From contig MTMD02000001.1 in NCBI GenBank assembly GCA_002010065.2, positions 77,692 to 141,691 of the forward strand: 64,000 nt of DNA, read 5' to 3'. A program made the translations under genes and the position numbers. The DNA comes from Candidatus Pyrohabitans jungbluthii (GTDB lineage Archaea; Hydrothermarchaeota; Hydrothermarchaeia; Hydrothermarchaeales; BMS3B). Below, one piece after another: positions 1 to 64,000 of the stretch (positions are counted from its first letter, which is position 1; every line of letters begins with the position of its first letter). Below the pieces are notes generated by a model. That model was not told the DNA's origin. It was given only the letters and a program-made list of their open reading frames with translations, and made no database searches.

Positions 1-227
1 AGCGCCGCCGCTGTCTGCGGAACATAGGCGCCACCAGTAAACTTTGCACCGCACTTTCGGCATGCCCATATCCCTGAAGCCACGCGCTTCACAGCGCGTC
101 GCTGGCACACTGGGCAGGTGTGGCGGAGCCGCTGCTTCCTGTCTATCTCAAGCCACTTCTTTCTCAAGCGCATTCCATAGCGGGGTCCAAATTTACCAGC
201 AGACCCAACTTTCTTTGTCCTTCCCAT
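1..227 (-). CDS. rpl37ae: 50S ribosomal protein L37Ae (3' end runs off the window)
   Basis: Manual translation from ATG at 227: MGRTKKVGSAGKFGPRYG...HTCPVC...GIWACRKCGAKFTGGAY, the L37Ae zinc-ribbon signature. Usual position after rrp42. Not in ORF track. Confidence 0.97.
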   Translation of the reverse strand, partial: MGRTKKVGSAGKFGPRYGMRLRKKWLEIDRKQRLRHTCPVCQRRAVKRVASGIWACRKCGAKFTGGAYVPQTAAA

Positions 228-232
228 GAGAA

Positions 233-1027
233 TCACCCGGGTATGTGCTTTCTGAGAAATTCCGCCTTCTCTCTCCCCCGCCTAACGATGTCAAGGATTT
301 CCTCCTGAGTAAAGGTGCCACTCCCACCCTTCTGCATCGCCACTATTTCGCCGCGCTCGTTGTAGCCTATGGTGAGCCTAGCATCGAGCACCTCTTCCTC
401 CTCAAGGCAGGGGTCTACCACTATGTGCCCGCCTATCTTCGCAAAGGTCACCTCCACCGGGGTGTCCACTATTGGAAGCTTCTCCTCCGTCTTGGTCTTG
501 TAATCTATCCTGCCGTTCTCCTCCAGCTTCGGAAAGACCGCATTCTTCAGCGCGGCAATTGCTCCCAAGGTGCAGGCATCGAAGAGGTTGCCGTCGTAGT
601 CAAGGGGGTGGAGGTCTATAAACACTATCCAGACAAGTTCTCCCTCCTTTATGCACAGCTTCTCCATGTCTATGCACTGGGACTCGCGTATTGCGCGGTC
701 AACCACGCGTGCTAATTCAACTGTATCCTCGTCTGGCGGGCCACGCTCAAAGCTAGGGCTTGCCAGGGGTATAAGCTCAGCGTTGGTGGTGAGCACACCC
801 GAGTCTGGCATATCCGGGAAGGGCTCGCCTACCGCAAGTTTAACCCCAACCATTACCTGGGTCTTTCCAAGCTTCACCAAAGCCGAACCCTCAGCGCGCT
901 GGTTTATGCCAACCTCAACGCTTAGCTCGCGATACTCGTCAAAAGCCCTGCCATCCACGCGCTTGCCGCTATTGAGAAGGTTGACAATGTGGTCCCGCTT
1001 AACGTCAGCGATAATCTCCTGTCGCAT
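233..1027 (-). CDS. rrp42: Exosome complex component Rrp42
   Basis: RNase PH fold (RVDGRAFDEYR, AEGSALVKLGKTQV, DYDGNLFDA). Follows rrp41. Confidence 0.97.
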   Translation of the reverse strand: MRQEIIADVKRDHIVNLLNSGKRVDGRAFDEYRELSVEVGINQRAEGSALVKLGKTQVMVGVKLAVGEPFPDMPDSGVLTTNAELIPLASPSFERGPPDEDTVELARVVDRAIRESQCIDMEKLCIKEGELVWIVFIDLHPLDYDGNLFDACTLGAIAALKNAVFPKLEENGRIDYKTKTEEKLPIVDTPVEVTFAKIGGHIVVDPCLEEEEVLDARLTIGYNERGEIVAMQKGGSGTFTQEEILDIVRRGREKAEFLRKHIPG

Positions 1028-1749
1028 TACTCGCTACCTCCATATCTCTTTCTCAGTGCTTCCTTCTGCTTCTCGTAAACCTGCATGCAGCCCTTAACCG
1101 CCAGCTTAAAAGCCTGCTCAAACTCTTCCTGGGTTAAGTTGCCGTCCATCTGAAGCAGGCTCACCTCGCCAGTGCGTGGCACTATAGCTACTGGCAAATC
1201 AGCCTCACCGTAGTTATCCTCGATGTCAAAGAGGTCAAGCACTATGTGTCCACCCACCTTGCCTGCGGCGCACGCTGGCACGAGGTCTTTCATGGGTATT
1301 CCCGCATCGGCTAAAGCAACGCTTGCGGCGGTTATGCCAGCGCACCTAGTGCCTGCCTGCGCTTGAAGGATTTCTATGAACACATCTATGGCAGTCATGG
1401 GATAGAGGTGGGTGAAGACCACGCTCTCCAGAGCCTGCCTTGTCACCTTTGAAATCTCCATGCTTCGCCTATCCGGACCAGGGCGCTTGCGCTCGTAAAC
1501 TGAGAAGGGAGCCATGCTGTAGTATGTGCGCAGCACTGCTCGCTGAGGGTTTGCCTCGTGGCGGGGGTGAATCTCTCTCGGACCGTAGCATGCCGCAAGT
1601 ACCTTATTTCCACCCCACTCAACATAAGCTGAGCCATCTGCGCGCTTGAGCACGCCCGCCTCGATCTTCAAAGGTCTCAGCTCATCAACGCGCCTTCCAT
1701 CCAGGCGCCTTCCATCTATAATAAACTCTTCTGGTTCACCTACCTTCAT
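1027..1749 (-). CDS. rrp41: Exosome complex exonuclease Rrp41
   Basis: [43 protein letters not shown]. Start moved to the ATG of MKVGEP. Confidence 0.97.
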
Positions 1750-2419
1750 ACTTTTCCCTCTCTCTAACAATCATCTCTTTTATCCTGTCGGTTAAGCCTG
1801 AGGTGTGAGCCTCTGCTTCAATCTTCTTCACAGCGCGCTCCACAAGGTCTGCGATCTCCGGCTTAGCCTTTATCCACACCAAGCCATTCTGCCCAACAAG
1901 CATCCTGCACCCCGTCTCTTTAACTATCATAGAAATCATGGAGCGCTTTCTTCCTATCACGCGAGGCACCTTCGCTGGGGAAATCTCCACCAAGCGACCA
2001 CCCTTAATTACACGGCAACCACGCTGGCGCATAGTGATGTAAATCCTCCTGTGAGGCGTAACCTCGCGCACGTAGGCGTAGATCACTGTACCTGGGCTCA
2101 TCACCTGGCGCAGGGGGGTACGGAAGGGGTCAACCTCGCGGTAGTAGTCGCTGGCGTTGAGTATAGCTGAGTATGGGCAGTTTATGTCCACCTCCCATGC
2201 GGTCTCGTAGACGGTGCCCACCACTGTGCCTATTACAAAGTCCCCAACCTTGGGGTAGTACCTTCCCGTGAGGGGGATAACCCTAACCTTTCCCTTTGTG
2301 GTATCCAGAAGTCCAAGAACTGAAGCATAAACCCTGTCGCCGTCGCGATAAACGCCTTCGCCGACCTTCACCTTACCCTGTGCAACTTCTTCACCTGGTA
2401 TCACAAGCTTTCTTTCCAT
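1736..2419 (-). CDS. rrp4: Exosome RNA-binding protein Rrp4 (S1+KH)
   Basis: [40 protein letters not shown]. Confidence 0.96.
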
Positions 2420-2428
2420 GCGCAGACC

Positions 2429-3121
2429 TCACAACATCCTCGTCTCAAAATCGCCCTTTGTAAGCGCGTTTAGTTCACGGAAAAGCTCGTCCACTGCGCC
2501 AGCGGGGAGCTTCATCACAAACGCCCATGAGCCGTCCTTCAGCCACTCCTCCTTCTCGGGCTTGCCAAATTTTATAACAACTGGATAAGCCTTTGCAGCG
2601 TAATTCGCAGGGATCTTTACGGCGAACCTACGCTCCTCAAATTTTATGGGAAGCAAGGGGCGGAGAGCCTTTATTATCGCAGGTATCTGCTCTTCAGCGC
2701 TCTTGTGGATGTCTATGTTCACCCTCGCCTCTTCCAGCGCCTTCTCAATACGCTGGGGCGGGTGAGGTGTGCCCGTCTGCGGGTTTATCGCATGCCTAGC
2801 GATGTAGTTAACTATCTGCCTGCGCCGCTGCTCCTGCATCTTCCTGCGCTGCTCTGTGGTAAGCTGAATCTCGCCCTTCCTTATAATCTTACGCACAGCT
2901 TCCTCAAAGGAGTTCACCTGCAGCAGCTTAAGCGCATGCTCCAGCGAAGCCTTATCCCCGCGTCTGGCATCCTTAAAAATGGTGTCCACTGCTAAGAGCT
3001 TCTCAAAGTCCACGTCCTTACCCTGCTTCACCTCAAGGGCGAGATCAGGATCAACCAGAATCTCAAAACGCTCGCCCCTCGTCTCGAGGCGAGCTATCAC
3101 CGCCTCATCGAGGCTGACCAT
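2429..3121 (-). CDS. sdo1: Ribosome maturation protein SBDS/Sdo1
   Basis: [36 protein letters not shown]. Conserved superoperon position. Confidence 0.96.
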
Positions 3122-3126
3122 TGGCG

Positions 3127-3879
3127 TTACTCCTCTTCTTCCTTCTCTGTCTTCTTAGGTACCTTCTCTATGTACGCCTTAACCTCCTGAGGGGTGAACT
3201 TCCTGAATTCATGCGTTGAAAGCTCAACCACAGCCATGTCAATGGATGTCTCACTCATCTTACCATCGGTGACCTCATTCATTATCTTGAGTGCAAGGTC
3301 TATCGCCTCATCCTTCGTTAAATCATCGCGGTACTCGTTCTCAAATATCTCCATCGCCGTGCTCCTGCCGGCGCCTATCGCCGTTGCCTTGTACTCAATC
3401 AGCGCTCCACTTGGGTCTGTCTCAAAGAGGCGCGGGGCTTCGTTCACGCCTGCGATGAGCAGGGCGATACCAAAGGGTCTAACCCCTCCGTGTTGGGTGT
3501 AAAGTTGCTTGAAGTCGCATATCTTCTTGGCGAGCAGCTCCACATCTATGGGCTCGCCATAGGTTATGCGATGCACCTGGCATTCAACGCGTGCCCTGTC
3601 AACAAGAACACGCGCATCGGCAACCAAACCAGAGGTTGCGGCGGCGATGTTATCATCAATCTGAAAAATCTTCTCTATACTCCTCGCCTCCACGAGCTTG
3701 GAGGTAATGCGCTTATCCACAGCAAGGAGAACGCCGTCGCTGTACCTTATTCCCAGCGAGGTGGTGCCACGCTTCACCGCCTCCCTCGCATACTCTACCT
3801 GAAATAGCCTTCCGTCAGGGCTGAACACAGTGATAGCCCTGTCATAACCCATGCTCGGCATTGGTTGCATCTTCTTCAC
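3127..3879 (-). CDS. psmA: Proteasome subunit alpha (start may be 3870)
   Basis: [37 protein letters not shown]. Confidence 0.98.
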
Positions 3880-4393
3880 CTCTCAAATCACTTTTTGTGA
3901 CCCCGATAAACCTCATCTTCTGAAACTTTAACCTCTCAATGAGCTCCTCATCACGAGGCAGGGCATCAACCCTTTCTCCACTTTCCCTAACAACTACAAA
4001 CTCCTTGCCCTTAAACTTTACTGTCCTCTCAGAATTTATAAAGTGTCTCCTCCTATTTAAAAACTTCCTCTTGAGCGCCTTCACTGTACCGCTCACGCCC
4101 AGGCTGCGAAGGTGGACGCGGTCTCCCGAGATTTCCCCCACCAGACTGAGGGCGGCGATCACGTTAGCCACGCTGCGGTGGGAGCATACCACAAAGCCTT
4201 CCTGCGTGGCCTCGTCGAAGTCCAGCACAAAGAGGTTAAACTCCGCCACCTTGGTTTCGCCGAAGAGGGCGAGCGCTGAACTTACTATTGCTCTGGCCAC
4301 TTCCTCCCTGCTGAAGGGGCGGTCGCTCTCCACGCAGAAGGCGACGTAGCGCTTTCTCTCCCTAAGCGCAGGTGGCAAGGCTTTAATCTTCAA
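3842..4393 (-). CDS. rnp2: RNase P protein Pop5/Rpp14 with C-terminal extension
   Basis: LPPALRERKRYVAF and SLGVSGTVKALKRK. TTG start. Confidence 0.9.
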   Translation of the reverse strand: MKIKALPPALRERKRYVAFCVESDRPFSREEVARAIVSSALALFGETKVAEFNLFVLDFDEATQEGFVVCSHRSVANVIAALSLVGEISGDRVHLRSLGVSGTVKALKRKFLNRRRHFINSERTVKFKGKEFVVVRESGERVDALPRDEELIERLKFQKMRFIGVTKSDLRGEEDATNAEHGL

Positions 4394-5048
4394 CCAACCT
4401 CACCCCCTGCGCAATCTCGCGCTTCGCCAGCTTTTTCTTTTCCAGTATCTCCTCGGGCACCTCCTCAAGGGCGCGCCTCGCCTCTTCGCGGGTGAAGCCT
4501 ATGCTCAGAAGCACCGCCTCCGCTTCCTTTGTGCTCCTGAGCCCATACCTGCTTTTAGCTCCTGAAGTTACCACAATATTGAAGTCGTACTTTCTGCTCA
4601 GCAGGAGTATTCTGTGCACCTTCTGGAGGTGCCTTACCCTCGCAACACCCCTGGCTGCGATTATGCTGCTGAGATCAACCTCAATCGCCACGTGGTTCTG
4701 CGCCGCCTGCCTTGCAATCACAGCATCTACACCCGAGTCACGCCTTCCAAGGTAGGGATGAGCCAATATATCGACACGCGAATCACGAGTGGCAGCGCGA
4801 TTGATCGCTGCCTCGCCACCGTGCACCACCACGTAGTCGAAGTTTCGCCAGCTGGTGCGGAGCGCCTTAATCAGAGCACGCTTACTATCCGCCTTTATCT
4901 CCACGCCTGAGAGAGCGTTGTCATAAGCTATGCCATCGCAGAGTCCCAGCCTTATCCCCAGGGTACGTGCCTCTTCAAGCAGCCTCGCAGGAGAGTCAAC
5001 GCCTTTGGAATTCAGTGAATGAACGCGCAGGTCTATGAACATCCTCAC
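4383..5048 (-). CDS. rnp3: RNase P protein Rpp30
   Basis: VVHGGEAAINRAA, RVDILAHP, VVTSGAKSRYGLRS. Lies between Pop5 and COG1325. Confidence 0.93.
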   Translation of the reverse strand: MRMFIDLRVHSLNSKGVDSPARLLEEARTLGIRLGLCDGIAYDNALSGVEIKADSKRALIKALRTSWRNFDYVVVHGGEAAINRAATRDSRVDILAHPYLGRRDSGVDAVIARQAAQNHVAIEVDLSSIIAARGVARVRHLQKVHRILLLSRKYDFNIVVTSGAKSRYGLRSTKEAEAVLLSIGFTREEARRALEEVPEEILEKKKLAKREIAQGVRLVED

Positions 5049-5467
5049 CGCCCGAGAAGTTTTTTAATCCCCTCCTTTATCTCGTCTTCGTTGTAGGGGT
5101 AGCTTGTAACCACAAGCACAACCTGAAGCCCCTGCCCAAGGCGCAGCTTGCCAAGATATGCCTGCATCTTGTCCAGGCGAATGTAGAACCTGCCCTGCTC
5201 AAAGCGCTGCTCCACCTCTTCGCGCAGCCTCTTAAGCTCCTCCTCAGGTAGAGCTTCTGTTAGCCTCTTCAGAAAGGCGCGAATCTCGCGCTGCCTCGTT
5301 AGTTCTGCTTCCAGAATAGCTATGGGGTTGCCAAACTGACCCCTCGCGTGGCTCTGCTTAACCTCCACCTCTATGGGAAAAATGTTGGTGAGGGCAAGCT
5401 TTACCCTCTCCACCTCTTCGGTTGCGTGGGCGAAGCAGCTTGCCTTAACGCTGAGTACCCTCATCAC
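5045..5467 (-). CDS. Exosome-operon RNA-binding protein (COG1325/DUF54-like)
   Basis: [30 protein letters not shown]. Conserved position after rpl15e. Confidence 0.88.
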
Positions 5468-6048
5468 TTTCCTTTGCGCTGATGCGCCCTTATGCTGGGT
5501 CTGACCTTCTCAGCACCCTTACCTTTATTCCTCAGACCGCGGGAACGCTTGCCAGCGCTTGTAAGCCCGCGGAACACTCGCCCGCGGTGAGCCTTGCCAG
5601 CGATCCAGCATAGCTCTTTATCATTGCGCACCGCCGGGTGGTGGGGGTCGACCATGATTACCTCAAAATACTCATACTTTCCGTCCTTACCAACCCAGTA
5701 GGAGTTGAGCACCTCCAGGTTTGGATACCTGCGCTGGGCACGTTCTTCCGCTAACCACTGCAATGACTTTTTAGGGGTGTACTTCACCACACCCATTCGC
5801 TTTGGCCTACGTCCGGCGTTGGGGCGCTCCTTCCTGCGCCCGCCTTTGCGAATCCTAGCGCGAACAACAATTATACCCTGCTTTGCCTTGTAGCCCAGCG
5901 CCCTCGCGCGGTCTAAGCGAAGAGGCGCTGGAACACGCACCACGCTCGCGCCATGGTGCCACTCTGGCAACCGCTGGCGCATTAGCTGGTGAACATAACT
6001 TTCACTGGGTCTCTTCCACGCCTGCGCTATGTACTTGTATGCACCCAT
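5464..6048 (-). CDS. rpl15e: 50S ribosomal protein L15e
   Basis: [36 protein letters not shown]. Start at MGAYKY. Confidence 0.98.
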
Positions 6049-6107
6049 TTTTTTCACCTTCAGAATTAGAGGATAAAAATCCGAGTCTTTCTAAACTGAT
6101 GCGGTAC

Positions 6108-6122
6108 CGTATATAAAGATTA
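6108..6122 (-). promoter_or_regulatory. TATA box of the L15e-exosome-proteasome superoperon
   Basis: TTTATATA on the minus strand at 6110-6117, about 60 nt upstream of the rpl15e ATG. Confidence 0.6.
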
Positions 6123-6297
6123 TTGAGAGGTGGAGATTGCTGTGATGAGGGTATGAGAATGAAAATATTAAATGGTTTTGGGAGCGGCATTGATGTTCTA
6201 ACCAAAAATCTCCCAATAAAGCGACCTTAGGTGCACTGATAGATAATAGATGGCTAAGATTAATTGAGAGGACTGCAGAGAACAGAACGGTTACAGA

Positions 6298-6584
6298 TTA
6301 CCTCTCTGGTTTTATTTTTGTCGACAAGGATATGGTGATGGTTTTTTGTTTATTTCCCTCTCCACCTAAGTTAAATATCCCTATATTTAGCCCACCAGAA
6401 CCGCTGACTGTAACAGAGCCCCTAATCTCTATGGTTACATCACTTTCAGTTTCAATGCTTGCTTTAATTTCCTTGTTTATTGAGTCTAGAATTTCTCTAA
6501 GTTCAACTGTATTTTTGGTGGTTCTTTTACTTCTTTTCGAATTTCGGAAAAATCGATCGGACCAGTTGCAACATACATTTTCAT
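6298..6584 (-). pseudogene. Frameshifted small gene of about 95 aa, Trypco2/Pepco-like beta-hairpin protein (tentative)
   Basis: GGGGGT then ATG at 6584 gives MKMYVATGPIDFSEIRKEVKEPPK. A -1 shift at an A5 run (6512-6516) continues NTVELREILDSINKEIKAS...VTIEIRGSVTVSGSGGLNIGIFNLGGEGNKQKTITISLSTKIKPER-stop. AT-rich. Confidence 0.6.
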
Positions 6585-6714
6585 ATACTTACCCCCTATA
6601 TAGTTTCGTTAGATTTGGAATATTATTTATACTTATTGTCTATACTTTACTGTTTGTAGTATCCCACCACGTCACATTGAAAACAAATAAATACCCAGCG
6701 GGAAAGGAATTACC

Positions 6715-7764
6715 ATGCCCACCTACGCTATGCGCACTGTGCTTGGGGTTTTCCTATTCTCCGAGGAGGGGAAGCTTCTTACCTTTGAACCTTTTGCCGA
6801 AGAGGAAGCTGCAGAGAAGATTTCTTCTCCAGAACTTACTGAAGAGGAAAAGAAGCTGAAGGAGAGGTTTCCGGATGCGAGATTTGAGCCCATTGATGAA
6901 TTTCCAACCCCAGGTGGCGAGTTCCTGAGGAGCAATCTGGACGCCATTCTTTCGCAAATTGGGATGAGTAGAAGCGAGTACTACTCCCGCCTGCGCCGCG
7001 TTGCCTTCGCAATTGTCAAGGCGAAGCTTAAACGCTCCCTTGAAAAGCGGGACCTGCTCATAAAGCAGGCTGTGCTTGCCCTCGAGGAGCTGGACGAAGC
7101 CCTGAATGTGCTCTCCGCTCGGCTTAAAGAGTGGTACCTCATCCACTTCCCGGAGATTGAGGATATAGAGGCGGAGAAGCTGGCTGAGCTAATTCATCGC
7201 CACGGCAGAAGGGAAGCTCTTCCCGGTTATGCGGAGCTTGCGCAGCGCTCGGCCGGGGCTGAGCTTACAAACGAGGACATTGAGATGCTCCGCACCTTCG
7301 CCAAAGATGTACACCAGCTTTATAAGCTCAGGGATAAGCTCCAGAGCTACCTGCAGCAGCTGATGGAGACGCTGGCTCCAAATGTTAATTATCTAGTGGG
7401 CGCTACCATAGGCGCAAAGCTTATTGCGCTTGCCGGTGGTATAGCAAAGCTCGCGGGTATGCCGGGTAGCAGAATTCAGGTTCTGGGCGCCGAGAAGGCG
7501 CTGTTCCGCCACCTTCGCGGGCGCGGTAGACCGCCCAAGCACGGGGTGATATTCCAGTACCCAGCGATTAAAGCGGCGCCAAAGTGGCAGCGGGGCAAGA
7601 TTGCGAGAAGCCTCGCAGCGAAGCTTGCAATTGCCGCTCGCCTCGATGCATTTGGCGGAGAGTTCGCTGCAGAGGAGCTGAAAGAGAAGTTTGAGAGGCG
7701 CGTTGAGGAGATTAAGAAAAAGTACCCAGCGCCGCCAAAGCGGAAGAGGAGGCGGAGACGGTGA
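6715..7764 (+). CDS. nop5: C/D box sRNP protein Nop5 (Nop56/58)
   Basis: EWYLIHFPE, LAPNV, IQVLGAEKALFRHL, PPKHGVIFQ, WQRGKIARSLAAK. Confidence 0.97.
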   Translation: MPTYAMRTVLGVFLFSEEGKLLTFEPFAEEEAAEKISSPELTEEEKKLKERFPDARFEPIDEFPTPGGEFLRSNLDAILSQIGMSRSEYYSRLRRVAFAIVKAKLKRSLEKRDLLIKQAVLALEELDEALNVLSARLKEWYLIHFPEIEDIEAEKLAELIHRHGRREALPGYAELAQRSAGAELTNEDIEMLRTFAKDVHQLYKLRDKLQSYLQQLMETLAPNVNYLVGATIGAKLIALAGGIAKLAGMPGSRIQVLGAEKALFRHLRGRGRPPKHGVIFQYPAIKAAPKWQRGKIARSLAAKLAIAARLDAFGGEFAAEELKEKFERRVEEIKKKYPAPPKRKRRRRR

Positions 7765-8420
7765 AGATTCAGGAGCTCTTCGATGGAGTTTACAGGATTG
7801 GCGAGGACATAGCCACGCTCAATCTCACACCTGGCAAGAGGGTGTACGGGGAGAAGCTGGTGAGATGGGGAGGAAAGGAATACCGCCTGTGGAATCCCTA
7901 CAGGAGCAAGCTCGCCGCCGCTATTCGCCTTGGACTTGAGCAGCTTCCGCTGGGCAAGAGCGCAAAGGTGCTCTATCTAGGCGCCGCTCAGGGCACGACT
8001 GCTTCGCATGTGAGCGACATAGCGCGGGAAGGCGTTGTTTACTGCGTGGAGTTCTCACCCCGAGCAATGCAGTCTCTTCTCGCCTTAGCCGAGGCGAGGG
8101 AGAATATCATACCCATCCTGGCGGACGCCTCAAAGCCCGAGAGCTACTCATACCTTCTAGAGAAGGTGGATGTGGTCTATCAGGACATCGCCCAGGCGAA
8201 ACAGAGCGAGATTTTGCTGAAGAATGTGCGGGCGTACCTGAAGGAAGACGGTCACTTTATGCACGTGATTAAGGCGAGAAGTATAGATGTAACAGCGAAG
8301 CCGGAAGAGGTGTTTGAAAAAGAAGTAAAAAAGCTCAAGGAGGCTGGACTGGAAGTTATTCAGAAGCTGAGGCTCGAGCCCTACGAGAAGGACCACCTCT
8401 TTGTGCTGGGTAGAGCTTAG
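7761..8420 (+). CDS. flpA: Fibrillarin-like rRNA/tRNA 2'-O-methyltransferase
   Basis: VYGEK, YRLWNPYRSKLAAAI, VLYLGAAQGTTASHVSD, KARSIDVT. Confidence 0.98.
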   Translation: MKIQELFDGVYRIGEDIATLNLTPGKRVYGEKLVRWGGKEYRLWNPYRSKLAAAIRLGLEQLPLGKSAKVLYLGAAQGTTASHVSDIAREGVVYCVEFSPRAMQSLLALAEARENIIPILADASKPESYSYLLEKVDVVYQDIAQAKQSEILLKNVRAYLKEDGHFMHVIKARSIDVTAKPEEVFEKEVKKLKEAGLEVIQKLRLEPYEKDHLFVLGRA

Positions 8421-8605
8421 CGGCGCCACTCAGCGTAAACCGGACAGGTGATGCACTCAGCCGGCGGGGAATTCTTGTCCTCTATCTTCTCGGGGCACTC
8501 AGGATAGCTTCCGGTGCAGTTGGGATACTTCCTGCGTATCTTCTCCCACGCAATCTCAGCCTCAGACTTCCTCCTGGGCATCTTTTTCTGCTGCTTCCTC
8601 GCCAT
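8417..8605 (-). CDS. Small basic 4-Cys hypothetical protein (62 aa)
   Basis: ATG with GGTGT upstream. CX6C...CX2C. Co-oriented with tmcA and the ASCH gene. Confidence 0.65.
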   Translation of the reverse strand: MARKQQKKMPRRKSEAEIAWEKIRRKYPNCTGSYPECPEKIEDKNSPPAECITCPVYAEWRR

Positions 8606-8659
8606 TCTTACACCAAAAAAGTGTTGCTGTGCGGAGGGTATATAATACTTTTGGAAATC

Positions 8660-8977
8660 CTAAATAACAACCATCACCTCAAAATGCACTATGGTTACGA
8701 ATTCACTTTCGCTCAGCTTTCCGTAAATTCGGCGCAGCACTCTGAGAAGCTCCTCTCTGCTGGCGAAGCCGTCCCGCCTGGCGTCCTCATCTGTAAGCTC
8801 GGCAATGCGTTTCACCTCGCTCCCTAGCACCCTTGCCTTGGCGAAGGGCTTGTGATTCACTGTAAGCTCTACCACCTCCCCCTTAGCGTACCTTCGCTTT
8901 CCCTTCCTCACTGTCGTGCTCTTCCTGCCCCTGAGAATCAGCCCGACGTACTCAGGGTTGAAGTTTATTCTCCTCAT
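8660..8977 (-). CDS. ASCH (PUA-like) domain protein
   Basis: ILRGRKSTTVRKG and ELTDEDARRDGFAS ASCH signatures. Overlaps the tmcA 3' end. Confidence 0.9.
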   Translation of the reverse strand: MRRINFNPEYVGLILRGRKSTTVRKGKRRYAKGEVVELTVNHKPFAKARVLGSEVKRIAELTDEDARRDGFASREELLRVLRRIYGKLSESEFVTIVHFEVMVVI

Positions 8978-11243
8978 ACCACACCCACACCTTTCTTATC
9001 GCCCTGGTGAGCGTGCCAAAGGCGTTGCCCAGCTCATCCCAGCCCTTGTGCTGAAGGCACTTTCCTATTACAACAAGCTCCTCTTCGGGCGTAAGCTCCG
9101 CTCTCCTTGCTCTTGAGAAGTGGTATCTCATCAGCGGCTTGGCGATGTCACCTATGCTCTCGTAATAGCTCAGGTTGGAGAAGTACTTCTCAAGTCTGGT
9201 TTTGGCTACGCGGTCTAAACTCGGGTCTGGCACCTTCGCATCTATCTTTAGGCTTCTAAGCATAAGCATCGCCACGCTCGTGTTGAGACTCCTCAGTTCG
9301 TCTGCCAAGTACTCTATCAGCCTCTTAACAAACTCCGCATTTATCTCCGCAACCCTCTTCTCAAGGCTGGAGGTAAGAGGTTTGATTACAACTAGGGTAT
9401 GCTCCCCGGAAATCTCATTTCTCTGCGCTGTTATGTGCACCGGCACAAAGGCATTGCGATCCCAGAAGCGCATAAGCTCAGCAGAAACCCCAAAACCAGC
9501 GGCAAGGTAGGCATCGCCCCTCTCCCTTGCCCACTTCTCCAGCTCACGCAGCGCAAAGCTTCCTATACCAAGGTTCATCGCCTTAGGGTGGGTGGCAATC
9601 CTCACTATGCGAAGCCCTCTCAGCTTTGGAAACTCCTCATCGCAGTAGTGCTTGAGTATCACATCGGGCACAATTTGACCCTTAGGTCTGTAACCCTGAG
9701 CCATCGCAGCAATTAGCTCATCCTCAATCTCGCCCTCCTCAGCCACGTGGAGCGAAGCCACCGTTTTCCCGTTCGCCACCACGCGAAAGGCGAAGTGCTT
9801 TGGAATGTCGCCGAGGATGAGCACATCTGAAGGCTTGTTGCGGTAGTGGGCGAGAATATATATCCCGAAGAACTCCCTCAGTAAGCGGTCGTTGGAGTAA
9901 AGCTCGTCCCTGTCGAGGGGCTCAAAGCTAAGCTCCCCAGCTTTAATTGCTTCAAGGTCTCCATCGGTAAGCTGCGCAGGCTTGGCGTCAAGCAAGAGCA
10001 CATCGTATAACCATGCTTCTACGGGGTCGCCAGCAGCATAGCGTATGGGCTCTGAGAGGTTCATCTTTACAACCTCGTACTCACCAGAGGACTCGAATTT
10101 TCTCAGAAAGCGTATGCTGAATCCTCTACCCGCGCCCTCGTAGCCATGAATGGTGCTGGAGAAGATTATGTAATCCGCCTCGCCTCTGGTTAGCTCCCAC
10201 AGTACCTCCACTGCAAGCGCAGCAGCCTCGTCCACAATTATGACATCTGCATAGTCCTTTTCTGTCAGCGCCCTGCGCGGCACCGCATATTCCACGCGGG
10301 CGTACCTGCTGTTTATCAGCGTTATAAGTTCGCCCTTTTTCCTCACAAAAAAATCCGTCATCCCCTGCCTTATCATCGCCTTCTTGAGAAAGAGGAAGTA
10401 GGTCTGCACTGCTCGCGGAGAGGGTGCCACCACGAGCACGCGAACAGCGCGCTTAAGCCTGCGGTTGAGCACAGAGATTAAGTAAGGCGTGAGTATACCC
10501 AGAAGCGCCGTCTTTCCCCTGCCTCTATCAGCAGTGATAACCGCTGCCTTCCGCTTGCCTGCGAGAAAGCCCTCAAACCGGCGAAGCACATCTACCTGGT
10601 CCTGGGTGGCGCACAGCTTATACAGCTTCTTCTTTATCTCACTCTCCTCAGGTAGCCTGAGCTTCTGCTTCTTCTCAGCGGTTTGCTTTAGGTCAAAGCC
10701 CTTGAGCACCTCTCCAGCGTCGCAGTCGAAGAAGATAGCTCCCGCTGCCTGCATGCTCTTCTCTATAAACCTGCGGTAAAAGCGGGGAACAACCTCGCTT
10801 CGCTGAGCTTCGCCAGCGAGGTCTTCATGGAGCCAGGATATTAAGCTGCGCCATGCTTCTGGCTGAGGCGAGAGGGCGAGGATTACTCCACCTTCGGCGA
10901 TGGTTTCAACAGCTATGCCAAGGTCATTGGGGTTGAATCCCTGCGTCAGGTCGATGAGCAGCGCTTCGTAGGTCTCGCCCAACACGCGCTGCGCCTCCCC
11001 GAAGGCTACGAATGCACCAGAGAAGCGCTTCTTTGCAGCGTCTATAAACTCTTCCTTACCTAATACGAGCAGCTTATCCTTCTTACCTGCAATTTTCCTC
11101 CATGCCTTCAAGACACGTGCAGCTAAGGCGAGCGTCTCCGTGTCCACCTCAGAGGTGCACAGGAACACAGCAAAGCGGTGGCGGTTGCGCAGCGAAATAT
11201 TGCTCGCCCGTTTCACCTCAGAAAGAAGAGCCTCCACCGACAT
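8952..11243 (-). CDS. tmcA: tRNA/rRNA N4-cytidine acetyltransferase TmcA/NAT10
   Basis: Helicase-like TADRGRGKT, VDEAA, STIHGYEGAGRGF, EPIRYAAGDPVE, AHYRNKPSD. GNAT RIVRIATHP...GIGS. Confidence 0.95.
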   Translation of the reverse strand: MSVEALLSEVKRASNISLRNRHRFAVFLCTSEVDTETLALAARVLKAWRKIAGKKDKLLVLGKEEFIDAAKKRFSGAFVAFGEAQRVLGETYEALLIDLTQGFNPNDLGIAVETIAEGGVILALSPQPEAWRSLISWLHEDLAGEAQRSEVVPRFYRRFIEKSMQAAGAIFFDCDAGEVLKGFDLKQTAEKKQKLRLPEESEIKKKLYKLCATQDQVDVLRRFEGFLAGKRKAAVITADRGRGKTALLGILTPYLISVLNRRLKRAVRVLVVAPSPRAVQTYFLFLKKAMIRQGMTDFFVRKKGELITLINSRYARVEYAVPRRALTEKDYADVIIVDEAAALAVEVLWELTRGEADYIIFSSTIHGYEGAGRGFSIRFLRKFESSGEYEVVKMNLSEPIRYAAGDPVEAWLYDVLLLDAKPAQLTDGDLEAIKAGELSFEPLDRDELYSNDRLLREFFGIYILAHYRNKPSDVLILGDIPKHFAFRVVANGKTVASLHVAEEGEIEDELIAAMAQGYRPKGQIVPDVILKHYCDEEFPKLRGLRIVRIATHPKAMNLGIGSFALRELEKWARERGDAYLAAGFGVSAELMRFWDRNAFVPVHITAQRNEISGEHTLVVIKPLTSSLEKRVAEINAEFVKRLIEYLADELRSLNTSVAMLMLRSLKIDAKVPDPSLDRVAKTRLEKYFSNLSYYESIGDIAKPLMRYHFSRARRAELTPEEELVVIGKCLQHKGWDELGNAFGTLTRAIRKVWVWYEENKLQP

Positions 11244-11285
11244 GATACCCCCATCTAATTGCTAAAATAACAACAAAAAGGCTCG

Positions 11286-12368
11286 CTACATCAGGAGGCT
11301 GAGGTACTCTTTAAGTAGCGACGGGTAAAGGCGTGGGTTGAATAGGATGTTGGTTATAAAGTAGCACTCATGAGTGCAGCAGCAGGCATTGCTCTTTATT
11401 TCAGCAACCACCCGCCTCGCGTCCTGCGATGCGAGTAGCTTATTTATGTCGTAGTCATACTCGCGCAGATTTCCCATCTTCTTCTCAAGAAGCTCACACG
11501 GGTAAACGTCGCCGGATTCTGTTACCACCAGGTTGAGCTTGCCAGCGTAGCACGGAATTAGCCTGCGCTTCTCCTTGGCGGTGCGATATATCAGCCTGCG
11601 CTGGAGAATGTCCTGTGCCGCCTTCAGCCTAGCCCCCGGGAAGCGGTACACCTTAGCCTTTCCAGAGCGCAGCTCCTGCTCCATCCTCTCAATAAGTTCG
11701 CGATAGCGTTCCATATCCACGCGTTTCATCTTCTCGCTCACGTCGCCGCGAATGAGCGAGAGGGTGTGGGTTTTTATGCTCTCCATGCGGGAGACGTACT
11801 CGAAGATCTCCTCTATTTTATCCTGGTTGGCGGAGCAGAACACGGTGTTTATGCCAAGCTCGAAGTTCGGGTACTTATCAAGCAGAGGCGAAAGCCTCTC
11901 GTATGTCTCAAGCACCTTCTCAAAGTTGCCCCTGACTCCGCGAATGGTGTCGTGGTCCTCGGCTATGCCGTCCAGGCTTAGTTTCACTGTTACTGTGCTC
12001 TTTCGGCAATGCTTCAGAATCTCTTCAGTCTTTTCTGCGATGCGTTGCGGAAGAAGCCCATTGGTGGGCAGGAGCATAATCACCGGCTTAGTGTGCCTGT
12101 AAAAAACCTTTGCAATCTCAACTATATCTTCGCGGAGGAACACCTCGCCACCCGAGAAAGCCAGCCAGAGAAGTTCAGGCATGCTGGAGGCGAAGCGCTC
12201 AATCTCTCCCAGAGAAAGCTCATCCTCTTGCACTCCTCTTTTCTCTTCATTTAGATAGAAGCAGAACCTGCAGGCGGAGTTGCACCGCCTGGTTACAAAG
12301 AAGGTAAGCTGCACAGGCTTATCCTTGATAAACACCTGCCTCACGTGGCGCAGCGGCGAGTACCTCAT
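11286..12368 (-). CDS. Radical SAM protein with SPASM/twitch domain
   Basis: CNSACRFC, FSGGEVF, CYAG...SGDVYPCE...CCCTHEC. Confidence 0.93.
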   Translation of the reverse strand: MRYSPLRHVRQVFIKDKPVQLTFFVTRRCNSACRFCFYLNEEKRGVQEDELSLGEIERFASSMPELLWLAFSGGEVFLREDIVEIAKVFYRHTKPVIMLLPTNGLLPQRIAEKTEEILKHCRKSTVTVKLSLDGIAEDHDTIRGVRGNFEKVLETYERLSPLLDKYPNFELGINTVFCSANQDKIEEIFEYVSRMESIKTHTLSLIRGDVSEKMKRVDMERYRELIERMEQELRSGKAKVYRFPGARLKAAQDILQRRLIYRTAKEKRRLIPCYAGKLNLVVTESGDVYPCELLEKKMGNLREYDYDINKLLASQDARRVVAEIKSNACCCTHECYFITNILFNPRLYPSLLKEYLSLLM

Positions 12369-13369
12369 CGCAAAACCCCCAGCTTCGCTTTGAGTATGTA
12401 GAGTCCTGTGCCTAAAGCGGCGCCTATCGCTACTGCAACGGGGTAAACAAGGAAGAAGTAAGCCGTAGCAGCAATCGCGAAGCCTGCGCCTTTTGCATTA
12501 TAAAAGCTCCTTATGAGATTGCGGCTTACGTAGAGGTTGAGGAACTGCGGGAGAAGGGCAAGAGCTAGGGGAGTGCCAAAGAAAGCCCAGCTTAAGAGCA
12601 GCGCAAGGGTGGCAAAGAACATTGCCACGTTCACCTTGAGCTCCACCGATGCAGCGCCAGAATCAGCGAGCAGATCGCGATTGCGCAGGGAGTAGAGCGT
12701 CCAGTACATGCTCTTTCGCACAGCGTTTCTCAGGGATTTTAAAAGGTTGAAGTTGAAGATATGCCCCACCTGTATCCTGGGATCCAACCTGAGCCTGTAG
12801 CCAGCCCTTTTAAGTCTGTGGCTGAACTCCACATCTTCCACGCTGGTGGTGTGCCCCATGAGATTATCCCTTACAAAACCGCCAGAGCTTTTGAAAAGCT
12901 GCGCATCTATAGCCAGGCAGTGCGTTGCGAGGTAGTCCGCCTCCTCGCGCTTGGTCTCGCAGTAGTTGACGTAGACCGATTGAAAGGTGCTGAAGAACCC
13001 CTGGGAGAAAGGTGGTATCTTGGTGTAGGTGCCGCCCACTATGCGAGAGCCGTTGCTCATGGCACGATTCACAAGCTTCAGCGTGTCCCTTGCGAGCACA
13101 CAGTCCGCGTCTATGAAAAGCAGAACCTCGCCTTTGCTGTGCTCAGCGCCGACGTTTCGCGCCACGCTCGGGCCGAGCTGCCTCTCAAGCTTTATCAGCC
13201 TGCATGGATAGCGCTTTATAATCTCTACCGAGGCGTCTGTCGACGCGTCATCAACCACGATTACCTCGAAGTTGGAGTAATCAGAAGCAAATACGCTCTC
13301 AAGGCACGCTTCCAGCGTAGCAGAGCCATTTCTGTTTGGTATTATCACAGAGATGAACTTCTCCTTCAT
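12365..13369 (-). CDS. GT2 glycosyltransferase with C-terminal TM helices
   Basis: ISVIIPNRN, VIVVDDASTD, FIDADC, VEDVEFSHRL. Confidence 0.93.
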   Translation of the reverse strand: MKEKFISVIIPNRNGSATLEACLESVFASDYSNFEVIVVDDASTDASVEIIKRYPCRLIKLERQLGPSVARNVGAEHSKGEVLLFIDADCVLARDTLKLVNRAMSNGSRIVGGTYTKIPPFSQGFFSTFQSVYVNYCETKREEADYLATHCLAIDAQLFKSSGGFVRDNLMGHTTSVEDVEFSHRLKRAGYRLRLDPRIQVGHIFNFNLLKSLRNAVRKSMYWTLYSLRNRDLLADSGAASVELKVNVAMFFATLALLLSWAFFGTPLALALLPQFLNLYVSRNLIRSFYNAKGAGFAIAATAYFFLVYPVAVAIGAALGTGLYILKAKLGVLR

Positions 13370-13458
13370 TCATTTAAAAGCCACAGGTTAACCTGCCCTG
13401 CGATATTTGTAGGATGTTATCTATACTATATAGGACAATCACGGAGAGAGGTTTTAAA

Positions 13459-15159
13459 TTGCAAACAGATGAGCTTAAAAGTAAGCTGCTGAGCACCCGA
13501 GGCATAGCTGTCGCCTCTCTGGTTATAACCCTCCTGCTCTTCCACTTCCGTAGCTATGATGACAATCGCACTACAAGCTGGCGCTGGGTTTTTGCCAGCG
13601 GCGACACCAGCTTTGCTGTGCTGCTTTGCCTCTTCGCCTTGGGCATTGCCTATATATTCTCCAAAATTGAAGTAAAGGAGCGCCACGAGGGGAAGGTACT
13701 CTTCGCCTTCGCCTTTATCTCAGGCGTCCTTTTTCTCCCAATACCAGAGATTATGATAGACACAGCGCGATACTTCACCTATGCCAAGTACGCCGAGCTT
13801 TATGGCTTGGGCTACTTTGTGAAGGAGTGGGGGTACGCGATAAAGCCCTGGACAGACCTGCCTCTGGTGCCCTTCATCTATGGCATAATTTTCCGCTTTC
13901 TGGGTGAGTCCAGGCTGTACATTCAGGTATTCAATCTGCTCCTCTTCTCGAGCAGTGTGCTGCTAACTATGAGAATTGGTGACGTGCTCTTTGGAAAAGG
14001 TACAGGCTTCTACGCCGGCTTGGCTCTGCTCGCCATGCCCTACTTTCTCATTCAGGTGCCCCAGATGATGGTAGACGTGGCAACGATGTTCTTCCTAACC
14101 TTGGCGGTTTACTCCACAATAAACGCACTGGAAAAGGGCACCCTCGCTGCGGCAGCATTTGCAGGAGTTGCGGTAGCTTTAGCCTTCTTCTCGAAGTACT
14201 CCACCTGGACAATGCTCTCCGTGCTAGCGGTGGTTTTTGTGATATATGCTAGAAAAAACATGGAGAAAGCGCTTAAAATATATACGATAATCGCTGCCCT
14301 TTCTGGCTTGCTAATCGCAGCGGTTATACTGCCAAAGCTTCCTGTGTTTGTAGAGCAAATCGAGCTCTTGAGGAGTTATCAAGCCCCAGGGCTGAGAAGG
14401 TGGAGTGAGAGCTACCTCTCGACCTTCTTCTTTCAGATTCACCCCTTTGTGAGCCTCGCCGCAATTTATGCCCTCTACCTGGCGGTAAAAGAAAGGCGTG
14501 GCGAAGTAGCCATAGCTTTGTGGCCTTTCTTACTGCTTTTTCTCCTGGATGTAAAGAGGATACGCTACACACTGCCCCTGTTCCCCATGCTGGCGCTGCT
14601 TGCGGGCTATGCAATAAGCAGGGTAAAAGACGCTGAGACAAGGAAATTTCTCGCCGGTTACGCAATGAGCTTTTCCATTCTCCTCGCCCTCTTCGCCTTT
14701 CTGCCATTCATTGAATCACTGAGCATTGTAAATCTTCGCGATGCTGGAGAGTTTCTCGACACCCTGAGCGTTGAAGAGGTTGAGGTCCATACGTGGGTAC
14801 CGCCAAAGACTAGCTACAACCCCAGCATAGCCGTTGCAATGCTTGACCTTTTTACGAGCAAAGAGATAATCTATAATCCTGATCCAATAATCCCGCCTGA
14901 GAAAGAAAAAATACTGCGCTCGCCCATAAGATTCACCTGGGAGTATGAGGTTCCCCCCTACTACAGGCGCAACTCCTCCGCAGAGGTCGTGGTTATAATT
15001 CAGAGGCAGTACAATGGCATGCCCGCATATCTTGAGCAGAGAGTTTCCAACCTGACCCTTCTCGCAAGATTCAACTCCACCATAGAGGGGCTATTCCGCT
15101 TCCGCACCCTCATAGATGTATATGGCCCTGCGCAGATTTCGCAGGTAGAGAAAAAATAG
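13459..15159 (+). CDS. Polytopic GT-C (ArnT/PMT, GT39/83-like) membrane glycosyltransferase
   Basis: Many TM segments. DTARYFTYAK, DLPLVPFIYG, MMVDV, AFFSKYS, RYTLPLFP. TTG start assumed (ORF open from 13414). Confidence 0.8.
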   Translation: MQTDELKSKLLSTRGIAVASLVITLLLFHFRSYDDNRTTSWRWVFASGDTSFAVLLCLFALGIAYIFSKIEVKERHEGKVLFAFAFISGVLFLPIPEIMIDTARYFTYAKYAELYGLGYFVKEWGYAIKPWTDLPLVPFIYGIIFRFLGESRLYIQVFNLLLFSSSVLLTMRIGDVLFGKGTGFYAGLALLAMPYFLIQVPQMMVDVATMFFLTLAVYSTINALEKGTLAAAAFAGVAVALAFFSKYSTWTMLSVLAVVFVIYARKNMEKALKIYTIIAALSGLLIAAVILPKLPVFVEQIELLRSYQAPGLRRWSESYLSTFFFQIHPFVSLAAIYALYLAVKERRGEVAIALWPFLLLFLLDVKRIRYTLPLFPMLALLAGYAISRVKDAETRKFLAGYAMSFSILLALFAFLPFIESLSIVNLRDAGEFLDTLSVEEVEVHTWVPPKTSYNPSIAVAMLDLFTSKEIIYNPDPIIPPEKEKILRSPIRFTWEYEVPPYYRRNSSAEVVVIIQRQYNGMPAYLEQRVSNLTLLARFNSTIEGLFRFRTLIDVYGPAQISQVEKK

Positions 15160-15168
15160 GGGGAGAGA

Positions 15169-15357
15169 CTAAATCCTCCTGTTCAACTCCTCAAGCAGCT
15201 TCTCGAGGTCTAACCCGCGGTCCTCAGCAACCTCTCGCAGTGTGCGCTTCATCGTAGTAAAGTCGCACTCACAGATATTGTGCTCCAAGAGGTAATCCAC
15301 AGCTTCCGGATACTCCCTGAAAATCTGGGCTATTTTCATATCAGGCGTTATCGCCAT
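15169..15357 (-). CDS. DUF1858/ScdA-N-like small helical protein
   Basis: ITPDMKIAQIFREYPEAVDYL...CEC...TLREVAEDRGLDLEKLLEELN. Confidence 0.8.
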   Translation of the reverse strand: MAITPDMKIAQIFREYPEAVDYLLEHNICECDFTTMKRTLREVAEDRGLDLEKLLEELNRRI

Positions 15358-15361
15358 GGCG

Positions 15362-15817
15362 CTACCTCGCCACAAGAACGCTGCACGGCGCGCGCTCCAC
15401 AACCTCCCTACCAACGCTGCCCATCAGCATAGTCCTGCGCTTTGAATGGGGCCCCACAACGATGATGTCAGCGCCCTCCTCTTCGGCGGTCTTTATTATC
15501 TCCTCCGCTGGGTGCCCTATCTTAACTATCTCCTTCGCCACAAGCACACTGCTCTCGAGGCAGGTCTTTGCCGTTTCAAGCACCTTTTTACCACTCTCGG
15601 TGAGAAGGTCTGCAAAGTTCTTACCTTCCTTCTTTAGACTCTCCAGCACCTCAGTAAACTCTGGTTTTCCCAGAAGCTCATAGTCATAAAGGTCACTGAG
15701 GTGAGCTACATATACAAGACAAAGCTCTGCGCCGAACTTCTCGGCAAGTTTCCCCCCCATGTTCAAAGCTTTAACGGAACTCTCGCTCCCATCAAAAGCA
15801 ACAAGCACTTTCTTCAT
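15362..15817 (-). CDS. Universal stress protein (UspA family)
   Basis: KKVLVAFDGSESS, GHPAEEII, ADIIVVG, MGSVGREVVERAPCSVLV. Confidence 0.95.
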   Translation of the reverse strand: MKKVLVAFDGSESSVKALNMGGKLAEKFGAELCLVYVAHLSDLYDYELLGKPEFTEVLESLKKEGKNFADLLTESGKKVLETAKTCLESSVLVAKEIVKIGHPAEEIIKTAEEEGADIIVVGPHSKRRTMLMGSVGREVVERAPCSVLVAR

Positions 15818-15837
15818 CTAAAATACACCTCCAATAT

Positions 15838-15864
15838 AAAAAGACGTAGGGAAGTCCCTACGTC
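15838..15864 (-). terminator. Hairpin plus U-tract terminator after the yeeE-tusA-cupredoxin operon
   Basis: Minus strand GACGTAGGG-ACTT-CCCTACGTC followed by TTTTT. Confidence 0.7.
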
Positions 15865-15872
15865 AGTAGCCT

Positions 15873-16526
15873 TCAATAGCCTGCACCGTAGCCAGCGGCT
15901 TCGCCATAGCCAAGCGCTTCTTCTCCGTAACCAGTGGCTTCACCGTAGCCTGCGCCCTCTTCAGCCGCTTGAGCGGGCTGAGCTTCTTCTGCCTTGGGCT
16001 TCACTATCAGCTTGCCTTCCATGCCCTTTTCTCTGTGCCCATTAACCGGGCAGTAGAAGGTGTATTCACCCGCTTTCTCAGCGACAAATTCCACCGTAAC
16101 CGATGCTCCTGGCTGTATCCCTGCCTGCATCTGTGCAGTTTCCTCGCCGTAGCCCGCGGCTTCACCGTAACCAGCGCCATATCCAGCGGCCTCGCCATAT
16201 CCCTCAGCAGCACCCTCCTCAGGCTTCACTGCATACACACCAAGCTCATCTATGGCAAAGTTGTGCACCTGCGAGCCAACGTTCTTGATGGTTATCCTAA
16301 CCACGTCTCCCTCGCTGACGGTTATGCTTGCTGGCTCAAATTTGAACTCCGACGCTTCGATGGTGAATTCCTTTGCTTCAGCGACGCCTTTTGCGGGCGC
16401 TGCCGCAGCAGGAGAGGGTTTTACATCCTCGAGACCTGCTGGTACGCCCGGAGAGAAGCTGTAGCCGACTATGAAGCTAAGCGCCATTGCGGTGACTATT
16501 GCAAGCACCGCTATATCGTCGCGCAT
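15873..16526 (-). CDS. Membrane-anchored cupredoxin (type-1 Cu) with Gly-Tyr-Gly repeats
   Basis: N-terminal TM helix. FKFEPASITVSEGDVVRITIKN, HNF, YTFYCPVNGHREKGMEGKLIV (H, C, H, M ligands). Two blocks of GYG repeats. Start 16526 or 16535. Confidence 0.88.
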   Translation of the reverse strand: MRDDIAVLAIVTAMALSFIVGYSFSPGVPAGLEDVKPSPAAAAPAKGVAEAKEFTIEASEFKFEPASITVSEGDVVRITIKNVGSQVHNFAIDELGVYAVKPEEGAAEGYGEAAGYGAGYGEAAGYGEETAQMQAGIQPGASVTVEFVAEKAGEYTFYCPVNGHREKGMEGKLIVKPKAEEAQPAQAAEEGAGYGEATGYGEEALGYGEAAGYGAGY

Positions 16527-16531
16527 TGCGA

Positions 16532-16786
16532 TCACGCCTTCTTTATCCTGTAGACAAATGTACCGCCGTCGGAGCGCTTCTCTATTATCTCATGCCCTTC
16601 CTTGTCGCAGAGCGCTGTAATACTCTCCTCTGAGGAGGGGTTGTCAAAGAGCACTTCAAGTACATCGCCGCTCTTCAGCTTCTGCAGCGTCTTCATTGTG
16701 TAGAGTTGGGGATGTGGACATACATAGCCCTTGACATCCAGCTGGTATACTCCATCTTCAAGCTTCTTAACTTTCACTTTCTGCAC
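16532..16786 (-). CDS. tusA: Sulfur carrier TusA/YeeD family
   Basis: LDVKGYVCPHPQLYTMKTL...GDVLEVLFDNPSS (CPxP). Confidence 0.93.
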   Translation of the reverse strand: MQKVKVKKLEDGVYQLDVKGYVCPHPQLYTMKTLQKLKSGDVLEVLFDNPSSEESITALCDKEGHEIIEKRSDGGTFVYRIKKA

Positions 16787-16790
16787 CTCC

Positions 16791-18182
16791 TTACTCTATC
16801 TCTATGTCAATATCAAAATCCTCTTCCTTAAGCTGGCGCTCAGTCCACCAGTTGAGGAACTTCACGCTTGCCAATGCGCCGCCGCCCATGCCCAAGAAGA
16901 ACAGCCAGCCACCGGGGTCACCGCCAGCAACACGGATGTAGAATGCACCGATGTTGCAGCCCAGTGCTATTCGCGCACCGAGACCCATGAGCGTGCCTCC
17001 GAGGATGCCCCAGACTGCCAGCTCCTTGGTTGGTGCCTTGAACTTGAACTCCTTGTTGAGCAGAGCTATGGCTGCCGCACCAAGGATTATACCTATGGAC
17101 ATGAGCAACGCAGGGTTGTGCCACGGCTCGGGTATGCCGTTCATTACGCCAAAGTATATATTGTCCTTCATGTTCCATCCGAACTTCTCCAGCACCCAGG
17201 CACCCACCTGCGCTTCCTGTGTGGTTATATACCAGTAACCGGGGTCAAACACTGTACCTCTCCTAGAAACTTCTTCCACAAAACCAAGCTTCACCAGAGC
17301 CTGGCCGAAGTTTTCTATACCGAACTTGTCCCTGAGGCTCTGCATCGCCATTACGTGGATGCCTGCTATTATGCCAATTAGAATCCCCGCAAGGGTTGTT
17401 CTTTTCGAAGCAGTTATCATCTGCCAGAAGCCGTAAAGCTCGTCTTTGAGACCCAGCTTAACATCCCCGCCGTCCGCAGGCAGTGTTGCTGCTTTCTTCT
17501 CTATAATGCGCCTGACAATGCCCTTCCTAGCAACAAACCAATACGCGAGGCTGAGGAATATCAGCGTGGGTATTATGGTGTTGATGATCGAATTCGCTAT
17601 AAAGTATTCGCCAAGGCTAAGGCCCTTACCAAAGAATTTCTCTGCCAAGGTGAACTTAGGCTGCGGGAATATGTAGCCCCTCAGAAGCTTGTCGAACCAT
17701 CCCTGCGCATCTACGAATATCGCTTGAGAGAAGGATATCGCGAGCAGAGCAAGCATAGAGGTGCCATTACCCTCGCCGGTTTTGTACAACGTACCAGAAG
17801 CACAGCCACCAGCGAGCACCATACCCAGACCAAATATAAGCCCGCCAACAAGTTCATGTATACCCAGTGGGCCAGGATGGAAGGTGCTCAGCTGGTTTGC
17901 CGCCAGCACTGCCATGATAACGCTGAACACACCCATGGCGACCATTATGCCCACGAACATCCTAGTTACGCCGATGGCGAAGAGGTCGCGCCACGCTGAA
18001 GCGAAACAGAATCTGCCCCACTGCAGAAGTATGCCGTAGGCAAAGCCGAACCATGCGTAGGCAATGATGTACATGTAGATCGGGTTGACTCTATAGTACC
18101 ACAGGCTTATTATCAACATTATGCCAACTACAGAAAAAGCCCAGAATTTCCTCCTTCTATCGGCATCGTCTGCCATATTCAT
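16791..18182 (-). CDS. YeeE/YedE thiosulfate/sulfur-compound transporter
   Basis: GRFCFASAWRD, GMVLAGGCASGTLYK, GARIALGCNIGA (three conserved Cys). AGGAGG ribosome site before 18182. Confidence 0.93.
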   Translation of the reverse strand: MNMADDADRRRKFWAFSVVGIMLIISLWYYRVNPIYMYIIAYAWFGFAYGILLQWGRFCFASAWRDLFAIGVTRMFVGIMVAMGVFSVIMAVLAANQLSTFHPGPLGIHELVGGLIFGLGMVLAGGCASGTLYKTGEGNGTSMLALLAISFSQAIFVDAQGWFDKLLRGYIFPQPKFTLAEKFFGKGLSLGEYFIANSIINTIIPTLIFLSLAYWFVARKGIVRRIIEKKAATLPADGGDVKLGLKDELYGFWQMITASKRTTLAGILIGIIAGIHVMAMQSLRDKFGIENFGQALVKLGFVEEVSRRGTVFDPGYWYITTQEAQVGAWVLEKFGWNMKDNIYFGVMNGIPEPWHNPALLMSIGIILGAAAIALLNKEFKFKAPTKELAVWGILGGTLMGLGARIALGCNIGAFYIRVAGGDPGGWLFFLGMGGGALASVKFLNWWTERQLKEEDFDIDIEIE

Positions 18183-18394
18183 CCTTTCCTCCTTAAGCTT
18201 GTACTGAGCATTCTGGAGTATCTTGTTCCCCATACCTATATTTATATTTTTCGAAAGTGGTTTCAAGATAACCGAAATTTAATTCCTCACACTTTCATAA
18301 AAATCAAAAGTTATAATGTTGGATTAATAAATAATAGAAAAATATTTAAACATCTAGATAAAATAGAAAATTTAGCTTATTGGGTGATTTTATT

Positions 18395-18625
18395 ATGGAG
18401 CATTTGTGCGCAGGCAAGAGCATAAATCTGGATTTAACCTTCTGTCCACCAGCGGCAGTGGTTACGTCCAGCTTGAAAAAGGCTGAAAGTGGAGAAGTTT
18501 TGCTTGTAAAGGCATCAAGGTGTCAGGTTGAAATGGTGGAAGCGATTGCAGAGCGGCTTGGTGCAGAGATAATCCAGAAGGAAAAGAAGGGCTCTGCCAC
18601 AGAACTATGGATAATTAAGAAGTAG
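18395..18625 (+). CDS. TusA-like protein (FCPP variant), copy 1
   Basis: DLTFCPPAAVVTSSLKKAESGEVLLV...ELWIIKK. GGTGA upstream. Confidence 0.7.
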   Translation: MEHLCAGKSINLDLTFCPPAAVVTSSLKKAESGEVLLVKASRCQVEMVEAIAERLGAEIIQKEKKGSATELWIIKK

Positions 18626-18822
18626 CTGCGGTTCTGCTATCAAGCGCACAACTTATAAGTATTTTTGTTTTGTCATCTATAAAATATATGTATCTTAAGA
18701 TAAATTCTTGTGTTTAGACTTCGTATTTATTTAAATAAAAAAGGCCCCCTTATAAATTTTAACGGCGATTTAATCAGGTTTATAGAAAATCTTATAAGCA
18801 CGCGTCTGAATTATAGTGGTGC

Positions 18823-20040
18823 ATGGGAAAGATAAACCTCTTTTACATAGCGAGGCGCAACCTCAAGCGGAAGTGGTTTAGAAGCCTCGCGCTGATTTTA
18901 GCTGTGACAATCGCATCAGGTGCTTTATTTGCCAGTGTTTTGATGATGGAAAGCGTTGGGAGAGGTGCTGAGATAAGTACAAGCATGCTCGGCGCAGATG
19001 TCATGGTCGTACCTGTGGGCTATGAAGCCCAGGCGAGAGCATCTCTGCTTGCAGGCGAGCCAAACAAGTTTTACATGTCGCGAAGCGTTGAGGATGAAGT
19101 CAAAAAGGTGCCGGGAGTGGCGCAGACCTCTGTTCAGGTCTTCGCCGAGACCGCCGCATTTCCGTGCTGTGGGTTTACAAAAAGCTTCCTCATAGGCTTC
19201 GATCCTGAGACAGATTTCACTGTGATGAAGTGGGTGGGTGAGTCGCTTGACCGCCCCTTTGGTAAGGACGACGCAATTCTCGGGTTTTCCCTGGCTGCAC
19301 TACCCGGATTCAAAACCTATGTGCACGGTCACGAGCTGACTGTGTGGGGCAAGCTCAGGCAGAGCGGCATAAAATACTTCGACAACTCTCTTTTTGTGCC
19401 TATAGAGACCCTCTACAACATAGCTGAGGAGAGCAAGAAGAGGGATGAGGTAGCACCTCTGGAAATAGAGAGAGGGCAGATTTCCGTTGTGCTGGTTAAG
19501 GCAGAGGAGGGCGTATCTCCAGACGTGCTGGAGGTCAGGATAGAGGGGCGCGTTCCCGGGGTGATCGCCATACCCATGCCCCGCGTGCTTCATACCGTAA
19601 GAGCACAGATGGCAACCCTATTCGGCAGTCTTACCATTCTCGTTGCCGTGCTGTGGGTTGCGAATACGCTCATGGTTGGGGCGATATTCACAACCATAGT
19701 GAGTGAGCGCAGAAAGGAGCTGGGAATACTCCGCGCTATCGGAGCGAACCGCAGACATGTGTTTAGACTGATTCTCGCAGAAGCTGCTTTCCTCACAGCC
19801 CTTGGTGGGCTTCTGGGCATTGCCGCAGGGGGTGCCCTCTTCTATGCCTACAAGGGCATAGTAACCAGCTCCTTCTCAGCACTTAAGATACCATACATCT
19901 GGCCCACAGCCGCGCACGTAGCCGCGATTTCCATTTTCACCCTTATCTCTGCCCTTGCCATGGGAATAATAGGTGCGCTTTATCCGGCTTACACCTCTGC
20001 GAAGCTCGACCCATACAACGCCATAAGGACGGGTGAGTGA
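18823..20040 (+). CDS. MacB/FtsX-type ABC permease
   Basis: ARRNLKRK, LGADVMVVP, ERRKELGILRAIGA, LYPA...LDP. Extracytoplasmic FPCC. Confidence 0.92.
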   Translation: MGKINLFYIARRNLKRKWFRSLALILAVTIASGALFASVLMMESVGRGAEISTSMLGADVMVVPVGYEAQARASLLAGEPNKFYMSRSVEDEVKKVPGVAQTSVQVFAETAAFPCCGFTKSFLIGFDPETDFTVMKWVGESLDRPFGKDDAILGFSLAALPGFKTYVHGHELTVWGKLRQSGIKYFDNSLFVPIETLYNIAEESKKRDEVAPLEIERGQISVVLVKAEEGVSPDVLEVRIEGRVPGVIAIPMPRVLHTVRAQMATLFGSLTILVAVLWVANTLMVGAIFTTIVSERRKELGILRAIGANRRHVFRLILAEAAFLTALGGLLGIAAGGALFYAYKGIVTSSFSALKIPYIWPTAAHVAAISIFTLISALAMGIIGALYPAYTSAKLDPYNAIRTGE

Positions 20041-20724
20041 ATGATTATAAAGACAGAGCACCTCTGCAAAACCTACAAGATAGGAGACCAGGTGATAGAG
20101 GCGGTTAAGGGAGTGGATATTGAAATTGAGCGCGGGAAGTTTGTGAGCATTGTGGGGCACTCAGGCAGCGGGAAGACCACTCTGCTCTCGCTGATAGGGG
20201 GGCTTACGAGACCAACCCACGGTAAGGTGTACATAGATGGCATAAATATATGGAATCTGAGCGACGAGAAGCTATCTGAGCTGAGGAATAAGAAGATAGG
20301 GTTTATGTTCCAGTTTTCGAGTCTAATTCCAACACTCAACGCCATAGAGAATGTGATGTTACCAGTAGCCTTTGGAAAAGGTGCAAGCGGAGACGTGGAG
20401 AAGCGAGCAAAGGAGCTTTTGGAGCTTGTGGGGCTTGGGCACAGGATGCGCAACGTACCCTCGCAGCTCAGCGGCGGAGAGCAGCGCCGCGTTGCGATTG
20501 CGCGTGCCTTAATCAACGACCCAGATATAATACTGGCGGACGAGCCCACTGGCGACCTTGACCGAGAAACCGAAGAGGAGGTTATGGAACTCTTTCTGAA
20601 GATAAACCGCGACTTCGGCAAGACCTTTGTGATGGTTACTCACAATCCCGAGCTTGCCAAGCGAACCGACATAACCCTTAGAATGGAAAACGGCAGCATA
20701 ATTGCGAGAGAAGAGCATGGGTAA
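20041..20724 (+). CDS. LolD/MacB-type ABC ATP-binding protein
   Basis: GHSGSGKT, LSGGEQRRVAIARAL, ILADEPTGDLD, VTH. Confidence 0.96.
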   Translation: MIIKTEHLCKTYKIGDQVIEAVKGVDIEIERGKFVSIVGHSGSGKTTLLSLIGGLTRPTHGKVYIDGINIWNLSDEKLSELRNKKIGFMFQFSSLIPTLNAIENVMLPVAFGKGASGDVEKRAKELLELVGLGHRMRNVPSQLSGGEQRRVAIARALINDPDIILADEPTGDLDRETEEEVMELFLKINRDFGKTFVMVTHNPELAKRTDITLRMENGSIIAREEHG

Positions 20725-21931
20725 GCCGAGCGTAGCCAGGCTGGCCTTTAAAAATTTAAAGCGCAAGCGTTTTAGGGCAATTACACTGATACTTGCCATA
20801 GCAATAGCCACAGCCTCCCTCTTTTCCAGCATTATTATCCTCAGGAGCGTGGAGCAAGGTTTAGAAAGTGCTGTTGCCCGCCTTGGCGCGGATCTGGTGG
20901 TGGTCCCGGAGGGCTACGAGAAGAAGGCAAGCGAGGTTCTGCTGGGAGGCGAACCCTCGACGTTCTACATGGATTCGAGCATTGTGGGAGAGATTAGGAA
21001 AGTGCCTGGCGTCGCAAAGGCATCGCCGCAGATATTTCTGCAGACTTCCTCTTACCTAATATGCTGCGAGGTCATGGAGACGCTCTTCATCGCCTATGAG
21101 CCCGAAACCGATTTTACGGTAACACCCTGGATAGAGTCCAAGCTTCCTTATATTCCCGAGGAATATGTGGTAACCGGGGGAGGAATACCTGTTTATGAGA
21201 ACTTCTCCATGTACATCTACGGCCACTGGTATGTGGTGTATGCAAGGCTCCATAAAACAGGACTGCGCTACTTCGACTCCACTATTTTTATCCCCATGGA
21301 CCTCGCGTATTCCCTTGCTCAGGAGAGCCAACGCAATCCGCGGGTGGCGAACCTCACACTGAAGCTGGGTAAGATCTCTGCGGTACTGGTGCAGGTTAGC
21401 GGTGGCAACGCAACTCAGGTTGCCAGGCAAATTGAAGAGCGCGTGCCGGGAACGAGTGTTGTTATGAGCAGCTCCATGGCGTCAAATGCAAAAACGCAGG
21501 CGGTCTCACTTTTCTCCTCGCTAATAGCTATATCCGCTCTGCTGTGGTTCGCCAACCTCCTGATGATTTCAGCCACTTTCGCAACTATAGCGGGAGAGCG
21601 CCGCCGTGAGTTTGGTCTGCTTCGCGCCATAGGTGCAAAGAGGAGCGATGTGATGAAGCTGATGCTCTATGAGGCAAGTTTCCTCGCCACCATAGGTGCC
21701 ACCCTGGGGCTAACCATCGGCACCGCTATATTCTTTGCTTTCAGGGAGGAGGTTACCAAGTCCTTCGAAAAGCTCCTTATCCCATTTTTCTGGCCCAATC
21801 TGGATACGCTACTCGTCACCGCTGTGGTAGCATTCGCCTCCGCGGTGGTCATGGCTTTTCTGGGCACCTTTTATCCCGCGCTTAGCGCGGCAAAGGAAGA
21901 GCCATACGCAGCTATTCGATACGGGGAGTAA
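20717..21931 (+). CDS. MacB/FtsX-type ABC permease (paralog)
   Basis: Paralog of 18823..20040. LGADLVVVPEG, ICC, ERRREFGLLRAIGA. Confidence 0.92.
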   Translation: MGKPSVARLAFKNLKRKRFRAITLILAIAIATASLFSSIIILRSVEQGLESAVARLGADLVVVPEGYEKKASEVLLGGEPSTFYMDSSIVGEIRKVPGVAKASPQIFLQTSSYLICCEVMETLFIAYEPETDFTVTPWIESKLPYIPEEYVVTGGGIPVYENFSMYIYGHWYVVYARLHKTGLRYFDSTIFIPMDLAYSLAQESQRNPRVANLTLKLGKISAVLVQVSGGNATQVARQIEERVPGTSVVMSSSMASNAKTQAVSLFSSLIAISALLWFANLLMISATFATIAGERRREFGLLRAIGAKRSDVMKLMLYEASFLATIGATLGLTIGTAIFFAFREEVTKSFEKLLIPFFWPNLDTLLVTAVVAFASAVVMAFLGTFYPALSAAKEEPYAAIRYGE

Positions 21932-22141
21932 TGATATTAAACCCCGCGTTCACCCGTGGCTACCTATGCTTTATACTCTAAATATACTCTAAATTTATAA
22001 ATTTTTTATATACCGTCTCACGCACCAGAATTATATATCAAGAAAAAAATACTTATAAATCAAAACTTTTACATTAGTATTACATGCAGATTATAGGTTA
22101 ATTATCAGTTGTGCATTTTTATGAATAATCATACTATTTGG

Positions 22142-22157
22142 GAAAAACTTTATAAGT
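22142..22157 (+). promoter_or_regulatory. BRE+TATA promoter upstream of a candidate sRNA
   Basis: GAAAAAC-TTTATAAG, about 25 nt before a GC-rich hairpin. Confidence 0.55.
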
Positions 22158-22176
22158 TATTATGTAGATGTAGCAA

Positions 22177-22255
22177 TCGCCCAGGAGCTCCCATCTTCTG
22201 GCAGGCTGACCCAACGCTGCCGGAGTCTTAGGCTTTGCCCACCCTTCCTGGGCGA
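22177..22255 (+). ncRNA. Candidate structured small RNA (unassigned)
   Basis: 10-bp perfect closing stem TCGCCCAGGA/TCCTGGGCGA, inner stem TTCTGGCAG/CTGCCGGAG, promoter upstream and pyrimidine tract downstream. Confidence 0.5.
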
Positions 22256-22322
22256 CCTCCTTCTTCCTTTCAATAACCTTTTATGTAGTCCCCTTTGTGT
22301 TTCTTCATCGACTACTTTTAAC

Positions 22323-22396
22323 GCCTCGGTAGCTCAGCCTGGTAGAGCGTGTGCTTGGTAAGCACAAGGCCGCGGGTTCAAACCCCGCCCGAGGCT
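22323..22396 (+). tRNA. tRNA-Thr(GGU)
   Basis: Acceptor GCCTCGG/CCGAGGC, anticodon arm TGTGC-TTGGTAA-GCACA, GGTTCAAA T-loop. No intron and no encoded CCA. Confidence 0.97.
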
Positions 22397-22511
22397 TTCT
22401 TTACCAAAATTATAAGCCCCACATTGTTTGGACAATCTTTTCTTTCTTTTGACACACTTTTCCAATGCTCTCACGAAGCTCATAGATACTATATACACCT
22501 CTTATCCACCC

Positions 22512-22637
22512 ATGGCAAGCCATTACTGCATTTCCTGTGGTGCTCCTCTTGCCCAGGGAAAATATCTCTGCCAAGCCTGTGAGGCCTCGCTTCTGGAAAA
22601 ACTTTGCGAGGCGCAACGATATCGAACGAGGCAGTGA
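22512..22637 (+). CDS. Small zinc-ribbon protein (41 aa)
   Basis: MASHYCISCGAPLAQGKYLCQACE (CxxCG...CxxC). TATATA about 20 nt upstream suggests a leaderless transcript. Confidence 0.65.
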   Translation: MASHYCISCGAPLAQGKYLCQACEASLLEKLCEAQRYRTRQ

Positions 22638-22707
22638 AACAACATTCGCCTCAGCAAGTTCATGAAGCCTGAGACTGGGCTAAAAAGCTTAATATCATTA
22701 CCTACAA

Positions 22708-23766
22708 ATGGGAGATATGGACATAAAAAGAAGGGCGCTGCTTACCATTGTCGCCATGCTCGGCTCGGCACTGACTTACAAGTATCTGTACCCTCTGCGC
22801 TACTTCTTCCTCGCGCCGCGGGATGTCGAAAGGGTGGTGAGTGTGAGAACAAAGCAAAATGTTTTCACGCATAGCAACAGGTCGCTTGTCTCAGTTGTGG
22901 AGGTGGGGGACGTCAAGGAGGCGGTTGAGAATGCTGTAAAACTAATCGGCGGCTTCAAGAAGCTCAGGCTTAAAGGGAAGGAGGTGCTTGTAAAGCCAAA
23001 TGTAAACAGCGACGACCCCCATCCGGCGACCACAAACCCCGAGGTGGTGCGCGCCACTGTCGAGCTTCTGTATGAAGCGGGTGCTCGCAGAGTTGTTGTG
23101 GGAGACATGAGCGGTATATACTGGCTGCCAACTAAGCAGAGCATGGAGAAAACCGGCATAGCTAAGGCTGCTCTACAAGCTGGTGCAGAGCTTGCCTTCT
23201 TCGAGGAGGAAGAGTGGGTGGCTATGGCGCCACCGCAGGCTAACTACCTGAAGAGCTTTTCAATCCCACGCCGGGTGTACGAGGCTGAAGTATTGATTTC
23301 GCTACCTGTGATTAAGACCCATAAGTACGCGACCTACTCCATGAGTCTGAAAAACTTCGTGGGCATAATCTCCAACGCTGACAGGCGCAAACTACACACC
23401 TCTCGCTACATGGAGGAGATGATCGCAGAGATCAACCTCGCAGCAACGCCGGATTTAATAATAATGGACGGAACGCGAAGTATGGTGGCAGGAGGGCCCA
23501 CAAGCGGGAGTGTGAAGGAGACTAACGTAATTCTTGCCAGTGGGGATAGGGTGGCAATAGATGTGGTAGGGCTGAGCATAGTTAAGAGCTTCAATGAGTG
23601 GGAGCGGGTGGCTGAGATTGGGATATGGGAGCAGAGGCAGATAAAACGCGCTGTTGAGCTCGAGCTAGGAGCAAATAGCTGTGAGGATATAGAGGTTGTC
23701 AGCGCTGGCGATAGCCCGGCGTTTATGCGGCTTGTGGAGTTTATTAAGAGAGCAATAACTGAGTAG
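22708..23766 (+). CDS. DUF362 domain protein with RR-containing N-terminal anchor
   Basis: VLVKPNVN, TTNPEVV, ISLPVIKTH, SMSLKNFVG, PDLIIMDG, DRVAID. Confidence 0.88.
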   Translation: MGDMDIKRRALLTIVAMLGSALTYKYLYPLRYFFLAPRDVERVVSVRTKQNVFTHSNRSLVSVVEVGDVKEAVENAVKLIGGFKKLRLKGKEVLVKPNVNSDDPHPATTNPEVVRATVELLYEAGARRVVVGDMSGIYWLPTKQSMEKTGIAKAALQAGAELAFFEEEEWVAMAPPQANYLKSFSIPRRVYEAEVLISLPVIKTHKYATYSMSLKNFVGIISNADRRKLHTSRYMEEMIAEINLAATPDLIIMDGTRSMVAGGPTSGSVKETNVILASGDRVAIDVVGLSIVKSFNEWERVAEIGIWEQRQIKRAVELELGANSCEDIEVVSAGDSPAFMRLVEFIKRAITE

Positions 23767-23908
23767 TTTATTTTCAGGCTTCTCTGGAAACATCGCAAAG
23801 ATGGTTGCCCACTACTTGAGAGCATACGCACCAAAATTTTTATTATAAGCAGACCATATCTTATCCTCAGAAAATTGGATGTATCCCGTCCCAGAAGGGA
23901 GCCTGAAA

Positions 23909-24847
23909 ATGAATAAGATACTCGGCTGCATCTTGATTGTTGCCTCAGGCGTAGCAGCCTATGCCATAAGCAGCATATATCCTGCTCTAAACGCCCTGTT
24001 CATCGCCCTTATTTTCGGCATAGCCTTCGGGAGTATCCTCGAAAGCAAAGAGATGAAAGCCCTGGCAGAGAGGTCTCTCGTGGTAACCCTCCCTGTGGGC
24101 ATAATATTATACGGGGCAAACATAAAGTTCCCTCTTCCATGGGACTTTCCAACACAGGTTATTATCCTCACCTTCCTCTCAGCCACGCTGATGGGCACTG
24201 CCGTTTATCTATTTGCGAAGATACTTAGGGTGAGGGAGAAGCTTGCATTACTTTTAGCATGCGGTACTGCGATATGCGGCGTCTCCGCCATAGCTATACT
24301 CTCCCCAATAATCAAACCGAAAAAGGAGGAGTTCTCGGCCGCTATTATAATAATAACTGTTGTGGGGCTGACAGGGGCTCTGCTCTACCCCTTCCTGGGC
24401 TACATTTTAGGAATGAGCAGCAAGATTTACGCGTTTATGAGCGGAGCCACACTGCACCAGACTGGTTTAGTCGTGATAGCTTCAAAACCCTTTGGCAGCG
24501 GGGTTCTCCAGGACGGTCTTGCTGTGAAGGGAATACGCATAGCCATGATAGCCTTGGTGGCCCTCTTGGTCTCTTTCGTTTATGCTGAACACAGGTTCTA
24601 CATCCCGTGGTATGTGGTTATCTTCCTGCTTGTGGCTTTTCTCACCAGCTTTGTTCTTCCACATTATATTGTTAATATGCTCAAACCCTTCTCCACAATA
24701 GCCTTTTCCATAACCCTCGCATCAATAGGATTCTCTGTGAATATAAGAGATATTCAGAATATACGTTTGAGCCCACTTATCGCAGCTTATTTGGGCTGGT
24801 TCTGCGCAATAGGCATATTTATTTTTATTATGGGGTGGGTACTATGA
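23909..24847 (+). CDS. Putative sulfate exporter (YeiH/PSE) family transporter
   Basis: ALLLACGTAICGVSAI, GATLHQTG, VKGIRI. Polytopic. Confidence 0.88.
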   Translation: MNKILGCILIVASGVAAYAISSIYPALNALFIALIFGIAFGSILESKEMKALAERSLVVTLPVGIILYGANIKFPLPWDFPTQVIILTFLSATLMGTAVYLFAKILRVREKLALLLACGTAICGVSAIAILSPIIKPKKEEFSAAIIIITVVGLTGALLYPFLGYILGMSSKIYAFMSGATLHQTGLVVIASKPFGSGVLQDGLAVKGIRIAMIALVALLVSFVYAEHRFYIPWYVVIFLLVAFLTSFVLPHYIVNMLKPFSTIAFSITLASIGFSVNIRDIQNIRLSPLIAAYLGWFCAIGIFIFIMGWVL

Positions 24848-27030
24848 GGATGCCGATATTTTTTAAAATAGTCACCATCTCGCTCCTGTTTTCAATGTTA
24901 TCTCTTGGGCTCTTCACTGTCAGCTTTGCGACCCCTGGAGGGTTTACCCCAGCTTATTTCCTCTATATGGTGATAATCATCCTGGGAATCTCTCTTTTTG
25001 TCGCCGGTAGCATAACAGAGCCTCTGGAAAGGCTGAAGGTTGGCTTTGAGAGAATTATGAGAGGGGGCAACGCCCATGTGGAGATAAATACTGGAGACGA
25101 GTTTGAAGACCTCGCCCATGCGTTTAATCACATGGCGGGGGAGTTGACAAGGCAGAGGGAGATGCTGAAGAGGAGTGAGGAGAAGTACAGACTTCTAATA
25201 GAGGACATCAACGACTGGGTATTTGAGCTGGACGAAAACTGGGTTTACACCTATTCCAGCCCCAAGGTCAGGGAAATTCTGGGCTATGAGCCTGAGGAGG
25301 TTCTGGGAAAGACGCCGCTGGATTTCATGCCCGAGGAAGAGAGAGCATTAGCTATTAAAAAAATTAAAGAAATCAGAGAAAAGCAAACTTCGTTTTCGGG
25401 GCAGGAAAATGTTTTCATGAAAAAGGATGGGAGTTTTGTAGTACTGGAGACCAGCGGCAGGCCATTTTTTGATGAAAATGGAAGTTTAAAGGGTTACAGA
25501 GCTGTTAGTAGAGATATAACTGCAAGAAAGCGGGCTGAGGAGAGATTAGCCTACCTCGCAGGAATTGCTGAGCATTCTATAGATGCGATAATCTCTCTGG
25601 ACCTTGAGGGGAGGATAGTCTCCTGGAACAAGGGTGCGGAGATGATGTTTGGGTATAAAGAAGCAGAGGTAATAGGGAATCTAATGAATAGCATTGTGCC
25701 AGAAGAGCTCTGGGATTCCTGTGGGAAGAATTTTAAAAAGGCGATTATGGAGGGCTACGCCAGGGATATAGAGACCATAAGGCTCGCGAAGGATGGGAGA
25801 AGGGTGCTGGTGGACCAGACGCTTACCACAATTTACAACCCCAAGGGTGAGCTTATAGGCTTTGTTGCAATAATGCGAGATATAACCAAGCGAAAGGAGG
25901 CTGAAGAAGAGCTTAAAAGGGCGTACAGGCAACTGGAGGAGAGAACCAAAGAGTTGCTGAAATCCCAGAAGGAGCTGGAATACTTTGCAAACATCGTTGA
26001 AAATTCCAACGATGCTATCTACTCTGTAAACCTAGATGGAATTATTACCAGCTGGAATAAAACCGCTGAAAAGATGTTCGGCTGGAGAAAAAATGAAGCT
26101 ATAGGTATGCAGGCAGGCAAACTACTGCCAGATGAAATTAAGAATGAAACACCCTTCCTTATTCAGAAGGTAAAGCAGGGAGTGAAGTTCATATCCTACG
26201 AGACCAAAAGGGTGAGCAAGGACGGCGCTATAATAGATGTGGATGTGACCATCTCACCAATCTTGGACGAAAGTGGTAATCCAGCGGGATTTTCTGTGAT
26301 AGCGAGGGACATATCTTCCAAGGTTAAAGCCGAAGAAGGGATGCTCAAGAGGATTTTGAAGTACGATGTTAGCAGGGGCAGGATTTACCTGATAGAGGAG
26401 CCCTTTCCAGACCTTGCCAAAGATGTACTCCTTGACCTAGTAAAATGTGGTTATGCAGGCACAGTGATAACAAGGAGGCTCGCAGAGGAGATAGGTGTAC
26501 GTGGTGTGGTGTATTTCTGGCTCTCTGAGAAGAGAGGAAAAGATACTCTCTCACCTGAGATTTCTGAGGTGGAGTCTACGATAATGAACCTGCCAAACTG
26601 GAACAATGCCGTGCTTTTAGAGCTGGACTACCTCATCCTTAAAAATGGATTTGAGAAGGTGTTTGAATTCGTCCAGAGAATGAAAGAGGCATTTTATTTC
26701 CTGAAAAAGGGTGTGCTGCTTCTTTCATTAGACCCTGAGATTCTGACACAGAGGCAGGCAAAGCTTCTCAGGAAGGAATGTGGCATTATAAAGCCAAAGC
26801 AGCATGAACTCCCGCCTGAGGTTTTTGAGATTTTAAGGCATGTTTACATGGAGAACAGGGTAGGGAAGAAACCGTCTATTAAGGAGATTATGCAGAAGTT
26901 CAACATTGCGAGAAATACAGCCAAAAAACGCATACGGTACCTCGAAGGTAAGGAATTGGTGAATGTGGTCAGGGTGGGTAGGCTGAAGTTACTTGAGGTC
27001 ACAGAGAAGGGTAAAGAGCTATTCTATTAG
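24844..27030 (+). CDS. Membrane sensor/regulator: 2TM-HAMP-PAS-PAS-PAS-DUF835-like-wHTH
   Basis: HAMP (ITEPLERL...GDEFEDLAHAFNHM), three PAS/PAC (RDITARK, RDITKRK, RDIS), LELDYLILKNGFE, C-terminal HTH (IARNTAKKRIRYLE...VTEKGK). No kinase domain. Confidence 0.88.
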   Translation: MRMPIFFKIVTISLLFSMLSLGLFTVSFATPGGFTPAYFLYMVIIILGISLFVAGSITEPLERLKVGFERIMRGGNAHVEINTGDEFEDLAHAFNHMAGELTRQREMLKRSEEKYRLLIEDINDWVFELDENWVYTYSSPKVREILGYEPEEVLGKTPLDFMPEEERALAIKKIKEIREKQTSFSGQENVFMKKDGSFVVLETSGRPFFDENGSLKGYRAVSRDITARKRAEERLAYLAGIAEHSIDAIISLDLEGRIVSWNKGAEMMFGYKEAEVIGNLMNSIVPEELWDSCGKNFKKAIMEGYARDIETIRLAKDGRRVLVDQTLTTIYNPKGELIGFVAIMRDITKRKEAEEELKRAYRQLEERTKELLKSQKELEYFANIVENSNDAIYSVNLDGIITSWNKTAEKMFGWRKNEAIGMQAGKLLPDEIKNETPFLIQKVKQGVKFISYETKRVSKDGAIIDVDVTISPILDESGNPAGFSVIARDISSKVKAEEGMLKRILKYDVSRGRIYLIEEPFPDLAKDVLLDLVKCGYAGTVITRRLAEEIGVRGVVYFWLSEKRGKDTLSPEISEVESTIMNLPNWNNAVLLELDYLILKNGFEKVFEFVQRMKEAFYFLKKGVLLLSLDPEILTQRQAKLLRKECGIIKPKQHELPPEVFEILRHVYMENRVGKKPSIKEIMQKFNIARNTAKKRIRYLEGKELVNVVRVGRLKLLEVTEKGKELFY

Positions 27031-27041
27031 GCGCAGGTATA

Positions 27042-27077
27042 TTGAAAATATTGACACTTTTTTTGACGATATTGATA
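27042..27077. promoter_or_regulatory. Direct-repeat operator candidate TTGAnnATATTGAnA x2
   Basis: TTGAAAATATTGACA (27042) and TTGACGATATTGATA (27063), 21-bp period. Confidence 0.45.
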
Positions 27078-27129
27078 AGCAAACTGTCACCCCTAGTTTT
27101 TCTAGCGGCGCAGAAAAGGTGGGTAGGAA

Positions 27130-27297
27130 GTGAGCCAGGGCATTAAAGTTGGAGTGGGAAAGGAGTGGAGCAAGCTGTGGAACACCGAAGAGTGGTGGGC
27201 CGTGTGGGAGGCATTGCTTAAACTCTCTGGCTATGGAAACAGAAAAGATGCGCAGATAGAGAAGGTCTTGAGATACAGCAAAAGCAGCAGGAGATAA
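27130..27297 (+). CDS. Small Trp-rich hypothetical protein (55 aa)
   Basis: GTG start after AGGTGG: MSQGIKVGVGKEWSKLWNTEEWWAVWEALLKLSGYGNRKDAQIEKVLRYSKSSRR. Below the ORF-track cutoff. Confidence 0.45.
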   Translation: MSQGIKVGVGKEWSKLWNTEEWWAVWEALLKLSGYGNRKDAQIEKVLRYSKSSRR

Positions 27298-27323
27298 TCA
27301 CTAAAACTCCATAAACAAAGCTC

Positions 27324-27566
27324 ATGGGTATTCCGATGAAACAGATACATGCCAATAAAATCATAGTGCTTAACAAAACCTTCTGTCCACCTGCAGCGGT
27401 GGTGCTCTCCAGCCTAAAGAAGGCAAAGGCAGGAGAGGTGCTCCACATCAAGGCTTCAGCGTGCCATGCCCAGCTTGTAGCTGACTTAGCTGAGCGCGTA
27501 GGGGCCGAGGTGATATTTAAGGATAAAAATGGCACCTGCACCAGCTTCTGGATTTTGAAAAAGTAG
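27324..27566 (+). CDS. TusA-like protein (FCPP variant), copy 2
   Basis: NKTFCPPAAVVLSSLKKAKAGEVLHIKASAC...FWILKK. Clear paralog of 18395..18625. Confidence 0.7.
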   Translation: MGIPMKQIHANKIIVLNKTFCPPAAVVLSSLKKAKAGEVLHIKASACHAQLVADLAERVGAEVIFKDKNGTCTSFWILKK

Positions 27567-27567
27567 G

Positions 27568-28278
27568 TTAGCGGAGGTACTCAGCCAGCCTGCTCTCAAG
27601 CTCAGGCATATACGGTGCCAGCATCGCCTGAAGCACGCGGTCTAGGTTAAAGAAGAAAGCTACTCCTGCGATTATCAGCACCCAGCCTGCGATTTTTTTT
27701 GCATAGACGTTGTACCTGCTGACGCTCGCCACCCTGCTGGTGGCAAACTTCCCGAGATAAGCCACAGCAAGCATTGGTATGCCCAGACCTATTGAATATG
27801 CAAAGAGGGAAACCCCACCCGTAACCACATCGCTGGTTACAAGCATCAGCACCGGGCCAAGCACCGGTCCGACGCAGGGTATCCACACTATACCGAGGGA
27901 TAGGCCAAGAAGGAGTGCCCCTAAATAACCTTCTCTCTGCTTTGATGTGAAGCCAGGGATACTGAGCTTGTTGAGGAGCATAGTGGAGTACATCACAAAG
28001 TAGCTGTTCAGCCTCTCGCTAACAAGCATAGCACCCATGAGTATTATGAGGATGATTCCAAATATGCGCAATCCCCCAGAGATGGGTCCCATAGCTTCTC
28101 TGAAAATAGAGGTGAGCACGCCCATGACGGTGAATGTTATGCTCATCCCGGCGACGATTATAAGGGGACGAAGCTTAGAGCCAGCGCCACCAGCCATCAC
28201 CACCGGCACAAGGGGGAAAACGCAGGGTGAGGTGATACTCACTATGCCAGCGAGAAAGGACATGAGCACCAACTTCAT
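27568..28278 (-). CDS. ccdA: CcdA/DsbD-beta transmembrane disulfide reductase
   Basis: SPCVFPLVP and WIPCVGPVL. Confidence 0.92.
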   Translation of the reverse strand: MKLVLMSFLAGIVSITSPCVFPLVPVVMAGGAGSKLRPLIIVAGMSITFTVMGVLTSIFREAMGPISGGLRIFGIILIILMGAMLVSERLNSYFVMYSTMLLNKLSIPGFTSKQREGYLGALLLGLSLGIVWIPCVGPVLGPVLMLVTSDVVTGGVSLFAYSIGLGIPMLAVAYLGKFATSRVASVSRYNVYAKKIAGWVLIIAGVAFFFNLDRVLQAMLAPYMPELESRLAEYLR

Positions 28279-28356
28279 TCAGAACACCTTCATAGCTTGC
28301 CAAAACTACCGAGGCAAAAACCTTTAAAAATTGCAGGGTAATAATTACTGGGGTAG

Positions 28357-29276
<920 letters not shown>

Positions 29277-29277
<1 letters not shown>

Positions 29278-29738
29278 TGGAGAGAGACATACGGGTGAGG
29301 AAGATCAAGGACGGTACCGTCATAGACCACATCACCGCCGGGCAGGCGCTCAATGTGCTGAAGATAATAGGCATAACCCGGGAATTTCCGAAGACAACTG
29401 TAACCGTGGCGATAAATGTGCCTTCCCGGAAAGCGGGGCTGAAGGACATAGTGAAGGTCGAGGGGAAGGAGCTGAGAAGCGAAGAGGTGGACAAGATTGC
29501 GCTTATCGCCCCCAAGGCGACAATAAACATAATTCGCAACTACCAGGTGGTGGAGAAGAAGGAGGTCTCTATACCGCCAAAGCTTGAGGGCGTGCTGAAG
29601 TGCGCCAACCCTAACTGCATAACCCACTTTGAGCCTGTTAAAACTAAGTTTCATGTGGAGAAGAAGGAGCCCATAAAGCTTCGGTGCCATTACTGCGAGC
29701 GAGTAATGAGTGAGGCAGAGATAGTGAGGCAGTTCTAG
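29277..29738 (+). CDS. pyrI: Aspartate carbamoyltransferase regulatory subunit
   Basis: IKDGTVIDHI, CANPNCIT, CHYCE. Confidence 0.98.
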
Positions 29739-29743
29739 CGCAT

Positions 29744-30679
29744 ATGGACGTAGCAGAAATCCGCCAGAGGTTTGCAGAGATCAACCCGAAATTCGTGAAG
29801 AGGTACGCAAAGATAGACGATACTGACGAGTTTTACATATACTCAGCAAAGCCTCTGCGACCAAGCATACGGGTTAATACTCTAAAAGCAGATGTCGAAG
29901 AGGTTGTGGAGAGGCTCAGCGAGAGGTTTGAGCTTGAGCCTGTGCCCTGGTGTCCCGAGGGCTTCTGGGTGAGAGGGGAAGAGAAAGTGAGTACTACCAT
30001 GGAGCATGCTCTGGGCTTAATTTTTGTTCAGGAAGCGGCGTCCATGCTTCCCCCAGTGGTTTTAGACGTGGAGCCGGGCATGCTTGTGCTGGATGTTGCC
30101 GCCTCGCCTGGAGCGAAAAGCACGCAGATAGCCCAGTACATGCGCAACCAGGGCTGTCTCATTGCCAATGACGTTAGGATGGAGCGAGCAAGGATACTCG
30201 CCTCCAACCTGCAGCGCTGCGGAGTGCTCATCGCAAAGGTTACCCTTAGCGATGGGCGGAGCTTTTCCAGGTATCGCGAAACCTTTGACCGCGTGCTTCT
30301 AGACGCACCATGCAGCAACGCTGGCATGGTGCGCAAGAACTACAAGTACCTCAAAATATGGGGACAGCGCCGCCCTAAAAAGTACTCCAAGCTTCAGAAG
30401 GAACTTATAAGCGCTGCCTATGAGGCGTTAAAGCCGGGTGGGGTGCTGGTCTACTCCACCTGCACCCTTGACCCGGTGGAGAATGAGGGGGTGGTTGACC
30501 ACCTGCTGATGAACACAGATGCAGAGATTGAGGAGCCAAAGCTTCCTGTTAAGAGGCATCCTGCGTTTTTAGAGTTTGAGGGCAAGAGCTACACCAGCGA
30601 GGTGCGCAAGTGCCTGCGCCTGCATCCCCAGGACAATGACACCGAGGGTTTCTTCGTGGCGAAGGTGGTGAAGCCATGA
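29744..30679 (+). CDS. NOL1/NOP2/RsmF-family RNA m5C methyltransferase
   Basis: QEAASM, DVAASPGAKS, LLDAPCS, YSTCT. Confidence 0.95.
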   Translation: MDVAEIRQRFAEINPKFVKRYAKIDDTDEFYIYSAKPLRPSIRVNTLKADVEEVVERLSERFELEPVPWCPEGFWVRGEEKVSTTMEHALGLIFVQEAASMLPPVVLDVEPGMLVLDVAASPGAKSTQIAQYMRNQGCLIANDVRMERARILASNLQRCGVLIAKVTLSDGRSFSRYRETFDRVLLDAPCSNAGMVRKNYKYLKIWGQRRPKKYSKLQKELISAAYEALKPGGVLVYSTCTLDPVENEGVVDHLLMNTDAEIEEPKLPVKRHPAFLEFEGKSYTSEVRKCLRLHPQDNDTEGFFVAKVVKP

Positions 30680-31077
30680 GCGTTACAATGGTACTTGAAC
30701 TCCTCAAGGAGCAGTTCGGTGTCGAGAGCATTGACTTCAAGCTGCGCGAAGGCGGAAGCGGGCGTTATTACGCCTACAGGGAATGCGAGCTTGAGATTGA
30801 GGAGTTCGCCTCTGGGGTATACTTCGGAAAGCTGGAGAAAGATGGTCTTCGCCTCTCTGTGGAAGGGTGCTATCTTGTGGGGAGGAATGCTACAAAGGGT
30901 ATGGTGGAGGTGAGCAGAGAGCAGGCGGAGCAATGGATGCGCGGCGAAGACCTGGAGATTGAGGCTAGGGGCTATGTGATTCTCCGCTGGGGGAGCTACT
31001 TCTTAGGATGCGGAAAGGGCAAAGGTGGGAAGATTCTGAACTACCTGCCAAAGGAGAGGAGGGTGCCTTCACCGTAA
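30676..31077 (+). CDS. RsmF-C/NIP7-like PUA domain protein
   Basis: GVYFG...GLRLSVEG, WMRGEDL, ILNYLPKERR. Translationally coupled to the m5C methyltransferase. Confidence 0.8.
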   Translation: MSVTMVLELLKEQFGVESIDFKLREGGSGRYYAYRECELEIEEFASGVYFGKLEKDGLRLSVEGCYLVGRNATKGMVEVSREQAEQWMRGEDLEIEARGYVILRWGSYFLGCGKGKGGKILNYLPKERRVPSP

Positions 31078-31078
31078 C

Positions 31079-31127
31079 CTTTATATACCTAATCATGCTA
31101 CTATGTAGCATGCTAACAAATAGCATG
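31079..31127 (+). promoter_or_regulatory. TATA box plus tandem palindromic operator of the aroA'-aroB' operon
   Basis: TTTATATA at 31080-31087, then CATGCTA-N5-TAGCATG twice (31094-31112 and 31109-31127). Confidence 0.65.
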
Positions 31128-31138
31128 AAGGTGGAAAG

Positions 31139-31936
31139 ATGAGCGAGATTGGCAAGCGCGTCAGACTTGAGAGGATAATAAACCGCGAGACGAGAAAGAC
31201 AATAATAGTTCCCATGGACCATGGCGTGAGCTCAGGACCAATCGCGGGCTTAATAGACATGCCTGCAGCGGTGAACAGCGTTGCTGAGGGTGGAGCGAAT
31301 GCGGTGCTTCTCCATAAGGGCATAATCAAACATGGACACCGCGGCTATGGGCGAGATATTGGTCTAATAATGCATCTCTCCGGAAGCACCTCGCTTTCAC
31401 CTGACCCCAACAACAAGGTGCTCGTCGCAACAGTAGAGGAGGCGATAAAACTCGGAGCAGACGCTGTAAGCATCCATGTCAATGTAGGCGCGGACGACGA
31501 AGCTGAGATGCTCACCCAGCTTGGCGAGATAAGCGCAAAGTGCATGGAGTGGGGCATACCTCTCCTAGCTATGATGTACCCCAGGGGAAGGAAAATTGAG
31601 AGCGAGCACGACGTTGAGGTGGTTAAGCACGCTGCCCGCGTGGGTGCAGAGCTGGGCGCAGATATAGTTAAGACGAACTACACAGGAGACGTGGATACCT
31701 TCAAAGAGGTTGTCAAGGGCTGCCCGGTGCCGGTGGTTATTGCAGGTGGCCCCAAGATGAGCACCGACCGCGAAGTGCTTGAGATGGTAGCAGGCGCAAT
31801 AGAGGCTGGCGCTGCGGGAACGAGCATAGGCAGAAACATTTTCCAGCACACCTCGCCAACTAAAATGGTGCGCGCCATCGCGGCGATAGTGCATGAAGGT
31901 AAAAGTGTGGATGAGGCTATGAAGCTTCTCCAGTAG
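31139..31936 (+). CDS. aroA': 2-amino-3,7-dideoxy-D-threo-hept-6-ulosonate synthase (DhnA-type aldolase)
   Basis: [43 protein letters not shown]. Adjacent to DHQ synthase II. Confidence 0.94.
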
Positions 31937-31939
31937 CGA

Positions 31940-32011
31940 AACTTCGTCACCCTATCGCTTCGCGAGACGGGTAACTTCGTCACCCTATCGCCTGACGGCG
32001 AAACGGGTAAC
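31940..32011. repeat. Two tandem imperfect hairpin repeats (REP-like)
   Basis: AACTTCGTCACCCTATCGC at 31940 and 31973, each followed by a variable loop and GCGA(G/A)ACGGGTAAC. Confidence 0.75.
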
Positions 32012-32053
32012 CCTTATTACCTCTTCATGCAAAGATTATGCAAAGGTGGTGCA

Positions 32054-33166
32054 ATGAAGTTTTTCTGGGTAGATGCAACCTCTGGCGAAAGCTGGGATGA
32101 GCGTAAGGCAGTAATAACCACCAGCCTTGAATCAGGCGCCGCTGGCGTGGTGGTGCGCAGCGAGGACGCAGAGAAGGCTGCCAAGCTGGGCAAGGTGAAG
32201 CTGGTCTGCGAGGGCGATGGATGCGATTGTACGCTGGTGCGCTTCGCCGATAAGGAGCTTCCCTCAAGGCTGGAAGAACTGGAGGATATGGCTCTGGTCA
32301 GAGAACTAAAGGAGAAGGGCAGGGAAGTCGCTGCCTACGTTGAGATTCTCAGCAAAGCCCACGAGAGGTTGGCGGCGCAATTAGCAAGGCTCGCCGATTA
32401 TATAATCGTTGTGGGGAAGGACTGGAAGGTAATCCCCCTTGAGAACCTCATAGCAGAGCTTCAGAAGGAAGATGTGAAGGTAATCGCTGGCGTTAAAAAC
32501 GCGGAGGATGCAAAGCTAGCGCTTGAGACCCTCGAGGTGGGTACAGATGGCGTGCTCTTAGAGAGCGATGACGTTAATGAAATAAAGCGCGTCTCAAGCA
32601 TAGTTTCGCGCAGTGCGGAGAGGCTTGAGCTAACCTGCGCGAAGGTTGTGAATCTCAGGCAGGTGGGCATGGGCGACCGCGTGTGTATAGACACTGCCTC
32701 GCTGCTAAAGATAGGAGAGGGTATGCTGGTTGGAAGCCAGGCGGCTGGGCTCTTTCTTATCCACTCAGAAACTCTGGAGAGCGAGTATGTTGCCTCTCGC
32801 CCATTCCGCGTGAATGCAGGGGCAGTGCACGCTTATGTTCTTGCCCCGGGAGGAAAGACGCGCTACCTGAGCGAACTTAAGGCAGGGGACGAGGTTTTAG
32901 CAGTCGATGCTGAAGGAAACACCCGCAGGGTTATTGTGGGCAGGGTGAAGATAGAGCGTCGCCCTCTAATGCTGGTTGAAGCGGAGGTGGATGGCAGAGT
33001 TTACAAGACACTGCTCCAGAACGCTGAGACCATCAACCTAGTCACCAAGGACGGAAAGCCCATCTCTGTGGCGAAACTCAAGGTTGGGGATGAGGTGCTG
33101 ATTTACTGCGCCAGCGAGGGCAGGCACTTCGGCATGGAAGTGGAGGAGACGGTAATAGAGCGGTGA
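32054..33166 (+). CDS. aroB': 3-dehydroquinate synthase II
   Basis: DWKVIPLENLIA, GMGDRVCIDT, RPFRVNAGAVH, RVKIERRPL, LQNAETI, GRHFG. Confidence 0.95.
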   Translation: MKFFWVDATSGESWDERKAVITTSLESGAAGVVVRSEDAEKAAKLGKVKLVCEGDGCDCTLVRFADKELPSRLEELEDMALVRELKEKGREVAAYVEILSKAHERLAAQLARLADYIIVVGKDWKVIPLENLIAELQKEDVKVIAGVKNAEDAKLALETLEVGTDGVLLESDDVNEIKRVSSIVSRSAERLELTCAKVVNLRQVGMGDRVCIDTASLLKIGEGMLVGSQAAGLFLIHSETLESEYVASRPFRVNAGAVHAYVLAPGGKTRYLSELKAGDEVLAVDAEGNTRRVIVGRVKIERRPLMLVEAEVDGRVYKTLLQNAETINLVTKDGKPISVAKLKVGDEVLIYCASEGRHFGMEVEETVIER

Positions 33167-33781
33167 TTATCGCCCTTTCTCTAATGCTTTTTTAAACGCG
33201 GCGATGTGCACCTCACCGGCGAAGTGCAGCGGAGCCTTTTTACCCTGAGCAACTTCATACCCGGCGGCGGCTCTGCATATGAACTGCACCTCAAGGGCAA
33301 ATCGCTGCACAGCCTTTTCCACAGGCATGCCCACTATTTTCTCTGCCGCTTCCCAGGTGGCGCCGCAGGGTGCACCCTTCTTCACCCTTACGTTGGCGAC
33401 CTTTCCCTCGCGTACCTCAACCTCAAGCTCCGGCGTGCCAAAGCGCCGAGCGTATTCCCCTGCTTCCTTCACCTCGCCCAGACCGCAGCACGTGGGCGGG
33501 GTTATTGCGCCGGCGATGCGCCTCCCTGGAGAGATAACTGGTATCCCCTTGCGTTTCGCAACTTCGGCGAGAAACTCACTCAGGTCAGGATGATAAAGGT
33601 AGTCAAGCACAAGCTCAGCCTCGAAATCGCTGGAAATGTAATCCTCGGGCTCATCTATAATCTCCGGCAGCACCTCAGGTACTGTAAAAATCTTTGTTAT
33701 CTCAATATCTCTGCCATACTTTTCAATACCAGCTATTTTGTGGATTCCTCGCCCACCCCTCTGAAAAACAACAATCCTCAT
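33167..33781 (-). CDS. DUF166-family protein
   Basis: IIDEPEDY, HPDL, PPTCCGL, FGTPELEV, GAPCGATW, LHFAGEVH. Confidence 0.8.
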   Translation of the reverse strand: MRIVVFQRGGRGIHKIAGIEKYGRDIEITKIFTVPEVLPEIIDEPEDYISSDFEAELVLDYLYHPDLSEFLAEVAKRKGIPVISPGRRIAGAITPPTCCGLGEVKEAGEYARRFGTPELEVEVREGKVANVRVKKGAPCGATWEAAEKIVGMPVEKAVQRFALEVQFICRAAAGYEVAQGKKAPLHFAGEVHIAAFKKALEKGR

Positions 33782-33921
33782 CACGGACCCGGCTGAAAAT
33801 CTGGGCAGCTCCTGTTTTTCTCTATATTCAAATTCCAGCGGTTATGCATAAGGCACCTGTACCGCATGTTGTAGTCAGTTATCAAATTCTCCAGCAGGGC
33901 ACAGTCCTCGCACCTTACCAT
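33781..33921 (-). CDS. Small Cys-rich protein (46 aa)
   Basis: GGTGGT ribosome site. MVRCEDCALLENLITDYNMRYRCLMHNRWNLNIEKNRSCPDFQPGP. TGATG coupling to DUF166. Not in ORF track. Confidence 0.65.
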   Translation of the reverse strand: MVRCEDCALLENLITDYNMRYRCLMHNRWNLNIEKNRSCPDFQPGP

Positions 33922-34025
33922 GGCACCACCATAGCTGCTGGGATTTAGGGTTTTTGTGGGTTGTTGTGTATATAAATGTTTCCCTTAATTTCTATTTTTT
34001 TCTACCCTAACTCCTGCCTTCCAAG

Positions 34026-34352
34026 CTATTCATTATTTTTATTATAATGCTCAACCTCCACGTCCAGAGTAATTACCAGACCCTCGCCCAGCATTTCCTT
34101 TATTTTTGGAAGCACGCTCTCTATTGCACCGCTCTCTGCTATGGTGTCAATAACCACAGGCAGGTCCATGCTGAATCTTAAAATGTCAACTGAGTGTTCG
34201 CCACTCTTTGGACCATAGCTCTCTATCCCTCTGAGCACAGTTGCTCCAGGTATGCCGCTCCTCTTTAAAAGCTCCAGCACCGCCTTGTAGGCAGGCTTCC
34301 CTTTGTATTTATAACTTTCACCTATGTAAATTCTAAGCCATTTAGCTTTCAC
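34026..34352 (-). CDS. DUF190 PII-like protein
   Basis: LRIYIGES, GATVLRGIESYG, SMDLPVVI. Typical partner of crcB. Confidence 0.9.
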   Translation of the reverse strand: MKAKWLRIYIGESYKYKGKPAYKAVLELLKRSGIPGATVLRGIESYGPKSGEHSVDILRFSMDLPVVIDTIAESGAIESVLPKIKEMLGEGLVITLDVEVEHYNKNNE

Positions 34353-34696
34353 AGAATCCCTCCTGACAGTTTTTTGCCCAAGGCAAAGGCTATAGCACCA
34401 AGGAACAGGTTAAGAGTTATATTTAAAAGAAAACCCTTAAAGTTTCCCCTTTCCGCTAACCTGAAGCTCTCATAGCTCAGAGTTGAGAAGGTTGTGAGGG
34501 AGCCAGAAAAACCCACGGCAAAGAAGAAGTATACTTCATTCCTACCTTCTATGAAAAAGGGGAGAAGAAAGCAGCCCAGAGTGTTCACTGTGAGAGTACC
34601 TAGGGGTATTTCCTTGAATCCAGGAATTCTGTAGAGGTAGTAGCGCAGCGCTGCACCTAAAGAGCCTCCCAGGGCAACGAGAATAGCGCTTTCCAT
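34349..34696 (-). CDS. crcB: Fluoride channel CrcB/Fluc (copy 2)
   Basis: GGSLGAALRY, GTLTVNTLGC, GFSGSLTTFST. Confidence 0.93.
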   Translation of the reverse strand: MESAILVALGGSLGAALRYYLYRIPGFKEIPLGTLTVNTLGCFLLPFFIEGRNEVYFFFAVGFSGSLTTFSTLSYESFRLAERGNFKGFLLNITLNLFLGAIAFALGKKLSGGIL

Positions 34697-34700
34697 TCAC

Positions 34701-35090
34701 TCAATCCCTCCTGGCAAGGTACAGAGCGAAAGCTCTGCCTGAGTAAACTGAAGCAAGACCCAGAATAAAGTTTGAGGTGATATAGATAAAGCTCTGAAGG
34801 AAAGGAAGGTTGAAAGCATCGTAAATAAAAGTAGAAAAGGTGGTGAAGCTTCCCAAGATGCCTGCTGCTATAAGAACTCTGCTCTGCGCTGACAGGGCAC
34901 CAATATATATCTCCTCGTACATGAGAAAGCCCAGCAAAAGGCACCCGAGGATATTAACAGCCAGAGTTGAGTAGGGCTGGGGTATTGCGCCGGAGAAGAT
35001 ATAGCGGAGGGTTGCTCCAGCACCACCCCCAAGGGCCACAAGAATGTAGGGCTCGACAGCTACAAGCTTGTAATAGGCTGAGTTCTTCAA
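34701..35090 (-). CDS. crcB: Fluoride channel CrcB/Fluc (copy 1)
   Basis: GGGAGATLRY, TLAVNILGC, GILGSFTTFST. TTG start 7 nt after GGAGGT; the ATG at 35138 lies inside the riboswitch. Confidence 0.92.
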   Translation of the reverse strand: MKNSAYYKLVAVEPYILVALGGGAGATLRYIFSGAIPQPYSTLAVNILGCLLLGFLMYEEIYIGALSAQSRVLIAAGILGSFTTFSTFIYDAFNLPFLQSFIYITSNFILGLASVYSGRAFALYLARRD

Positions 35091-35127
35091 GAAGTGAACC
35101 TCCTGATGAAGCCTCGTCAGCTCAATA

Positions 35128-35184
35128 AAAGGAGTCATCAGCCCTCAGTAGGCTTTGGTGCAGGTGGACGACTCCATCACCCTC
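35128..35184 (-). promoter_or_regulatory. Fluoride riboswitch (crcB motif)
   Basis: Minus strand GGGTGATGGAGTC-GTC-CACC...AAAGCC...GGGCTGATGACTCCT. P1 GGTG/CACC, pseudoknot GGAGTC/GACTCC, conserved GATGG and CTGATGA. Directly upstream of crcB-crcB-DUF190. Confidence 0.88.
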
Positions 35185-35320
35185 TCTTCCATCATCTGAT
35201 AACAGCATAAATGTTTTTTATTCACTATTTATTACTCAGCCCAATCAGTTTAAGGAATAACCCACAGCACCAACCTCAATATTTTTAACTCCCAAGAGCA
35301 ATACAAAGCGTGTGGTGGAT

Positions 35321-36346
35321 ATGAAGACAATTGAGCTTAAAGGCGAAAAGGTTGTAATGATAGACCAGACGCTTCTCCCGCGGGAAGTTAAGCTTATAGA
35401 GTGCATCGACACAGAGTGCATCGCCGAGGCGATAGAAAACCTGAGAATACGCGGCGCACCCGCGCTGGGCGTTGCCGCCGCCTTCGCCCTCGCCCAGACG
35501 GCGCTGAAGTATGCGAACTCGCCGAGAGAGGTTGTACTTTCCGAGCTGGAGAAGACCTACAAGCGCATAAAGGCTACCCGCCCCACTGCGGTAAACCTGC
35601 ACCTAGCTCTCGAGAGGGTTATGAGCAGGGCAAGGGAAAGTGAAAACCCGGCTGAAGCTGCGTATAAAGAGGCTCTCAGGATTTACGATGAGGATTTCGA
35701 GGCGAACAAGAGGCTGGGCGAGTACGGAGCTGAGCTTCTCGAAGATGGCGACGTCGTGCTTACGCACTGCAACACCGGTGCCCTTGCCACAGCCAGCTAC
35801 GGCACCGCATTGGGTGTTATAATCACAGCATGGCATCAGGGCAAGAAGCTTAAGGTGTTTGCCGACGAAACGCGACCACTACTCCAGGGGGCTCGTCTCA
35901 CAGCCTGGGAGCTGGTCCAGGAGGATATACCGGTGACGGTTATCACAGACAGCAGCGCCGCCTATGTGATGCGCACCCAGGGGGTGAGCAAGGTTATAGT
36001 GGGCGCTGACAGAATCGCTGCCAACGGCGATACCGCCAACAAGATAGGAACCTATTCCCTTGCGATACTCGCAAAGGAACACGGGATACCATTCTACGTC
36101 GCCGCTCCCCTCTCAACGATAGACCTGGCGACGCCCAGCGGTGAGCACATACCCGTGGAATACAGGAAGCGCGAGGAGATTGAGTTCTTCAACGGCCAGC
36201 GCATTGTGCCTGCGGAAGCAGAAATACTCAACCCGGCGTTCGACGTTACACCTGCGGAGTACATCTCCGGCATAATAACAGAAGCCGGTGTGCTCACCCC
36301 ACCCTACGAGGAGAGCATACGAAGAGCTTTCGAGAGAAAGCGCTAA
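35321..36346 (+). CDS. mtnA: Methylthioribose-1-phosphate isomerase
   Basis: IDQTLLP, IRGAPALG, TRPTAVNL, THCNTGALAT, ETRPLLQGARLT, NPAFDVTP. Confidence 0.95.
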   Translation: MKTIELKGEKVVMIDQTLLPREVKLIECIDTECIAEAIENLRIRGAPALGVAAAFALAQTALKYANSPREVVLSELEKTYKRIKATRPTAVNLHLALERVMSRARESENPAEAAYKEALRIYDEDFEANKRLGEYGAELLEDGDVVLTHCNTGALATASYGTALGVIITAWHQGKKLKVFADETRPLLQGARLTAWELVQEDIPVTVITDSSAAYVMRTQGVSKVIVGADRIAANGDTANKIGTYSLAILAKEHGIPFYVAAPLSTIDLATPSGEHIPVEYRKREEIEFFNGQRIVPAEAEILNPAFDVTPAEYISGIITEAGVLTPPYEESIRRAFERKR

Positions 36347-36379
36347 GTTATTTATATAAACCAGGGGTTTAATGCTATT

Positions 36380-37783
36380 ATGCGCCTCTACATCCTTCTT
36401 CTGCTGCTTGTCCCTCTCGCTCATGCAGAAACACAGCTCAGCGCTGTAGAGCACAACATAACCTACTTTCTTGGCAAGGAGAACGTCTCGGTAAAGGAGG
36501 ACATAATCCTCAAAAACAGGCCCTTCTCAGTAACCTCGCCCATATATTACTACCTCGGGACAGATGCAGAGAGTATAAGTGTGGAGGTCACCGGCGGGGC
36601 TGATTATAAGATCGACGAGACCTATGGAGGGGTGATATTTAATTTTAGAAATGCCTACGCCACAAAGGTGAAGATTAAGCTACTCTACTCCTATCCCCAA
36701 AGCCTGCGCAGAAGCGATGGGAGTTACCTGCTCGCAGGCGAAGCTCTAAAGCGGGTGTACCCCTGGGGAATTAATGTGGTGAACCTGCGCTTTGTTCTTC
36801 CGCCAGGGTTCACCTTCGGAGAGGTCTCGCCCGAGCCACAGGAGAGGGGAGAGAGCTACCTTCTCTACAGGATAACCTACCTCGATGCTCGCGCATATGA
36901 GGGATTCCCGGTAAGCATCGAATATGCCAACTACCGCGAACTTGCAGAGAAAAGCCTGAGCCTGGCAAAAGCGAGAGAGCATGACACCTTCCTCGCTGTG
37001 AAGGACGCAAACCAGAGCATCGAGAATGCTCGAAGCTACGGGGCAAACCAGTCGCAAGCGTTGGCAAGCTTCAACGAGGCACTTACCCACCTCCAGAACT
37101 ACTTCCAGCTTGTGAAGCAGGCAGAGCTTATCCTTGAGAAGAACAGTTATGAGGCTTATAGAAAGGCATCCTCAGCGGTAGAGGAGCTTGAGCTCGCGGG
37201 CATAAAGGCGAGGGAGGCCTACAGCAGAGCGAACTTTGCAATTCAGCTCACCCTTGAGAAGAGGCTTGCTACCTTTGAGGAGAACTTAACTAGCTTGAGC
37301 AAAGAGGAGCCGGAAGTGCAGCGCGTTGTCGTGGTAGAGCAGCCCGCGAAAGGCATAAACCTGTACAAGTACGCCTTTTTTGCTCTTGCAGTGCTCTTTA
37401 TAATATTCATCGCAAGCGAGGCTTACCGCATCCTAACACCAAAAAGCTACCGCAGAAGAAGCAGCGTAAAGGATTTCAGGGTGATTGGCGACCTGAAGAG
37501 AAAGACTTTCAACGGATTTGAGAAGAAGGTGGCTAAGGTCAAGCGGGGCGTTGACCTTGCGCAGGAGATTCGAAACCTGAGAAAACGAAGGGAGAAGCTG
37601 AAGCTGGGTATAGAGAACGCCCGAAAGAAGTTCACCTCTGGCGAGATAACCGCTGAGCTGTATGAGCTGGAGAGAGGGAAGTTTGAGAGGGAGATAGAGG
37701 AGATAGACCGCAGGATTGCGCTGCTGGAGAAGGAGCTTAGTGAGATTAAGAGGCATGGGCATGAGGAAGGTAAGGCAGATTGA
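36380..37783 (+). CDS. Hypothetical single-pass membrane protein (signal peptide, extracellular beta+helical domain, cytoplasmic coiled coil)
   Basis: Signal MRLYILLLLLVPLAHA, TM YAFFALAVLFIIFIA, heptad-rich C-terminus. Confidence 0.75.
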   Translation: MRLYILLLLLVPLAHAETQLSAVEHNITYFLGKENVSVKEDIILKNRPFSVTSPIYYYLGTDAESISVEVTGGADYKIDETYGGVIFNFRNAYATKVKIKLLYSYPQSLRRSDGSYLLAGEALKRVYPWGINVVNLRFVLPPGFTFGEVSPEPQERGESYLLYRITYLDARAYEGFPVSIEYANYRELAEKSLSLAKAREHDTFLAVKDANQSIENARSYGANQSQALASFNEALTHLQNYFQLVKQAELILEKNSYEAYRKASSAVEELELAGIKAREAYSRANFAIQLTLEKRLATFEENLTSLSKEEPEVQRVVVVEQPAKGINLYKYAFFALAVLFIIFIASEAYRILTPKSYRRRSSVKDFRVIGDLKRKTFNGFEKKVAKVKRGVDLAQEIRNLRKRREKLKLGIENARKKFTSGEITAELYELERGKFEREIEEIDRRIALLEKELSEIKRHGHEEGKAD

Positions 37784-38693
37784 GGTTACCAGTGGAATGA
37801 GCGTTGACGAACTCATGCGCCAGTACAGCGAGGCTGGCGTGCTCGGAGCTGGCGCTTTGGGTAGGGCATGCGACATCCTGGAGGAGATGGTCAGAGCAAG
37901 GGCGACCATATTCCTGGGCTTAGCCGGACCCCTCATCGCCGCAGGGATGAGGAACATAGTTACTGAGCTTATAAAAATGGGTGCAGTAAGCGCCATCGTA
38001 ACCAACGGAGCAAATGTTGTGCACGACGTCCTCGAAGCAATAGGCGGTGCGCACTACGTGGGCAGCTTTCGCAGCGACGACGCACAGCTGCACAGCGCTG
38101 AGATGGGCAGGATAGGCAACGTCTACACCCGGGTTAAAGACTTTGTTGCCTTTGAGGATTACGTCCAGGAGCTTCTCTCTGGTATCCCCGAAGAGAGGAG
38201 GAAGAACCTCTCAATAAGGGAGCTGCTCTCAGAGATAGGGAAGAGCATAAGCGACGCTAACTCGTTCCTCAGGGCTGCATATGAGCGGCGCATACCCGTG
38301 TTCTCCCCGGCGGTGGTGGATTCAATGCTGGGGTTGCAGCTTTTCTTCTTCGCAGAGAGGAACCACATTGTGTTAAACGCTGTTAAGGATATGAAGGAGC
38401 TTGCCCAGATGGTTTTCGACGCCTCCGAGGTGGGGGCACTCTTCCTCGGTGGAGGCGTGCCCAAGCATTACATACTGGGAGCTAACTTGCTTCGCGGCGG
38501 TATAGACTACGGGATTCAGGTTACGATGGACCGCGAAGAATCCGGCTCGCTAAGCGGTGCAAAGCTGGAGGAGGGGATAAGCTGGGGCAAGACAAGAGAG
38601 GAAGGCAAGGTGGTGACGGTGGTGGGCGACGTAACGATAATCTTCCCTCTGCTGGTGGCGAGCCTTAAAGAACGCCTGGGAGGCAGGGAATGA
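37761..38693 (+). CDS. dys: Deoxyhypusine synthase
   Basis: IVTNGANVVHD, RIGNV, PAVVDS, LGGGVPKH, GSLSGA..EGISWGK. Confidence 0.93.
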   Translation: MRKVRQIEVTSGMSVDELMRQYSEAGVLGAGALGRACDILEEMVRARATIFLGLAGPLIAAGMRNIVTELIKMGAVSAIVTNGANVVHDVLEAIGGAHYVGSFRSDDAQLHSAEMGRIGNVYTRVKDFVAFEDYVQELLSGIPEERRKNLSIRELLSEIGKSISDANSFLRAAYERRIPVFSPAVVDSMLGLQLFFFAERNHIVLNAVKDMKELAQMVFDASEVGALFLGGGVPKHYILGANLLRGGIDYGIQVTMDREESGSLSGAKLEEGISWGKTREEGKVVTVVGDVTIIFPLLVASLKERLGGRE

Positions 38694-39346
38694 GGCTGCA
38701 AAGGGAGCACGGGCTCATTTTAGCTCTGGATGTAACCTCGCGCACAAAAGCGCTCAGCGTTGCGGAGAGCGTGGTGGATTACATAGACGCGGTGAAGGTG
38801 GGCTACCCTCTGGTGCTCTCCTGCGGTCTCGAGATTATAAGCGAGCTTAGCGATTTGGGCAAGCCTGTAATCGCAGATTTTAAAGTGGCTGACATACCCT
38901 ATACCTCACGCCTCATCTGCGAGCAGGCGAAGCAGGCGGGAGCAAGCTTTGCAATCGTCCACGGCTTTGTGGGCGAAGACGTGGTCAAAGCATGCGCTGA
39001 GGTGCTCGACATCTTCATCGTGGCGGAGATGAGCCATCCTGGGGCAAAGGAGTTCATTCAACCTGTCGCAGAGAGGATAGCGGAGCTTGCAAGAAGTTAC
39101 GCCTTTGGGATAGTTGCTCCCGCTACAAGGCCAGAGAGAATTGCGAGGCTGCGCTCTATTGTGGGAGAGCTTGTTATAATTTCCCCTGGCGTTAAGGCGC
39201 AGGGCGCTCGTCCAGGAGATGCGATACGCGCGGGCGCTGACTTCGAGATCGTCGGGAGAGGAATTTACGCCTCTGCTGAGCCACGCAGAAGCGCTGCGGA
39301 AATTGCGGCCGAGCTTAAGGCAGCGATGAAGGAGCACGAAGGTTAG
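38690..39346 (+). CDS. pyrF: Orotidine-5'-phosphate decarboxylase
   Basis: LILALD, KVGYPL, DFKVADIPYT, EMSHPG, SPGVKAQG, IVGRGI. Confidence 0.97.
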   Translation: MRLQREHGLILALDVTSRTKALSVAESVVDYIDAVKVGYPLVLSCGLEIISELSDLGKPVIADFKVADIPYTSRLICEQAKQAGASFAIVHGFVGEDVVKACAEVLDIFIVAEMSHPGAKEFIQPVAERIAELARSYAFGIVAPATRPERIARLRSIVGELVIISPGVKAQGARPGDAIRAGADFEIVGRGIYASAEPRRSAAEIAAELKAAMKEHEG

Positions 39347-39969
39347 CCTGACTCGAGCATAGCCGCGAAGTAGAGGAGCACAAGGATTAAAAGCATGCCA
39401 AGCGCATATCCGGGTTTGCGAACGAGTGCGCGGATTTCCCTTTCAAAGGTTTCAACATCCCCGCGCATTGCCACGCCTCTTAGCTTGTTGGCTATTGCCA
39501 AGCCCAGCGCAATGCTGCCGAGCATTGCTGGTATCTCTAAAAGGGCGTGGGGCATTAGATAGGAGATAAACTGAGAAATACCCTCGGGGGCAAAACTCCA
39601 GAAAAATGCGCTTATCGCAGTGAGGTTGGCAAAGAGGCTCAGCAAAGGGACAAAGTACAGGTAGAAGAGGCAAGCTCTGAGTGGCGAGGCTATGCGAAAG
39701 GTGGCAAATCGGGAGAGCACTGCGTAAAGCGGCTCTGTCAGCCTGTCCAGCATCGAGTATGTTTTTTCAGAGGTTCGCCTGTAAATCAGCAGTTCAAGAT
39801 AGCTTAAAATAGTGCCCAGATAAACTGTAACAATGGCGGCTAGCGCATTTTTAAAGAATATGCTGCCAGCAAACGTTGCAGGAATGGCGAAAAGCACATA
39901 GGTATAACTCTTGAGCAGATAACCTGCGAGCACAGCAATTACAACGAGCGCAGCAATGCTTTTCCTCAT
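39343..39969 (-). CDS. SpoIIM/DUF95-like membrane protein
   Basis: IFFKNAL, MPHALLEIPA, AAMLE. Confidence 0.78.
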   Translation of the reverse strand: MRKSIAALVVIAVLAGYLLKSYTYVLFAIPATFAGSIFFKNALAAIVTVYLGTILSYLELLIYRRTSEKTYSMLDRLTEPLYAVLSRFATFRIASPLRACLFYLYFVPLLSLFANLTAISAFFWSFAPEGISQFISYLMPHALLEIPAMLGSIALGLAIANKLRGVAMRGDVETFEREIRALVRKPGYALGMLLILVLLYFAAMLESG

Positions 39970-40259
39970 TTCAACAGCGCAAAGAAGAGCTTCCCCTTTT
40001 CCGTGATCTTAATAAACCTACGCGGTCTATCGCCGCGCAGCTTTGTCTCCCTCACCTTAACGAGACCCTTCTTTTTAGCCTCGTCCAGCGTGGCGTCTAT
40101 CTCCTCACGAGGCTTGCCCAGCGCCTTTGCTAAGCGAATCTGGCACACCTCGTCGTAGGCACACAGGTTCAGCCCGAGCATTCTACACTTACCGCATATG
40201 TCGTCCTCTTTTATGGGCAGAACCTCAGAAGCAGGGATAAAGCTTATTTTTGTCTTCAT
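39966..40259 (-). CDS. Small Cys4 + winged-helix protein
   Basis: CGKC..C..C followed by LAKALG...KKGLVKV...IKITEKGK. Confidence 0.7.
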   Translation of the reverse strand: MKTKISFIPASEVLPIKEDDICGKCRMLGLNLCAYDEVCQIRLAKALGKPREEIDATLDEAKKKGLVKVRETKLRGDRPRRFIKITEKGKLFFALLK

Positions 40260-40310
40260 CTTCCTACCTGAATTAAGTTCTGTTTTTCCAGCTATTTAAA
40301 ATTTCGCTGC

Positions 40311-41132
40311 TCAGCCCCTCAGAATCTTTACTATCTCCCCATGCATCTCCATGCTGTGCGCTGCCACTATATTAAGCCTCTCTATCCTCAAAAGTGACGC
40401 TTCGAGAGGAGCGCCCTGCATGTTGGTGACAGCGCCGCCCGCTTCTTCCACCACAAGCTTAGCCGCGGCTATGTCGATGTTGCGCAGATATGTACGCACG
40501 TCAACGAAGGCGTCAAAATCTCCTCTAGCAACGTGGCACAGCTCCAGAGCAGCGCTGCCCAGGGTGCGCACCCGCTTTATGCGCTTGAGCAGAGGCATAA
40601 GCGTCCCAACGCTTTGTGGCGTGGAATAGATGCAAACAGTGGCTTTGCTCAGCTTTCTTGCTTCTACGCTTCTTATCCTCCGCCCATTATACCACGCCCC
40701 CTTCCCGCGCTCTGCCGTGAATTCATCCCCAGAGTAGAGGTTGAGCACATATGCAACGCTCACATCAGCGAGACTCGCACCCTCGCGATAGGGTGCAAAG
40801 GCAATGGAAAGGGCGTAGAAGGGCAAGTTGTGAAGCGCATTGTAGGAGCCGTCGATCGGGTCAACCACGGCGATGTACTCTGGCTCCTCTGTAAGAGCCA
40901 CGCTGCCTGCTTCCTCACTGAGCACAAAGAAGGCTTCTTTCTCGCTGAGACGCTTCATCACCACATTTTCAGCTATCTTATCTATCGCCTCTGTGGGCGT
41001 GCCATCTGCGCCAATACCAACCTCACGAGAAGCTTCACCGCTCTCAAGCGCCTCTCTCACTACGCTGCGCAGCTCTGCGCCCACCTTACGGGCAAGATTA
41101 AGCAGATTCACGAGCTTAGATTGGTGGCGCAC
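40311..41132 (-). CDS. suhB: Bifunctional FBPase/inositol-1-monophosphatase
   Basis: GADGTPT..ID, SEEAG, VDPIDGSYN, RTLGSAALE, DIAAA. Start uncertain. Confidence 0.92.
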   Translation of the reverse strand: MRHQSKLVNLLNLARKVGAELRSVVREALESGEASREVGIGADGTPTEAIDKIAENVVMKRLSEKEAFFVLSEEAGSVALTEEPEYIAVVDPIDGSYNALHNLPFYALSIAFAPYREGASLADVSVAYVLNLYSGDEFTAERGKGAWYNGRRIRSVEARKLSKATVCIYSTPQSVGTLMPLLKRIKRVRTLGSAALELCHVARGDFDAFVDVRTYLRNIDIAAAKLVVEEAGGAVTNMQGAPLEASLLRIERLNIVAAHSMEMHGEIVKILRG

Positions 41133-41218
41133 TTTATAATTTTTAGCCCGGAAGCACCTGCTCATGGTGAACCTGCGCAAAGTTTAAATATCCCCACGGT
41201 GAACTCATAATCCTCTAA

Positions 41219-41452
<234 letters not shown>

Positions 41453-41540
41453 AATTCTGGTAAACAAGGGGCTTATAGAATAAAAAGAAGGTAGCTGGTT
41501 TTGCTCTGATAGCTATGCTAATAAATTAAAATGGGGTAAA

Positions 41541-41720
41541 TCACCCCTTATAGAAACATGTCCCCGCAAGGAAGTGCTCGCAGGTGCGCCAGACCTCGCG
41601 GGTTCGCCAGCCGTGTTCGCATACGTGGTATATACAGCACATTCTGCACGAGTCGCGCTCACGCTGGCAGTTGACCTTTGCGTAGTCCTCATCGTTAGCG
41701 GTGCATAGCAGCTTTTCCAT
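41541..41720 (-). CDS. Small 8-Cys protein (59 aa), last gene of the HMGCS/thiolase/DUF35 operon
   Basis: GGAGGAG ribosome site, 3 nt after the DUF35 stop: MEKLLCTANDEDYAKVNCQRERDSCRMCCIYHVCEHGWRTREVWRTCEHFLAGTCFYKG. Not in ORF track. Confidence 0.7.
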   Translation of the reverse strand: MEKLLCTANDEDYAKVNCQRERDSCRMCCIYHVCEHGWRTREVWRTCEHFLAGTCFYKG

Positions 41721-41723
41721 TTC

Positions 41724-42128
41724 TCACTCCTCCTTAGCTGGTCTGAATTTGAAGCCGTAGTAGATTAAGCCTGCCTCTCCATCCTCCTGAATCTTCCTGA
41801 ATACGCTCTCCACGCGCATTCCTATCTCAACCTCTTCCGGACTAACGTCAACTATCTGCGTTGTCACCATCACACCCTCGTCGAGCTTCACCAGCGCCAT
41901 TACATAGGGCGCCTGCCTCTCAAAGCCCTCTGGAGGCGTGCGAATTACAGTGTAGCTCACCACCTCGCCCTTGCCACTGAGCTGAACCTCCTCAAGCTCG
42001 CCTCTTCTGCGGCAGTTTGGGCAGAAGTTGCGCGGGGGAAAGTATATCTCGCCGCAGCGCGTGCAGCGCTTACCTATGAGATTGTACCTGCTCTTCATGT
42101 TGCGCCAGAAGCGTGGTATGCTGCTCAT
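41724..42128 (-). CDS. DUF35 Zn-ribbon/OB-fold scaffold protein
   Basis: PRFWR, CTRCG..FPPRNFCPNC, GLIYYGFKF. Confidence 0.95.
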   Translation of the reverse strand: MSSIPRFWRNMKSRYNLIGKRCTRCGEIYFPPRNFCPNCRRRGELEEVQLSGKGEVVSYTVIRTPPEGFERQAPYVMALVKLDEGVMVTTQIVDVSPEEVEIGMRVESVFRKIQEDGEAGLIYYGFKFRPAKEE

Positions 42129-42137
42129 TATATCACC

Positions 42138-43292
42138 TCACTTCTCAAGGATATGAACCACCGCTGTGCCGCCGCTCCCACCAACGTTGTGAGTCAAGCC
42201 CACGTCTGCATCAACCTGGCGCTTGCCTGCTTCGCCTCTGAGCTGTAGCACAATCTCCACCACCTGCGCAACGCCTGTCGCACCCACAGGATGCCCCTTT
42301 GCCTTAAGCCCGCCGGAGGTGTTCACAGGTATACGCCCGCCTATGGCGGTTTCTCCCTCCTCTGTGGCCTTGCCTCCCTTGCCAATTTCCACGAAACCCA
42401 GCCCTTCAATGGCAAGAATCTCACCTATTGTAAAAGCGTCGTGAACCTCCGCAACCTGAATATCGCGTGGCTCGCGCTTTGCCCTCGCGTAGGCTTCTTT
42501 GGCGGCGTTAACCGTGGCGTCAGTGACGGTTATCTTCTTCCTGTCGTGGAGCGCGATTGTGCTCGAGGCTTGGCCGCTGCCAGTGATGTAAACAGGGTTG
42601 TCCACAAATTCGCGCGCCTTCTCCTCGCTAGCTAAAACAACGCACGCGGCGCCGTCGGTTATAGGAGAGCAGTCCAGCAGACGCAGAGGGTCGGCGACGA
42701 GAGGCGAGCGCAGCACATCTTCGACGGTAATCTTGGAGTGGAACTGCGCATAGGGGTTGTGTATGGCATTCTCGTGGTTCTTCACTGCCACCATGGCGAG
42801 CTGCTCTCTGGTTGTGCCGTACTCATGCATATGCCGCCTTGCGATGAGCGCATATAAGCCAGGGAAGGTCATCCCCATGAAGGCCTCCCACTCGCTGTCG
42901 CTGGCTGTAGCTAGAGTCTGAGTGGTCTTCTCAGTAACCACATCGGTCATCTTTTCTACGCCTCCCACAACCACGATGTCGTGGAAGCCTGAAAGTATGG
43001 ACATAACTCCCTGGCGTATCGCTAATCCGCCTGAGGCGCACGCAGCTTCGACACGCGTCGCAGGAATTGGCGTTAAGCCAGCGTGGTCAGCAATTAAGCA
43101 GGAGATGTGCTCCTGATCCACGAAGCGCCCGCCTGACATGTTGCCCACGTAGATCGCCTCGACATCTTTGCCATCTATGCCAGCGTCATTAATCGCCATA
43201 GCGCCAGCTTCAACAAACAGCTGGGAGAAGCTGGTCTCCCAGAGTTCACCGAACTTTGTCAGCCCTACCCCTATAACAGCAACTCTCTTCAT
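42138..43292 (-). CDS. Acetoacetyl-CoA thiolase (archaeal type)
   Basis: [45 protein letters not shown]. Confidence 0.95.
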
Positions 43293-43295
43293 ACT

Positions 43296-44336
43296 CTACA
43301 CCTTTATCTTCTTCCTGAGCTTTACATATGTCGCGTAGTCAATGTACTCCTTGCGTGCGATGAATTCCTCAACGCCCGGCGCCAGGCTTCGCTTCTCCTC
43401 TATCGCGTCCTCGACCACTACGGCGAAGGCATCGCTGCCTGCGCCTGAACCGAAGGAGGTTACCAGGATTCTATCCCCTGGCTTTGCTATATCCAGCACC
43501 TTCGCAAACCCGAGCAGGGAAGAACCTGAGTAGGTGTTGCCTATCCTGTCCACGAGTATACCTGGCTCCACCTGCTCAGAGGTGAAGCCCAGCTTCTTCG
43601 CCACAACGCGGGGAAACTTACCGTTGGGCTGGTGGAAAACGGCGTAATCAAAATCCTTGGGCTCGAGTCCAAGCTGTGCCATAAGCCCATGGGCAGCGCT
43701 GTAAACGTGCTTGAAGTAAGCGGGCAAACCCGTGAAACGCCCTCCATGTCGGGGGTATGCCTGCCCCTCGCGACGCCAGAAGTCGGGCGTATCTGTGGTG
43801 TAGGAGTAGGTAGCCTCTATGCTCGCAACAAGCTTATCCCTGCCTATAACGAATGCAGCACCACCAGCGGCGGCGGTGTACTCGAGTGGATCTCCCGGCG
43901 CTCCCTGCGCAGTGTCGGCACCTATGGCCAAGCCGTAGTCTATCATGCCAGAAGCAACAAGACCCATGCACGTCTGCACGCCGGCGGTGCCAGCCTTGCA
44001 TGCGAACTCATAGTCGGCGGCGGTTAGGTCAGGCGTAGCCTGTATCGCCGCCGCAACAATAGTTGCAGTCGGCTTAACCACATATGGGTGGCTCTCCGAG
44101 CCGACGTATATCGCCCCTAGCTTCTTAGCATCTATCTGCGCTCGCTTTAGCGCATTTCGCGCAGCTTCTACGGCGATAGTGGCGGCATCTTCATCCAGGG
44201 CTGGGACAGCCTTCTCGGCAATCTTGAGAGAGGCTTTTATAACCTCGGCGTTGCCACCCCAAACTCGGGCTATCTCCTCAACCTTTATCCTGTACCTTGG
44301 GATGTAAACCCCATAACCTGTAATACCAACCTTCAC
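43296..44336 (-). CDS. Hydroxymethylglutaryl-CoA synthase
   Basis: [38 protein letters not shown]. Confidence 0.96.
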
Positions 44337-44350
44337 GCTGCCTCACCTTC

Positions 44351-45058
44351 TCAGCTTGTCTTTCTTCTAAGCTCTCTTATTAACTCATCGCTGCTCTCAT
44401 GATGGGAGAGTATCACGGGTATGCGCTCCTTCTCGGCTATTTTAACGCCCAGCGCGTCGACGCTCTTCAGCCCGTGGAGCACTACCACGCCTGGCTTTAT
44501 TGTGGATACGCGTATTGCTATGAAGGGCGACCTGCCGCTGCTAACGCGGGTAAACACCAGCGCCCGCTCAGAGGTTAGCCCGTATATCTTCAGGAACTCT
44601 TCCGCTGAAAGCTCGAGTATAGCGCGGGGAGAGTCGAGGACTGTGTAGCCGTAGATGTACTTGTCCAGAAGCTCTTTGTTGGCGACCACCTCGCCCGCTA
44701 CCACATCTACGAGTTGAGAAGCGCGCATAGGCGTGGCAAACTCGCGTATGTCGAGAATTGCGTCGGTTTTAATTTCGTTGCCCAGCATGCGCTCATACGC
44801 GCGGAGCACCTTGGAGCCGCGCTGCTCGTCAAGCGTAACAAGTGCCTCCACTATGCGCTTCACCACCGCTACGCCAGGAGAACGGCGACGCCCGCTCTCA
44901 TAGTCGCTTATTACAGAGGTACTGACCCCGAGTGCCTCTGCAAGCTCCTTCTGGGTGACGCCAAACACTTCGCGCCACTTCTTTAGGGTCATCGCCGGCT
45001 TTGAGGAGAGCACTACCTCGCCAGCGATTTTCACAGAAAGTTCCTCGCGCACACCCAT
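44351..45058 (-). CDS. XRE-type HTH transcriptional regulator (conserved upstream of archaeal HMGCS)
   Basis: KKWREVFGVTQKELA...SVISDYESGRRRSPG, ERALVFTRVSSGRSP. Confidence 0.9.
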   Translation of the reverse strand: MGVREELSVKIAGEVVLSSKPAMTLKKWREVFGVTQKELAEALGVSTSVISDYESGRRRSPGVAVVKRIVEALVTLDEQRGSKVLRAYERMLGNEIKTDAILDIREFATPMRASQLVDVVAGEVVANKELLDKYIYGYTVLDSPRAILELSAEEFLKIYGLTSERALVFTRVSSGRSPFIAIRVSTIKPGVVVLHGLKSVDALGVKIAEKERIPVILSHHESSDELIRELRRKTS

Positions 45059-45196
45059 GTCATCGCCTTGCTTTCATTGCTCATTCGCCTATATAACAAT
45101 TTCGGCAAAAGGAATATGCTAGAACGGCGATTGCCTTACTTGCAGAAAATGAGGGTTATATTTATGTTGTTAACTTTCAAGATTTTTCAGCTTTTC

Positions 45197-45270
45197 GGGG
45201 CTGTAGGGTAGCCTGGTCATCCTCGCGGCTTCGGGAGCCGTGGACCCCAGTTCAAATCTGGGCAGCCCCA
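45197..45270 (+). tRNA. tRNA-Pro(CGG)
   Basis: Acceptor GGGGCTG/CAGCCCC, anticodon arm GCGGC-TTCGGGA-GCCGT, GTTCAAA T-loop. Confidence 0.96.
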
Positions 45271-45273
45271 TCC

Positions 45274-45400
45274 AGGGGAGGGGAATACCCCTCCCCTTAG
45301 GTTAACCCCACCCCGACAGGGATACGTGGGAAAATCACTATGGAAACATGGCGGTATCGTAAGATAGTCTCGTCATGCAACCCGAGAGCAACTGACCGCA
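45274..45400 (+). ncRNA. Candidate multi-hairpin RNA directly 3' of tRNA-Pro (unassigned)
   Basis: 10-bp perfect stem 45274-45297, CCCAC/GTGGG, CTATG-GAAA-CATGG, TATC-GTAA-GATA, TCTCG/CGAGA, GCGGT/ACCGC. Confidence 0.45.
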
Positions 45401-45406
45401 CTGCCC

Positions 45407-45724
45407 TTACTTATAATACCCCCACTCCCTCTTGGGTCCAAAGCTGCGGATTCCAAACTTCAACAGCTGTATTCTGAGGCGCAGAGCATAGTCAGAGCTT
45501 ATCTCGCCGCGCTTCTCCAGGTATCTTATAATCTCCATGCCCTCCTCTTCGGTGCTGCACCTGTTCAAAAAGTCGATTACACCCGGGTTATAACCTTTAA
45601 ATCTGTCCTTTACTTCCTCATTCTGAGACTCTCTTTCAACCTTTATCCTGATAAAATTGCTCTCCTCTATCTCCTTGGCCAGGTTTGGATACTTCCTCTT
45701 AAACTCCTCATTGTACTCTATCAT
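45407..45724 (-). CDS. DUF2095-like conserved archaeal protein
   Basis: FKRKYPNLAKE, GYNPGVIDFLNRC..EEGMEIIRYLEKRGEI, GIRSFG. Confidence 0.85.
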   Translation of the reverse strand: MIEYNEEFKRKYPNLAKEIEESNFIRIKVERESQNEEVKDRFKGYNPGVIDFLNRCSTEEEGMEIIRYLEKRGEISSDYALRLRIQLLKFGIRSFGPKREWGYYK

Positions 45725-45750
45725 CCCTTACACCACAAACTTACTGCCAT

Positions 45751-47604
45751 TCATCTCCTCGTAATAGATTCCTCCAATTCCTCCCTGGGAAGGCGCATGC
45801 GCTGCTTTAAAGCTTTTGCTATTTTATAAATAAGAAAGGCTGCAACACTCATCGCAATTAAGACCACGAAGAAAAAGATCGCCGGCGATAGACCAAAGAT
45901 CCTCTTTATCAGCTTCGCCTCCACGCTTGTGCTTCGCCCTGAGAAAACCTCAACCTCGGTTTCGTAGGGCATGTAACCAGCCTTCTCCAGCCTCACCCTG
46001 TACCTTCTAGGCGGAAGGTAAAGCTCCGCGTCTGTGGTTGCGACACGCTCACCATCGATATAGACTTCAGCACCTGTAGGGATGGAGCTAACCACAAGAA
46101 GACCCTTTTCCACCTCCTCCCTGTAAACATCAAAAGTAACCTCATCGCTGGCGGTGCTCTTCCCATCACTAACCTCGGCGCGTAGCATGTAGCTCCCAGC
46201 CTCAAAGGATGAGACATCCAGCCTGTAGCTTCCTTCAGCTTCGCTCCCCTGGTAGAGTGTGGTTACTCCCTTAGTGGAAATAAGCTCTATCCTCACAGTG
46301 AGAGGGTCTCCATCAGCATCCTGAGCAACCCACCTCACCTCAACCTCGCCCGAAGCTTTTGCTCCATTAGCTGGTGAGACTATCTCAACCTCGGGGGGAG
46401 TGTTCTTTCTCTCTTCTTCCTCACGTACCTCCTGCTTCTGCGGCTGTTGTGTAACGTCGACACGCCAGCTCACCACCACCTCACTGAAAGGCGCTGAGAC
46501 AATGCACTCCACAACGCCAGAACCAAGCTTCGCTGTATAGGTGAATTCGCTATCCCGCGAAACGTCTATGCCATTGAAACGCCAAAGGTAGCTCACCTTC
46601 AGCTCGTCGGTGTGCTCCGCCTCAACGCCAAAACGAACCTCCTCACCCGGCTTTACTGTGAGCTTCTCAGAGGTTGGATGCCGGGAGAGCACCTTAAGTG
46701 CGCTATCCACATTGCCCAGAAAAATCATTGGTTCAATCTTGTAGTGGCGAAGCACATCTTGGGTGCGCAGCCCCTGAGTGGTGCCGTATGTATAGCCTGG
46801 CTCATACCTCATTAACCTGAGTCTGGTCTCGTAGTAGGCGTACTCCACCCCAACAAGCTCGTCCCTGCCATCGCCGTCAACATCTCCAGCGAGCAAGGCT
46901 GCAAAAGGCTGTGTATATTTTGCCTCCCCTATTTTGTTAAGCTTCTCTGTCAAATCGCGGATGTAGGAGGTGTCGTAAAGAAAGATGGTTAGCCTCGTCT
47001 CATATGGCAAAGCCTGGATGGCGATGAGTTCATCTATACCATCACCGTTAATGTCGCCAGCGAGCCAGTTCTCAAGGGACTCGCGGTACTTGAGCATGTC
47101 CAGCTGGCGCAGCTTCTCTGTTATCCCCCGGGAATACTCAGGATCATAGGTGTAAAGGTAGATCTCTGTCCATGCAACCTTGGGCTGAATAAGGATAAGC
47201 TCATCCACACCATCGCCATTGACGTCGCCGGCTAGCCACCTTCCTGCTTCGCTACCATGGCGTGCAACGTCGAGGCGTAGCAGCTTATTTTCATCCCTGT
47301 CGTAGCGGTATATCTCAAGCTTGGAGCCCTGCGCCTCCCTCACCACCTTTATAAGCTCGTCTATGCTATCTCCGTCAACATCACCTGTGAAAAAGTTCGC
47401 CCAGTATGGCAACTCCACCACTGCCTTCTTCTCTAAACCATAGTTGTTGCCATAGGCATAGCCACTTTTGTACTGGAAAAATGAAAGCTCCATTCCCGTG
47501 GTGGTGTTAACCGCGATTACAACCTCATCCACAGGGTAGGAGGGAAGCGCATGGAGATGCGCGAAGGTGAGCAGTATCGCCAGTGTCACTATGAGCCAGC
47601 GCAT
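45751..47604 (-). CDS. Surface protein: FG-GAP/VCBS-like repeats + Ig-like + PEGA + C-terminal TM
   Basis: Signal peptide, four GD(V/I)(D/N)GDxxDEL Ca-binding repeats, NTPPEVEIVSP/DADGDPLT, PEGA (VSSIPTGAEVYIDG), TM anchor. Confidence 0.85.
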   Translation of the reverse strand: MRWLIVTLAILLTFAHLHALPSYPVDEVVIAVNTTTGMELSFFQYKSGYAYGNNYGLEKKAVVELPYWANFFTGDVDGDSIDELIKVVREAQGSKLEIYRYDRDENKLLRLDVARHGSEAGRWLAGDVNGDGVDELILIQPKVAWTEIYLYTYDPEYSRGITEKLRQLDMLKYRESLENWLAGDINGDGIDELIAIQALPYETRLTIFLYDTSYIRDLTEKLNKIGEAKYTQPFAALLAGDVDGDGRDELVGVEYAYYETRLRLMRYEPGYTYGTTQGLRTQDVLRHYKIEPMIFLGNVDSALKVLSRHPTSEKLTVKPGEEVRFGVEAEHTDELKVSYLWRFNGIDVSRDSEFTYTAKLGSGVVECIVSAPFSEVVVSWRVDVTQQPQKQEVREEEERKNTPPEVEIVSPANGAKASGEVEVRWVAQDADGDPLTVRIELISTKGVTTLYQGSEAEGSYRLDVSSFEAGSYMLRAEVSDGKSTASDEVTFDVYREEVEKGLLVVSSIPTGAEVYIDGERVATTDAELYLPPRRYRVRLEKAGYMPYETEVEVFSGRSTSVEAKLIKRIFGLSPAIFFFVVLIAMSVAAFLIYKIAKALKQRMRLPREELEESITRR

Positions 47605-47637
47605 AATTAAAGTAGAGCCGGACACATATATAAGGTT

Positions 47638-47695
47638 TGACGGTTTATCTGACGGTTAAACTTAAATATCCCTTTGAACCATTTTGATGACGGTG
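47638..47695 (+). promoter_or_regulatory. cbbQ operon promoter with TGACGGT direct repeats
   Basis: TGACGGTT at 47638 and 47650, AAACTTAAATA at 47658-47668, third TGACGGT at 47688. Confidence 0.45.
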
Positions 47696-47744
47696 GTTTT
47701 AGTGCTGCGTCTTGGCACACCTGAGCAAAACTGGAGGTATAGCC

Positions 47745-48560
47745 ATGGTTGAGAGTAAGACACTCAAGGTTGAGGAGTACATAATAACAGAAGAGCCCTA
47801 CTACGAGCCCGTGGGCAATGAGATTGAGATTTTTGAAGCCGCTTACAAGAACAAGCTCCCTGTTATGCTTAAAGGTCCCACCGGCTGCGGTAAGACCCGC
47901 TTCATGCAGTACATGGCATGGAAGCTTAAGCGCCCCCTAATTACCGTATCCTGTCACGACGACCTGACCTCGAGCGACCTGGTGGGACGCTACCTTGTTA
48001 AAGGCGGAGAGACCGAGTGGGTGGACGGCCCGCTTACCCGTGCGGTTAAGGTTGGTGCTATCTGCTACCTCGACGAGATTGTAGAGGCAAGAAAGGACAC
48101 CACCGTTGTGATTCACCCGCTCACCGACGACAGGCGAATTTTACCAATAGAGAAGAGGGGCGAGATAATTAAGGCGCCGGATGAGTTCCTTCTCGCTATC
48201 TCCTACAACCCGGGTTACCAGAGCGTGCTTAAAGATCTGAAGCACTCCACCAGGCAGCGCTTCGTAAGCATAAACTTCGACTACCCGCCCAAGGAGCTGG
48301 AGAAGAAGATAGTCATGAAGGAGAGCGGAGTAGATGAAGAAACTGCTGAGGCGCTGGTAACGCTTGGCGAGAAGATACGCAACCTCAAGGACAAAGGCTT
48401 AGAAGAAGGCGCAGGTACCAGACTGCTCATCTACGCGGGTCAGCTAATAAAGGAAGGCATCGAGCCAGCACAAGCGGCGGAAATAGCGATGGCAAACCCG
48501 ATTACAGACGACGCCGACATGCTCCGCGCTATTAGAGAGCTCATAACCACTGTATTCTAG
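47745..48560 (+). CDS. CbbQ/NirQ/NorQ (MoxR-type) AAA+ ATPase
   Basis: [42 protein letters not shown]. Confidence 0.95.
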
Positions 48561-48570
48561 GGTAGCGAAT

Positions 48571-50934
48571 ATGGCGAGCTTTGAAGACGTACGGAGCAAT
48601 CTGTTCAAGATTCTGGGGCAGACATCCTTTGGCGAGGACGTAATGGATGTGCGCTTCACGGGCTTTCACTATGCCCGTGGGCTGCGCAGCATAGACGAGG
48701 CAGTGCCAGCGCTGATGGAGCTGCCCAACGACGTGCTGAGGGAGATCTACAGGCAAGGGGAGAAGCTGGCGAAGCGCGACAAGGAGATGGCATTCAACTT
48801 CTTCATGACCGCCCCGGACGCGGTGACCCACTTTAGCCTCGAGGACCTCAAAAAGTGGGTGGAGATGGGCTTAGAGCTGGCGGACGCGTACGGCGTCGTA
48901 CCAGCGCGCAACTTCTTCAAGGGTATTACCAGGGAGACCATTGAGAAGATCCACTCCCATGGACTTGAGTTTAAAGATGTGGCAAGGATAATGGAGATAT
49001 ACATCAACGCGCTGAGCGGTGACCAGCTGGCGGTGCAGGAGGACGTCACAAGCTACACAGATACGCGCGTAGTTTACCTGCCCCAGAAGGTGGAAGAATT
49101 TGAGAACAATGAGCTCAACTTTAAGGTTTACAAGGTGATAGCGGCGCATCGCTACGCTCAGAAGCGCTACCGCAGCCTTGAGCCAAATCTGAAGCGCATT
49201 GAGGATGTTGTAAACGAAATTCAGCAGAAGTACGGGCGCAGCATCTCCGACACCCGCGAGGGGCTGGAGAACTTTATATACCTCTTCCCGGAGGAGCAGC
49301 TTGCTTTAGATATTTTCAGCATAGTGGAGAATGCACGGGTGGAGAGAAATCTGCGCAAGGAGTTTAAAGGCATAGCCCGAGACATGGACATGCTTTTAGA
49401 GCGGGAGTGGGAGCGCCGTCCCAGCTTTTCAAAGCTGAGCGATAAGGAGGCGGTGCTGGAAGCGCTGATGCAGCTCCTGACCTACGGGAAGCTTAAAGAG
49501 GGTCTAAACCCCAGCTTAGAGGAGATAGCGCGTAAAGCCTACGAGATAGTAAAGGAGATGCTGGAAAAGGAGCGCCCGACCGTTGAGGACAGCTGCATCG
49601 CCACCTATAAGATTTACGAGCTTATTGAGGAAAAGCTCTTCGGCACACCATACAACCGCTTCAACGACATAGCATTTAGAGGCGTTATTAAGCCAGAGCA
49701 GGTAACCGCAGGCTTGAGAAAGACCAAGAAGGAGATGGCAGAGAAGCTGGAGTCGCTGCTGGAGGATCTGAATATAGAGAAGCCTCCAGATATAGACAGC
49801 ATGATTCAGCATGCAATGAATGAGGTGCCCGATCCCCTCGCCTATGGCGCGCCTCTCGATTTTCTCTTCCGCCTTGGCTTGGAGATCCCCGAGGAGATAC
49901 AGGAGGAGATCCTGCGCGAGATAGAGAAGATACTCGGCGAGCTGGGTGAGATCGACGCCAGCATGCTGATGAAGGTTCTGGACAGCGCTGGCAGGAAGAT
50001 AAGGGCAAACATCCAGGCTAAGGTTACCGAGTTCCAGGTGGAGCTTACTGAGGAGGACAAGCAGGGGGCCTTCCTCTACGACGAGTGGGATTACAAGGTG
50101 GGGAACTACCGCGCTGCGTGGTGTGCCCTGAAGGAGAAAATGATGCACAAGGGCAGCGATAAGTTCGTGGAGAAGACGCTGCAGAAGCACGCAGGCTTGG
50201 TGTCGCTTATAAAGCGTCAGTTTGAGATGATGCGCCCCGACTACAAACGGCTCTTCAAGCAGATGTACGGCGAGGAGATAGACCTGGACGCCTTCGTCGA
50301 AGCTTTTGCTGACATTAAGGCAGGCGTAACACCCAGCGACAAGCTGTACATAAAGATCGACAAGAAGGAGCGCGATATCGCTGTTGCCTTCCTCGTGGAC
50401 TTGAGTGGCTCAACCACCGGCTGGGTTATTGAGACTGAGAAGGAAGCTCTCGTGTTGATGTGCGAGGCGCTTGAAATTCTCGATGACAAGTATGCGATCT
50501 TCGGCTTCTCAGGTAAAACGCGCAAGCAGTGCGACTTTTACATAATAAAGCGCTTCGATGAGCCATACGACGAAGAAGTTAAGCAACGTATCGCCGGCAT
50601 GGATGCCTTTGACTACACGCGAATGGGGCCGCCGATACGCCACGTTACCAAAATACTCGAGGAGACGCCGGCTAAGATCAAGCTGCTTATAGTGCTCAGC
50701 GACGGCAAACCCGAGGACTTCGATGAATACAAGGGGGACCACGGCATAGAGGATACAAAGAAGGCGCTCATCGAAGCAAAGAGGAAGCACATCCGCCCCT
50801 TCTGCATCACCATAGACACCGAGGCGAGGGACTATATACAGCGCATGTTTGGTGAGATTGGCTACATTATTCTCGACGACGTTGCAAAGCTGCCCAGAAA
50901 GCTTCCGGAGATATACAGGAGGCTCACCACCTGA
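48571..50934 (+). CDS. NorD/CbbO-like VWA protein
   Basis: ENARVE, YDEWDY, GEEIDLDA, MIDAS DLSGST, YTRMG, LSDGKP. Confidence 0.93.
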   Translation: MASFEDVRSNLFKILGQTSFGEDVMDVRFTGFHYARGLRSIDEAVPALMELPNDVLREIYRQGEKLAKRDKEMAFNFFMTAPDAVTHFSLEDLKKWVEMGLELADAYGVVPARNFFKGITRETIEKIHSHGLEFKDVARIMEIYINALSGDQLAVQEDVTSYTDTRVVYLPQKVEEFENNELNFKVYKVIAAHRYAQKRYRSLEPNLKRIEDVVNEIQQKYGRSISDTREGLENFIYLFPEEQLALDIFSIVENARVERNLRKEFKGIARDMDMLLEREWERRPSFSKLSDKEAVLEALMQLLTYGKLKEGLNPSLEEIARKAYEIVKEMLEKERPTVEDSCIATYKIYELIEEKLFGTPYNRFNDIAFRGVIKPEQVTAGLRKTKKEMAEKLESLLEDLNIEKPPDIDSMIQHAMNEVPDPLAYGAPLDFLFRLGLEIPEEIQEEILREIEKILGELGEIDASMLMKVLDSAGRKIRANIQAKVTEFQVELTEEDKQGAFLYDEWDYKVGNYRAAWCALKEKMMHKGSDKFVEKTLQKHAGLVSLIKRQFEMMRPDYKRLFKQMYGEEIDLDAFVEAFADIKAGVTPSDKLYIKIDKKERDIAVAFLVDLSGSTTGWVIETEKEALVLMCEALEILDDKYAIFGFSGKTRKQCDFYIIKRFDEPYDEEVKQRIAGMDAFDYTRMGPPIRHVTKILEETPAKIKLLIVLSDGKPEDFDEYKGDHGIEDTKKALIEAKRKHIRPFCITIDTEARDYIQRMFGEIGYIILDDVAKLPRKLPEIYRRLTT

Positions 50935-50942
50935 ATGGGGAG

Positions 50943-52604
50943 GTGATGCCATTGCAGAATAACAACCAGGGGAAACTTGGTCCCCGGGACATCGAAGCTC
51001 TTATTGCCAATGAGCGCTATATTGGTAAGGACGCTGTGCGCGGTAATATCGTCGCTGCCCTCGCTGTGGCTGAGACGCTTAAGACGACGCTCGGTCCTCG
51101 CGGTTTGGACAAAATGCTCATGGTGGAAGGGGGAGAGGTGGCGATTACAGACAGCGGGGGTACAATACTCAAGCTTATAGACCTGGTGCACCCTGCGGCG
51201 AAGATGATGCAGAGTCTGGGTTTAACAATGGGCGAGCGCTACGGTGATGGCGCAACAAGCAGCGTAGTCTTTGCCGGGGAACTTCTGAAGCGGGCTTTGA
51301 ATTTGATGGAACTTGGACTGCATCCCACCACAATAATCAACGGATACCGCATGGCGCTGGAAGAGACGCTTAAGGTGATGCATAAGCTCTCACGGAAGGT
51401 CACCCCCGGAATAATAAAGGATGTAGGGATAACCATATTCAAGGGCAGACTCGGCGAGAGAGATGCCGAGTTTATGGCGCAGGTTGTCGCGTCAGCACTA
51501 GACTTCGCGGGCGGGGAGAAGGATAATGTTTATGTGAACTACCGCCCCGGAGGCAAGCTCCGCGACACCACCCTCTACGAGGGGATCTATATAGACCTGG
51601 GAAAGCGCGTTCATCCAGCAATGCCCAAGAAGGTGGAGCACGCGCGCATCCTGCTAATAGATACAGAGTTCGATGTGCGAAAGGTTGAGAATGCGAAATA
51701 TGAGATTGGCGACCCGCGCAGAATGCGCGAGTTCATGGAGTACAAGCGCAAGGTGCTTCGCGTCGCCGTGGAGATGATAGCTCGCTCCGGTGCAAATGTG
51801 GTGTTCTGCCAGAAGAACATAGCCGACGTGGCGATGTACTACATGGCAATGAAGGGCATCCTGGGCGTGCGCGACGTGGAGAAGAAGGTGATGCACCTTC
51901 TCGAGAGGGCCACAGGTGCGCAGATAGTGAGCCACGTTAAAGAGGTTACGCCAGAAGTGCTGGGCTACGCGGGTTATGTGGAGGAGGATAAAATTGGCTT
52001 AGAGGAGATAATGTATGTGCGCAAGTGCAAGAATCCCGGTGTGGCCTCGATACTCGTTCGCGGGGGGAATGAGAAGTTTGTGCTGGAGTTGAAGCGTCAG
52101 ATTGAAGATTTAATCGACGTATTTGCGGCGCTTCGTGAACATGGCAGGGTTGTGCCTGGTGGCGGTGCTGTAGAGGGTGAAGCCGCGAAGAGGCTGCGCA
52201 GGTTTGCACGCAGCGTCGAAAGTAAGGAGCAGCTCGCCATAGAGGCGTTTGCAGATGCACTTGAGGAGCTTCCTCGCGCGATAGCAGCGAACGCGGGCAT
52301 GGACGCAACGTATGCGGTGCTGAAAATACGCGAGTGGCACCACAGGGGTAAGAAGGGCTATGGCGTCGACGCGATGCGCCGCGGGATGGGCGACGCCTAC
52401 GTTAAGGCTATCCTCGACTCCTACGAGGTGCGCAGGAATGCCCTAAGCTCTGCGGTAGAGGTGACGTGCTCTATTCTGAGAATAGACGACGTGCTCATAA
52501 AGCGCAAAAAGAAGGCTAAGCCAAAGAAGCCCGAACCAGTGGATTCGCCGGTACGCAAGGATGGCAAGATAGACCTGAGGTATGCGTTCAAGGGGTTAAG
52601 GTAG
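50943..52604 (+). CDS. Divergent group II chaperonin (thermosome-like)
   Basis: TLGPRGLDKM, HPAAK, GLHPTTIINGY, VVFCQKNI, PGGGAVE, ILRIDDV. TNDG is changed to TDSG and GDGTTT to GDGATS. Confidence 0.9.
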   Translation: MMPLQNNNQGKLGPRDIEALIANERYIGKDAVRGNIVAALAVAETLKTTLGPRGLDKMLMVEGGEVAITDSGGTILKLIDLVHPAAKMMQSLGLTMGERYGDGATSSVVFAGELLKRALNLMELGLHPTTIINGYRMALEETLKVMHKLSRKVTPGIIKDVGITIFKGRLGERDAEFMAQVVASALDFAGGEKDNVYVNYRPGGKLRDTTLYEGIYIDLGKRVHPAMPKKVEHARILLIDTEFDVRKVENAKYEIGDPRRMREFMEYKRKVLRVAVEMIARSGANVVFCQKNIADVAMYYMAMKGILGVRDVEKKVMHLLERATGAQIVSHVKEVTPEVLGYAGYVEEDKIGLEEIMYVRKCKNPGVASILVRGGNEKFVLELKRQIEDLIDVFAALREHGRVVPGGGAVEGEAAKRLRRFARSVESKEQLAIEAFADALEELPRAIAANAGMDATYAVLKIREWHHRGKKGYGVDAMRRGMGDAYVKAILDSYEVRRNALSSAVEVTCSILRIDDVLIKRKKKAKPKKPEPVDSPVRKDGKIDLRYAFKGLR

Positions 52605-52651
52605 GGCAATAAATAAAGCTTTTTATATTTTCTATCAAAAATATTAGTTGG

Positions 52652-53338
52652 ATGAATGTCCATATTGCTCCAATCGGGACTCAAAGTGACGAGCATATCC
52701 GGAGGGCTGTTCATGGAAAAACGCCAGTGGATAAACTCTACCTAATACCAACGAAAGAGTCTTATGAAAAAGCAATTAAGTTGAAAGAAGACCTTGAAAA
52801 CACGCTTTCTTCTTTGAAAATAGAGATAAAGATGCTTGAAGAACAAGGTAGAAAACGTTTTATCGATCCATTTAATCTCAACGACATCGTTGCAGCAATA
52901 TTACAAATTGCAAACGCGGAGAAAGGAAATAAACTATTTGTAAACATAACTGGCGGAACAAACCTAATGGCAGGAGGTGCAACAACTGCAGCATATCTCA
53001 CGGGTGCAACCATATACTATATTAAGAAACAACAGGAGAATGAAAGACTTGAAGACATTATAATAAAAATCCCCGTTCCAAAAATACCGCTTTACAAATA
53101 CGGAGAAATTAGAGTAAAGATTTTAAAGATTATTGCAGAAAAAGGAGGAAGAATTAACAAAGCAAAAGAACTTGCAAGAGAATTGGACATAGCTCCGCAA
53201 ACGGTAAGCTACCATCTCAAAGAGTTAGAAAAGTCAGGACTCGTAAAAGTGATCATGGATGAAAACAACAGGCGACAGAAGCAATATGAGATAACAGAGA
53301 ACGGCAAATTAATAGCTACATTATTTGAGGTTGATTAG
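52652..53338 (+). CDS. CARF (DUF6293/Csa3-like) + winged-HTH regulator
   Basis: VHIAPIG, VDKLYLI, FVNITGGTNLM, ELARELDIAPQTVSYHLKELEKSGLV...ITENGK. AT-rich. Confidence 0.82.
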   Translation: MNVHIAPIGTQSDEHIRRAVHGKTPVDKLYLIPTKESYEKAIKLKEDLENTLSSLKIEIKMLEEQGRKRFIDPFNLNDIVAAILQIANAEKGNKLFVNITGGTNLMAGGATTAAYLTGATIYYIKKQQENERLEDIIIKIPVPKIPLYKYGEIRVKILKIIAEKGGRINKAKELARELDIAPQTVSYHLKELEKSGLVKVIMDENNRRQKQYEITENGKLIATLFEVD

Positions 53339-54293
53339 TCTGTTCTAACGGGAACTTTGCAAAAATGTTAAGGATACCGAAGGTTAGATCTCGTGCTTTT
53401 TCTACATTTTCCTTGTGCATTGAGTCAGAGATATTCGCACATGTCCTATGTTCATATTTATTTCGTAAAGCTTGTATAACAATTAATTTTTCTGTAAGAC
53501 ATTTTAATTCATCATATGATAATGAATGGCCGATGTAATTCAAAAATTCTTCCATTATATCATTGTATATAATAATCATACAAAAAATTGGTATTAAATT
53601 TTTTATTTCACATGTTCCTTTATAGCAAACATCAAATTCTTTAATTTCTGGATCGGTGATTACATCCATTTTTTGTCTACTGCTTTTGAGATAATCTATA
53701 ATTTTATTTTCAATCTTATTTCGTTCTAGCTCTTTACAAATTTTATCTAATTTTTGTAAATATTTCATATTGTTATCTGATATAATTTTTTGAATTATAG
53801 TTTTGTCTTTAACTAAATAATTTGGATATTTATTTTTAGTATTATAATCAAAATCTTTTTCTTTTTCAAAAATTTTGTCTTCATATTTACAATCGAATAT
53901 TATGTTTTTAATTTCACTATTATTTAAAAATGAATTGAGTATAATTCTTAAATTATTTATTAATGAATCAGAATCTCCTAACACCTGATCATAATATCCA
54001 TATTTTATGATATCTCTGGCTTTGATAAAGTCGATATCAGATTCTTTGACTTTAATTTCTAAATCTTTAAGTTTTGATTTTATATACTGATATTCCGGAA
54101 TAATTTTCAAATTTTTAGATAATTTATTTTCTATTTCCCTTTCATAGGTTTTATCAGACGCTTGATTTAGTATTTTTCTAATTTGCCGCCGAATTTCGAC
54201 CATAGATACCCCAGATAAAAATGCAACTAAAATTCTCCAATTTTGTTTTAGAATTTTTTGAATATCTTCTATATCTACTTTTTTTAATTCCAT
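53316..54293 (-). CDS. AT-rich hypothetical protein with C-terminal HEPN-like RxxxxH motif
   Basis: LRNKYEH followed by an amphipathic helix. Extremely AT-rich codons. Confidence 0.65.
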   Translation of the reverse strand: MELKKVDIEDIQKILKQNWRILVAFLSGVSMVEIRRQIRKILNQASDKTYEREIENKLSKNLKIIPEYQYIKSKLKDLEIKVKESDIDFIKARDIIKYGYYDQVLGDSDSLINNLRIILNSFLNNSEIKNIIFDCKYEDKIFEKEKDFDYNTKNKYPNYLVKDKTIIQKIISDNNMKYLQKLDKICKELERNKIENKIIDYLKSSRQKMDVITDPEIKEFDVCYKGTCEIKNLIPIFCMIIIYNDIMEEFLNYIGHSLSYDELKCLTEKLIVIQALRNKYEHRTCANISDSMHKENVEKARDLTFGILNIFAKFPLEQTNQPQIM

Positions 54294-54415
54294 ATATGAA
54301 GAGTCTTAGAAAATAAATTATTTAAATGTTTTCTCAAACAATTCGACAAAACATCGAACAATCATAGGCAAGGCTAATTAAGTATAACGGAAAATCTGAG
54401 GACTGAGGTGATGTC

Positions 54416-54718
54416 ATGAAGATGAACACACTAAGCAAAAAGATAAAAACCAAAATTGAGTATGGCGCTTTATTGCTTGCCGATGAGCTATGGAACAGCA
54501 GTAAGCACATTCTCAGAGAAATATCTGCGGCAGTTGATTTCATAGCTTTTCTAAAGTTTATGAGAGATAAGAAGGTTGGAATCAGAGAAAAATTTGGACC
54601 ATTGGTTTTGGCTGTTATCACACGCAGTAAGATAGTTGCCAGCATGACTGTTGAATACTATAGAAGAAGGATAAAGGCCTATAGAAAGGACGCAGAGAGG
54701 ACGCTTAGCGGAGCATGA
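54416..54718 (+). CDS. Hypothetical protein (100 aa)
   Basis: GAGGTGA ribosome site before ATG. No family recognised. Confidence 0.5.
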   Translation: MKMNTLSKKIKTKIEYGALLLADELWNSSKHILREISAAVDFIAFLKFMRDKKVGIREKFGPLVLAVITRSKIVASMTVEYYRRRIKAYRKDAERTLSGA

Positions 54719-54770
54719 CGTCATAGATTTTTATCCATTGTCTGATGTCCATCAAATTTGCTCAATCTAA

Positions 54771-54896
54771 ACCTCAACCAATTTTAATCCAAAACTTTTT
54801 AGCGTTTTGGAAGACTTCGGTATAGTCAGAAAGAAAAAAAGAGGTAGAGAGGTAGAAGTAGAACTCGCTGTAAAGAAGATTGTGATTTTCAAGTGA
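54771..54896 (+). pseudogene. C-terminal remnant of a winged-helix regulator
   Basis: Frame without an ATG: ...VLEDFGIVRKKKRGREVEVELAVKKIVIFK-stop (wHTH wing). Confidence 0.45.
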
Positions 54897-54901
54897 CGTG
54901 C

Positions 54902-55252
54902 TTAAAACAACGGCGGCGAATGCGTCGCGAGGAGAATTAATTCCTCGCTACCAGTGTTTTCAATCCCATGCTCCTCCCCCGGCGGAACAAAGATATAGTC
55001 ACCTTCCCTTATGCCAACCCACTCCCCATTCACATAAGCTTTTCCCATACCCTTTAAAATGTAGATGGAGTCCACCTCCTTTTCATGGAGGTGCACGCTG
55101 GCGGAGCTTCCAGGGGATATTTTCAGTACAGAAACGCTCACCTCAGAGTTTTTCTCGCTCGTTATGAGCTTCGCAATCTCTACTCCAGCGAACTTGGGGT
55201 GAGGCTCAAACCTAATATCAGCGCTTTTTATTAAAATGCTGCCCATGCTCAC
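54902..55252 (-). CDS. Cupin domain protein
   Basis: HLHEKEVDSIYILKGMG and GDYIFVPPGEEHGIEN. Confidence 0.92.
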   Translation of the reverse strand: MSMGSILIKSADIRFEPHPKFAGVEIAKLITSEKNSEVSVSVLKISPGSSASVHLHEKEVDSIYILKGMGKAYVNGEWVGIREGDYIFVPPGEEHGIENTGSEELILLATHSPPLF

Positions 55253-56322
55253 TCCGCCCTGAGGAAGTAGGTGCTCTCCCCGGAGGTGTCTATTTTATTC
55301 ACAGAGGCAAACTCGGCACCAAGCTCCTCTCCGCTCAGATTGCTCGCCGCGTTCAGCATCTCCTCCACTTGCTTATACTCGTGCTCAAGGAAAAGCTTGG
55401 CTATCTTCGCCATAGCTCTGTAAAAGTCCATCTCCACTATCTCTTCGCTCTTGTATTTCTCAACGTCGCGCACGTCGCCATGATACTTGAGCGCTATGCC
55501 CACCTTGAACTCGTCGGTGGCTACATCGTCGAAGAGGTAGGGCAGCCAGAGAATCATATGCTCATGGATGAACTTCTTCTGGCGCTCCAAAGCGAGGAGT
55601 GCCTTTTCCCTGTCGCCAGCTTTCCACGCTTCTATCTCATCCTCCAGCAGGCGGAAGGCAAACTCAAGCTCAAGTTTGGCTTCGTCCGGCGGGAGGTTTC
55701 CGCGTGATTTATCAAGAATATAACCTGCCTCACGGTACAGGTTCTTAACCTCAGCCGTCAAATCGCCCATTATCTGCTTCTCGCTTCTATACACAGACTC
55801 GTGCCCCGAGATGTATGGCATGAGGTCGTCGTCGAAAATTGTAAACCGCTCCGCCTCAAGCTCACGCCGGAACTTCTTTGGCTTCATGTCAGCGAAGGCG
55901 TTACGGAATCGCTCAAGCGCCTGGAAGTGCTCCTCAAGCAGGTTCTCAGGGATAATCTTACCTAGAGCGGAGCGGAGCTTTTCCATGTACTCCCCGCTCA
56001 GAATCTCCTCTGCCAGAGCAGGAGAAATCTCTGTAAAAGCGCGGAAAATCTGGAAGTATGCGTCTCGCCTGGCAACGGCGAGCTCAACATAACTCTTCGC
56101 ATCGTGAGGCGTCGCAGGAGTGCGCTGAATGTTGGGCTTCCTATTCTCTACTAAAGCGATCCAGTGGTCTTTATCTTTAATATTCATGGAGTGAATCCAG
56201 AACAGATAGTTATACTTCTTGAGCAGATTCTTCCAGTCCTTTGCCAATTCGGGATCAAAGTACCACTTTACGTAATCGTTCCTCTCAAATATATCCTTGG
56301 GCTCTCTCGGCAAGGTTAACAC
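55249..56322 (-). CDS. TorD/DmsD-family molybdoenzyme maturation chaperone with N-terminal extension
   Basis: HESVYR, LYREAG, LPPDEAKLELEF, QKKFIHEHMILWLP, FYRAMA. Confidence 0.8.
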   Translation of the reverse strand: MLTLPREPKDIFERNDYVKWYFDPELAKDWKNLLKKYNYLFWIHSMNIKDKDHWIALVENRKPNIQRTPATPHDAKSYVELAVARRDAYFQIFRAFTEISPALAEEILSGEYMEKLRSALGKIIPENLLEEHFQALERFRNAFADMKPKKFRRELEAERFTIFDDDLMPYISGHESVYRSEKQIMGDLTAEVKNLYREAGYILDKSRGNLPPDEAKLELEFAFRLLEDEIEAWKAGDREKALLALERQKKFIHEHMILWLPYLFDDVATDEFKVGIALKYHGDVRDVEKYKSEEIVEMDFYRAMAKIAKLFLEHEYKQVEEMLNAASNLSGEELGAEFASVNKIDTSGESTYFLRAE

Positions 56323-56367
56323 CTCTTCTCAAATTATAAACTAAAAACGAGGGAAAGGAAAACTGAA

Positions 56368-57204
56368 TCAGTGCCTCTCCTCTGGCGCAGGGAATGGGAA
56401 GTCATCTCCGGGTAAAGCATAGTATACAGAGCCCACACGTATAATACGCCTGTTCTCTGCCTTCTTTTCAATGACCTTCTTCACATCCTTGTAGTACCCG
56501 AAGGTCATGGCTTCGGTGGAGCACTTGGTTGCACAGGCACTCCACAAACCCTCGTAGGTAATGCTCTCAACCCCACGACCAACCTCTGCAAGCTTCTTCC
56601 CAGATAGGGGTTCGCCCTTCTCATCGACGAGCCTGCCCTTGTTGTCCCGCTTTATGTTGCCAACCTCATCCGCCACTGGCAGGCGTACCTCTCCGCCATG
56701 CTTGTATGTATAGCGGTAGATCTTCTGAAGCTCTTCTTTAGTGTAAGTCCTGCGATAGTCCACACGCTGCATGCAGAAGTTGCACTTTACCACTCTGCCA
56801 GTGCGGGAATCGTACTGGGGGGCGCCATAGGGGCAGGCTTGCATGCAGCGCTTGCAGCCTATGCAAGCCTCGCTGTCCACAAAGACAATGCCATCCTTGG
56901 CGCGCTTCTGCATTGCTCCGGTCGGGCATGCCTCGACACAGGGCGCGGGGTTGCAGTGGTAGCACAGCATGGGGATATAGAGGGTCTTAACCCTGCCGAG
57001 TACCTTCCTTGGTCCAACCTGGATAACGCGTATAAGACGGGGACCCATGCTCAGGTCATGTTCAAGTTTGCATGAAGTTTCACAGGAAAAGCAGCCTATA
57101 CAGCGCTTTAAATCGATAAGCATAACAACAGTATTATCACTCGGCTCACGCTGGTCAACCTCGTACATGCTAAAAGCTTCGTCAAAAACCTCTACGCTGA
57201 CCAT
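56368..57204 (-). CDS. 4x[4Fe-4S] electron-transfer subunit (DmsB/PsrB-like), copy 2, with internal insertion
   Basis: CIGCFSCETSC, CYHCNPAPCVEACP, CIGCKRCMQACP, KCNFC...(long insert)...ACATKC. Confidence 0.93.
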   Translation of the reverse strand: MVSVEVFDEAFSMYEVDQREPSDNTVVMLIDLKRCIGCFSCETSCKLEHDLSMGPRLIRVIQVGPRKVLGRVKTLYIPMLCYHCNPAPCVEACPTGAMQKRAKDGIVFVDSEACIGCKRCMQACPYGAPQYDSRTGRVVKCNFCMQRVDYRRTYTKEELQKIYRYTYKHGGEVRLPVADEVGNIKRDNKGRLVDEKGEPLSGKKLAEVGRGVESITYEGLWSACATKCSTEAMTFGYYKDVKKVIEKKAENRRIIRVGSVYYALPGDDFPFPAPEERH

Positions 57205-57476
57205 TACTCCTTCCTCCTGGGTTTAAGCATATCCTCCGGCAGAACATTGTGACGTTCGGGATAAGCTGAAGCCGGGGAGACCATTATCTCATCCTTATCT
57301 CCCCAGAAATAAGCATACACAGTCTCAAGGGCACGAATCTCTCTCACAGCGGTAAGACCATACTTCCAGTTGGGATTCTTGATAAAACTCTTCTTAATTT
57401 CGGGAGGAACAACACCTTCAAGAGCCTTCTTCTGAGCCTCGTCAAGCTCTCCACGATAACCCTTCGTTTTTGCCAA
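57204..57476 (-). CDS. Small protein homologous to the C-terminal tail of Fe-S subunit copy 1
   Basis: GGAGG ribosome site then TTG. VREIRA...FWGDK...SPASAYPER...P...LKP aligns with FREKDA...FNDK...SPAYSFPER...P...LKP. Confidence 0.72.
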   Translation of the reverse strand: MAKTKGYRGELDEAQKKALEGVVPPEIKKSFIKNPNWKYGLTAVREIRALETVYAYFWGDKDEIMVSPASAYPERHNVLPEDMLKPRRKE

Positions 57477-57505
57477 TTTAGTATCCTCCTGTTGTGAAAA
57501 GTAAA

Positions 57506-57543
57506 CAAAAATCAAAAACAAAAGGGTAGGGGAAAGCCCCTAC
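57506..57543 (-). terminator. Intra-operon hairpin plus U-rich terminator/attenuator
   Basis: Minus strand GTAGGGG-CTTT-CCCCTAC-CCTTTTGTTTTTGATTTTT. Confidence 0.65.
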
Positions 57544-58325
57544 TTCTGCTGCTTCAGGAACACCGGCTTTGTCACTTCGGTTACGCGCTCAGGCAGCTTG
57601 CCCGGCTTGAGGCGTATCCTGGGTATGAAAAGCGCGCGCTCCGGGAAGGAGTACGCCGGCGAGGTGAGCAGATCGGTGTCTGCCTTGTCGTTGAAGAACA
57701 CTCTCGCGAGGCGGATCGCGTCCTTCTCGCGGAAGTAGGTCATTATGTCGGCGGGGTTGCCGATGTACAGGCAGTGAGTGGAGCACTTGGTCACACAGGC
57801 TGGCTGCAGACCCTTGTCGATGCGGTGCATGCAGTAGTCGCACTTTATTACCTTGCCGGTGCGGGAATCCCACTGGGGCGCACCGAATGGGCAAGCCTGC
57901 ATGCAGCGCTTGCAACCTATGCACTTCTCGCTGTCTACGAAGACAATACCGTCCTTGGCGCGCTTTGTCATTGCTCCAGTCGGGCACGCCTCAACGCACG
58001 CTGCGTGGCCGCACATGAAGCAGTTCATGGGTATGTACATTGCCTTGGTGTGGCGACCCACCTTCTTGGGCCCCACCTGGATGACGCGCATCCTGCGCGG
58101 ACCCATGGGGTCGTCATGCTCCAGCTTGCACGCGGTCTCGCAGGCGAAGCAGCCTATGCAGCGCTTGAGGTCAACAAACATGGTAATGTGGTCTGGGGGG
58201 ATACCCCAGACGCGGGCAGCCTGAACCTCGTAGAGACCAATCTTCTCGTTCCTCTGCAGACCTTGTCGAGCGGTCTCCTGATCAAGGTTGAGAAGGGGAC
58301 CCTTGTCTGAGAATACCTCATCCAT
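57540..58325 (-). CDS. 4x[4Fe-4S] electron-transfer subunit (DmsB/PsrB-like), copy 1
   Basis: CIGCFACETAC, CFMCGHAACVEACP, CIGCKRCMQACP, KCDYC..PACVTKC. GAGGTGA ribosome site. Confidence 0.94.
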   Translation of the reverse strand: MDEVFSDKGPLLNLDQETARQGLQRNEKIGLYEVQAARVWGIPPDHITMFVDLKRCIGCFACETACKLEHDDPMGPRRMRVIQVGPKKVGRHTKAMYIPMNCFMCGHAACVEACPTGAMTKRAKDGIVFVDSEKCIGCKRCMQACPFGAPQWDSRTGKVIKCDYCMHRIDKGLQPACVTKCSTHCLYIGNPADIMTYFREKDAIRLARVFFNDKADTDLLTSPAYSFPERALFIPRIRLKPGKLPERVTEVTKPVFLKQQK

Positions 58326-58335
58326 CTTAATCACC

Positions 58336-60831
58336 TCACTTGGTCTCCCACTTCTCACGCGGCACGCCTACATAGTAAATGCCGCTGCCCTTCTGGATGA
58401 ACCTGGTGTAGGTACCCAGGTTGACAGTGGGCTCCTTCTCTGGGTCGAGGTAGTCCTTGGGTGTGCGCTTGACCTTGGCAAGGAACTCCTTGGTCTTCTC
58501 CACAGCCTTGTCAGGATCGTCGCCCAGGCGGTACACTCTGACGAGGTTGCACTTGTATTGAGCCTGGGTGTAGAATGGATCCTTCACAGTGTCGTCCACG
58601 AGTTCATTAATGTTGCTGTACGGATAGAAGGGCTGATACTTGTCGAAGCCTTCTGGACCCCAGACCTCGCCCTCGTCAACCATCTCGTTGACCCAGGCGG
58701 GGCCGATCACCTTGCCGTAGTCGTTCTCGCACACCACAGTGTCACCGTCGCGTATTCCGAGGGCCTTCGCAAGCTCGGTGTGGATGTTTATGAACCTGTG
58801 AGGCTCAAGCTCAACCATCCACGGCCACCAGTGACCCATCTCGTGGAAGTGCGCCACAAGGCGGCCGGTGCAGAGGATGAGCGGGTACTTTTCCCACAGG
58901 TCAGGCCTTGCAACTGGAGCATTGCTGGGCTCGATGTGTATGGGCAGTGGATACCAGCCGATCTGCTCCAGAGCCTGAGAGTATATCTCCACCTTGCCGC
59001 TCGGTGTTGGGAAGCGCTTGTCTGTGCCTGGGTAGTTCACACCCTCCTTGTACATTATCCACTGAGCACCGCGTATCGTCGCCTCGGGGTCGGAGTACAT
59101 CATGGCCTCGTCCTTGGTCTCGGCAGGCCACATCACACCGCCCTTCGGGGACATCTCGGGATCCATGAGCTCTACGGTTATACCGGCAACAAAGCTCTCC
59201 TGGGAGTGGAACCAGTTCTGGCACACGCGCTCGTCGATCTCGTGGGTGGTGCCCGGATACTTGGGATCCTCAGGCAAGGGGTTGCCGAACACGTCCTTCT
59301 TCGCCCACCAACTCTTGCCATCAGGAGCATAATACGCCTCGGCGAACTCGAAGCGCTTGGCTAAGCCCGCCCAGAAGTCTATATCGGCGCGGCACTCCCA
59401 CTGGCGCTCTATAATCTGGTTGTGCCACTGCACGTGGCGGTTGTTGCCGTGGTGGACAACGCCTTCATGCTCGAAGAAGCTGGTTATCGGGAACGCGGCG
59501 TGCATCCAGCTCATGGTCTCGTTGGGATGGAAGCTCAGGTGTACACCGCAGTACAGGTTCTTCATGTACTCGCGAACCTTGTTGTTGTTTGGCCACTGCA
59601 CTATGTGGTTTCCATTCCAGATGAGACCCTTAACAGGGTAGGGCTTGCCGGTGTAGCCGGGGTTAATTGTGCACGCGCTTGAGGTGTCGCCCCACGGGAT
59701 TATCTTGTCAGCAAGCTGGGGCTCCTTTATCTTCGCAACGTACTCCTTCAGGTCCTTACCAGCGCTGAGCACTGGGCGGCAGTTGTGGAGCCAGTTCCAG
59801 CCTCCTCCCTTAACGCCCACGTTACCGGTTATTGCGACGAGTATCTGGTAGGCGGCATTGCCATTACCAGCGTTGTACTGCTGCGCAGTACCTAAGCAAC
59901 CAGTGAAGTGGGTCCTCCTCGGGTAGGCGATCCACTCAGCGGCTTTGCGTATGTCCTCAGCCGGCACCCAGGTGATGTTCTCAGCCTTCTCAGGTGTATA
60001 GTCCTTCACGAGCTCGGCGTACTTCTCAAATCCCACGGTCCAGCGCTCAATGAAGTCCTTGTCAATTCCATCAATCTCGTATATGAGCACGTGGGCGAGC
60101 GCATTCGCCAGGTAAGCATCAGTGGTCGGGCGCAGGCGTAGCGCCAGGTCAGCCTTAGCCATGGTGGCGTTAAAGCGCGGGTCTATGACTATCATCTTGG
60201 CGCCGTTGCGATCCTGGGCCTCGATGAACCACTTCATGGTTATTACTTCCAGCGCCGCAGCGTTGGCACCGGAGATGAATATGGTGTCGCTGTTCATGGC
60301 ATCCTGACAGGGGTTCATCAGGCGCAGGAACTCCTTGGCGCCGAATACATACTGACCCCTCGCCCCAGGTGACTCACAGCAAAGTGGACCCTGACCGTAG
60401 ATGTTCGGGGTACCGTACATGGCAAGGAATCTTGAGCCACCAAGCTTGTTACCGTAGCTGCTCCTTCCTGTGCGGTGGCACGCTACGGTGTGGGCACCCC
60501 ACTTCTCACGGATGTACTTCAGGCGGTCTGCGACGAAGTCGAGAGCTTCGTCCCAGGTGACGCGCCTGAACTTGCCGTTTACGTTGTCCTCTCTAATAAC
60601 AGGATACTTGGCGCGCAGGGGGTTATATGCATGCTGGTAGTTAGCCGTTCCCTTCGGGCAAAGAGAGCCGTAGTTCTGTGGATGCTCGTCGTCACCCCAG
60701 ATGTCGACTATTCTGCCATCCTTGAGGTACACCTTCATCCCGCAACCGCTTTCGCACATGTTGTCGCAGGTGGTGTACCTGATGGTATCGTAGTCCTTTA
60801 CGGACTCCGACACTCTCCTCAATACTACCAC
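58336..60831 (-). CDS. Mo/W-bisPGD (DMSO-reductase family) oxidoreductase catalytic subunit, no Tat signal
   Basis: CDNMCESGC...LCPKG, TWDEALD, GPLCCESP, VIDPR, RPTTD, FPTPSGKVEI, YPLILCTGR..HFH. Confidence 0.94.
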   Translation of the reverse strand: MVVLRRVSESVKDYDTIRYTTCDNMCESGCGMKVYLKDGRIVDIWGDDEHPQNYGSLCPKGTANYQHAYNPLRAKYPVIREDNVNGKFRRVTWDEALDFVADRLKYIREKWGAHTVACHRTGRSSYGNKLGGSRFLAMYGTPNIYGQGPLCCESPGARGQYVFGAKEFLRLMNPCQDAMNSDTIFISGANAAALEVITMKWFIEAQDRNGAKMIVIDPRFNATMAKADLALRLRPTTDAYLANALAHVLIYEIDGIDKDFIERWTVGFEKYAELVKDYTPEKAENITWVPAEDIRKAAEWIAYPRRTHFTGCLGTAQQYNAGNGNAAYQILVAITGNVGVKGGGWNWLHNCRPVLSAGKDLKEYVAKIKEPQLADKIIPWGDTSSACTINPGYTGKPYPVKGLIWNGNHIVQWPNNNKVREYMKNLYCGVHLSFHPNETMSWMHAAFPITSFFEHEGVVHHGNNRHVQWHNQIIERQWECRADIDFWAGLAKRFEFAEAYYAPDGKSWWAKKDVFGNPLPEDPKYPGTTHEIDERVCQNWFHSQESFVAGITVELMDPEMSPKGGVMWPAETKDEAMMYSDPEATIRGAQWIMYKEGVNYPGTDKRFPTPSGKVEIYSQALEQIGWYPLPIHIEPSNAPVARPDLWEKYPLILCTGRLVAHFHEMGHWWPWMVELEPHRFINIHTELAKALGIRDGDTVVCENDYGKVIGPAWVNEMVDEGEVWGPEGFDKYQPFYPYSNINELVDDTVKDPFYTQAQYKCNLVRVYRLGDDPDKAVEKTKEFLAKVKRTPKDYLDPEKEPTVNLGTYTRFIQKGSGIYYVGVPREKWETK

Positions 60832-60929
60832 TTTTTCACCTCCAACCTTTCCGTTGTTACCTTACTGCGTGGGCTTGTAAAAACTACCCCACGCGACTTC
60901 GCTGTAACCTCTTATTGATTAATACTTCA

Positions 60930-60948
60930 CCCTATATATACTTTTTTA
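60930..60948. promoter_or_regulatory. Divergent promoter between the oxidoreductase operon and mobA-moeA
   Basis: Minus strand AAAAAAG-TATATATA (BRE+TATA). The TATA core is palindromic. Confidence 0.55.
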
Positions 60949-60960
60949 TCCGGGGCGAAA

Positions 60961-61593
60961 TTGAGCATGAAAATGCACAACCGTAATGAAAAAATGCGAT
61001 GCACCGCGGTTATACTCGCCGGCGGGCAAAGCAGGAGGATGGGAAGAGACAAGAGGTTTTTAACACTTGAGGGGGAAAGCTTTATTGAACGCATGCTCAG
61101 GCTCGCATCAGGCTTTGCCCGGGAGGTTATCATATCCCTTGCCACTGAGGAGCAGACATCGCAGATAAGCGCTGTGGGTAATTTCAAGGTGGTGCTGGAC
61201 GAAAACCCTGGAGAAGGCCCTGCTTATGCGCTAATTTCAGCCGCCAGGCATGCGAGTTATGAGTACCTTGCTGTCATGCCAGTAGATTCCCCTCTGCTTG
61301 AACCCGAGGTATACCGCCTCCTTATGCGAGAGGTTAAAGGTTACGATGCTGCTGTGCCCGTGGTGAATCGCATGCCCGAGCCTCTGCATGCCGTCTACTC
61401 GAGGCAAGGCCTCCTCGCACGCGCCTCAGAGGCAGAGCCTGGAAGTATGCATGCACTTCTAAGCCTGCTCAATGTTAACTTTGTGGAGGAAGAGAAGCTC
61501 CGCATCGCTGACCCTGAGATGCTGAGCTTTCTTAACATAAATACGCCTGAGGACTACAAAAAGCTCAGAGAAAGGGTGGAAACATGCAAGTGA
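60961..61593 (+). CDS. mobA: Molybdenum cofactor guanylyltransferase (start uncertain, 60967 or 60994)
   Basis: VILAGGQSRRMGRDK, GP, VDSP, PEPLHAVY, NINTPED. Confidence 0.94.
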   Translation: MSMKMHNRNEKMRCTAVILAGGQSRRMGRDKRFLTLEGESFIERMLRLASGFAREVIISLATEEQTSQISAVGNFKVVLDENPGEGPAYALISAARHASYEYLAVMPVDSPLLEPEVYRLLMREVKGYDAAVPVVNRMPEPLHAVYSRQGLLARASEAEPGSMHALLSLLNVNFVEEEKLRIADPEMLSFLNINTPEDYKKLRERVETCK

Positions 61594-62855
61594 GAGGTAA
61601 GGGTTTTTACCGCCTTACCCCCGTAGGTGAGGCGCTGGAGAAGCTGCTTTCAGGGATTCGCGTAATGGGAGAGGAGGAGGTTCTTCTCGAGGAAGCGCTT
61701 GGTAGAGTGCTCGCTCGTGATGTTGTAGCGGAGAGGGACAATCCACCCTTCGACCGCGCTGCAATGGATGGCTTTGCGGTGCGGGGGGAGAACACCTTCG
61801 GCGCAGGTCAGGCAAACCCTATATATTTTAGAATTATAGGAGAGGTACTCACAGGGCAGAGCTTTAACGGCGAGGTAAGTGACTTCGAGGCGGTGCGGAT
61901 AACCACCGGCGCACCTTTACCCCGAGGTGCAGACGCTGTAGTGATGCTGGAGCATGTGAATGAACTTGGCGGCGAGATTGAAGTAATTAAAGCGGTACCC
62001 CCTGGCAAAAACGTCTCACTGCGTGGAGAAGATTATAAAAAGGGTGAGGTACTCTTGAAGCGCGGGCGAGTGCTAAACCCTCAGGAAATCGCGATTCTCG
62101 CCTCGCTGGGAATGCGCAGGGTTAAGGTTTTTCGCAAGCCGAGGGTGGGGATAATCTCAACTGGCGACGAAATTAAAGAGCCTGGTGAAGAGTTGAAAGA
62201 AGGGCAGGTTTATGATACCAACAGCTTTGCTCTGGCTGCGCTTTGCAGGGCAACTGGCGCAGAGGCAAGCCGCCTGGGAGTTGTGAAGGATGAGTATGAG
62301 GCAATGAAGCATGCGGTAGAAGCCGGGTTAGGCTACGACGTCCTGCTGATAAGCGGCGCAACCTCCGTTGGTAAGCGTGACGTGGTGCCTGAGATAGTGC
62401 GCGAACTTGGTGAAGTTGTGGTGCACGGCGTGGCCATGCGCCCCGGCGAACCTACAGGCTTTGGTTACGTAGGCGATACCCTGGTATTCATGCTTCCCGG
62501 CTACCCGGTGGCTAGCATAGTTGCCTTTGAAACCTTTGTGCGCCCAGCGCTTCAGGTGATGCAGGGGCTTTCGCCTGCGATACCCTACCCCGCGATAAAA
62601 GCAAGGCTGCGCAGGAAGATACCCTCCGAGCTGGGCAGGCGGGATTTTGTTCGTGTTAAGGTGGAGCACACACCGCGAGGTTATGAGGCTGAGCCAGTGC
62701 GTACCTCGGGCTCTGGGATAGTCTCAAGCCTGGTGCGTGCAGATGGCTTTGTTATTGTGCCAGAAAACACCGAAGGTATAGAGAAGGGCGAGATCGTTGA
62801 AGTGAGGCTTTTCAGAGGCTTGAGTGAGCAGAAAAACAATCTTGCCGCAACCTGA
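61584..62855 (+). CDS. moeA: Molybdopterin molybdotransferase MoeA
   Basis: PPFDRAAMDGFAV, ITTGAPLP.GADAVVM.E, STGDE, PGEP, LPGYP. Confidence 0.96.
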   Translation: MQVRGKGFYRLTPVGEALEKLLSGIRVMGEEEVLLEEALGRVLARDVVAERDNPPFDRAAMDGFAVRGENTFGAGQANPIYFRIIGEVLTGQSFNGEVSDFEAVRITTGAPLPRGADAVVMLEHVNELGGEIEVIKAVPPGKNVSLRGEDYKKGEVLLKRGRVLNPQEIAILASLGMRRVKVFRKPRVGIISTGDEIKEPGEELKEGQVYDTNSFALAALCRATGAEASRLGVVKDEYEAMKHAVEAGLGYDVLLISGATSVGKRDVVPEIVRELGEVVVHGVAMRPGEPTGFGYVGDTLVFMLPGYPVASIVAFETFVRPALQVMQGLSPAIPYPAIKARLRRKIPSELGRRDFVRVKVEHTPRGYEAEPVRTSGSGIVSSLVRADGFVIVPENTEGIEKGEIVEVRLFRGLSEQKNNLAAT

Positions 62856-62922
62856 ATCAGTCACTGCAATAAATAGTAAAGAAGAACGAGTAGGAAGCGG
62901 GAAAAAGGCACTGATTCAGGTT
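62849..62922. repeat. 13-bp perfect inverted repeat enclosing a 48-nt purine-rich spacer
   Basis: AACCTGAATCAGT (62849-62861) and ACTGATTCAGGTT (62910-62922). Confidence 0.6.
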
Positions 62923-63036
62923 CATGATTAACTAGGACCCATTCCGTCTTTCATTTTCTGATATAATTTCTGAAAAATAAAATTTTTAAGTTCGGGGTAA
63001 TTACTTTGATTTGTGAATTATTAAATGGTGAGTTAA

Positions 63037-64000
63037 ATGAGGCTGCAGCTCAAATTAGGATTAAAGAGTAAAATAAACTTGGGATTAGCCGCAATCTTTG
63101 TGGTTGTGGCTGTTCTAGGTTTTATCATACTGAATTCAGCAGAAATAAATAGAAAACTGATTTTCGGCCTTACCCTCTTTGCTACAGGTATTATAGCGGC
63201 AATGACATACAACCTGAACATGAACATCGTGAGACCCATACAGAAACTGTCAGAATGGTCAAAAAAAGTCTCAGAGGGAGATCACTACAGTACCCTAGAT
63301 TTAGATGTTTCTGAGAAAGAGATCGGGCAGCTAATTGAGTCCTGCAAGAAGATGGTGACTAACTTAACGGAGTACAGGCGGAAGATGGAGTCTATAATCA
63401 GTGGAGTCGGAGCGGCGGTATATGTAACCGACAACAACATGAGGATAATAGAGTTTAACCCCGCGGCTGAGGAGTTATTGGGCTATAAAAGAGAGGAGGT
63501 TATTGGCAAGCACTGCTACGATATCACCACCTATGTGGGTGTAACCCCTGCATGCCATACCAAAAGATGCTCCTCTGTGGTTGTGATGGAAGGTAGGGAC
63601 GACTTTGTGAGCAGGGAGGTTGTGCTGAGAAGCAAGCAGGGTGAGGAGATTCCTGTCAAGATATACACTTCACCTCTGTTCAACTCCAAAGGAGAGAGGA
63701 TAGGGGCGATAAAAACAGCAGTTGACCTCAGTGAGATGAAGCAGAAAGAGAATGACCTCCTTATAATGCGAGAGTATCTGGAGAGCGAAATCAAACGCTT
63801 CCTGCCAGTGATTGAGGCTGCCGCTGCAGGAGACATGACAAAGAGTATAGAGGCGACCAATCCCAGTGACGAGATTGGCAAGGTAATAAATACATTCAGC
63901 AGGATGAAGGATAACCTTCGCTCGCTTATTCTTACCGTGAAGTCTGCATCTGAGCGAGTTGCTGCTACTGCAGAGGAGCAGGCGGCTTCGTCGGAGCAGT
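63037..64000 (+). CDS. Methyl-accepting chemotaxis protein (2TM-HAMP-PAS-HAMP-MA), partial
   Basis: Manual translation: MRLQLKLG..2 TM..IVRPIQKL..EIGQL..FNPAAEELLGYKREEVIGKHCY..CHTKRC..AAAGDMT..DEIG..VAATAEEQAASSEQ. Runs off the window and is absent from the ORF track. Confidence 0.9.
   Translation, partial: MRLQLKLGLKSKINLGLAAIFVVVAVLGFIILNSAEINRKLIFGLTLFATGIIAAMTYNLNMNIVRPIQKLSEWSKKVSEGDHYSTLDLDVSEKEIGQLIESCKKMVTNLTEYRRKMESIISGVGAAVYVTDNNMRIIEFNPAAEELLGYKREEVIGKHCYDITTYVGVTPACHTKRCSSVVVMEGRDDFVSREVVLRSKQGEEIPVKIYTSPLFNSKGERIGAIKTAVDLSEMKQKENDLLIMREYLESEIKRFLPVIEAAAAGDMTKSIEATNPSDEIGKVINTFSRMKDNLRSLILTVKSASERVAATAEEQAASSEQ

Follow-up and report, generated by a model that had tools for sequence, protein, structure and literature searches.

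The yeeE-tusA-cupredoxin locus of Ca. Pyrohabitans jungbluthii is the archaeal (Ca. Hydrothermarchaeota) version of a wider module, which consists of YeeE, TusA, a single-pass GYG-repeat protein (GYG protein), UspA, a GT-C and a GT2 glycosyltransferase, a radical SAM enzyme with one auxiliary cluster (rSAM), a second, B12-type radical SAM enzyme (B12-rSAM) and a mutase-like flavoprotein. The initial annotation had suggested looking for rSAM, GT2 and GT-C together with this YeeE subfamily and TM+GYG proteins in other genomes. We found such linkage across archaea and bacteria, including many uncultured bacteria that cycle sulfur, and thus not the lack of linkage in other genomes that the annotation had named as evidence against itself. 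We tentatively propose that a lipid-linked sugar tailored by radical chemistry is put on the tyrosines of the GYG motifs by GT-C and tunes sulfur capture at the mouth of YeeE.

In the window, the whole 64,000 nt stretch analyzed here, all genes named earlier were confirmed at their assigned positions (Table 1). The yeeE, tusA and cupredoxin genes are joined by 4-bp gaps or overlaps (a 4-bp gap between yeeE and tusA) and are followed by a terminator-like hairpin and T-run, in agreement with the tight minus-strand operon described earlier. The hairpin and T-run are also present in L022 and L024 with different letters. The GT2-rSAM pair, described as divergent, is divergent from the GT-C gene (44 bp apart) but co-directional with yeeE. 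The DUF1858 protein is also found at G005, G007, L092, L130, L140 and L178. The second TusA-like gene was seen next to yeeE only in the source genus, and not in G002, and is probably peripheral rather than part of the module. The MacB-ABC-MacB exporter genes are loosely associated with the module: MacB-type genes flank it in L079, L093, L108, L114, L117, L173 and L177, and also flank a second half-module on another contig of the source genome (G000:C8). The flavoprotein and B12-rSAM genes lie on this contig (G000:C8:111352-114176); both had been missed by the initial annotation.

Table 1. Features of the module locus and its neighbors, in positions of the window
Feature	Position	Strand	Evidence or remark
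YeeE/YedE-family sulfur transporter, long subfamily	16791..18176	-	Pfam Sulf_transp 165 vs 27 bits; likely start 18176 (461 aa), open frame extends to 18266
TusA/YeeD-family sulfur carrier, CPxP motif (CPHP)	16532..16786	-	Pfam TusA 78 vs 28.6 bits
Single-pass GYG-repeat protein fused to type-1 cupredoxin	15873..16535	-	likely start ATG 16526
GYG block 1 (Tyr113, 119, 123, 129), inside cupredoxin loop	16146..16202	-	
GYG block 2 (Tyr197, 203, 210, 216), C-terminus	15876..15950	-	
Terminator-like hairpin and T-run, between cupredoxin gene and uspA	15843..15864	-	perfect 9-bp stem, then T-run
UspA, regular module member	15362..15817	-	Pfam Usp 101 bits
DUF1858 protein with CxC, occasional member	15169..15414	-	likely start ATG 15357
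GT-C fold glycosyltransferase	13414..15159	+	Pfam PMT_2 45 bits, cut-off 26
GT2 glycosyltransferase, C-terminal membrane helices	12365..13369	-	Pfam GT2 110 bits
Radical SAM enzyme (rSAM), one-cluster Twitch-like C-terminal domain	11286..12368	-	Pfam, fold
Divergent TusA-like gene	18380..18625	+	Pfam TusA 21.9 bits, below cut-off
MacB-ABC-MacB exporter genes	18823..21931	+	profile search

The gene neighborhoods were compared between 53 non-archaeal rows of the module YeeE clade and 18 rows of its sister YeeE group, counting the loci with enough flank. None of the 18 sister loci (0/18) has the enzymes or a GYG tail. The TM+YG gene was found in 34/38 loci of the module clade and 0/14 of the sister group, GT-C in 31/38 and 0/11, UspA in 28/35 and 0/12, B12-rSAM in 20/23 and 0/10, the flavoprotein in 13/23 and 0/10, rSAM in 10/14 and 0/8, and GT2 in 8/14 and 0/8. 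Two sister loci (L131 and L133) retain a TM stub without a GYG tail. Among 201 genomes of Desulfobulbales, the order of G031, all 35 with an rSAM orthologue also have a module YeeE, which belongs to either of two subfamilies: the long YeeE is encoded in 27 genomes, 27/27 of which carry both radical SAM genes, and a circularly permuted YeeE of 418-420 aa in the other eight, where the GGYG gene adjoins B12-rSAM. The long YeeE, rSAM and B12-rSAM are all absent from 161 of the 201 genomes. A YeeE search at E 1e-90 in 301 genomes of the G031 phylum returned 1/301, a figure affected by split matches and an over-strict threshold and unused for the counts. Orthologues of the long YeeE, rSAM and GT-C mark the same 10 of the 31 archaeal genomes, and this set is kept even where the genes are scattered. 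The wider occurrence of dsrA in archaea (19/31) indicates that Dsr metabolism can do without the module. The closest companion of the GYG gene is the rSAM/GT2 pair, which works in the cytoplasm, a point against the tyrosine glycosylation proposed above.

Cys57, Cys125 and Cys407 of YeeE are invariant in 51 sequences and align with cysteines of the solved YeeE structure 6LEO, three conserved relay cysteines being a feature of YeeE (PMC11073785). In almost every locus, yeeE is immediately followed by tusA. Given the relay cysteines and the CPxP motif of TusA, a reduced sulfur species likely enters via YeeE and would be caught by TusA. The three cysteines, the CPxP of the partner and the adjacent genes are shared with the YeeE-YeeD (TsuA-TsuB) thiosulfate importer (PMC11073785; PDB 6LEO, 8J4C). 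In contrast, the module YeeE is ~120 residues longer owing to an extra N-terminal helix and a central insert, has a predicted third, single-pass subunit, and acts on a putative sulfur substrate; its scores are below the NCBIfam cut-offs for TsuA (126 of 400 and 89 of 645 bits). Archaeal YeeEs are nested among bacterial ones. We rejected as extremely improbable the reading that the module handles selenium instead of sulfur, like YedE/YedF, and makes a selenosugar. The best NCBIfam scores are those of YedE/FdhT for YeeE (141 of 350 bits) and YedF for TusA (57 of 79 bits), but both are below the cut-offs, no selD above cut-off was found in the source genome (99.95% complete), no selenocysteine tRNA is listed, and the module neighbors are DsrE-like proteins and rhodaneses.

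Bacterial module loci have this block within or adjoining yeeE-tusA-dsrEFH type II (YTD) genes, and many of them contain the dsrE-like and DsrF/H-like genes in one cluster. The source locus has the adjoining yeeE and tusA but neither a dsrE-like gene nor the two DsrF/H-like genes, and is YTD-like only in the former respect. As noted earlier, the window contains no dsrE; the dsrEFH type II-like genes of the source genome are instead located beside dsrMK-like genes (G000:C11:53689-54493), as PMC13293266 states for archaea. The hypothetical proteins of YTD clusters, described in the initial annotation as small TM proteins, belong instead to DsrEFH type II as its DsrF/H-like subunits (PMC13293266; PMC13047784). 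While YeeE and TusA are common to both, the module adds the GYG subunit, UspA, two glycosyltransferases, two radical SAM enzymes and the flavoprotein. The main texts of PMC13047784 and PMC13490349 contain the terms 'Radical SAM' and 'glycosyltransferase' 0 times. Our literature search found no paper on the module; supplementary proteome or transcriptome tables may list its genes.

The GYG protein of the source genome contains eight GYG motifs, a number reached in 0 of 100,000 shuffles (maximum, 5). Its TM segment spans residues 8-26, and Tyr25 therein is invariant among 30 homologues. The predicted complex of this helix with YeeE scored 0.80, compared with 0.01 for the best of three controls, which were unrelated 37-residue proteins and not other TM helices. 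The score mark was reached by 116/157 solved pairs and 2/215 mismatched pairs, the runs agreed in at least 95% of contacts, and the pLDDT of the partner was at least 75. In this model, the helix is predicted to pack on YeeE with its N-terminus inside and the tail outside, an orientation that would place the repeats, and in the source genus also the copper domain, at the outer mouth. The fusion of the TM/GYG protein to a copper domain was annotated correctly: the cupredoxin profile scores 56.5 vs 27 bits in Pfam, the ligands His91, Cys162, His167 and Met172 are in place, and the C-terminal ligands align with those of the NirK N-terminal cupredoxin 2DV6. Judged by this ligand set, the domain is a predicted type-1 (blue) copper cupredoxin. 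However, it was found only in the source genus and represents an addition at the level of this genus rather than a central part of the module. The insert carrying GYG block 1 is absent from the nearest simple cupredoxin, P0231, and the GYG proteins of L099 and L107 are fused on the outer face to a rhodanese.

In 57 tails, the middle residue of G-x-G is Tyr 336 times, His 13 times and never Phe or Trp, in counts that are not independent between repeats of one tail or between related genomes; the spacers vary freely. The tails are acidic and hydrophilic and range from a single motif (L105, L174, L175 and L027) to 12 motifs, the commonest unit being GGYGA, often followed by Pro. This composition recalls sulfur globule proteins, which are exported, repetitive and keratin-like structural proteins (PMC10386293), or resilin, and an unmodified low-complexity tail might physically bind S0 or polysulfide and present it to YeeE, with the enzymes being co-regulated envelope genes. 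We regard this as quite improbable, since tails with a single motif are too small to form a binding coat, the tails are acidic and hydrophilic and accept neither Trp nor Phe in the motif, and sulfur import and relay in the sister group rely on the same types of gene in the absence of a tail. The source genome encodes other GYG-rich proteins, which are rich in Met and have no relation to this locus. The PQQ precursor has an ExxxY motif and the mycofactocin precursor a C-terminal Tyr; both readings of the Tyr tail were rejected because neither feature is kept in homologues.

A canonical SPASM domain has a seven-cysteine motif for two auxiliary clusters. The 'SPASM' domain of rSAM scores barely over the Pfam cut-off (22.7 vs 21.5 bits), and its five invariant C-terminal cysteines (273, 291, 329, 331 and 335; C-x17-C and C-x-C-x3-C) leave room for one auxiliary cluster but not for the two-cluster motif. 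The earlier radical SAM/SPASM assignment thus stands for the radical SAM part, and the C-terminal domain is better described as Twitch-like. The nearest folds are tied between the peptide maturase SkfB (Z 22.6, rmsd 3.9, 282 aligned) and the sugar enzyme BlsE (Z 21.9, rmsd 3.5, 293 aligned). The best 25 of the 66 NCBIfam rows for rSAM include no splicease. If rSAM were a peptide enzyme, it would act directly on the GYG motifs before export, by tyramine excision or Tyr cross-linking, GT2 would possibly add a sugar to the phenol, and GT-C and B12-rSAM would belong to a separate glycan branch. Spliceases such as PlpX and RhaX likewise combine a radical SAM enzyme with an XYG motif, at which they excise tyramine, and in their binary systems a separate RRE protein is dispensable (PMC11414181); the motif is GYG in a linked protein here, the rSAM, GT2 and GYG genes co-occur most tightly, and SkfB is the top fold match. 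Nevertheless, we consider this pathway improbable. The module has no leader, the barrel of rSAM begins at residue 20 of the model with no RRE domain, and no RRE or PqqD-like partner gene is present among the window neighbors. Besides having a single auxiliary cluster, rSAM scores far below the cut-offs of all peptide-maturase families (best 85 of 500 bits, NCBIfam). The gene coupled to rSAM is GT2, which it adjoins in archaea and bacteria, rather than the GYG gene. The putative substrate is membrane-anchored, and its tail follows the signal anchor, so that cytoplasmic exposure is likely short; we found no precedent for backbone splicing within a cupredoxin loop or up to 12 times per tail.

The other enzymes point to sugar chemistry at the membrane. 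GT-C belongs to the GT-C superfamily: its model (pLDDT 91.8) is nearest to ArnT (TM 0.52, the best), ALG12/ALG9 (0.51) and STT3, with Foldseek E 1e-7 to STT3, ArnT and ALG12, and is similarly near to enzymes with lipid, glycan and protein acceptors. Asp116 and Arg119 are invariant in 40 sequences, and a conserved acidic residue lies in the first external loop. From this fold, GT-C would take a lipid-linked donor on the outer face, where it is the only enzyme of the set expected. GT2 has hydrophobic segments at residues 255-273 and 297-315. Sequence searches of GT-C and GT2 against solved structures gave no informative match. The flavoprotein is nearest to eukaryote-type UDP-galactopyranose mutase (E 1e-22), but its orthologue is often absent, and in five such genomes the sole counterpart is a 37-40% paralogue at another site. 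Among NCBIfam families, B12-rSAM matches HpnJ best, the L079 orthologue reaching 215 of 577.6 bits and hence not the TIGR03471 cut-off.

GT-C and B12-rSAM are kept in four genomes (G342, G380, G387 and G400), together with other GT2 and flavoprotein paralogues, where no GYG gene was found at the GT-C/B12-rSAM locus or the yeeE-tusA-dsrE locus. No tandem GGYG-type gene was found there by a DNA pattern either, a search that gave equal matches when read backwards, counted position-inspected matches and would let a single-motif gene escape. GT-C must have another acceptor in these genomes. This raises the alternative that the product of the enzymes is a modified glycolipid or envelope glycan, and that the GYG protein is an unmodified YeeE subunit sharing an operon with them because both serve growth on sulfur. 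GT-C would then act on a lipid like ArnT, its best structural match, and B12-rSAM on the head group like HpnJ or calditol synthase; HpnI/HpnJ and Cds work on lipid head groups, and HpnJ is proposed to contract the sugar ring (PMC13459092). We judge this alternative rather unlikely. It does not explain why, in each of two YeeE subfamilies, the GYG tail is confined to loci with the enzymes, or why there are zero Tyr-to-Phe changes, and the GYG-less loci are nested inside the module clade and look derived. Moreover, archaeal and bacterial lipids differ, and yet one enzyme set is found in both domains.

For the tyrosine glycosylation that we favor, the cytoplasmic flavoprotein, GT2 and two radical SAM enzymes may build a sugar on a polyprenyl-phosphate carrier and tailor it there, and GT-C may then transfer it to Tyr hydroxyls. 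The decorated tail, in some lineages with a fused cupredoxin or rhodanese, may help to capture or condition sulfur that is imported to TusA and DsrEFH type II/Dsr. S-layer proteins provide a precedent for Tyr O-glycosylation, where a sugar from a lipid carrier is put on Tyr of an exported protein (PMC2943079); the putative acceptor here is a transporter subunit with a three-residue repeat motif, and the transferase is PMT_2/ArnT-like. Reshaping of the sugar ring by a glycosyltransferase and a radical SAM enzyme is proposed for HpnI/HpnK/HpnJ, which make the bacteriohopanetetrol cyclitol ether, and for calditol synthase (PMC13459092). In contrast to HpnI/HpnK/HpnJ, B12-rSAM of the module is accompanied by GT-C and a mutase-like enzyme, occurs also in archaea, and is tied to a transporter.

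A bolder and improbable extension is that every GYG tyrosine bears a thiol-bearing sugar, made by the radical SAM enzymes with sulfur from YeeE-TusA and attached by GT-C, forming a swinging-arm brush that catches S0 or polysulfide. If so, the importer would carry a new extracellular sulfur-carrying prosthetic group on a protein, whose arm redox state would be set by a built-in type-1 copper centre in the source archaeon. It would be a sugar-based extracellular counterpart of the SoxY arm and lipoyl carriers, and might provide the missing initial step by which Dsr-based disproportionators and oxidisers use elemental sulfur.

The uptake system has been proposed to set substrate specificity (PMC13293266), and the module bears on how anaerobes with reductive-type DsrAB import S0, polysulfide and thiosulfate. 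As a part of YTD-type loci without mention in the main text of the cited literature, it provides a predicted third subunit of YeeE, a sharply defined candidate site of modification (GYG) and five enzymes with putative reactions. These genes are kept together across two domains of life, and in the archaeal version the importer is further equipped with a copper redox domain at its predicted mouth.

All the genes named in the initial annotation were confirmed in the window, where yeeE and tusA form a closely coupled operon with the cupredoxin gene, 3′ of which lie a terminator-like hairpin and a T-run. The gene for the radical SAM enzyme (rSAM) overlaps that of GT2 by 4 bp, and this pair is directed away from GT-C. 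As annotated, dsrE is missing from the locus; dsrEFH were located elsewhere in G000, the genome of Candidatus Pyrohabitans jungbluthii, which also has dsrA above the family cut-off; the window itself covers positions 77692-141691 of its contig C1. The proposed likeness to the yeeE-tusA-dsrE (YTD) cluster held only for the core: the YTD cluster includes dsrEFH-type genes whereas the window locus lacks them, and because dsrEFH lie elsewhere in the genome, the locus does not qualify as a YTD cluster. Nor do the small transmembrane (TM) proteins match the YTD hypothetical proteins, both of which are DsrF/H-like in the published descriptions (PMC13293266; PMC13047784; PMC9751629; PMC13490349).

Coordinates of rSAM and of further features in the window, in G000 and at a bacterial locus
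Feature	Location	Observation
rSAM	window 11286-12368 (-)	
TusA-like paralogues	window 18380-18625 and 27324-27566	58% identical; CPP replaces CPxP; found in this genus only
MacB-ABC-MacB genes	window 18823-21931	Cys-Cys pair in extracellular domain of each MacB
Conserved 379-aa exported protein	L079:6008-7147 (bacterial locus)	in bacterial module flanks, as are MacB-ABC-MacB-like genes; no match in Pfam or NCBIfam
Low-GC stretch	window 52600-56300	GC 38-43% vs about 52%; several unannotated ORFs; possibly foreign in origin
Second module half, with a YeeE adjoining each half	G000:C8:105071-116493	outside window
dsrEFH type II-like genes	G000:C11:53689-58173	outside window; back to back with second DsrE/F/H-like trio and dsrMK-like genes
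Multiheme cytochrome-like open frame	G000:C2:536644-546600	outside window; 3,318 aa, exported, large internal repeats

We surveyed 31 related archaeal genomes including G000, with orthologue thresholds of at least 59% identity for the long YeeE and at least 55% for rSAM. The long YeeE was found in 10 of the 31, GT-C orthologues in the same ten, and rSAM in these ten and in G010 (62% complete); GT-C paralogues, at 32-33% identity or fragmentary, occur in five genomes. At the survey thresholds all three were absent from G009, which is 98% complete. The layout of the window is retained in all five genomes of the genus to the limits of their contigs, with the locus split within the repeats in G003 and a second copy stopping after uspA in G001. 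G005 and G007 retain GT-C with yeeE-tusA-GYG-DUF1858 and carry GT2-rSAM beside the genes for a second, B12-type radical SAM enzyme (B12-rSAM) and a mutase-like flavoprotein; the module genes of G006 and G008 are spread across three or more contigs, and the divergent GT-C/GT2 pair recurs in G022, from a different family. In G000, contig C8 encodes B12-rSAM and the flavoprotein (58% and 51% identity to bacterial orthologues, respectively), next to a rhodanese and to a second YeeE, which is split. Assemblies also break at the GYG repeats: G003 carries a split gene with part of it duplicated (end of C32, start of C8), and in G006 and G022 a contig ends with the gene. The two locus copies of G001 (C17 and C49) perhaps come from mixed strains.

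In bacteria, a Desulfobulbaceae record carries GT-C, yeeE, tusA, TM-GYG, uspA, flavoprotein and B12-rSAM as consecutive genes. A metagenome scan confirmed 539 stretches and returned the 80 best. In a YeeE tree of 87 rows, drawn from loci with a YeeE frame of at least 380 aa and leaving out three archaeal duplicates, a 61-row module clade separates from 18 rows of a sister group. Counting the clade's 53 non-archaeal rows at loci with enough flank, we found GT-C in 31/38 module-clade loci vs 0/11 sister loci, a TM+YG gene in 34/38 vs 0/14, UspA in 28/35 vs 0/12, B12-rSAM in 20/23 vs 0/10, the flavoprotein in 13/23 vs 0/10, rSAM in 10/14 vs 0/8 and GT2 in 8/14 vs 0/8, although these are non-independent events because some rows are near-copies. 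Sister loci consist of yeeE-tusA followed by DsrE/F/H-like genes, and two contain a tail-less helix stub. The suggested co-occurrence of this YeeE subfamily, TM+GYG proteins and the rSAM/GT2/GT-C trio is present in archaea and bacteria and zero in the sister rows.

The archaeal rows form one side of a branch in the trees of rSAM (support 80) and B12-rSAM (support 99). In a YeeE tree of 42 chosen rows rooted on the sister group, six archaeal YeeEs and two further rows group together (98/97) inside a clade, flanked on both sides by Desulfobulbales- and Nitrospirota-labelled rows. This topology fits a single gain from bacteria, in line with the acquisition that had been proposed for testing, and does not separate a Desulfobacterota from a Nitrospirota donor.

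In the GYG protein of the window, a helix at residues 8-26 is joined to a cupredoxin domain (His91/Cys162/His167/Met172), and two blocks hold eight GYG motifs in total, a number reached by 0 of 100,000 shuffles. A Tyr of the helix is invariant, and Phe and Ser are near-invariant. The predicted complex of residues 4-40 with YeeE scored 0.80 vs 0.01 for the best control, the controls being non-TM-helix proteins; the score mark was reached by 116/157 solved vs 2/215 mismatched pairs. At least 95% of contacts agree between runs, with partner pLDDT at least 75, and residues 11-15 are predicted to contact YeeE 45-49 and 369-370, and residues 22-25 YeeE 35-39 and 270-277. The prediction supports binding of the helix to YeeE. 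As the basic YeeE N-terminus would lie inside, the GYG tail probably faces outward, an orientation consistent with its fusion to cupredoxin or rhodanese domains. The cupredoxin fusion occurs in G000-G004, and four protein clusters are of this type too; G005 and G007 have cupredoxin-less GYG proteins of 79-82 aa. One lineage (L130, L137, L140, L149, L157, L158, L174, L175, L178, L179, L180) has two tandem small TM genes 3′ of tusA, one with the helix motif without GYG and the other with a single A/S-Y-G-G motif.

By homology, YeeE-TusA would bring in a reduced sulfur species (PMC11073785), and the GYG protein is predicted to be their subunit at the outer mouth. That the module handles selenium is hardly credible, and no selD was above cut-off in the G000 genome. 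In a set of 57 tails, G-x-G holds Tyr at its central position in 336 cases and His in 13, with no Phe or Trp. The spacers differ freely between tails, as does the number of GYG copies (1 to 12). A tail serving as an unmodified sulfur-binding arm (compare PMC10386293) seems quite improbable. We tentatively favor, as somewhat short of probable, an importer with an outer-mouth GYG subunit whose tyrosines are glycosylated by GT-C: the enzyme set would make a tailored lipid-linked sugar, which GT-C would transfer to the tyrosines. Tyr O-glycosylation is known in S-layers (PMC2943079).

The GT-C enzyme is confidently assigned a GT-C fold; its nearest structural neighbours, ArnT, ALG12/ALG9 and STT3, do not distinguish the acceptor class. 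The flavoprotein best matches eukaryote-type UDP-galactopyranose mutase, and B12-rSAM best matches HpnJ, well below the HpnJ cut-off; sugar-ring contraction is proposed for HpnJ (PMC13459092). Together with GT2, sugar chemistry is therefore indicated for four of the five enzymes, while rSAM, the remaining one, is coupled to GT2. Of the 'radical SAM/SPASM' assignment, radical SAM stands and two-cluster SPASM does not: the window's rSAM lacks a recognition domain at its N-terminus, has five invariant cysteines in its C-terminal part and is better described as Twitch-like by the motifs that define Twitch vs two-cluster SPASM. No close solved relative of this enzyme was found, SkfB and BlsE being tied as nearest folds at 17-20% identity. 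Were the auxiliary cluster ligated by cysteines throughout, this would speak slightly against the sugar receiving a sulfur atom. A splicease-like radical reaction on the XYG motif itself (PMC11414181) is improbable.

In a sample of 201 genomes from the order of G031 (Desulfobulbales), mostly incomplete assemblies of unstated quality, B12-rSAM was found in 40, rSAM in 36 (35 at at least 50% identity) and the long YeeE in 27, every one of which also encodes both radical SAM enzymes. The remaining eight rSAM genomes have a permuted YeeE of 418-420 aa, with a GGYG gene upstream that adjoins B12-rSAM, and in most of them this block adjoins tusA and DsrE/F-like genes; the module thus accompanies two distant YeeE subfamilies. 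At L161-L168, the GGYG protein encoded upstream of the permuted 418-aa YeeE has a different leader that resembles a signal peptide with a cleavage site, and the protein may therefore leave the membrane instead of staying anchored there. Five genomes have B12-rSAM without rSAM or long YeeE, and in the four inspected GT-C is retained with other GT2 and flavoprotein paralogues; no GYG gene was found at their GT-C/B12-rSAM locus or plain yeeE-tusA-dsrE locus. The GYG-less genomes are nested within the module clade of the B12-rSAM tree, and their retention of GT-C is the main result against GT-C acting on GYG. The alternative that the enzymes make a glycolipid or envelope glycan is unlikely but deserves some weight beside tyrosine glycosylation.

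We found no published description of this gene combination in a search largely outside subscription journals. The module is a real, conserved and undescribed extension of the known sulfur-import cluster, to which the window contributes an archaeal form, split over three contigs, and a copper-domain fusion. Its study adds a control from the sister group and a predicted complex of YeeE with the helix.

Follow-up and report, generated by a model that had tools for sequence, protein, structure and literature searches.

Many uncultured microbes encode DsrAB without Sat or Apr and are read as plain sulfite reducers. Candidatus Pyrohabitans jungbluthii carries an enzyme that fits this gap, and the question raised by its locus is which reaction a cytoplasmic Mo/W-bisPGD oxidoreductase performs there. 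The locus lies within the 64,000 nt stretch of DNA analysed here (the window), for which a sequence-only reading had suggested cytoplasmic conversion of thiosulfate, sulfite or polysulfide, possibly as disproportionation.

Gene cluster and cellular location

All genes claimed for the cluster (54902..62855), including the divergent mobA-moeA pair, are found at their expected places (Table 1), and the TorD/NarJ-family chaperone, mobA and moeA give the catalytic subunit cofactor and maturation genes of its own. The catalytic subunit combines a Mo/W-bisPGD fold with an FS0 site and is accompanied by an Fe-S wire: the beta subunit has 17 Cys, 16 of them compatible with four [4Fe-4S] sites, and the second beta subunit duplicates the first, which it matches at 66% over 146 aa, but has an insert of ~70 aa and no C-terminal tail. 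The small protein, for which no Pfam or NCBIfam family was matched, is homologous to that tail (HMM E 2e-8 against the beta tail of the window) and is confined to Hydrothermarchaeia (14 of the 72 loci). The cupin, previously counted as part of the cluster, is present in the window but kept in only 5 of the 72 loci; it is a peripheral member. A MOT1 transporter occurs in six of the 72, which only hints at Mo as the bound metal, and TauE or SulP-STAS-rhodanese transporters lie within some homologous operons.

Table 1. Features of the molybdoenzyme cluster and of a neighbouring gene pair in the window
Feature	Position	Strand	Remarks
Cupin_2 protein	54902..55252	-	5/72 loci, close relatives only
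TorD/NarJ-family maturation chaperone	55249..56322	-	PF02613; 20/72 loci
Second beta subunit	56368..57204	-	Fe-S protein, 16 Cys
Small protein	57204..57521	-	105 aa (about 90-105 aa across loci)
Beta subunit, DmsB/PsrB type	57540..58358	-	C-terminal tail
Catalytic Mo/W-bisPGD subunit	58336..60831	-	831 aa; PF04879+PF00384+PF01568, all above cut-off
C151 and C152 codons	60376..60381	-	Alignment to FdhF
FS0 motif codons (C22-D-N-M-C26-E27-S-G-C30)	60742..60768	-	
MobA-like guanylyltransferase (mobA)	60961..61593	+	Divergent; 40/72 loci
MoeA metal insertase (moeA)	61584..62855	+	Divergent; 40/72 loci
NorQ/CbbQ-type MoxR AAA+ ATPase	47712..48560	+	Outside the cluster
NorD/CbbO-like vWA protein	48571..50934	+	MIDAS DLSGS at 610

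Cytoplasmic location and the lack of a membrane anchor were confirmed. FS0 begins already at residue 22 of the catalytic subunit, which carries no Tat peptide, and none of the 96 (redundant) rows of the clade alignment matches the Tat pattern S/T-R-R-x-F. In a 19-residue hydropathy scan no operon protein exceeds 1.53, versus 2.58 for a YeeE control. No NrfD/PsrC-type (nor SoeC/DmsC- or PhsC-type) anchor is found within 3.5 kb downstream in any of the 72 loci, the only multi-TM proteins in that range being TauE and MOT1.

Family placement and active-site residues

The catalytic subunit falls in a tight clade (at least 45% identity) within the DMSO reductase/MopB superfamily, separated in the IQ-TREE phylogeny from PhsA, SoeA-like, acetylene hydratase (AH)-like, DmsA, Fdh and Nap proteins. 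Every NCBIfam profile scored far under its cut-off (formate dehydrogenase, 297 bits versus 666; PhsA, NF012032, 202 versus 694); the best PDB and NCBIfam matches are of the FdhF type, and in the single-sequence comparison with the PDB, PsrA (2vpw, 202 bits) ranks second. The SoeA-like reference owes its label to motif and operon (its record reads only 'molybdopterin oxidoreductase family protein'), and AH itself, outside the tree, was represented by the proxy P0048 (362.6 bits to AH), which was placed outside the enzyme's clade. Among the references that could be placed, the enzyme nests in no characterised non-sulfur clade and, judged by its sequence, is an uncharacterised subfamily of the DMSO reductase family, as had been suspected.

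Both motifs singled out earlier, FS0 (C-x3-C-E-x2-C; C22, C26, C30, C58) and the ligand-region G-P-L-C151-C152-E153-S-P, are present. However, the C-x3-C-x3-C spacing is shared by E. coli DmsA and YnfE, and on this comparison the special feature of FS0 is Glu27 alone, not the Cys spacing. C151, which aligns to the Sec of FdhF and to the Cys of PhsA, NapA and the SoeA-like reference, is probably the metal ligand; C152 aligns to the FdhF His that comes after Sec. Positions 151-152 read CC in 85 of the 96 rows and CT in 9, with no match in 2. Because C152 is Thr in those 9 rows, the vicinal Cys pair is not essential, and its proposed standing as a defining catalytic feature is not supported. Invariant across the clade are E27, R120, R123, C151, E153, H349, C351, R352, H460 and H461. 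FDH signature residues are absent, Cys/Thr152 occupying the FDH His position and His349 the FDH Arg position.

These comparisons bear on the rather improbable reading that the chemistry does not involve sulfur and that the hosts merely share a habitat, the enzyme being an atypical NAD-linked formate/CO2 oxidoreductase, an AH-like hydratase or an As/Se oxyanion enzyme. The FdhF-type best matches, an FdhD gene inside one operon (L093), Glu27 at the place of the AH Asp and a few carriers lacking a dissimilatory sulfur marker (G038 and G039, with dsrA, aprA and sat all absent) would suit it. It is opposed by the substitutions at the FDH His and Arg positions, by a clade distinct from Fdh/Nap and from the AH-like radiation, by the host having its own Fdh and by the dsr, apr and sHdr genes that recur next to the enzyme in unrelated phyla. 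AH (PDB 2e7z) is likewise cytoplasmic and Cys-ligated, with an acid directly after the second FS0 Cys (CQSCDINC), but its C-x2-C-D differs from C-x3-C-E, and an AH-like protein from outside the clade scores 362.6 bits against AH where the enzyme reaches 147.6, which argues against the AH-like working once considered. The enzyme also has dedicated electron-transfer subunits, and a redox chain of as many as nine clusters would be superfluous in a hydratase.

Distribution and genome context

Carriers are found in Hydrothermarchaeia, SZUA-79 (32 of 38 genomes), Nitrospiria, Anaerolineae and Sulfobacillus. The link to sulfur energy metabolism is borne out by these sulfur-cycling carriers and by gene adjacency that recurs across unrelated phyla: the enzyme adjoins dsrAB-C-MK in L021 and L030, apr/qmo in L027 and L060-L062, sat-aprBA in L070 and LbpA/LipS genes in L022 and L055. 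YeeE/TusA, put forward as the telling partner, did not hold up, lying 37-40 kb away in the window and in 0 of 71 homologous loci; its co-occurrence was likewise unconvincing (13/19 carriers versus 6/19 non-carriers, p=0.05).

The host encodes DsrAB (above cut-off), DsrC and DsrMK, with dsrH-E-F-like genes immediately preceding dsrMK, together with NapA and a cNOR-like pair; its genome gave no Sat, AprA or SoeA-like match. It also has cysteate synthase, a sulfite consumer, five YeeE-type matches and a Tat-exported PhsA/Psr-like enzyme besides the soluble one. Across 38 Hydrothermarchaeia, Sat or AprA occurs in 1 of 19 carriers versus 13 of 19 non-carriers, with the 21 genomes of ≥90% completeness giving 1 of 14 versus 4 of 7, p-values being overstated for genomes that are related and incomplete. 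The exceptions are G013, with enzyme and Sat/AprA-like genes, and G012 (97% complete, dsrA-positive), with neither. Within the class, DsrA shows no enrichment among carriers (14/19 versus 10/19, p=0.31). Among 17 Ardenticatenales genomes, the enzyme is present in 4/4 dsrA-positive ones, all four without AprA, in a fifth genome, G042, where it adjoins LbpA/LipS1/LipS2/HdrA-like genes, and in 0/12 remaining ones. AprA is co-present in 35 of 50 other carriers (26 of the 50 belong to one phylum), and, of the 61 carriers tested for it, just two have a SoeA-like gene, both Sulfobacillus-type. A heme-copper family gene (E≤1e-30) was found in 7/10 carriers and 0/5 non-carriers tested. Family f5 (G019, G020) carries the enzyme but no DsrAB, only an AsrC/Fsr-like pair in an apparently assimilatory cluster.

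Near-exclusion with Sat/Apr and the lack of SoeA point to a sulfite/sulfate step more than to thiosulfate or polysulfide conversion, and a role in disproportionation is possible.

A two-protein module of 4x[4Fe-4S] and FAD subunits, the same as PadIH (NF045765/NF045766; PadH best match), accompanies the enzyme in 34/72 loci, all bacterial relatives; it is missing from the archaeal cluster of the window, and G000 has no close homologue. AorAC is an NAD-linking module like PadIH, and the known users of such modules pass electrons of low-potential substrates to NAD+.

Other flanking genes recall an improbable alternative, in which the enzyme, together with an HdrB/HdrD-like partner, would take part in S0 oxidation or disproportionation by acting on sulfur that is polymeric or bound to a carrier (polysulfide, persulfide, or S-sulfonate on DsrC/LbpA). 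A CCG-domain protein lies within 34/72 loci, directly upstream in acidophiles, HdrD-like genes flank the enzyme in L021, L042 and L093, LbpA/LipS genes in L022 and L055, and L093 holds a rhodanese-fused SulP besides FdhD; the additional conserved Cys (C351, mostly C152) could hold sulfane sulfur. Yet the window cluster has no CCG partner, Thr replaces C152 in some rows, and no known disproportionator is among the record titles of the 71 loci. The MOLY cluster of S0 disproportionators also joins a molybdopterin A and an Fe-S B subunit to a TorD/DmsD chaperone, anchor-less and in a sulfur context. The present enzyme differs in being cytoplasmic, without Tat peptide and in other phyla: excerpts of PMC9676032 and PMC12998232 give MolyAB a signal peptide and a predicted extracellular location, and report the complete cluster from Desulfobacterota only.

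Proposed sulfite oxidation and competing reactions

The reading that we put forward, at a little short of an even chance, is a soluble cytoplasmic sulfite:acceptor oxidoreductase filling the slot of SoeABC or Apr-Sat, a functional analogue of SoeAB and not an orthologue. It would catalyze SO3(2-) + H2O -> SO4(2-) + 2e- + 2H+. From the conserved residues of the alignments we infer an active site in which Cys151 would ligate the metal, the basic R120, R352 and H349 would grip the oxyanion, and E27 or E153 would act as the acid activating metal-bound water, whose oxygen would pass to sulfite. Electrons would exit through FS0 to the beta subunit and, in most bacteria, on to the PadIH/AorAC-type module and NAD+ or to HdrB/HdrD-like proteins; the route in the present archaeon may be the duplicated beta-beta' wire, leading to a further carrier. 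With DsrAB/DsrEFH running in reverse and nitrate or NO accepting the electrons, the host could thereby complete sulfur oxidation to sulfate; alternatively, the enzyme could be the oxidative half of sulfite disproportionation.

We count in favour the host's Dsr set, NapA and cNOR-like pair without Sat, AprA or SoeA-like genes, the near-exclusion, the Ardenticatenales dsrA pattern, the dsr/apr/sHdr adjacency, the FeS+FAD module, the heme-copper enrichment and the TauE/SulP-STAS-rhodanese transporters. Oxidative rDsrAB is described, in excerpts of PMC11033732, for three carriers (nzgw271, H51-bin250-1, RBG-16-64-22), and for the 9FT-COMBO family alongside Sox. SoeABC, the cytoplasm-facing sulfite:quinone dehydrogenase of Allochromatium vinosum (Dahl 2013, as cited in PMC6397845), was always found in dsr- or hdr-positive proteobacterial oxidisers, according to the same text, whereas a SoeA-like gene occurs in just two of the 61 carriers tested. 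SoeABC shares with the enzyme a Tat-less, Cys-ligated Mo-bisPGD subunit, a 4x[4Fe-4S] subunit, company with Dsr or sHdr sulfur oxidation and, in the SoeA-like reference, the T-G-R and G-T-P-N-x7-C motifs. The enzyme differs in its separate, starred IQ-TREE branch, in its NAD/FAD or duplicated Fe-S output in place of a SoeC/NrfD anchor, and in FS0 (C-x3-C-E versus C-x2-C-A in the SoeA-like reference, whose 'MRG' Arg it lacks). Against sulfite oxidation we count the unenriched DsrA, AprA in the 35 other carriers, SoeA in the two Sulfobacillus-type ones, the exceptions G013 and G012, G038/G039 without dsrA, aprA or sat, and the sulfite-consuming cysteate synthase of the host. Family f5 suits a sulfite-making role, and archaeal Dsr is described as solely reductive in the excerpted PMC10591310.

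The main rival, unlikely but of some weight, is a cytoplasmic thiosulfate (or trithionate/tetrathionate) reductase, which would split the S-S bond with electrons of NADH, ferredoxin or a thiol carrier and, in cells unable to activate sulfate, would provide DsrAB or an Asr/Fsr-like reductase with sulfite. An alternative sulfite source accounts equally well for the Sat/Apr exclusion. PsrABC/PhsABC share the Cys ligand, a PsrB-type beta subunit and a TorD-type chaperone, PsrA is the second-best PDB match (202 bits), and the CT variant resembles its C-T-A-P. The host's five YeeE-type matches and its cysteate synthase fit as well, and a Tat-less PhsAB-like complex of Dissulfuribacter is thiosulfate-induced (PMC13490349, in excerpt). 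Calculated from standard potentials, the reaction becomes feasible with NADH after sulfite drawdown (about -254 mV at 1 mM thiosulfate). The enzyme, however, has no Tat peptide or PsrC/PhsC, branches separately from PhsA and scores 202 against that cut-off of 694; YeeE/TusA is in 0/71 loci, with no YeeE match in five dsrA-positive Anaerolineae, f5, G045 and G080, and the host is already equipped with a Tat-exported PhsA/Psr-like enzyme. The soluble enzyme is also near-universal in the acidophile phylum SZUA-79, and free thiosulfate is unstable under acidophile conditions. In oxidiser carriers, Sox handles thiosulfate (excerpts of PMC11033732).

Very improbable is a reversible sulfate/sulfite oxidoreductase run reductively, without ATP-dependent activation, in archaea bearing CO dehydrogenase. 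CO would supply the low-potential electrons for a direct step from sulfate to sulfite, which would explain why lineages with the enzyme have DsrAB (or an Asr/Fsr-like reductase) yet no Sat/Apr. Calculated from the standard potential, the couple lies at about -389 mV at 20 mM sulfate and 1 uM sulfite, a value that CO-reduced ferredoxin can reach. We know of no enzyme for direct sulfate reduction to sulfite without ATP activation, and a full-text literature search listed none.

Were the enzyme sulfite-oxidising, it would add a cytoplasmic route besides Apr/Sat and SoeABC and, to our knowledge, be the first soluble, NAD-linked enzyme of sulfite oxidation. It would imply archaeal Dsr-based sulfur oxidation or Apr-free sulfite disproportionation, and offer a candidate gene for the 'sulfite oxidoreductase' that has been proposed to act in disproportionation and that, per excerpts of PMC9751629, was not found in the genome discussed there. 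Were it thiosulfate- or polythionate-reducing, it would fill in the entry step that is missing in a widespread class of vent archaea, and would have this role as a core gene in SZUA-79, a phylum of acid mine drainage.

A NorQ/NorD-like pair

Outside the cluster, the window carries a NorQ/CbbQ-type ATPase, a possible maturation partner of the enzyme, and a NorD/CbbO-like protein (Table 1) that may instead serve the host's cNOR. The NorD/CbbO-like gene is co-distributed with the enzyme and lies within its operon in four Nitrospiria loci.

A molybdoenzyme subfamily tied to sulfur metabolism

The catalytic subunit (831 aa) and its close homologues make up a conserved molybdoenzyme subfamily, real and unstudied, that is tied to dissimilatory sulfur metabolism. 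A word-indexed search returned 29 clusters at 46–100% identity to it and the next ones at no more than 37%, a gap found again in an exhaustive search of 50%-identity representatives. No NCBIfam model came near its cut-off, the best being Fdh-alpha (297/666) and PhsA (202/694). In a 170-row FastTree and a 34-row quick IQ-TREE, neither of which includes acetylene hydratase (AH), Thermus thermophilus PsrA, TtrA, ArrA or MolyA, the clade is separate from PhsA, the SoeA-like protein, DmsA/YnfE, Fdh/Nap and an AH-like radiation; the IQ-TREE support is an SH-aLRT of 100 without bootstrap, and its PhsA and SoeA-like references are long branches. The enzyme is a MopB superfamily member outside Soe, Psr/Phs, Fdh and AH, the latter judged via a proxy (362.6 bits to AH) that falls outside the clade, the window subunit itself scoring 147.6 bits against AH. 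Identity with the known MOLY cluster was rejected by location, which sets the enzyme apart from it.

The IQ-TREE places P0121 as sister of the clade and nests four long-branch proteins lacking the Cys ligand within it. Long branches are seen for P0030, P0031, P0122–P0124, P0131 and P0143, which keep FS0, the N-terminal FeS cluster motif, wherever the N-terminus is present and have lost the Cys ligand and clade motifs; these are possibly non-catalytic or differently ligated derivatives.

Scanning 185,579 species genomes gave 71 loci, 17 of them Hydrothermarchaeia-like and the others from SZUA-79/Acidulodesulfobacterales, Nitrospiria, Anaerolineae, Sulfobacillus-type Bacillota, Thermoleophilia and one Altiarchaeales record with two copies. 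We found no description of the clade in the literature, where subscription papers and supplements could hold one; the accessible portions of PMC6775978 and PMC6759336 (Hydrothermarchaeota) and PMC12506266 (Acidulodesulfobacteriota) have no word beginning with "molybd" on these groups. Unnamed Cys-ligated basal branches are remarked on in the accessible part of PMC10100899, and the clade may be one of them.

Active site

Cys151 is invariant; it aligns with the selenocysteine in FdhF as well as with the Cys found in NapA, PhsA and the SoeA-like protein, and its invariance at known ligand positions makes it the probable metal ligand. Cys152 stands where FDH has its His, and 9 of the 96 redundant rows have Thr instead; the vicinal Cys pair stressed by the sequence-only reading was rejected as an essential motif. 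Glu27 occurs in all 85 rows with a readable FS0 pattern (11 rows gave no match), and the C-x3-C spacing is shared with DmsA/YnfE. His349 is aligned to the FDH Arg, and across 68 rows conservation is 97% or higher at each of R120, R123, E153, C351, R352, H460 and H461. As aligned, the site would be basic and anion-binding with two candidate acids. One metagenome contig (L091) carries CC-type and CT-type copies in tandem, the types being assigned by their nearest relatives, L024 and L018.

Gene cluster and subunit forms

All eight genes of the sequence-only reading are present where it had put them, and its description of a cytoplasmic, unanchored enzyme holds in the window and in all 72 loci examined, none having a Tat peptide or membrane anchor. 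The window is archaeal since it encodes exosome, proteasome and archaeal HMG-CoA synthase, and the catalytic protein is 76–99% identical to other Hydrothermarchaeota proteins, which places the host within this group. The second FeS subunit is a copy of beta (66% over 146 aa) that has gained an insert and lacks the C-terminal tail, and the small 105-aa protein between both FeS genes is a homologue of that tail, so that the archaeal form would be alpha-beta-(tail + beta') with a wire of as many as nine clusters. ESM Atlas gave no usable match for the 105-aa protein. No fused longer form scored, which is weak evidence, and a promoter/terminator scan with a bacterial model stayed at chance level. 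The cupin was rejected as a core subunit on its occurrence across the 72 loci.

The bacterial loci mostly carry a different set: an 80-aa protein (45/72), a PadIH-type FeS and FAD pair (34/72) and a CCG-domain protein (34/72). The 80-aa partner is possibly ACT-like, a lead only, its ESM Atlas ACT-domain matches being sub-0.9. The host genome encodes its 80-aa homologue on a different contig from the cluster, and a search of this genome gave no close homologue of the FAD module. The PTPS/QueD-like protein of acidophile operons may be an enzyme that modifies the cofactor or takes the place of MoaC.

Coordinates of the enzyme and of related or neighbouring features
Feature	Coordinates	Content
Catalytic subunit	window 58336-60831 (-)	
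YeeE-family transporter	window 16532-18625	TusA/YedF-like neighbours; below TsuA and YedE cut-offs
NorQ/NorD-like pair	window 47712-50934	NorD-like vWA gene, 48571-50934
Csa3-like CARF-HTH regulator and 325-aa ORF	window 52652-54293	regulator above TIGR01884 cut-off; ORF without family match
Displaced 80-aa ACT-like partner	G000:C2:105422-105787 and 107993-110382 (L086)	about 2 kb from DsrK-like gene; possible DsrM-like neighbour
Exported PhsA/Psr-like molybdoenzyme	G000:C2:321105-325560 (L087)	
cNOR-like NorB/NorC pair	G000:C2:518593-520910 (L095)	heme O synthase-like neighbour
Tandem paralogues	L091:8037-20286	shared TorD, FeS, FAD genes; MOT1, HdrA-like, HdrB-like genes divergent
Sister paralogue, 43% identical	L080:7125-9554 (G006); L081:283-2748 (G005)	motifs C-S-N-Q-C-E, G-P-L-C-G-E-N; operon with two moeA, moaA, fmdB/fwdD-like genes
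AsrC/Fsr-like sulfite reductase pair	L082:2431-8074 (G019); L083 (G020)	FrhB-like, DsrC-like, LarE, threonine-synthase-like, MoaD-like genes in one cluster
Short MoaA (~281 aa) with PTPS/QueD-like T-fold protein	L044:14935-16291 and 27 other loci	acidophile operons, among molybdenum-cofactor genes
Frameshifted or split enzyme copy	L070:3283-15240	without beta; between dsrO/dsrP-like and gas-vesicle genes, upstream of sat-aprBA

Distribution against sulfur markers

Among 38 class genomes, 19 are carriers, a 20th match (G005, 43% paralogue only) being counted as a non-carrier. Sat was found in 1/19 carriers vs 12/19 non-carriers, an AprA-like protein in 1/19 vs 8/19, and either in 1/19 vs 13/19; at family level, the enzyme occurs without Sat/Apr in six families and Sat/Apr without the enzyme in five, and one family is mixed. 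The Fisher p of this exclusion, 1e-4 (0.025 in the 21 best genomes), overstates its significance because kin genomes are not independent. Two readings fit the exclusion: a sulfite/sulfate step, or sulfite made from another compound. Simple co-occurrence with dsrA within the class was rejected (14/19 vs 10/19, not enriched). YeeE is present in 13/19 carriers vs 6/19 non-carriers. Physical linkage of the molybdoenzyme to YeeE/TusA was rejected, as other genomes show no synteny between the two.

Outside the class there are 54 further loci, and the survey took in 50 of them (L024, L039, L052 and L054 omitted): 36 carriers have dsrA, 35 aprA and 40 either. SZUA-79 accounts for 26 of the 50, and 32 of 38 SZUA-79 genomes have the gene. 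Of the ten carriers with neither marker, G042 and G071 have LbpA/LipS beside the enzyme and G045 an sHdrA-like match. Across 17 Ardenticatenales genomes the enzyme is found in G042 and four dsrA-positive genomes, which may be close kin, and in 0/12 others. At least three lineages unrelated to one another have the gene next to dsrAB, apr-qmo, sat-apr or sHdr-type genes.

The host genome (G000; 99.95% complete) encodes DsrA and DsrB, both scoring above cut-off, along with DsrC, DsrP, dsrH-E-F-like genes preceding DsrMK, YeeE-type and LbpA/LipS-like genes, NapA, prismane-family CO dehydrogenase-type genes and cysteate synthase; Sat, AprA and an SoeA-like gene were not found in it. In archaea, type II DsrEFH is reported beside dsrMK and has been put forward as indicating sulfur oxidation where DsrAB is of the reductive type (PMC13293266, accessible part). 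A DsrE-like query, run without a positive control, had no match in five relatives. The host also encodes a Tat-exported PhsA/Psr-like molybdoenzyme (L087) with the first FS0 Cys replaced (S-T-D-I-M-C-V-N-F-C), accompanied by an FeS subunit, a probable lipoprotein and TorD, without an NrfD anchor, in an arrangement resembling that of MOLY.

Possible function

Gene context gives good support to a sulfur role, and for the substrate we infer, tentatively, that sulfite is oxidised, the enzyme most likely acting like SoeAB without the anchor. Several carriers are described rDsr sulfur oxidisers (PMC11033732, accessible part) and lack SoeA, a protein always present in comparable proteobacteria (PMC6397845, accessible part). 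Sulfite oxidation is further favoured by an NAD module suited to a low-potential donor, by high-potential sinks (heme-copper matches in 7/10 carriers vs 0/5 non-carriers) and by the many carriers without YeeE. It is also favoured by the near-universal presence of the gene in acidophiles; thiosulfate is unstable in acid.

Against sulfite oxidation, f5 carriers have no DsrAB but only an AsrC/Fsr-like pair (the G019 and G020 genomes also lack Sat and Apr), the host cysteate synthase consumes sulfite, two Sulfobacillus-type carriers retain SoeA, and NADH-driven thiosulfate reduction is thermodynamically allowed. These points give the alternatives their weight. The enzyme being a thiosulfate/polythionate reductase is unlikely. 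Chemistry outside sulfur and action on carrier-bound sulfur are both improbable.

NorQ/NorD-like pair

The NorD-like vWA gene is present in 17/19 carriers vs 1/19 non-carriers of the class, and four Nitrospiria loci have it within the enzyme operon. Iron is inserted into cNOR by NorQ/NorD, and CoxD/E are maturation factors for the Mo-Cu site of CO dehydrogenase (PMC9976466, PMC4240915, accessible parts); maturation of the enzyme by the window pair is plausible. The host cNOR-like pair is an equally natural client, and dedication of the NorQ/NorD pair to the enzyme was therefore rejected as proven. In G035 and G001 the vWA gene is present without a strong heme-copper match. Between the molybdoenzyme cluster and the NorQ/NorD/thermosome genes lie the Csa3-like regulator and the 325-aa ORF, neither of which was observed at this position in close relatives.
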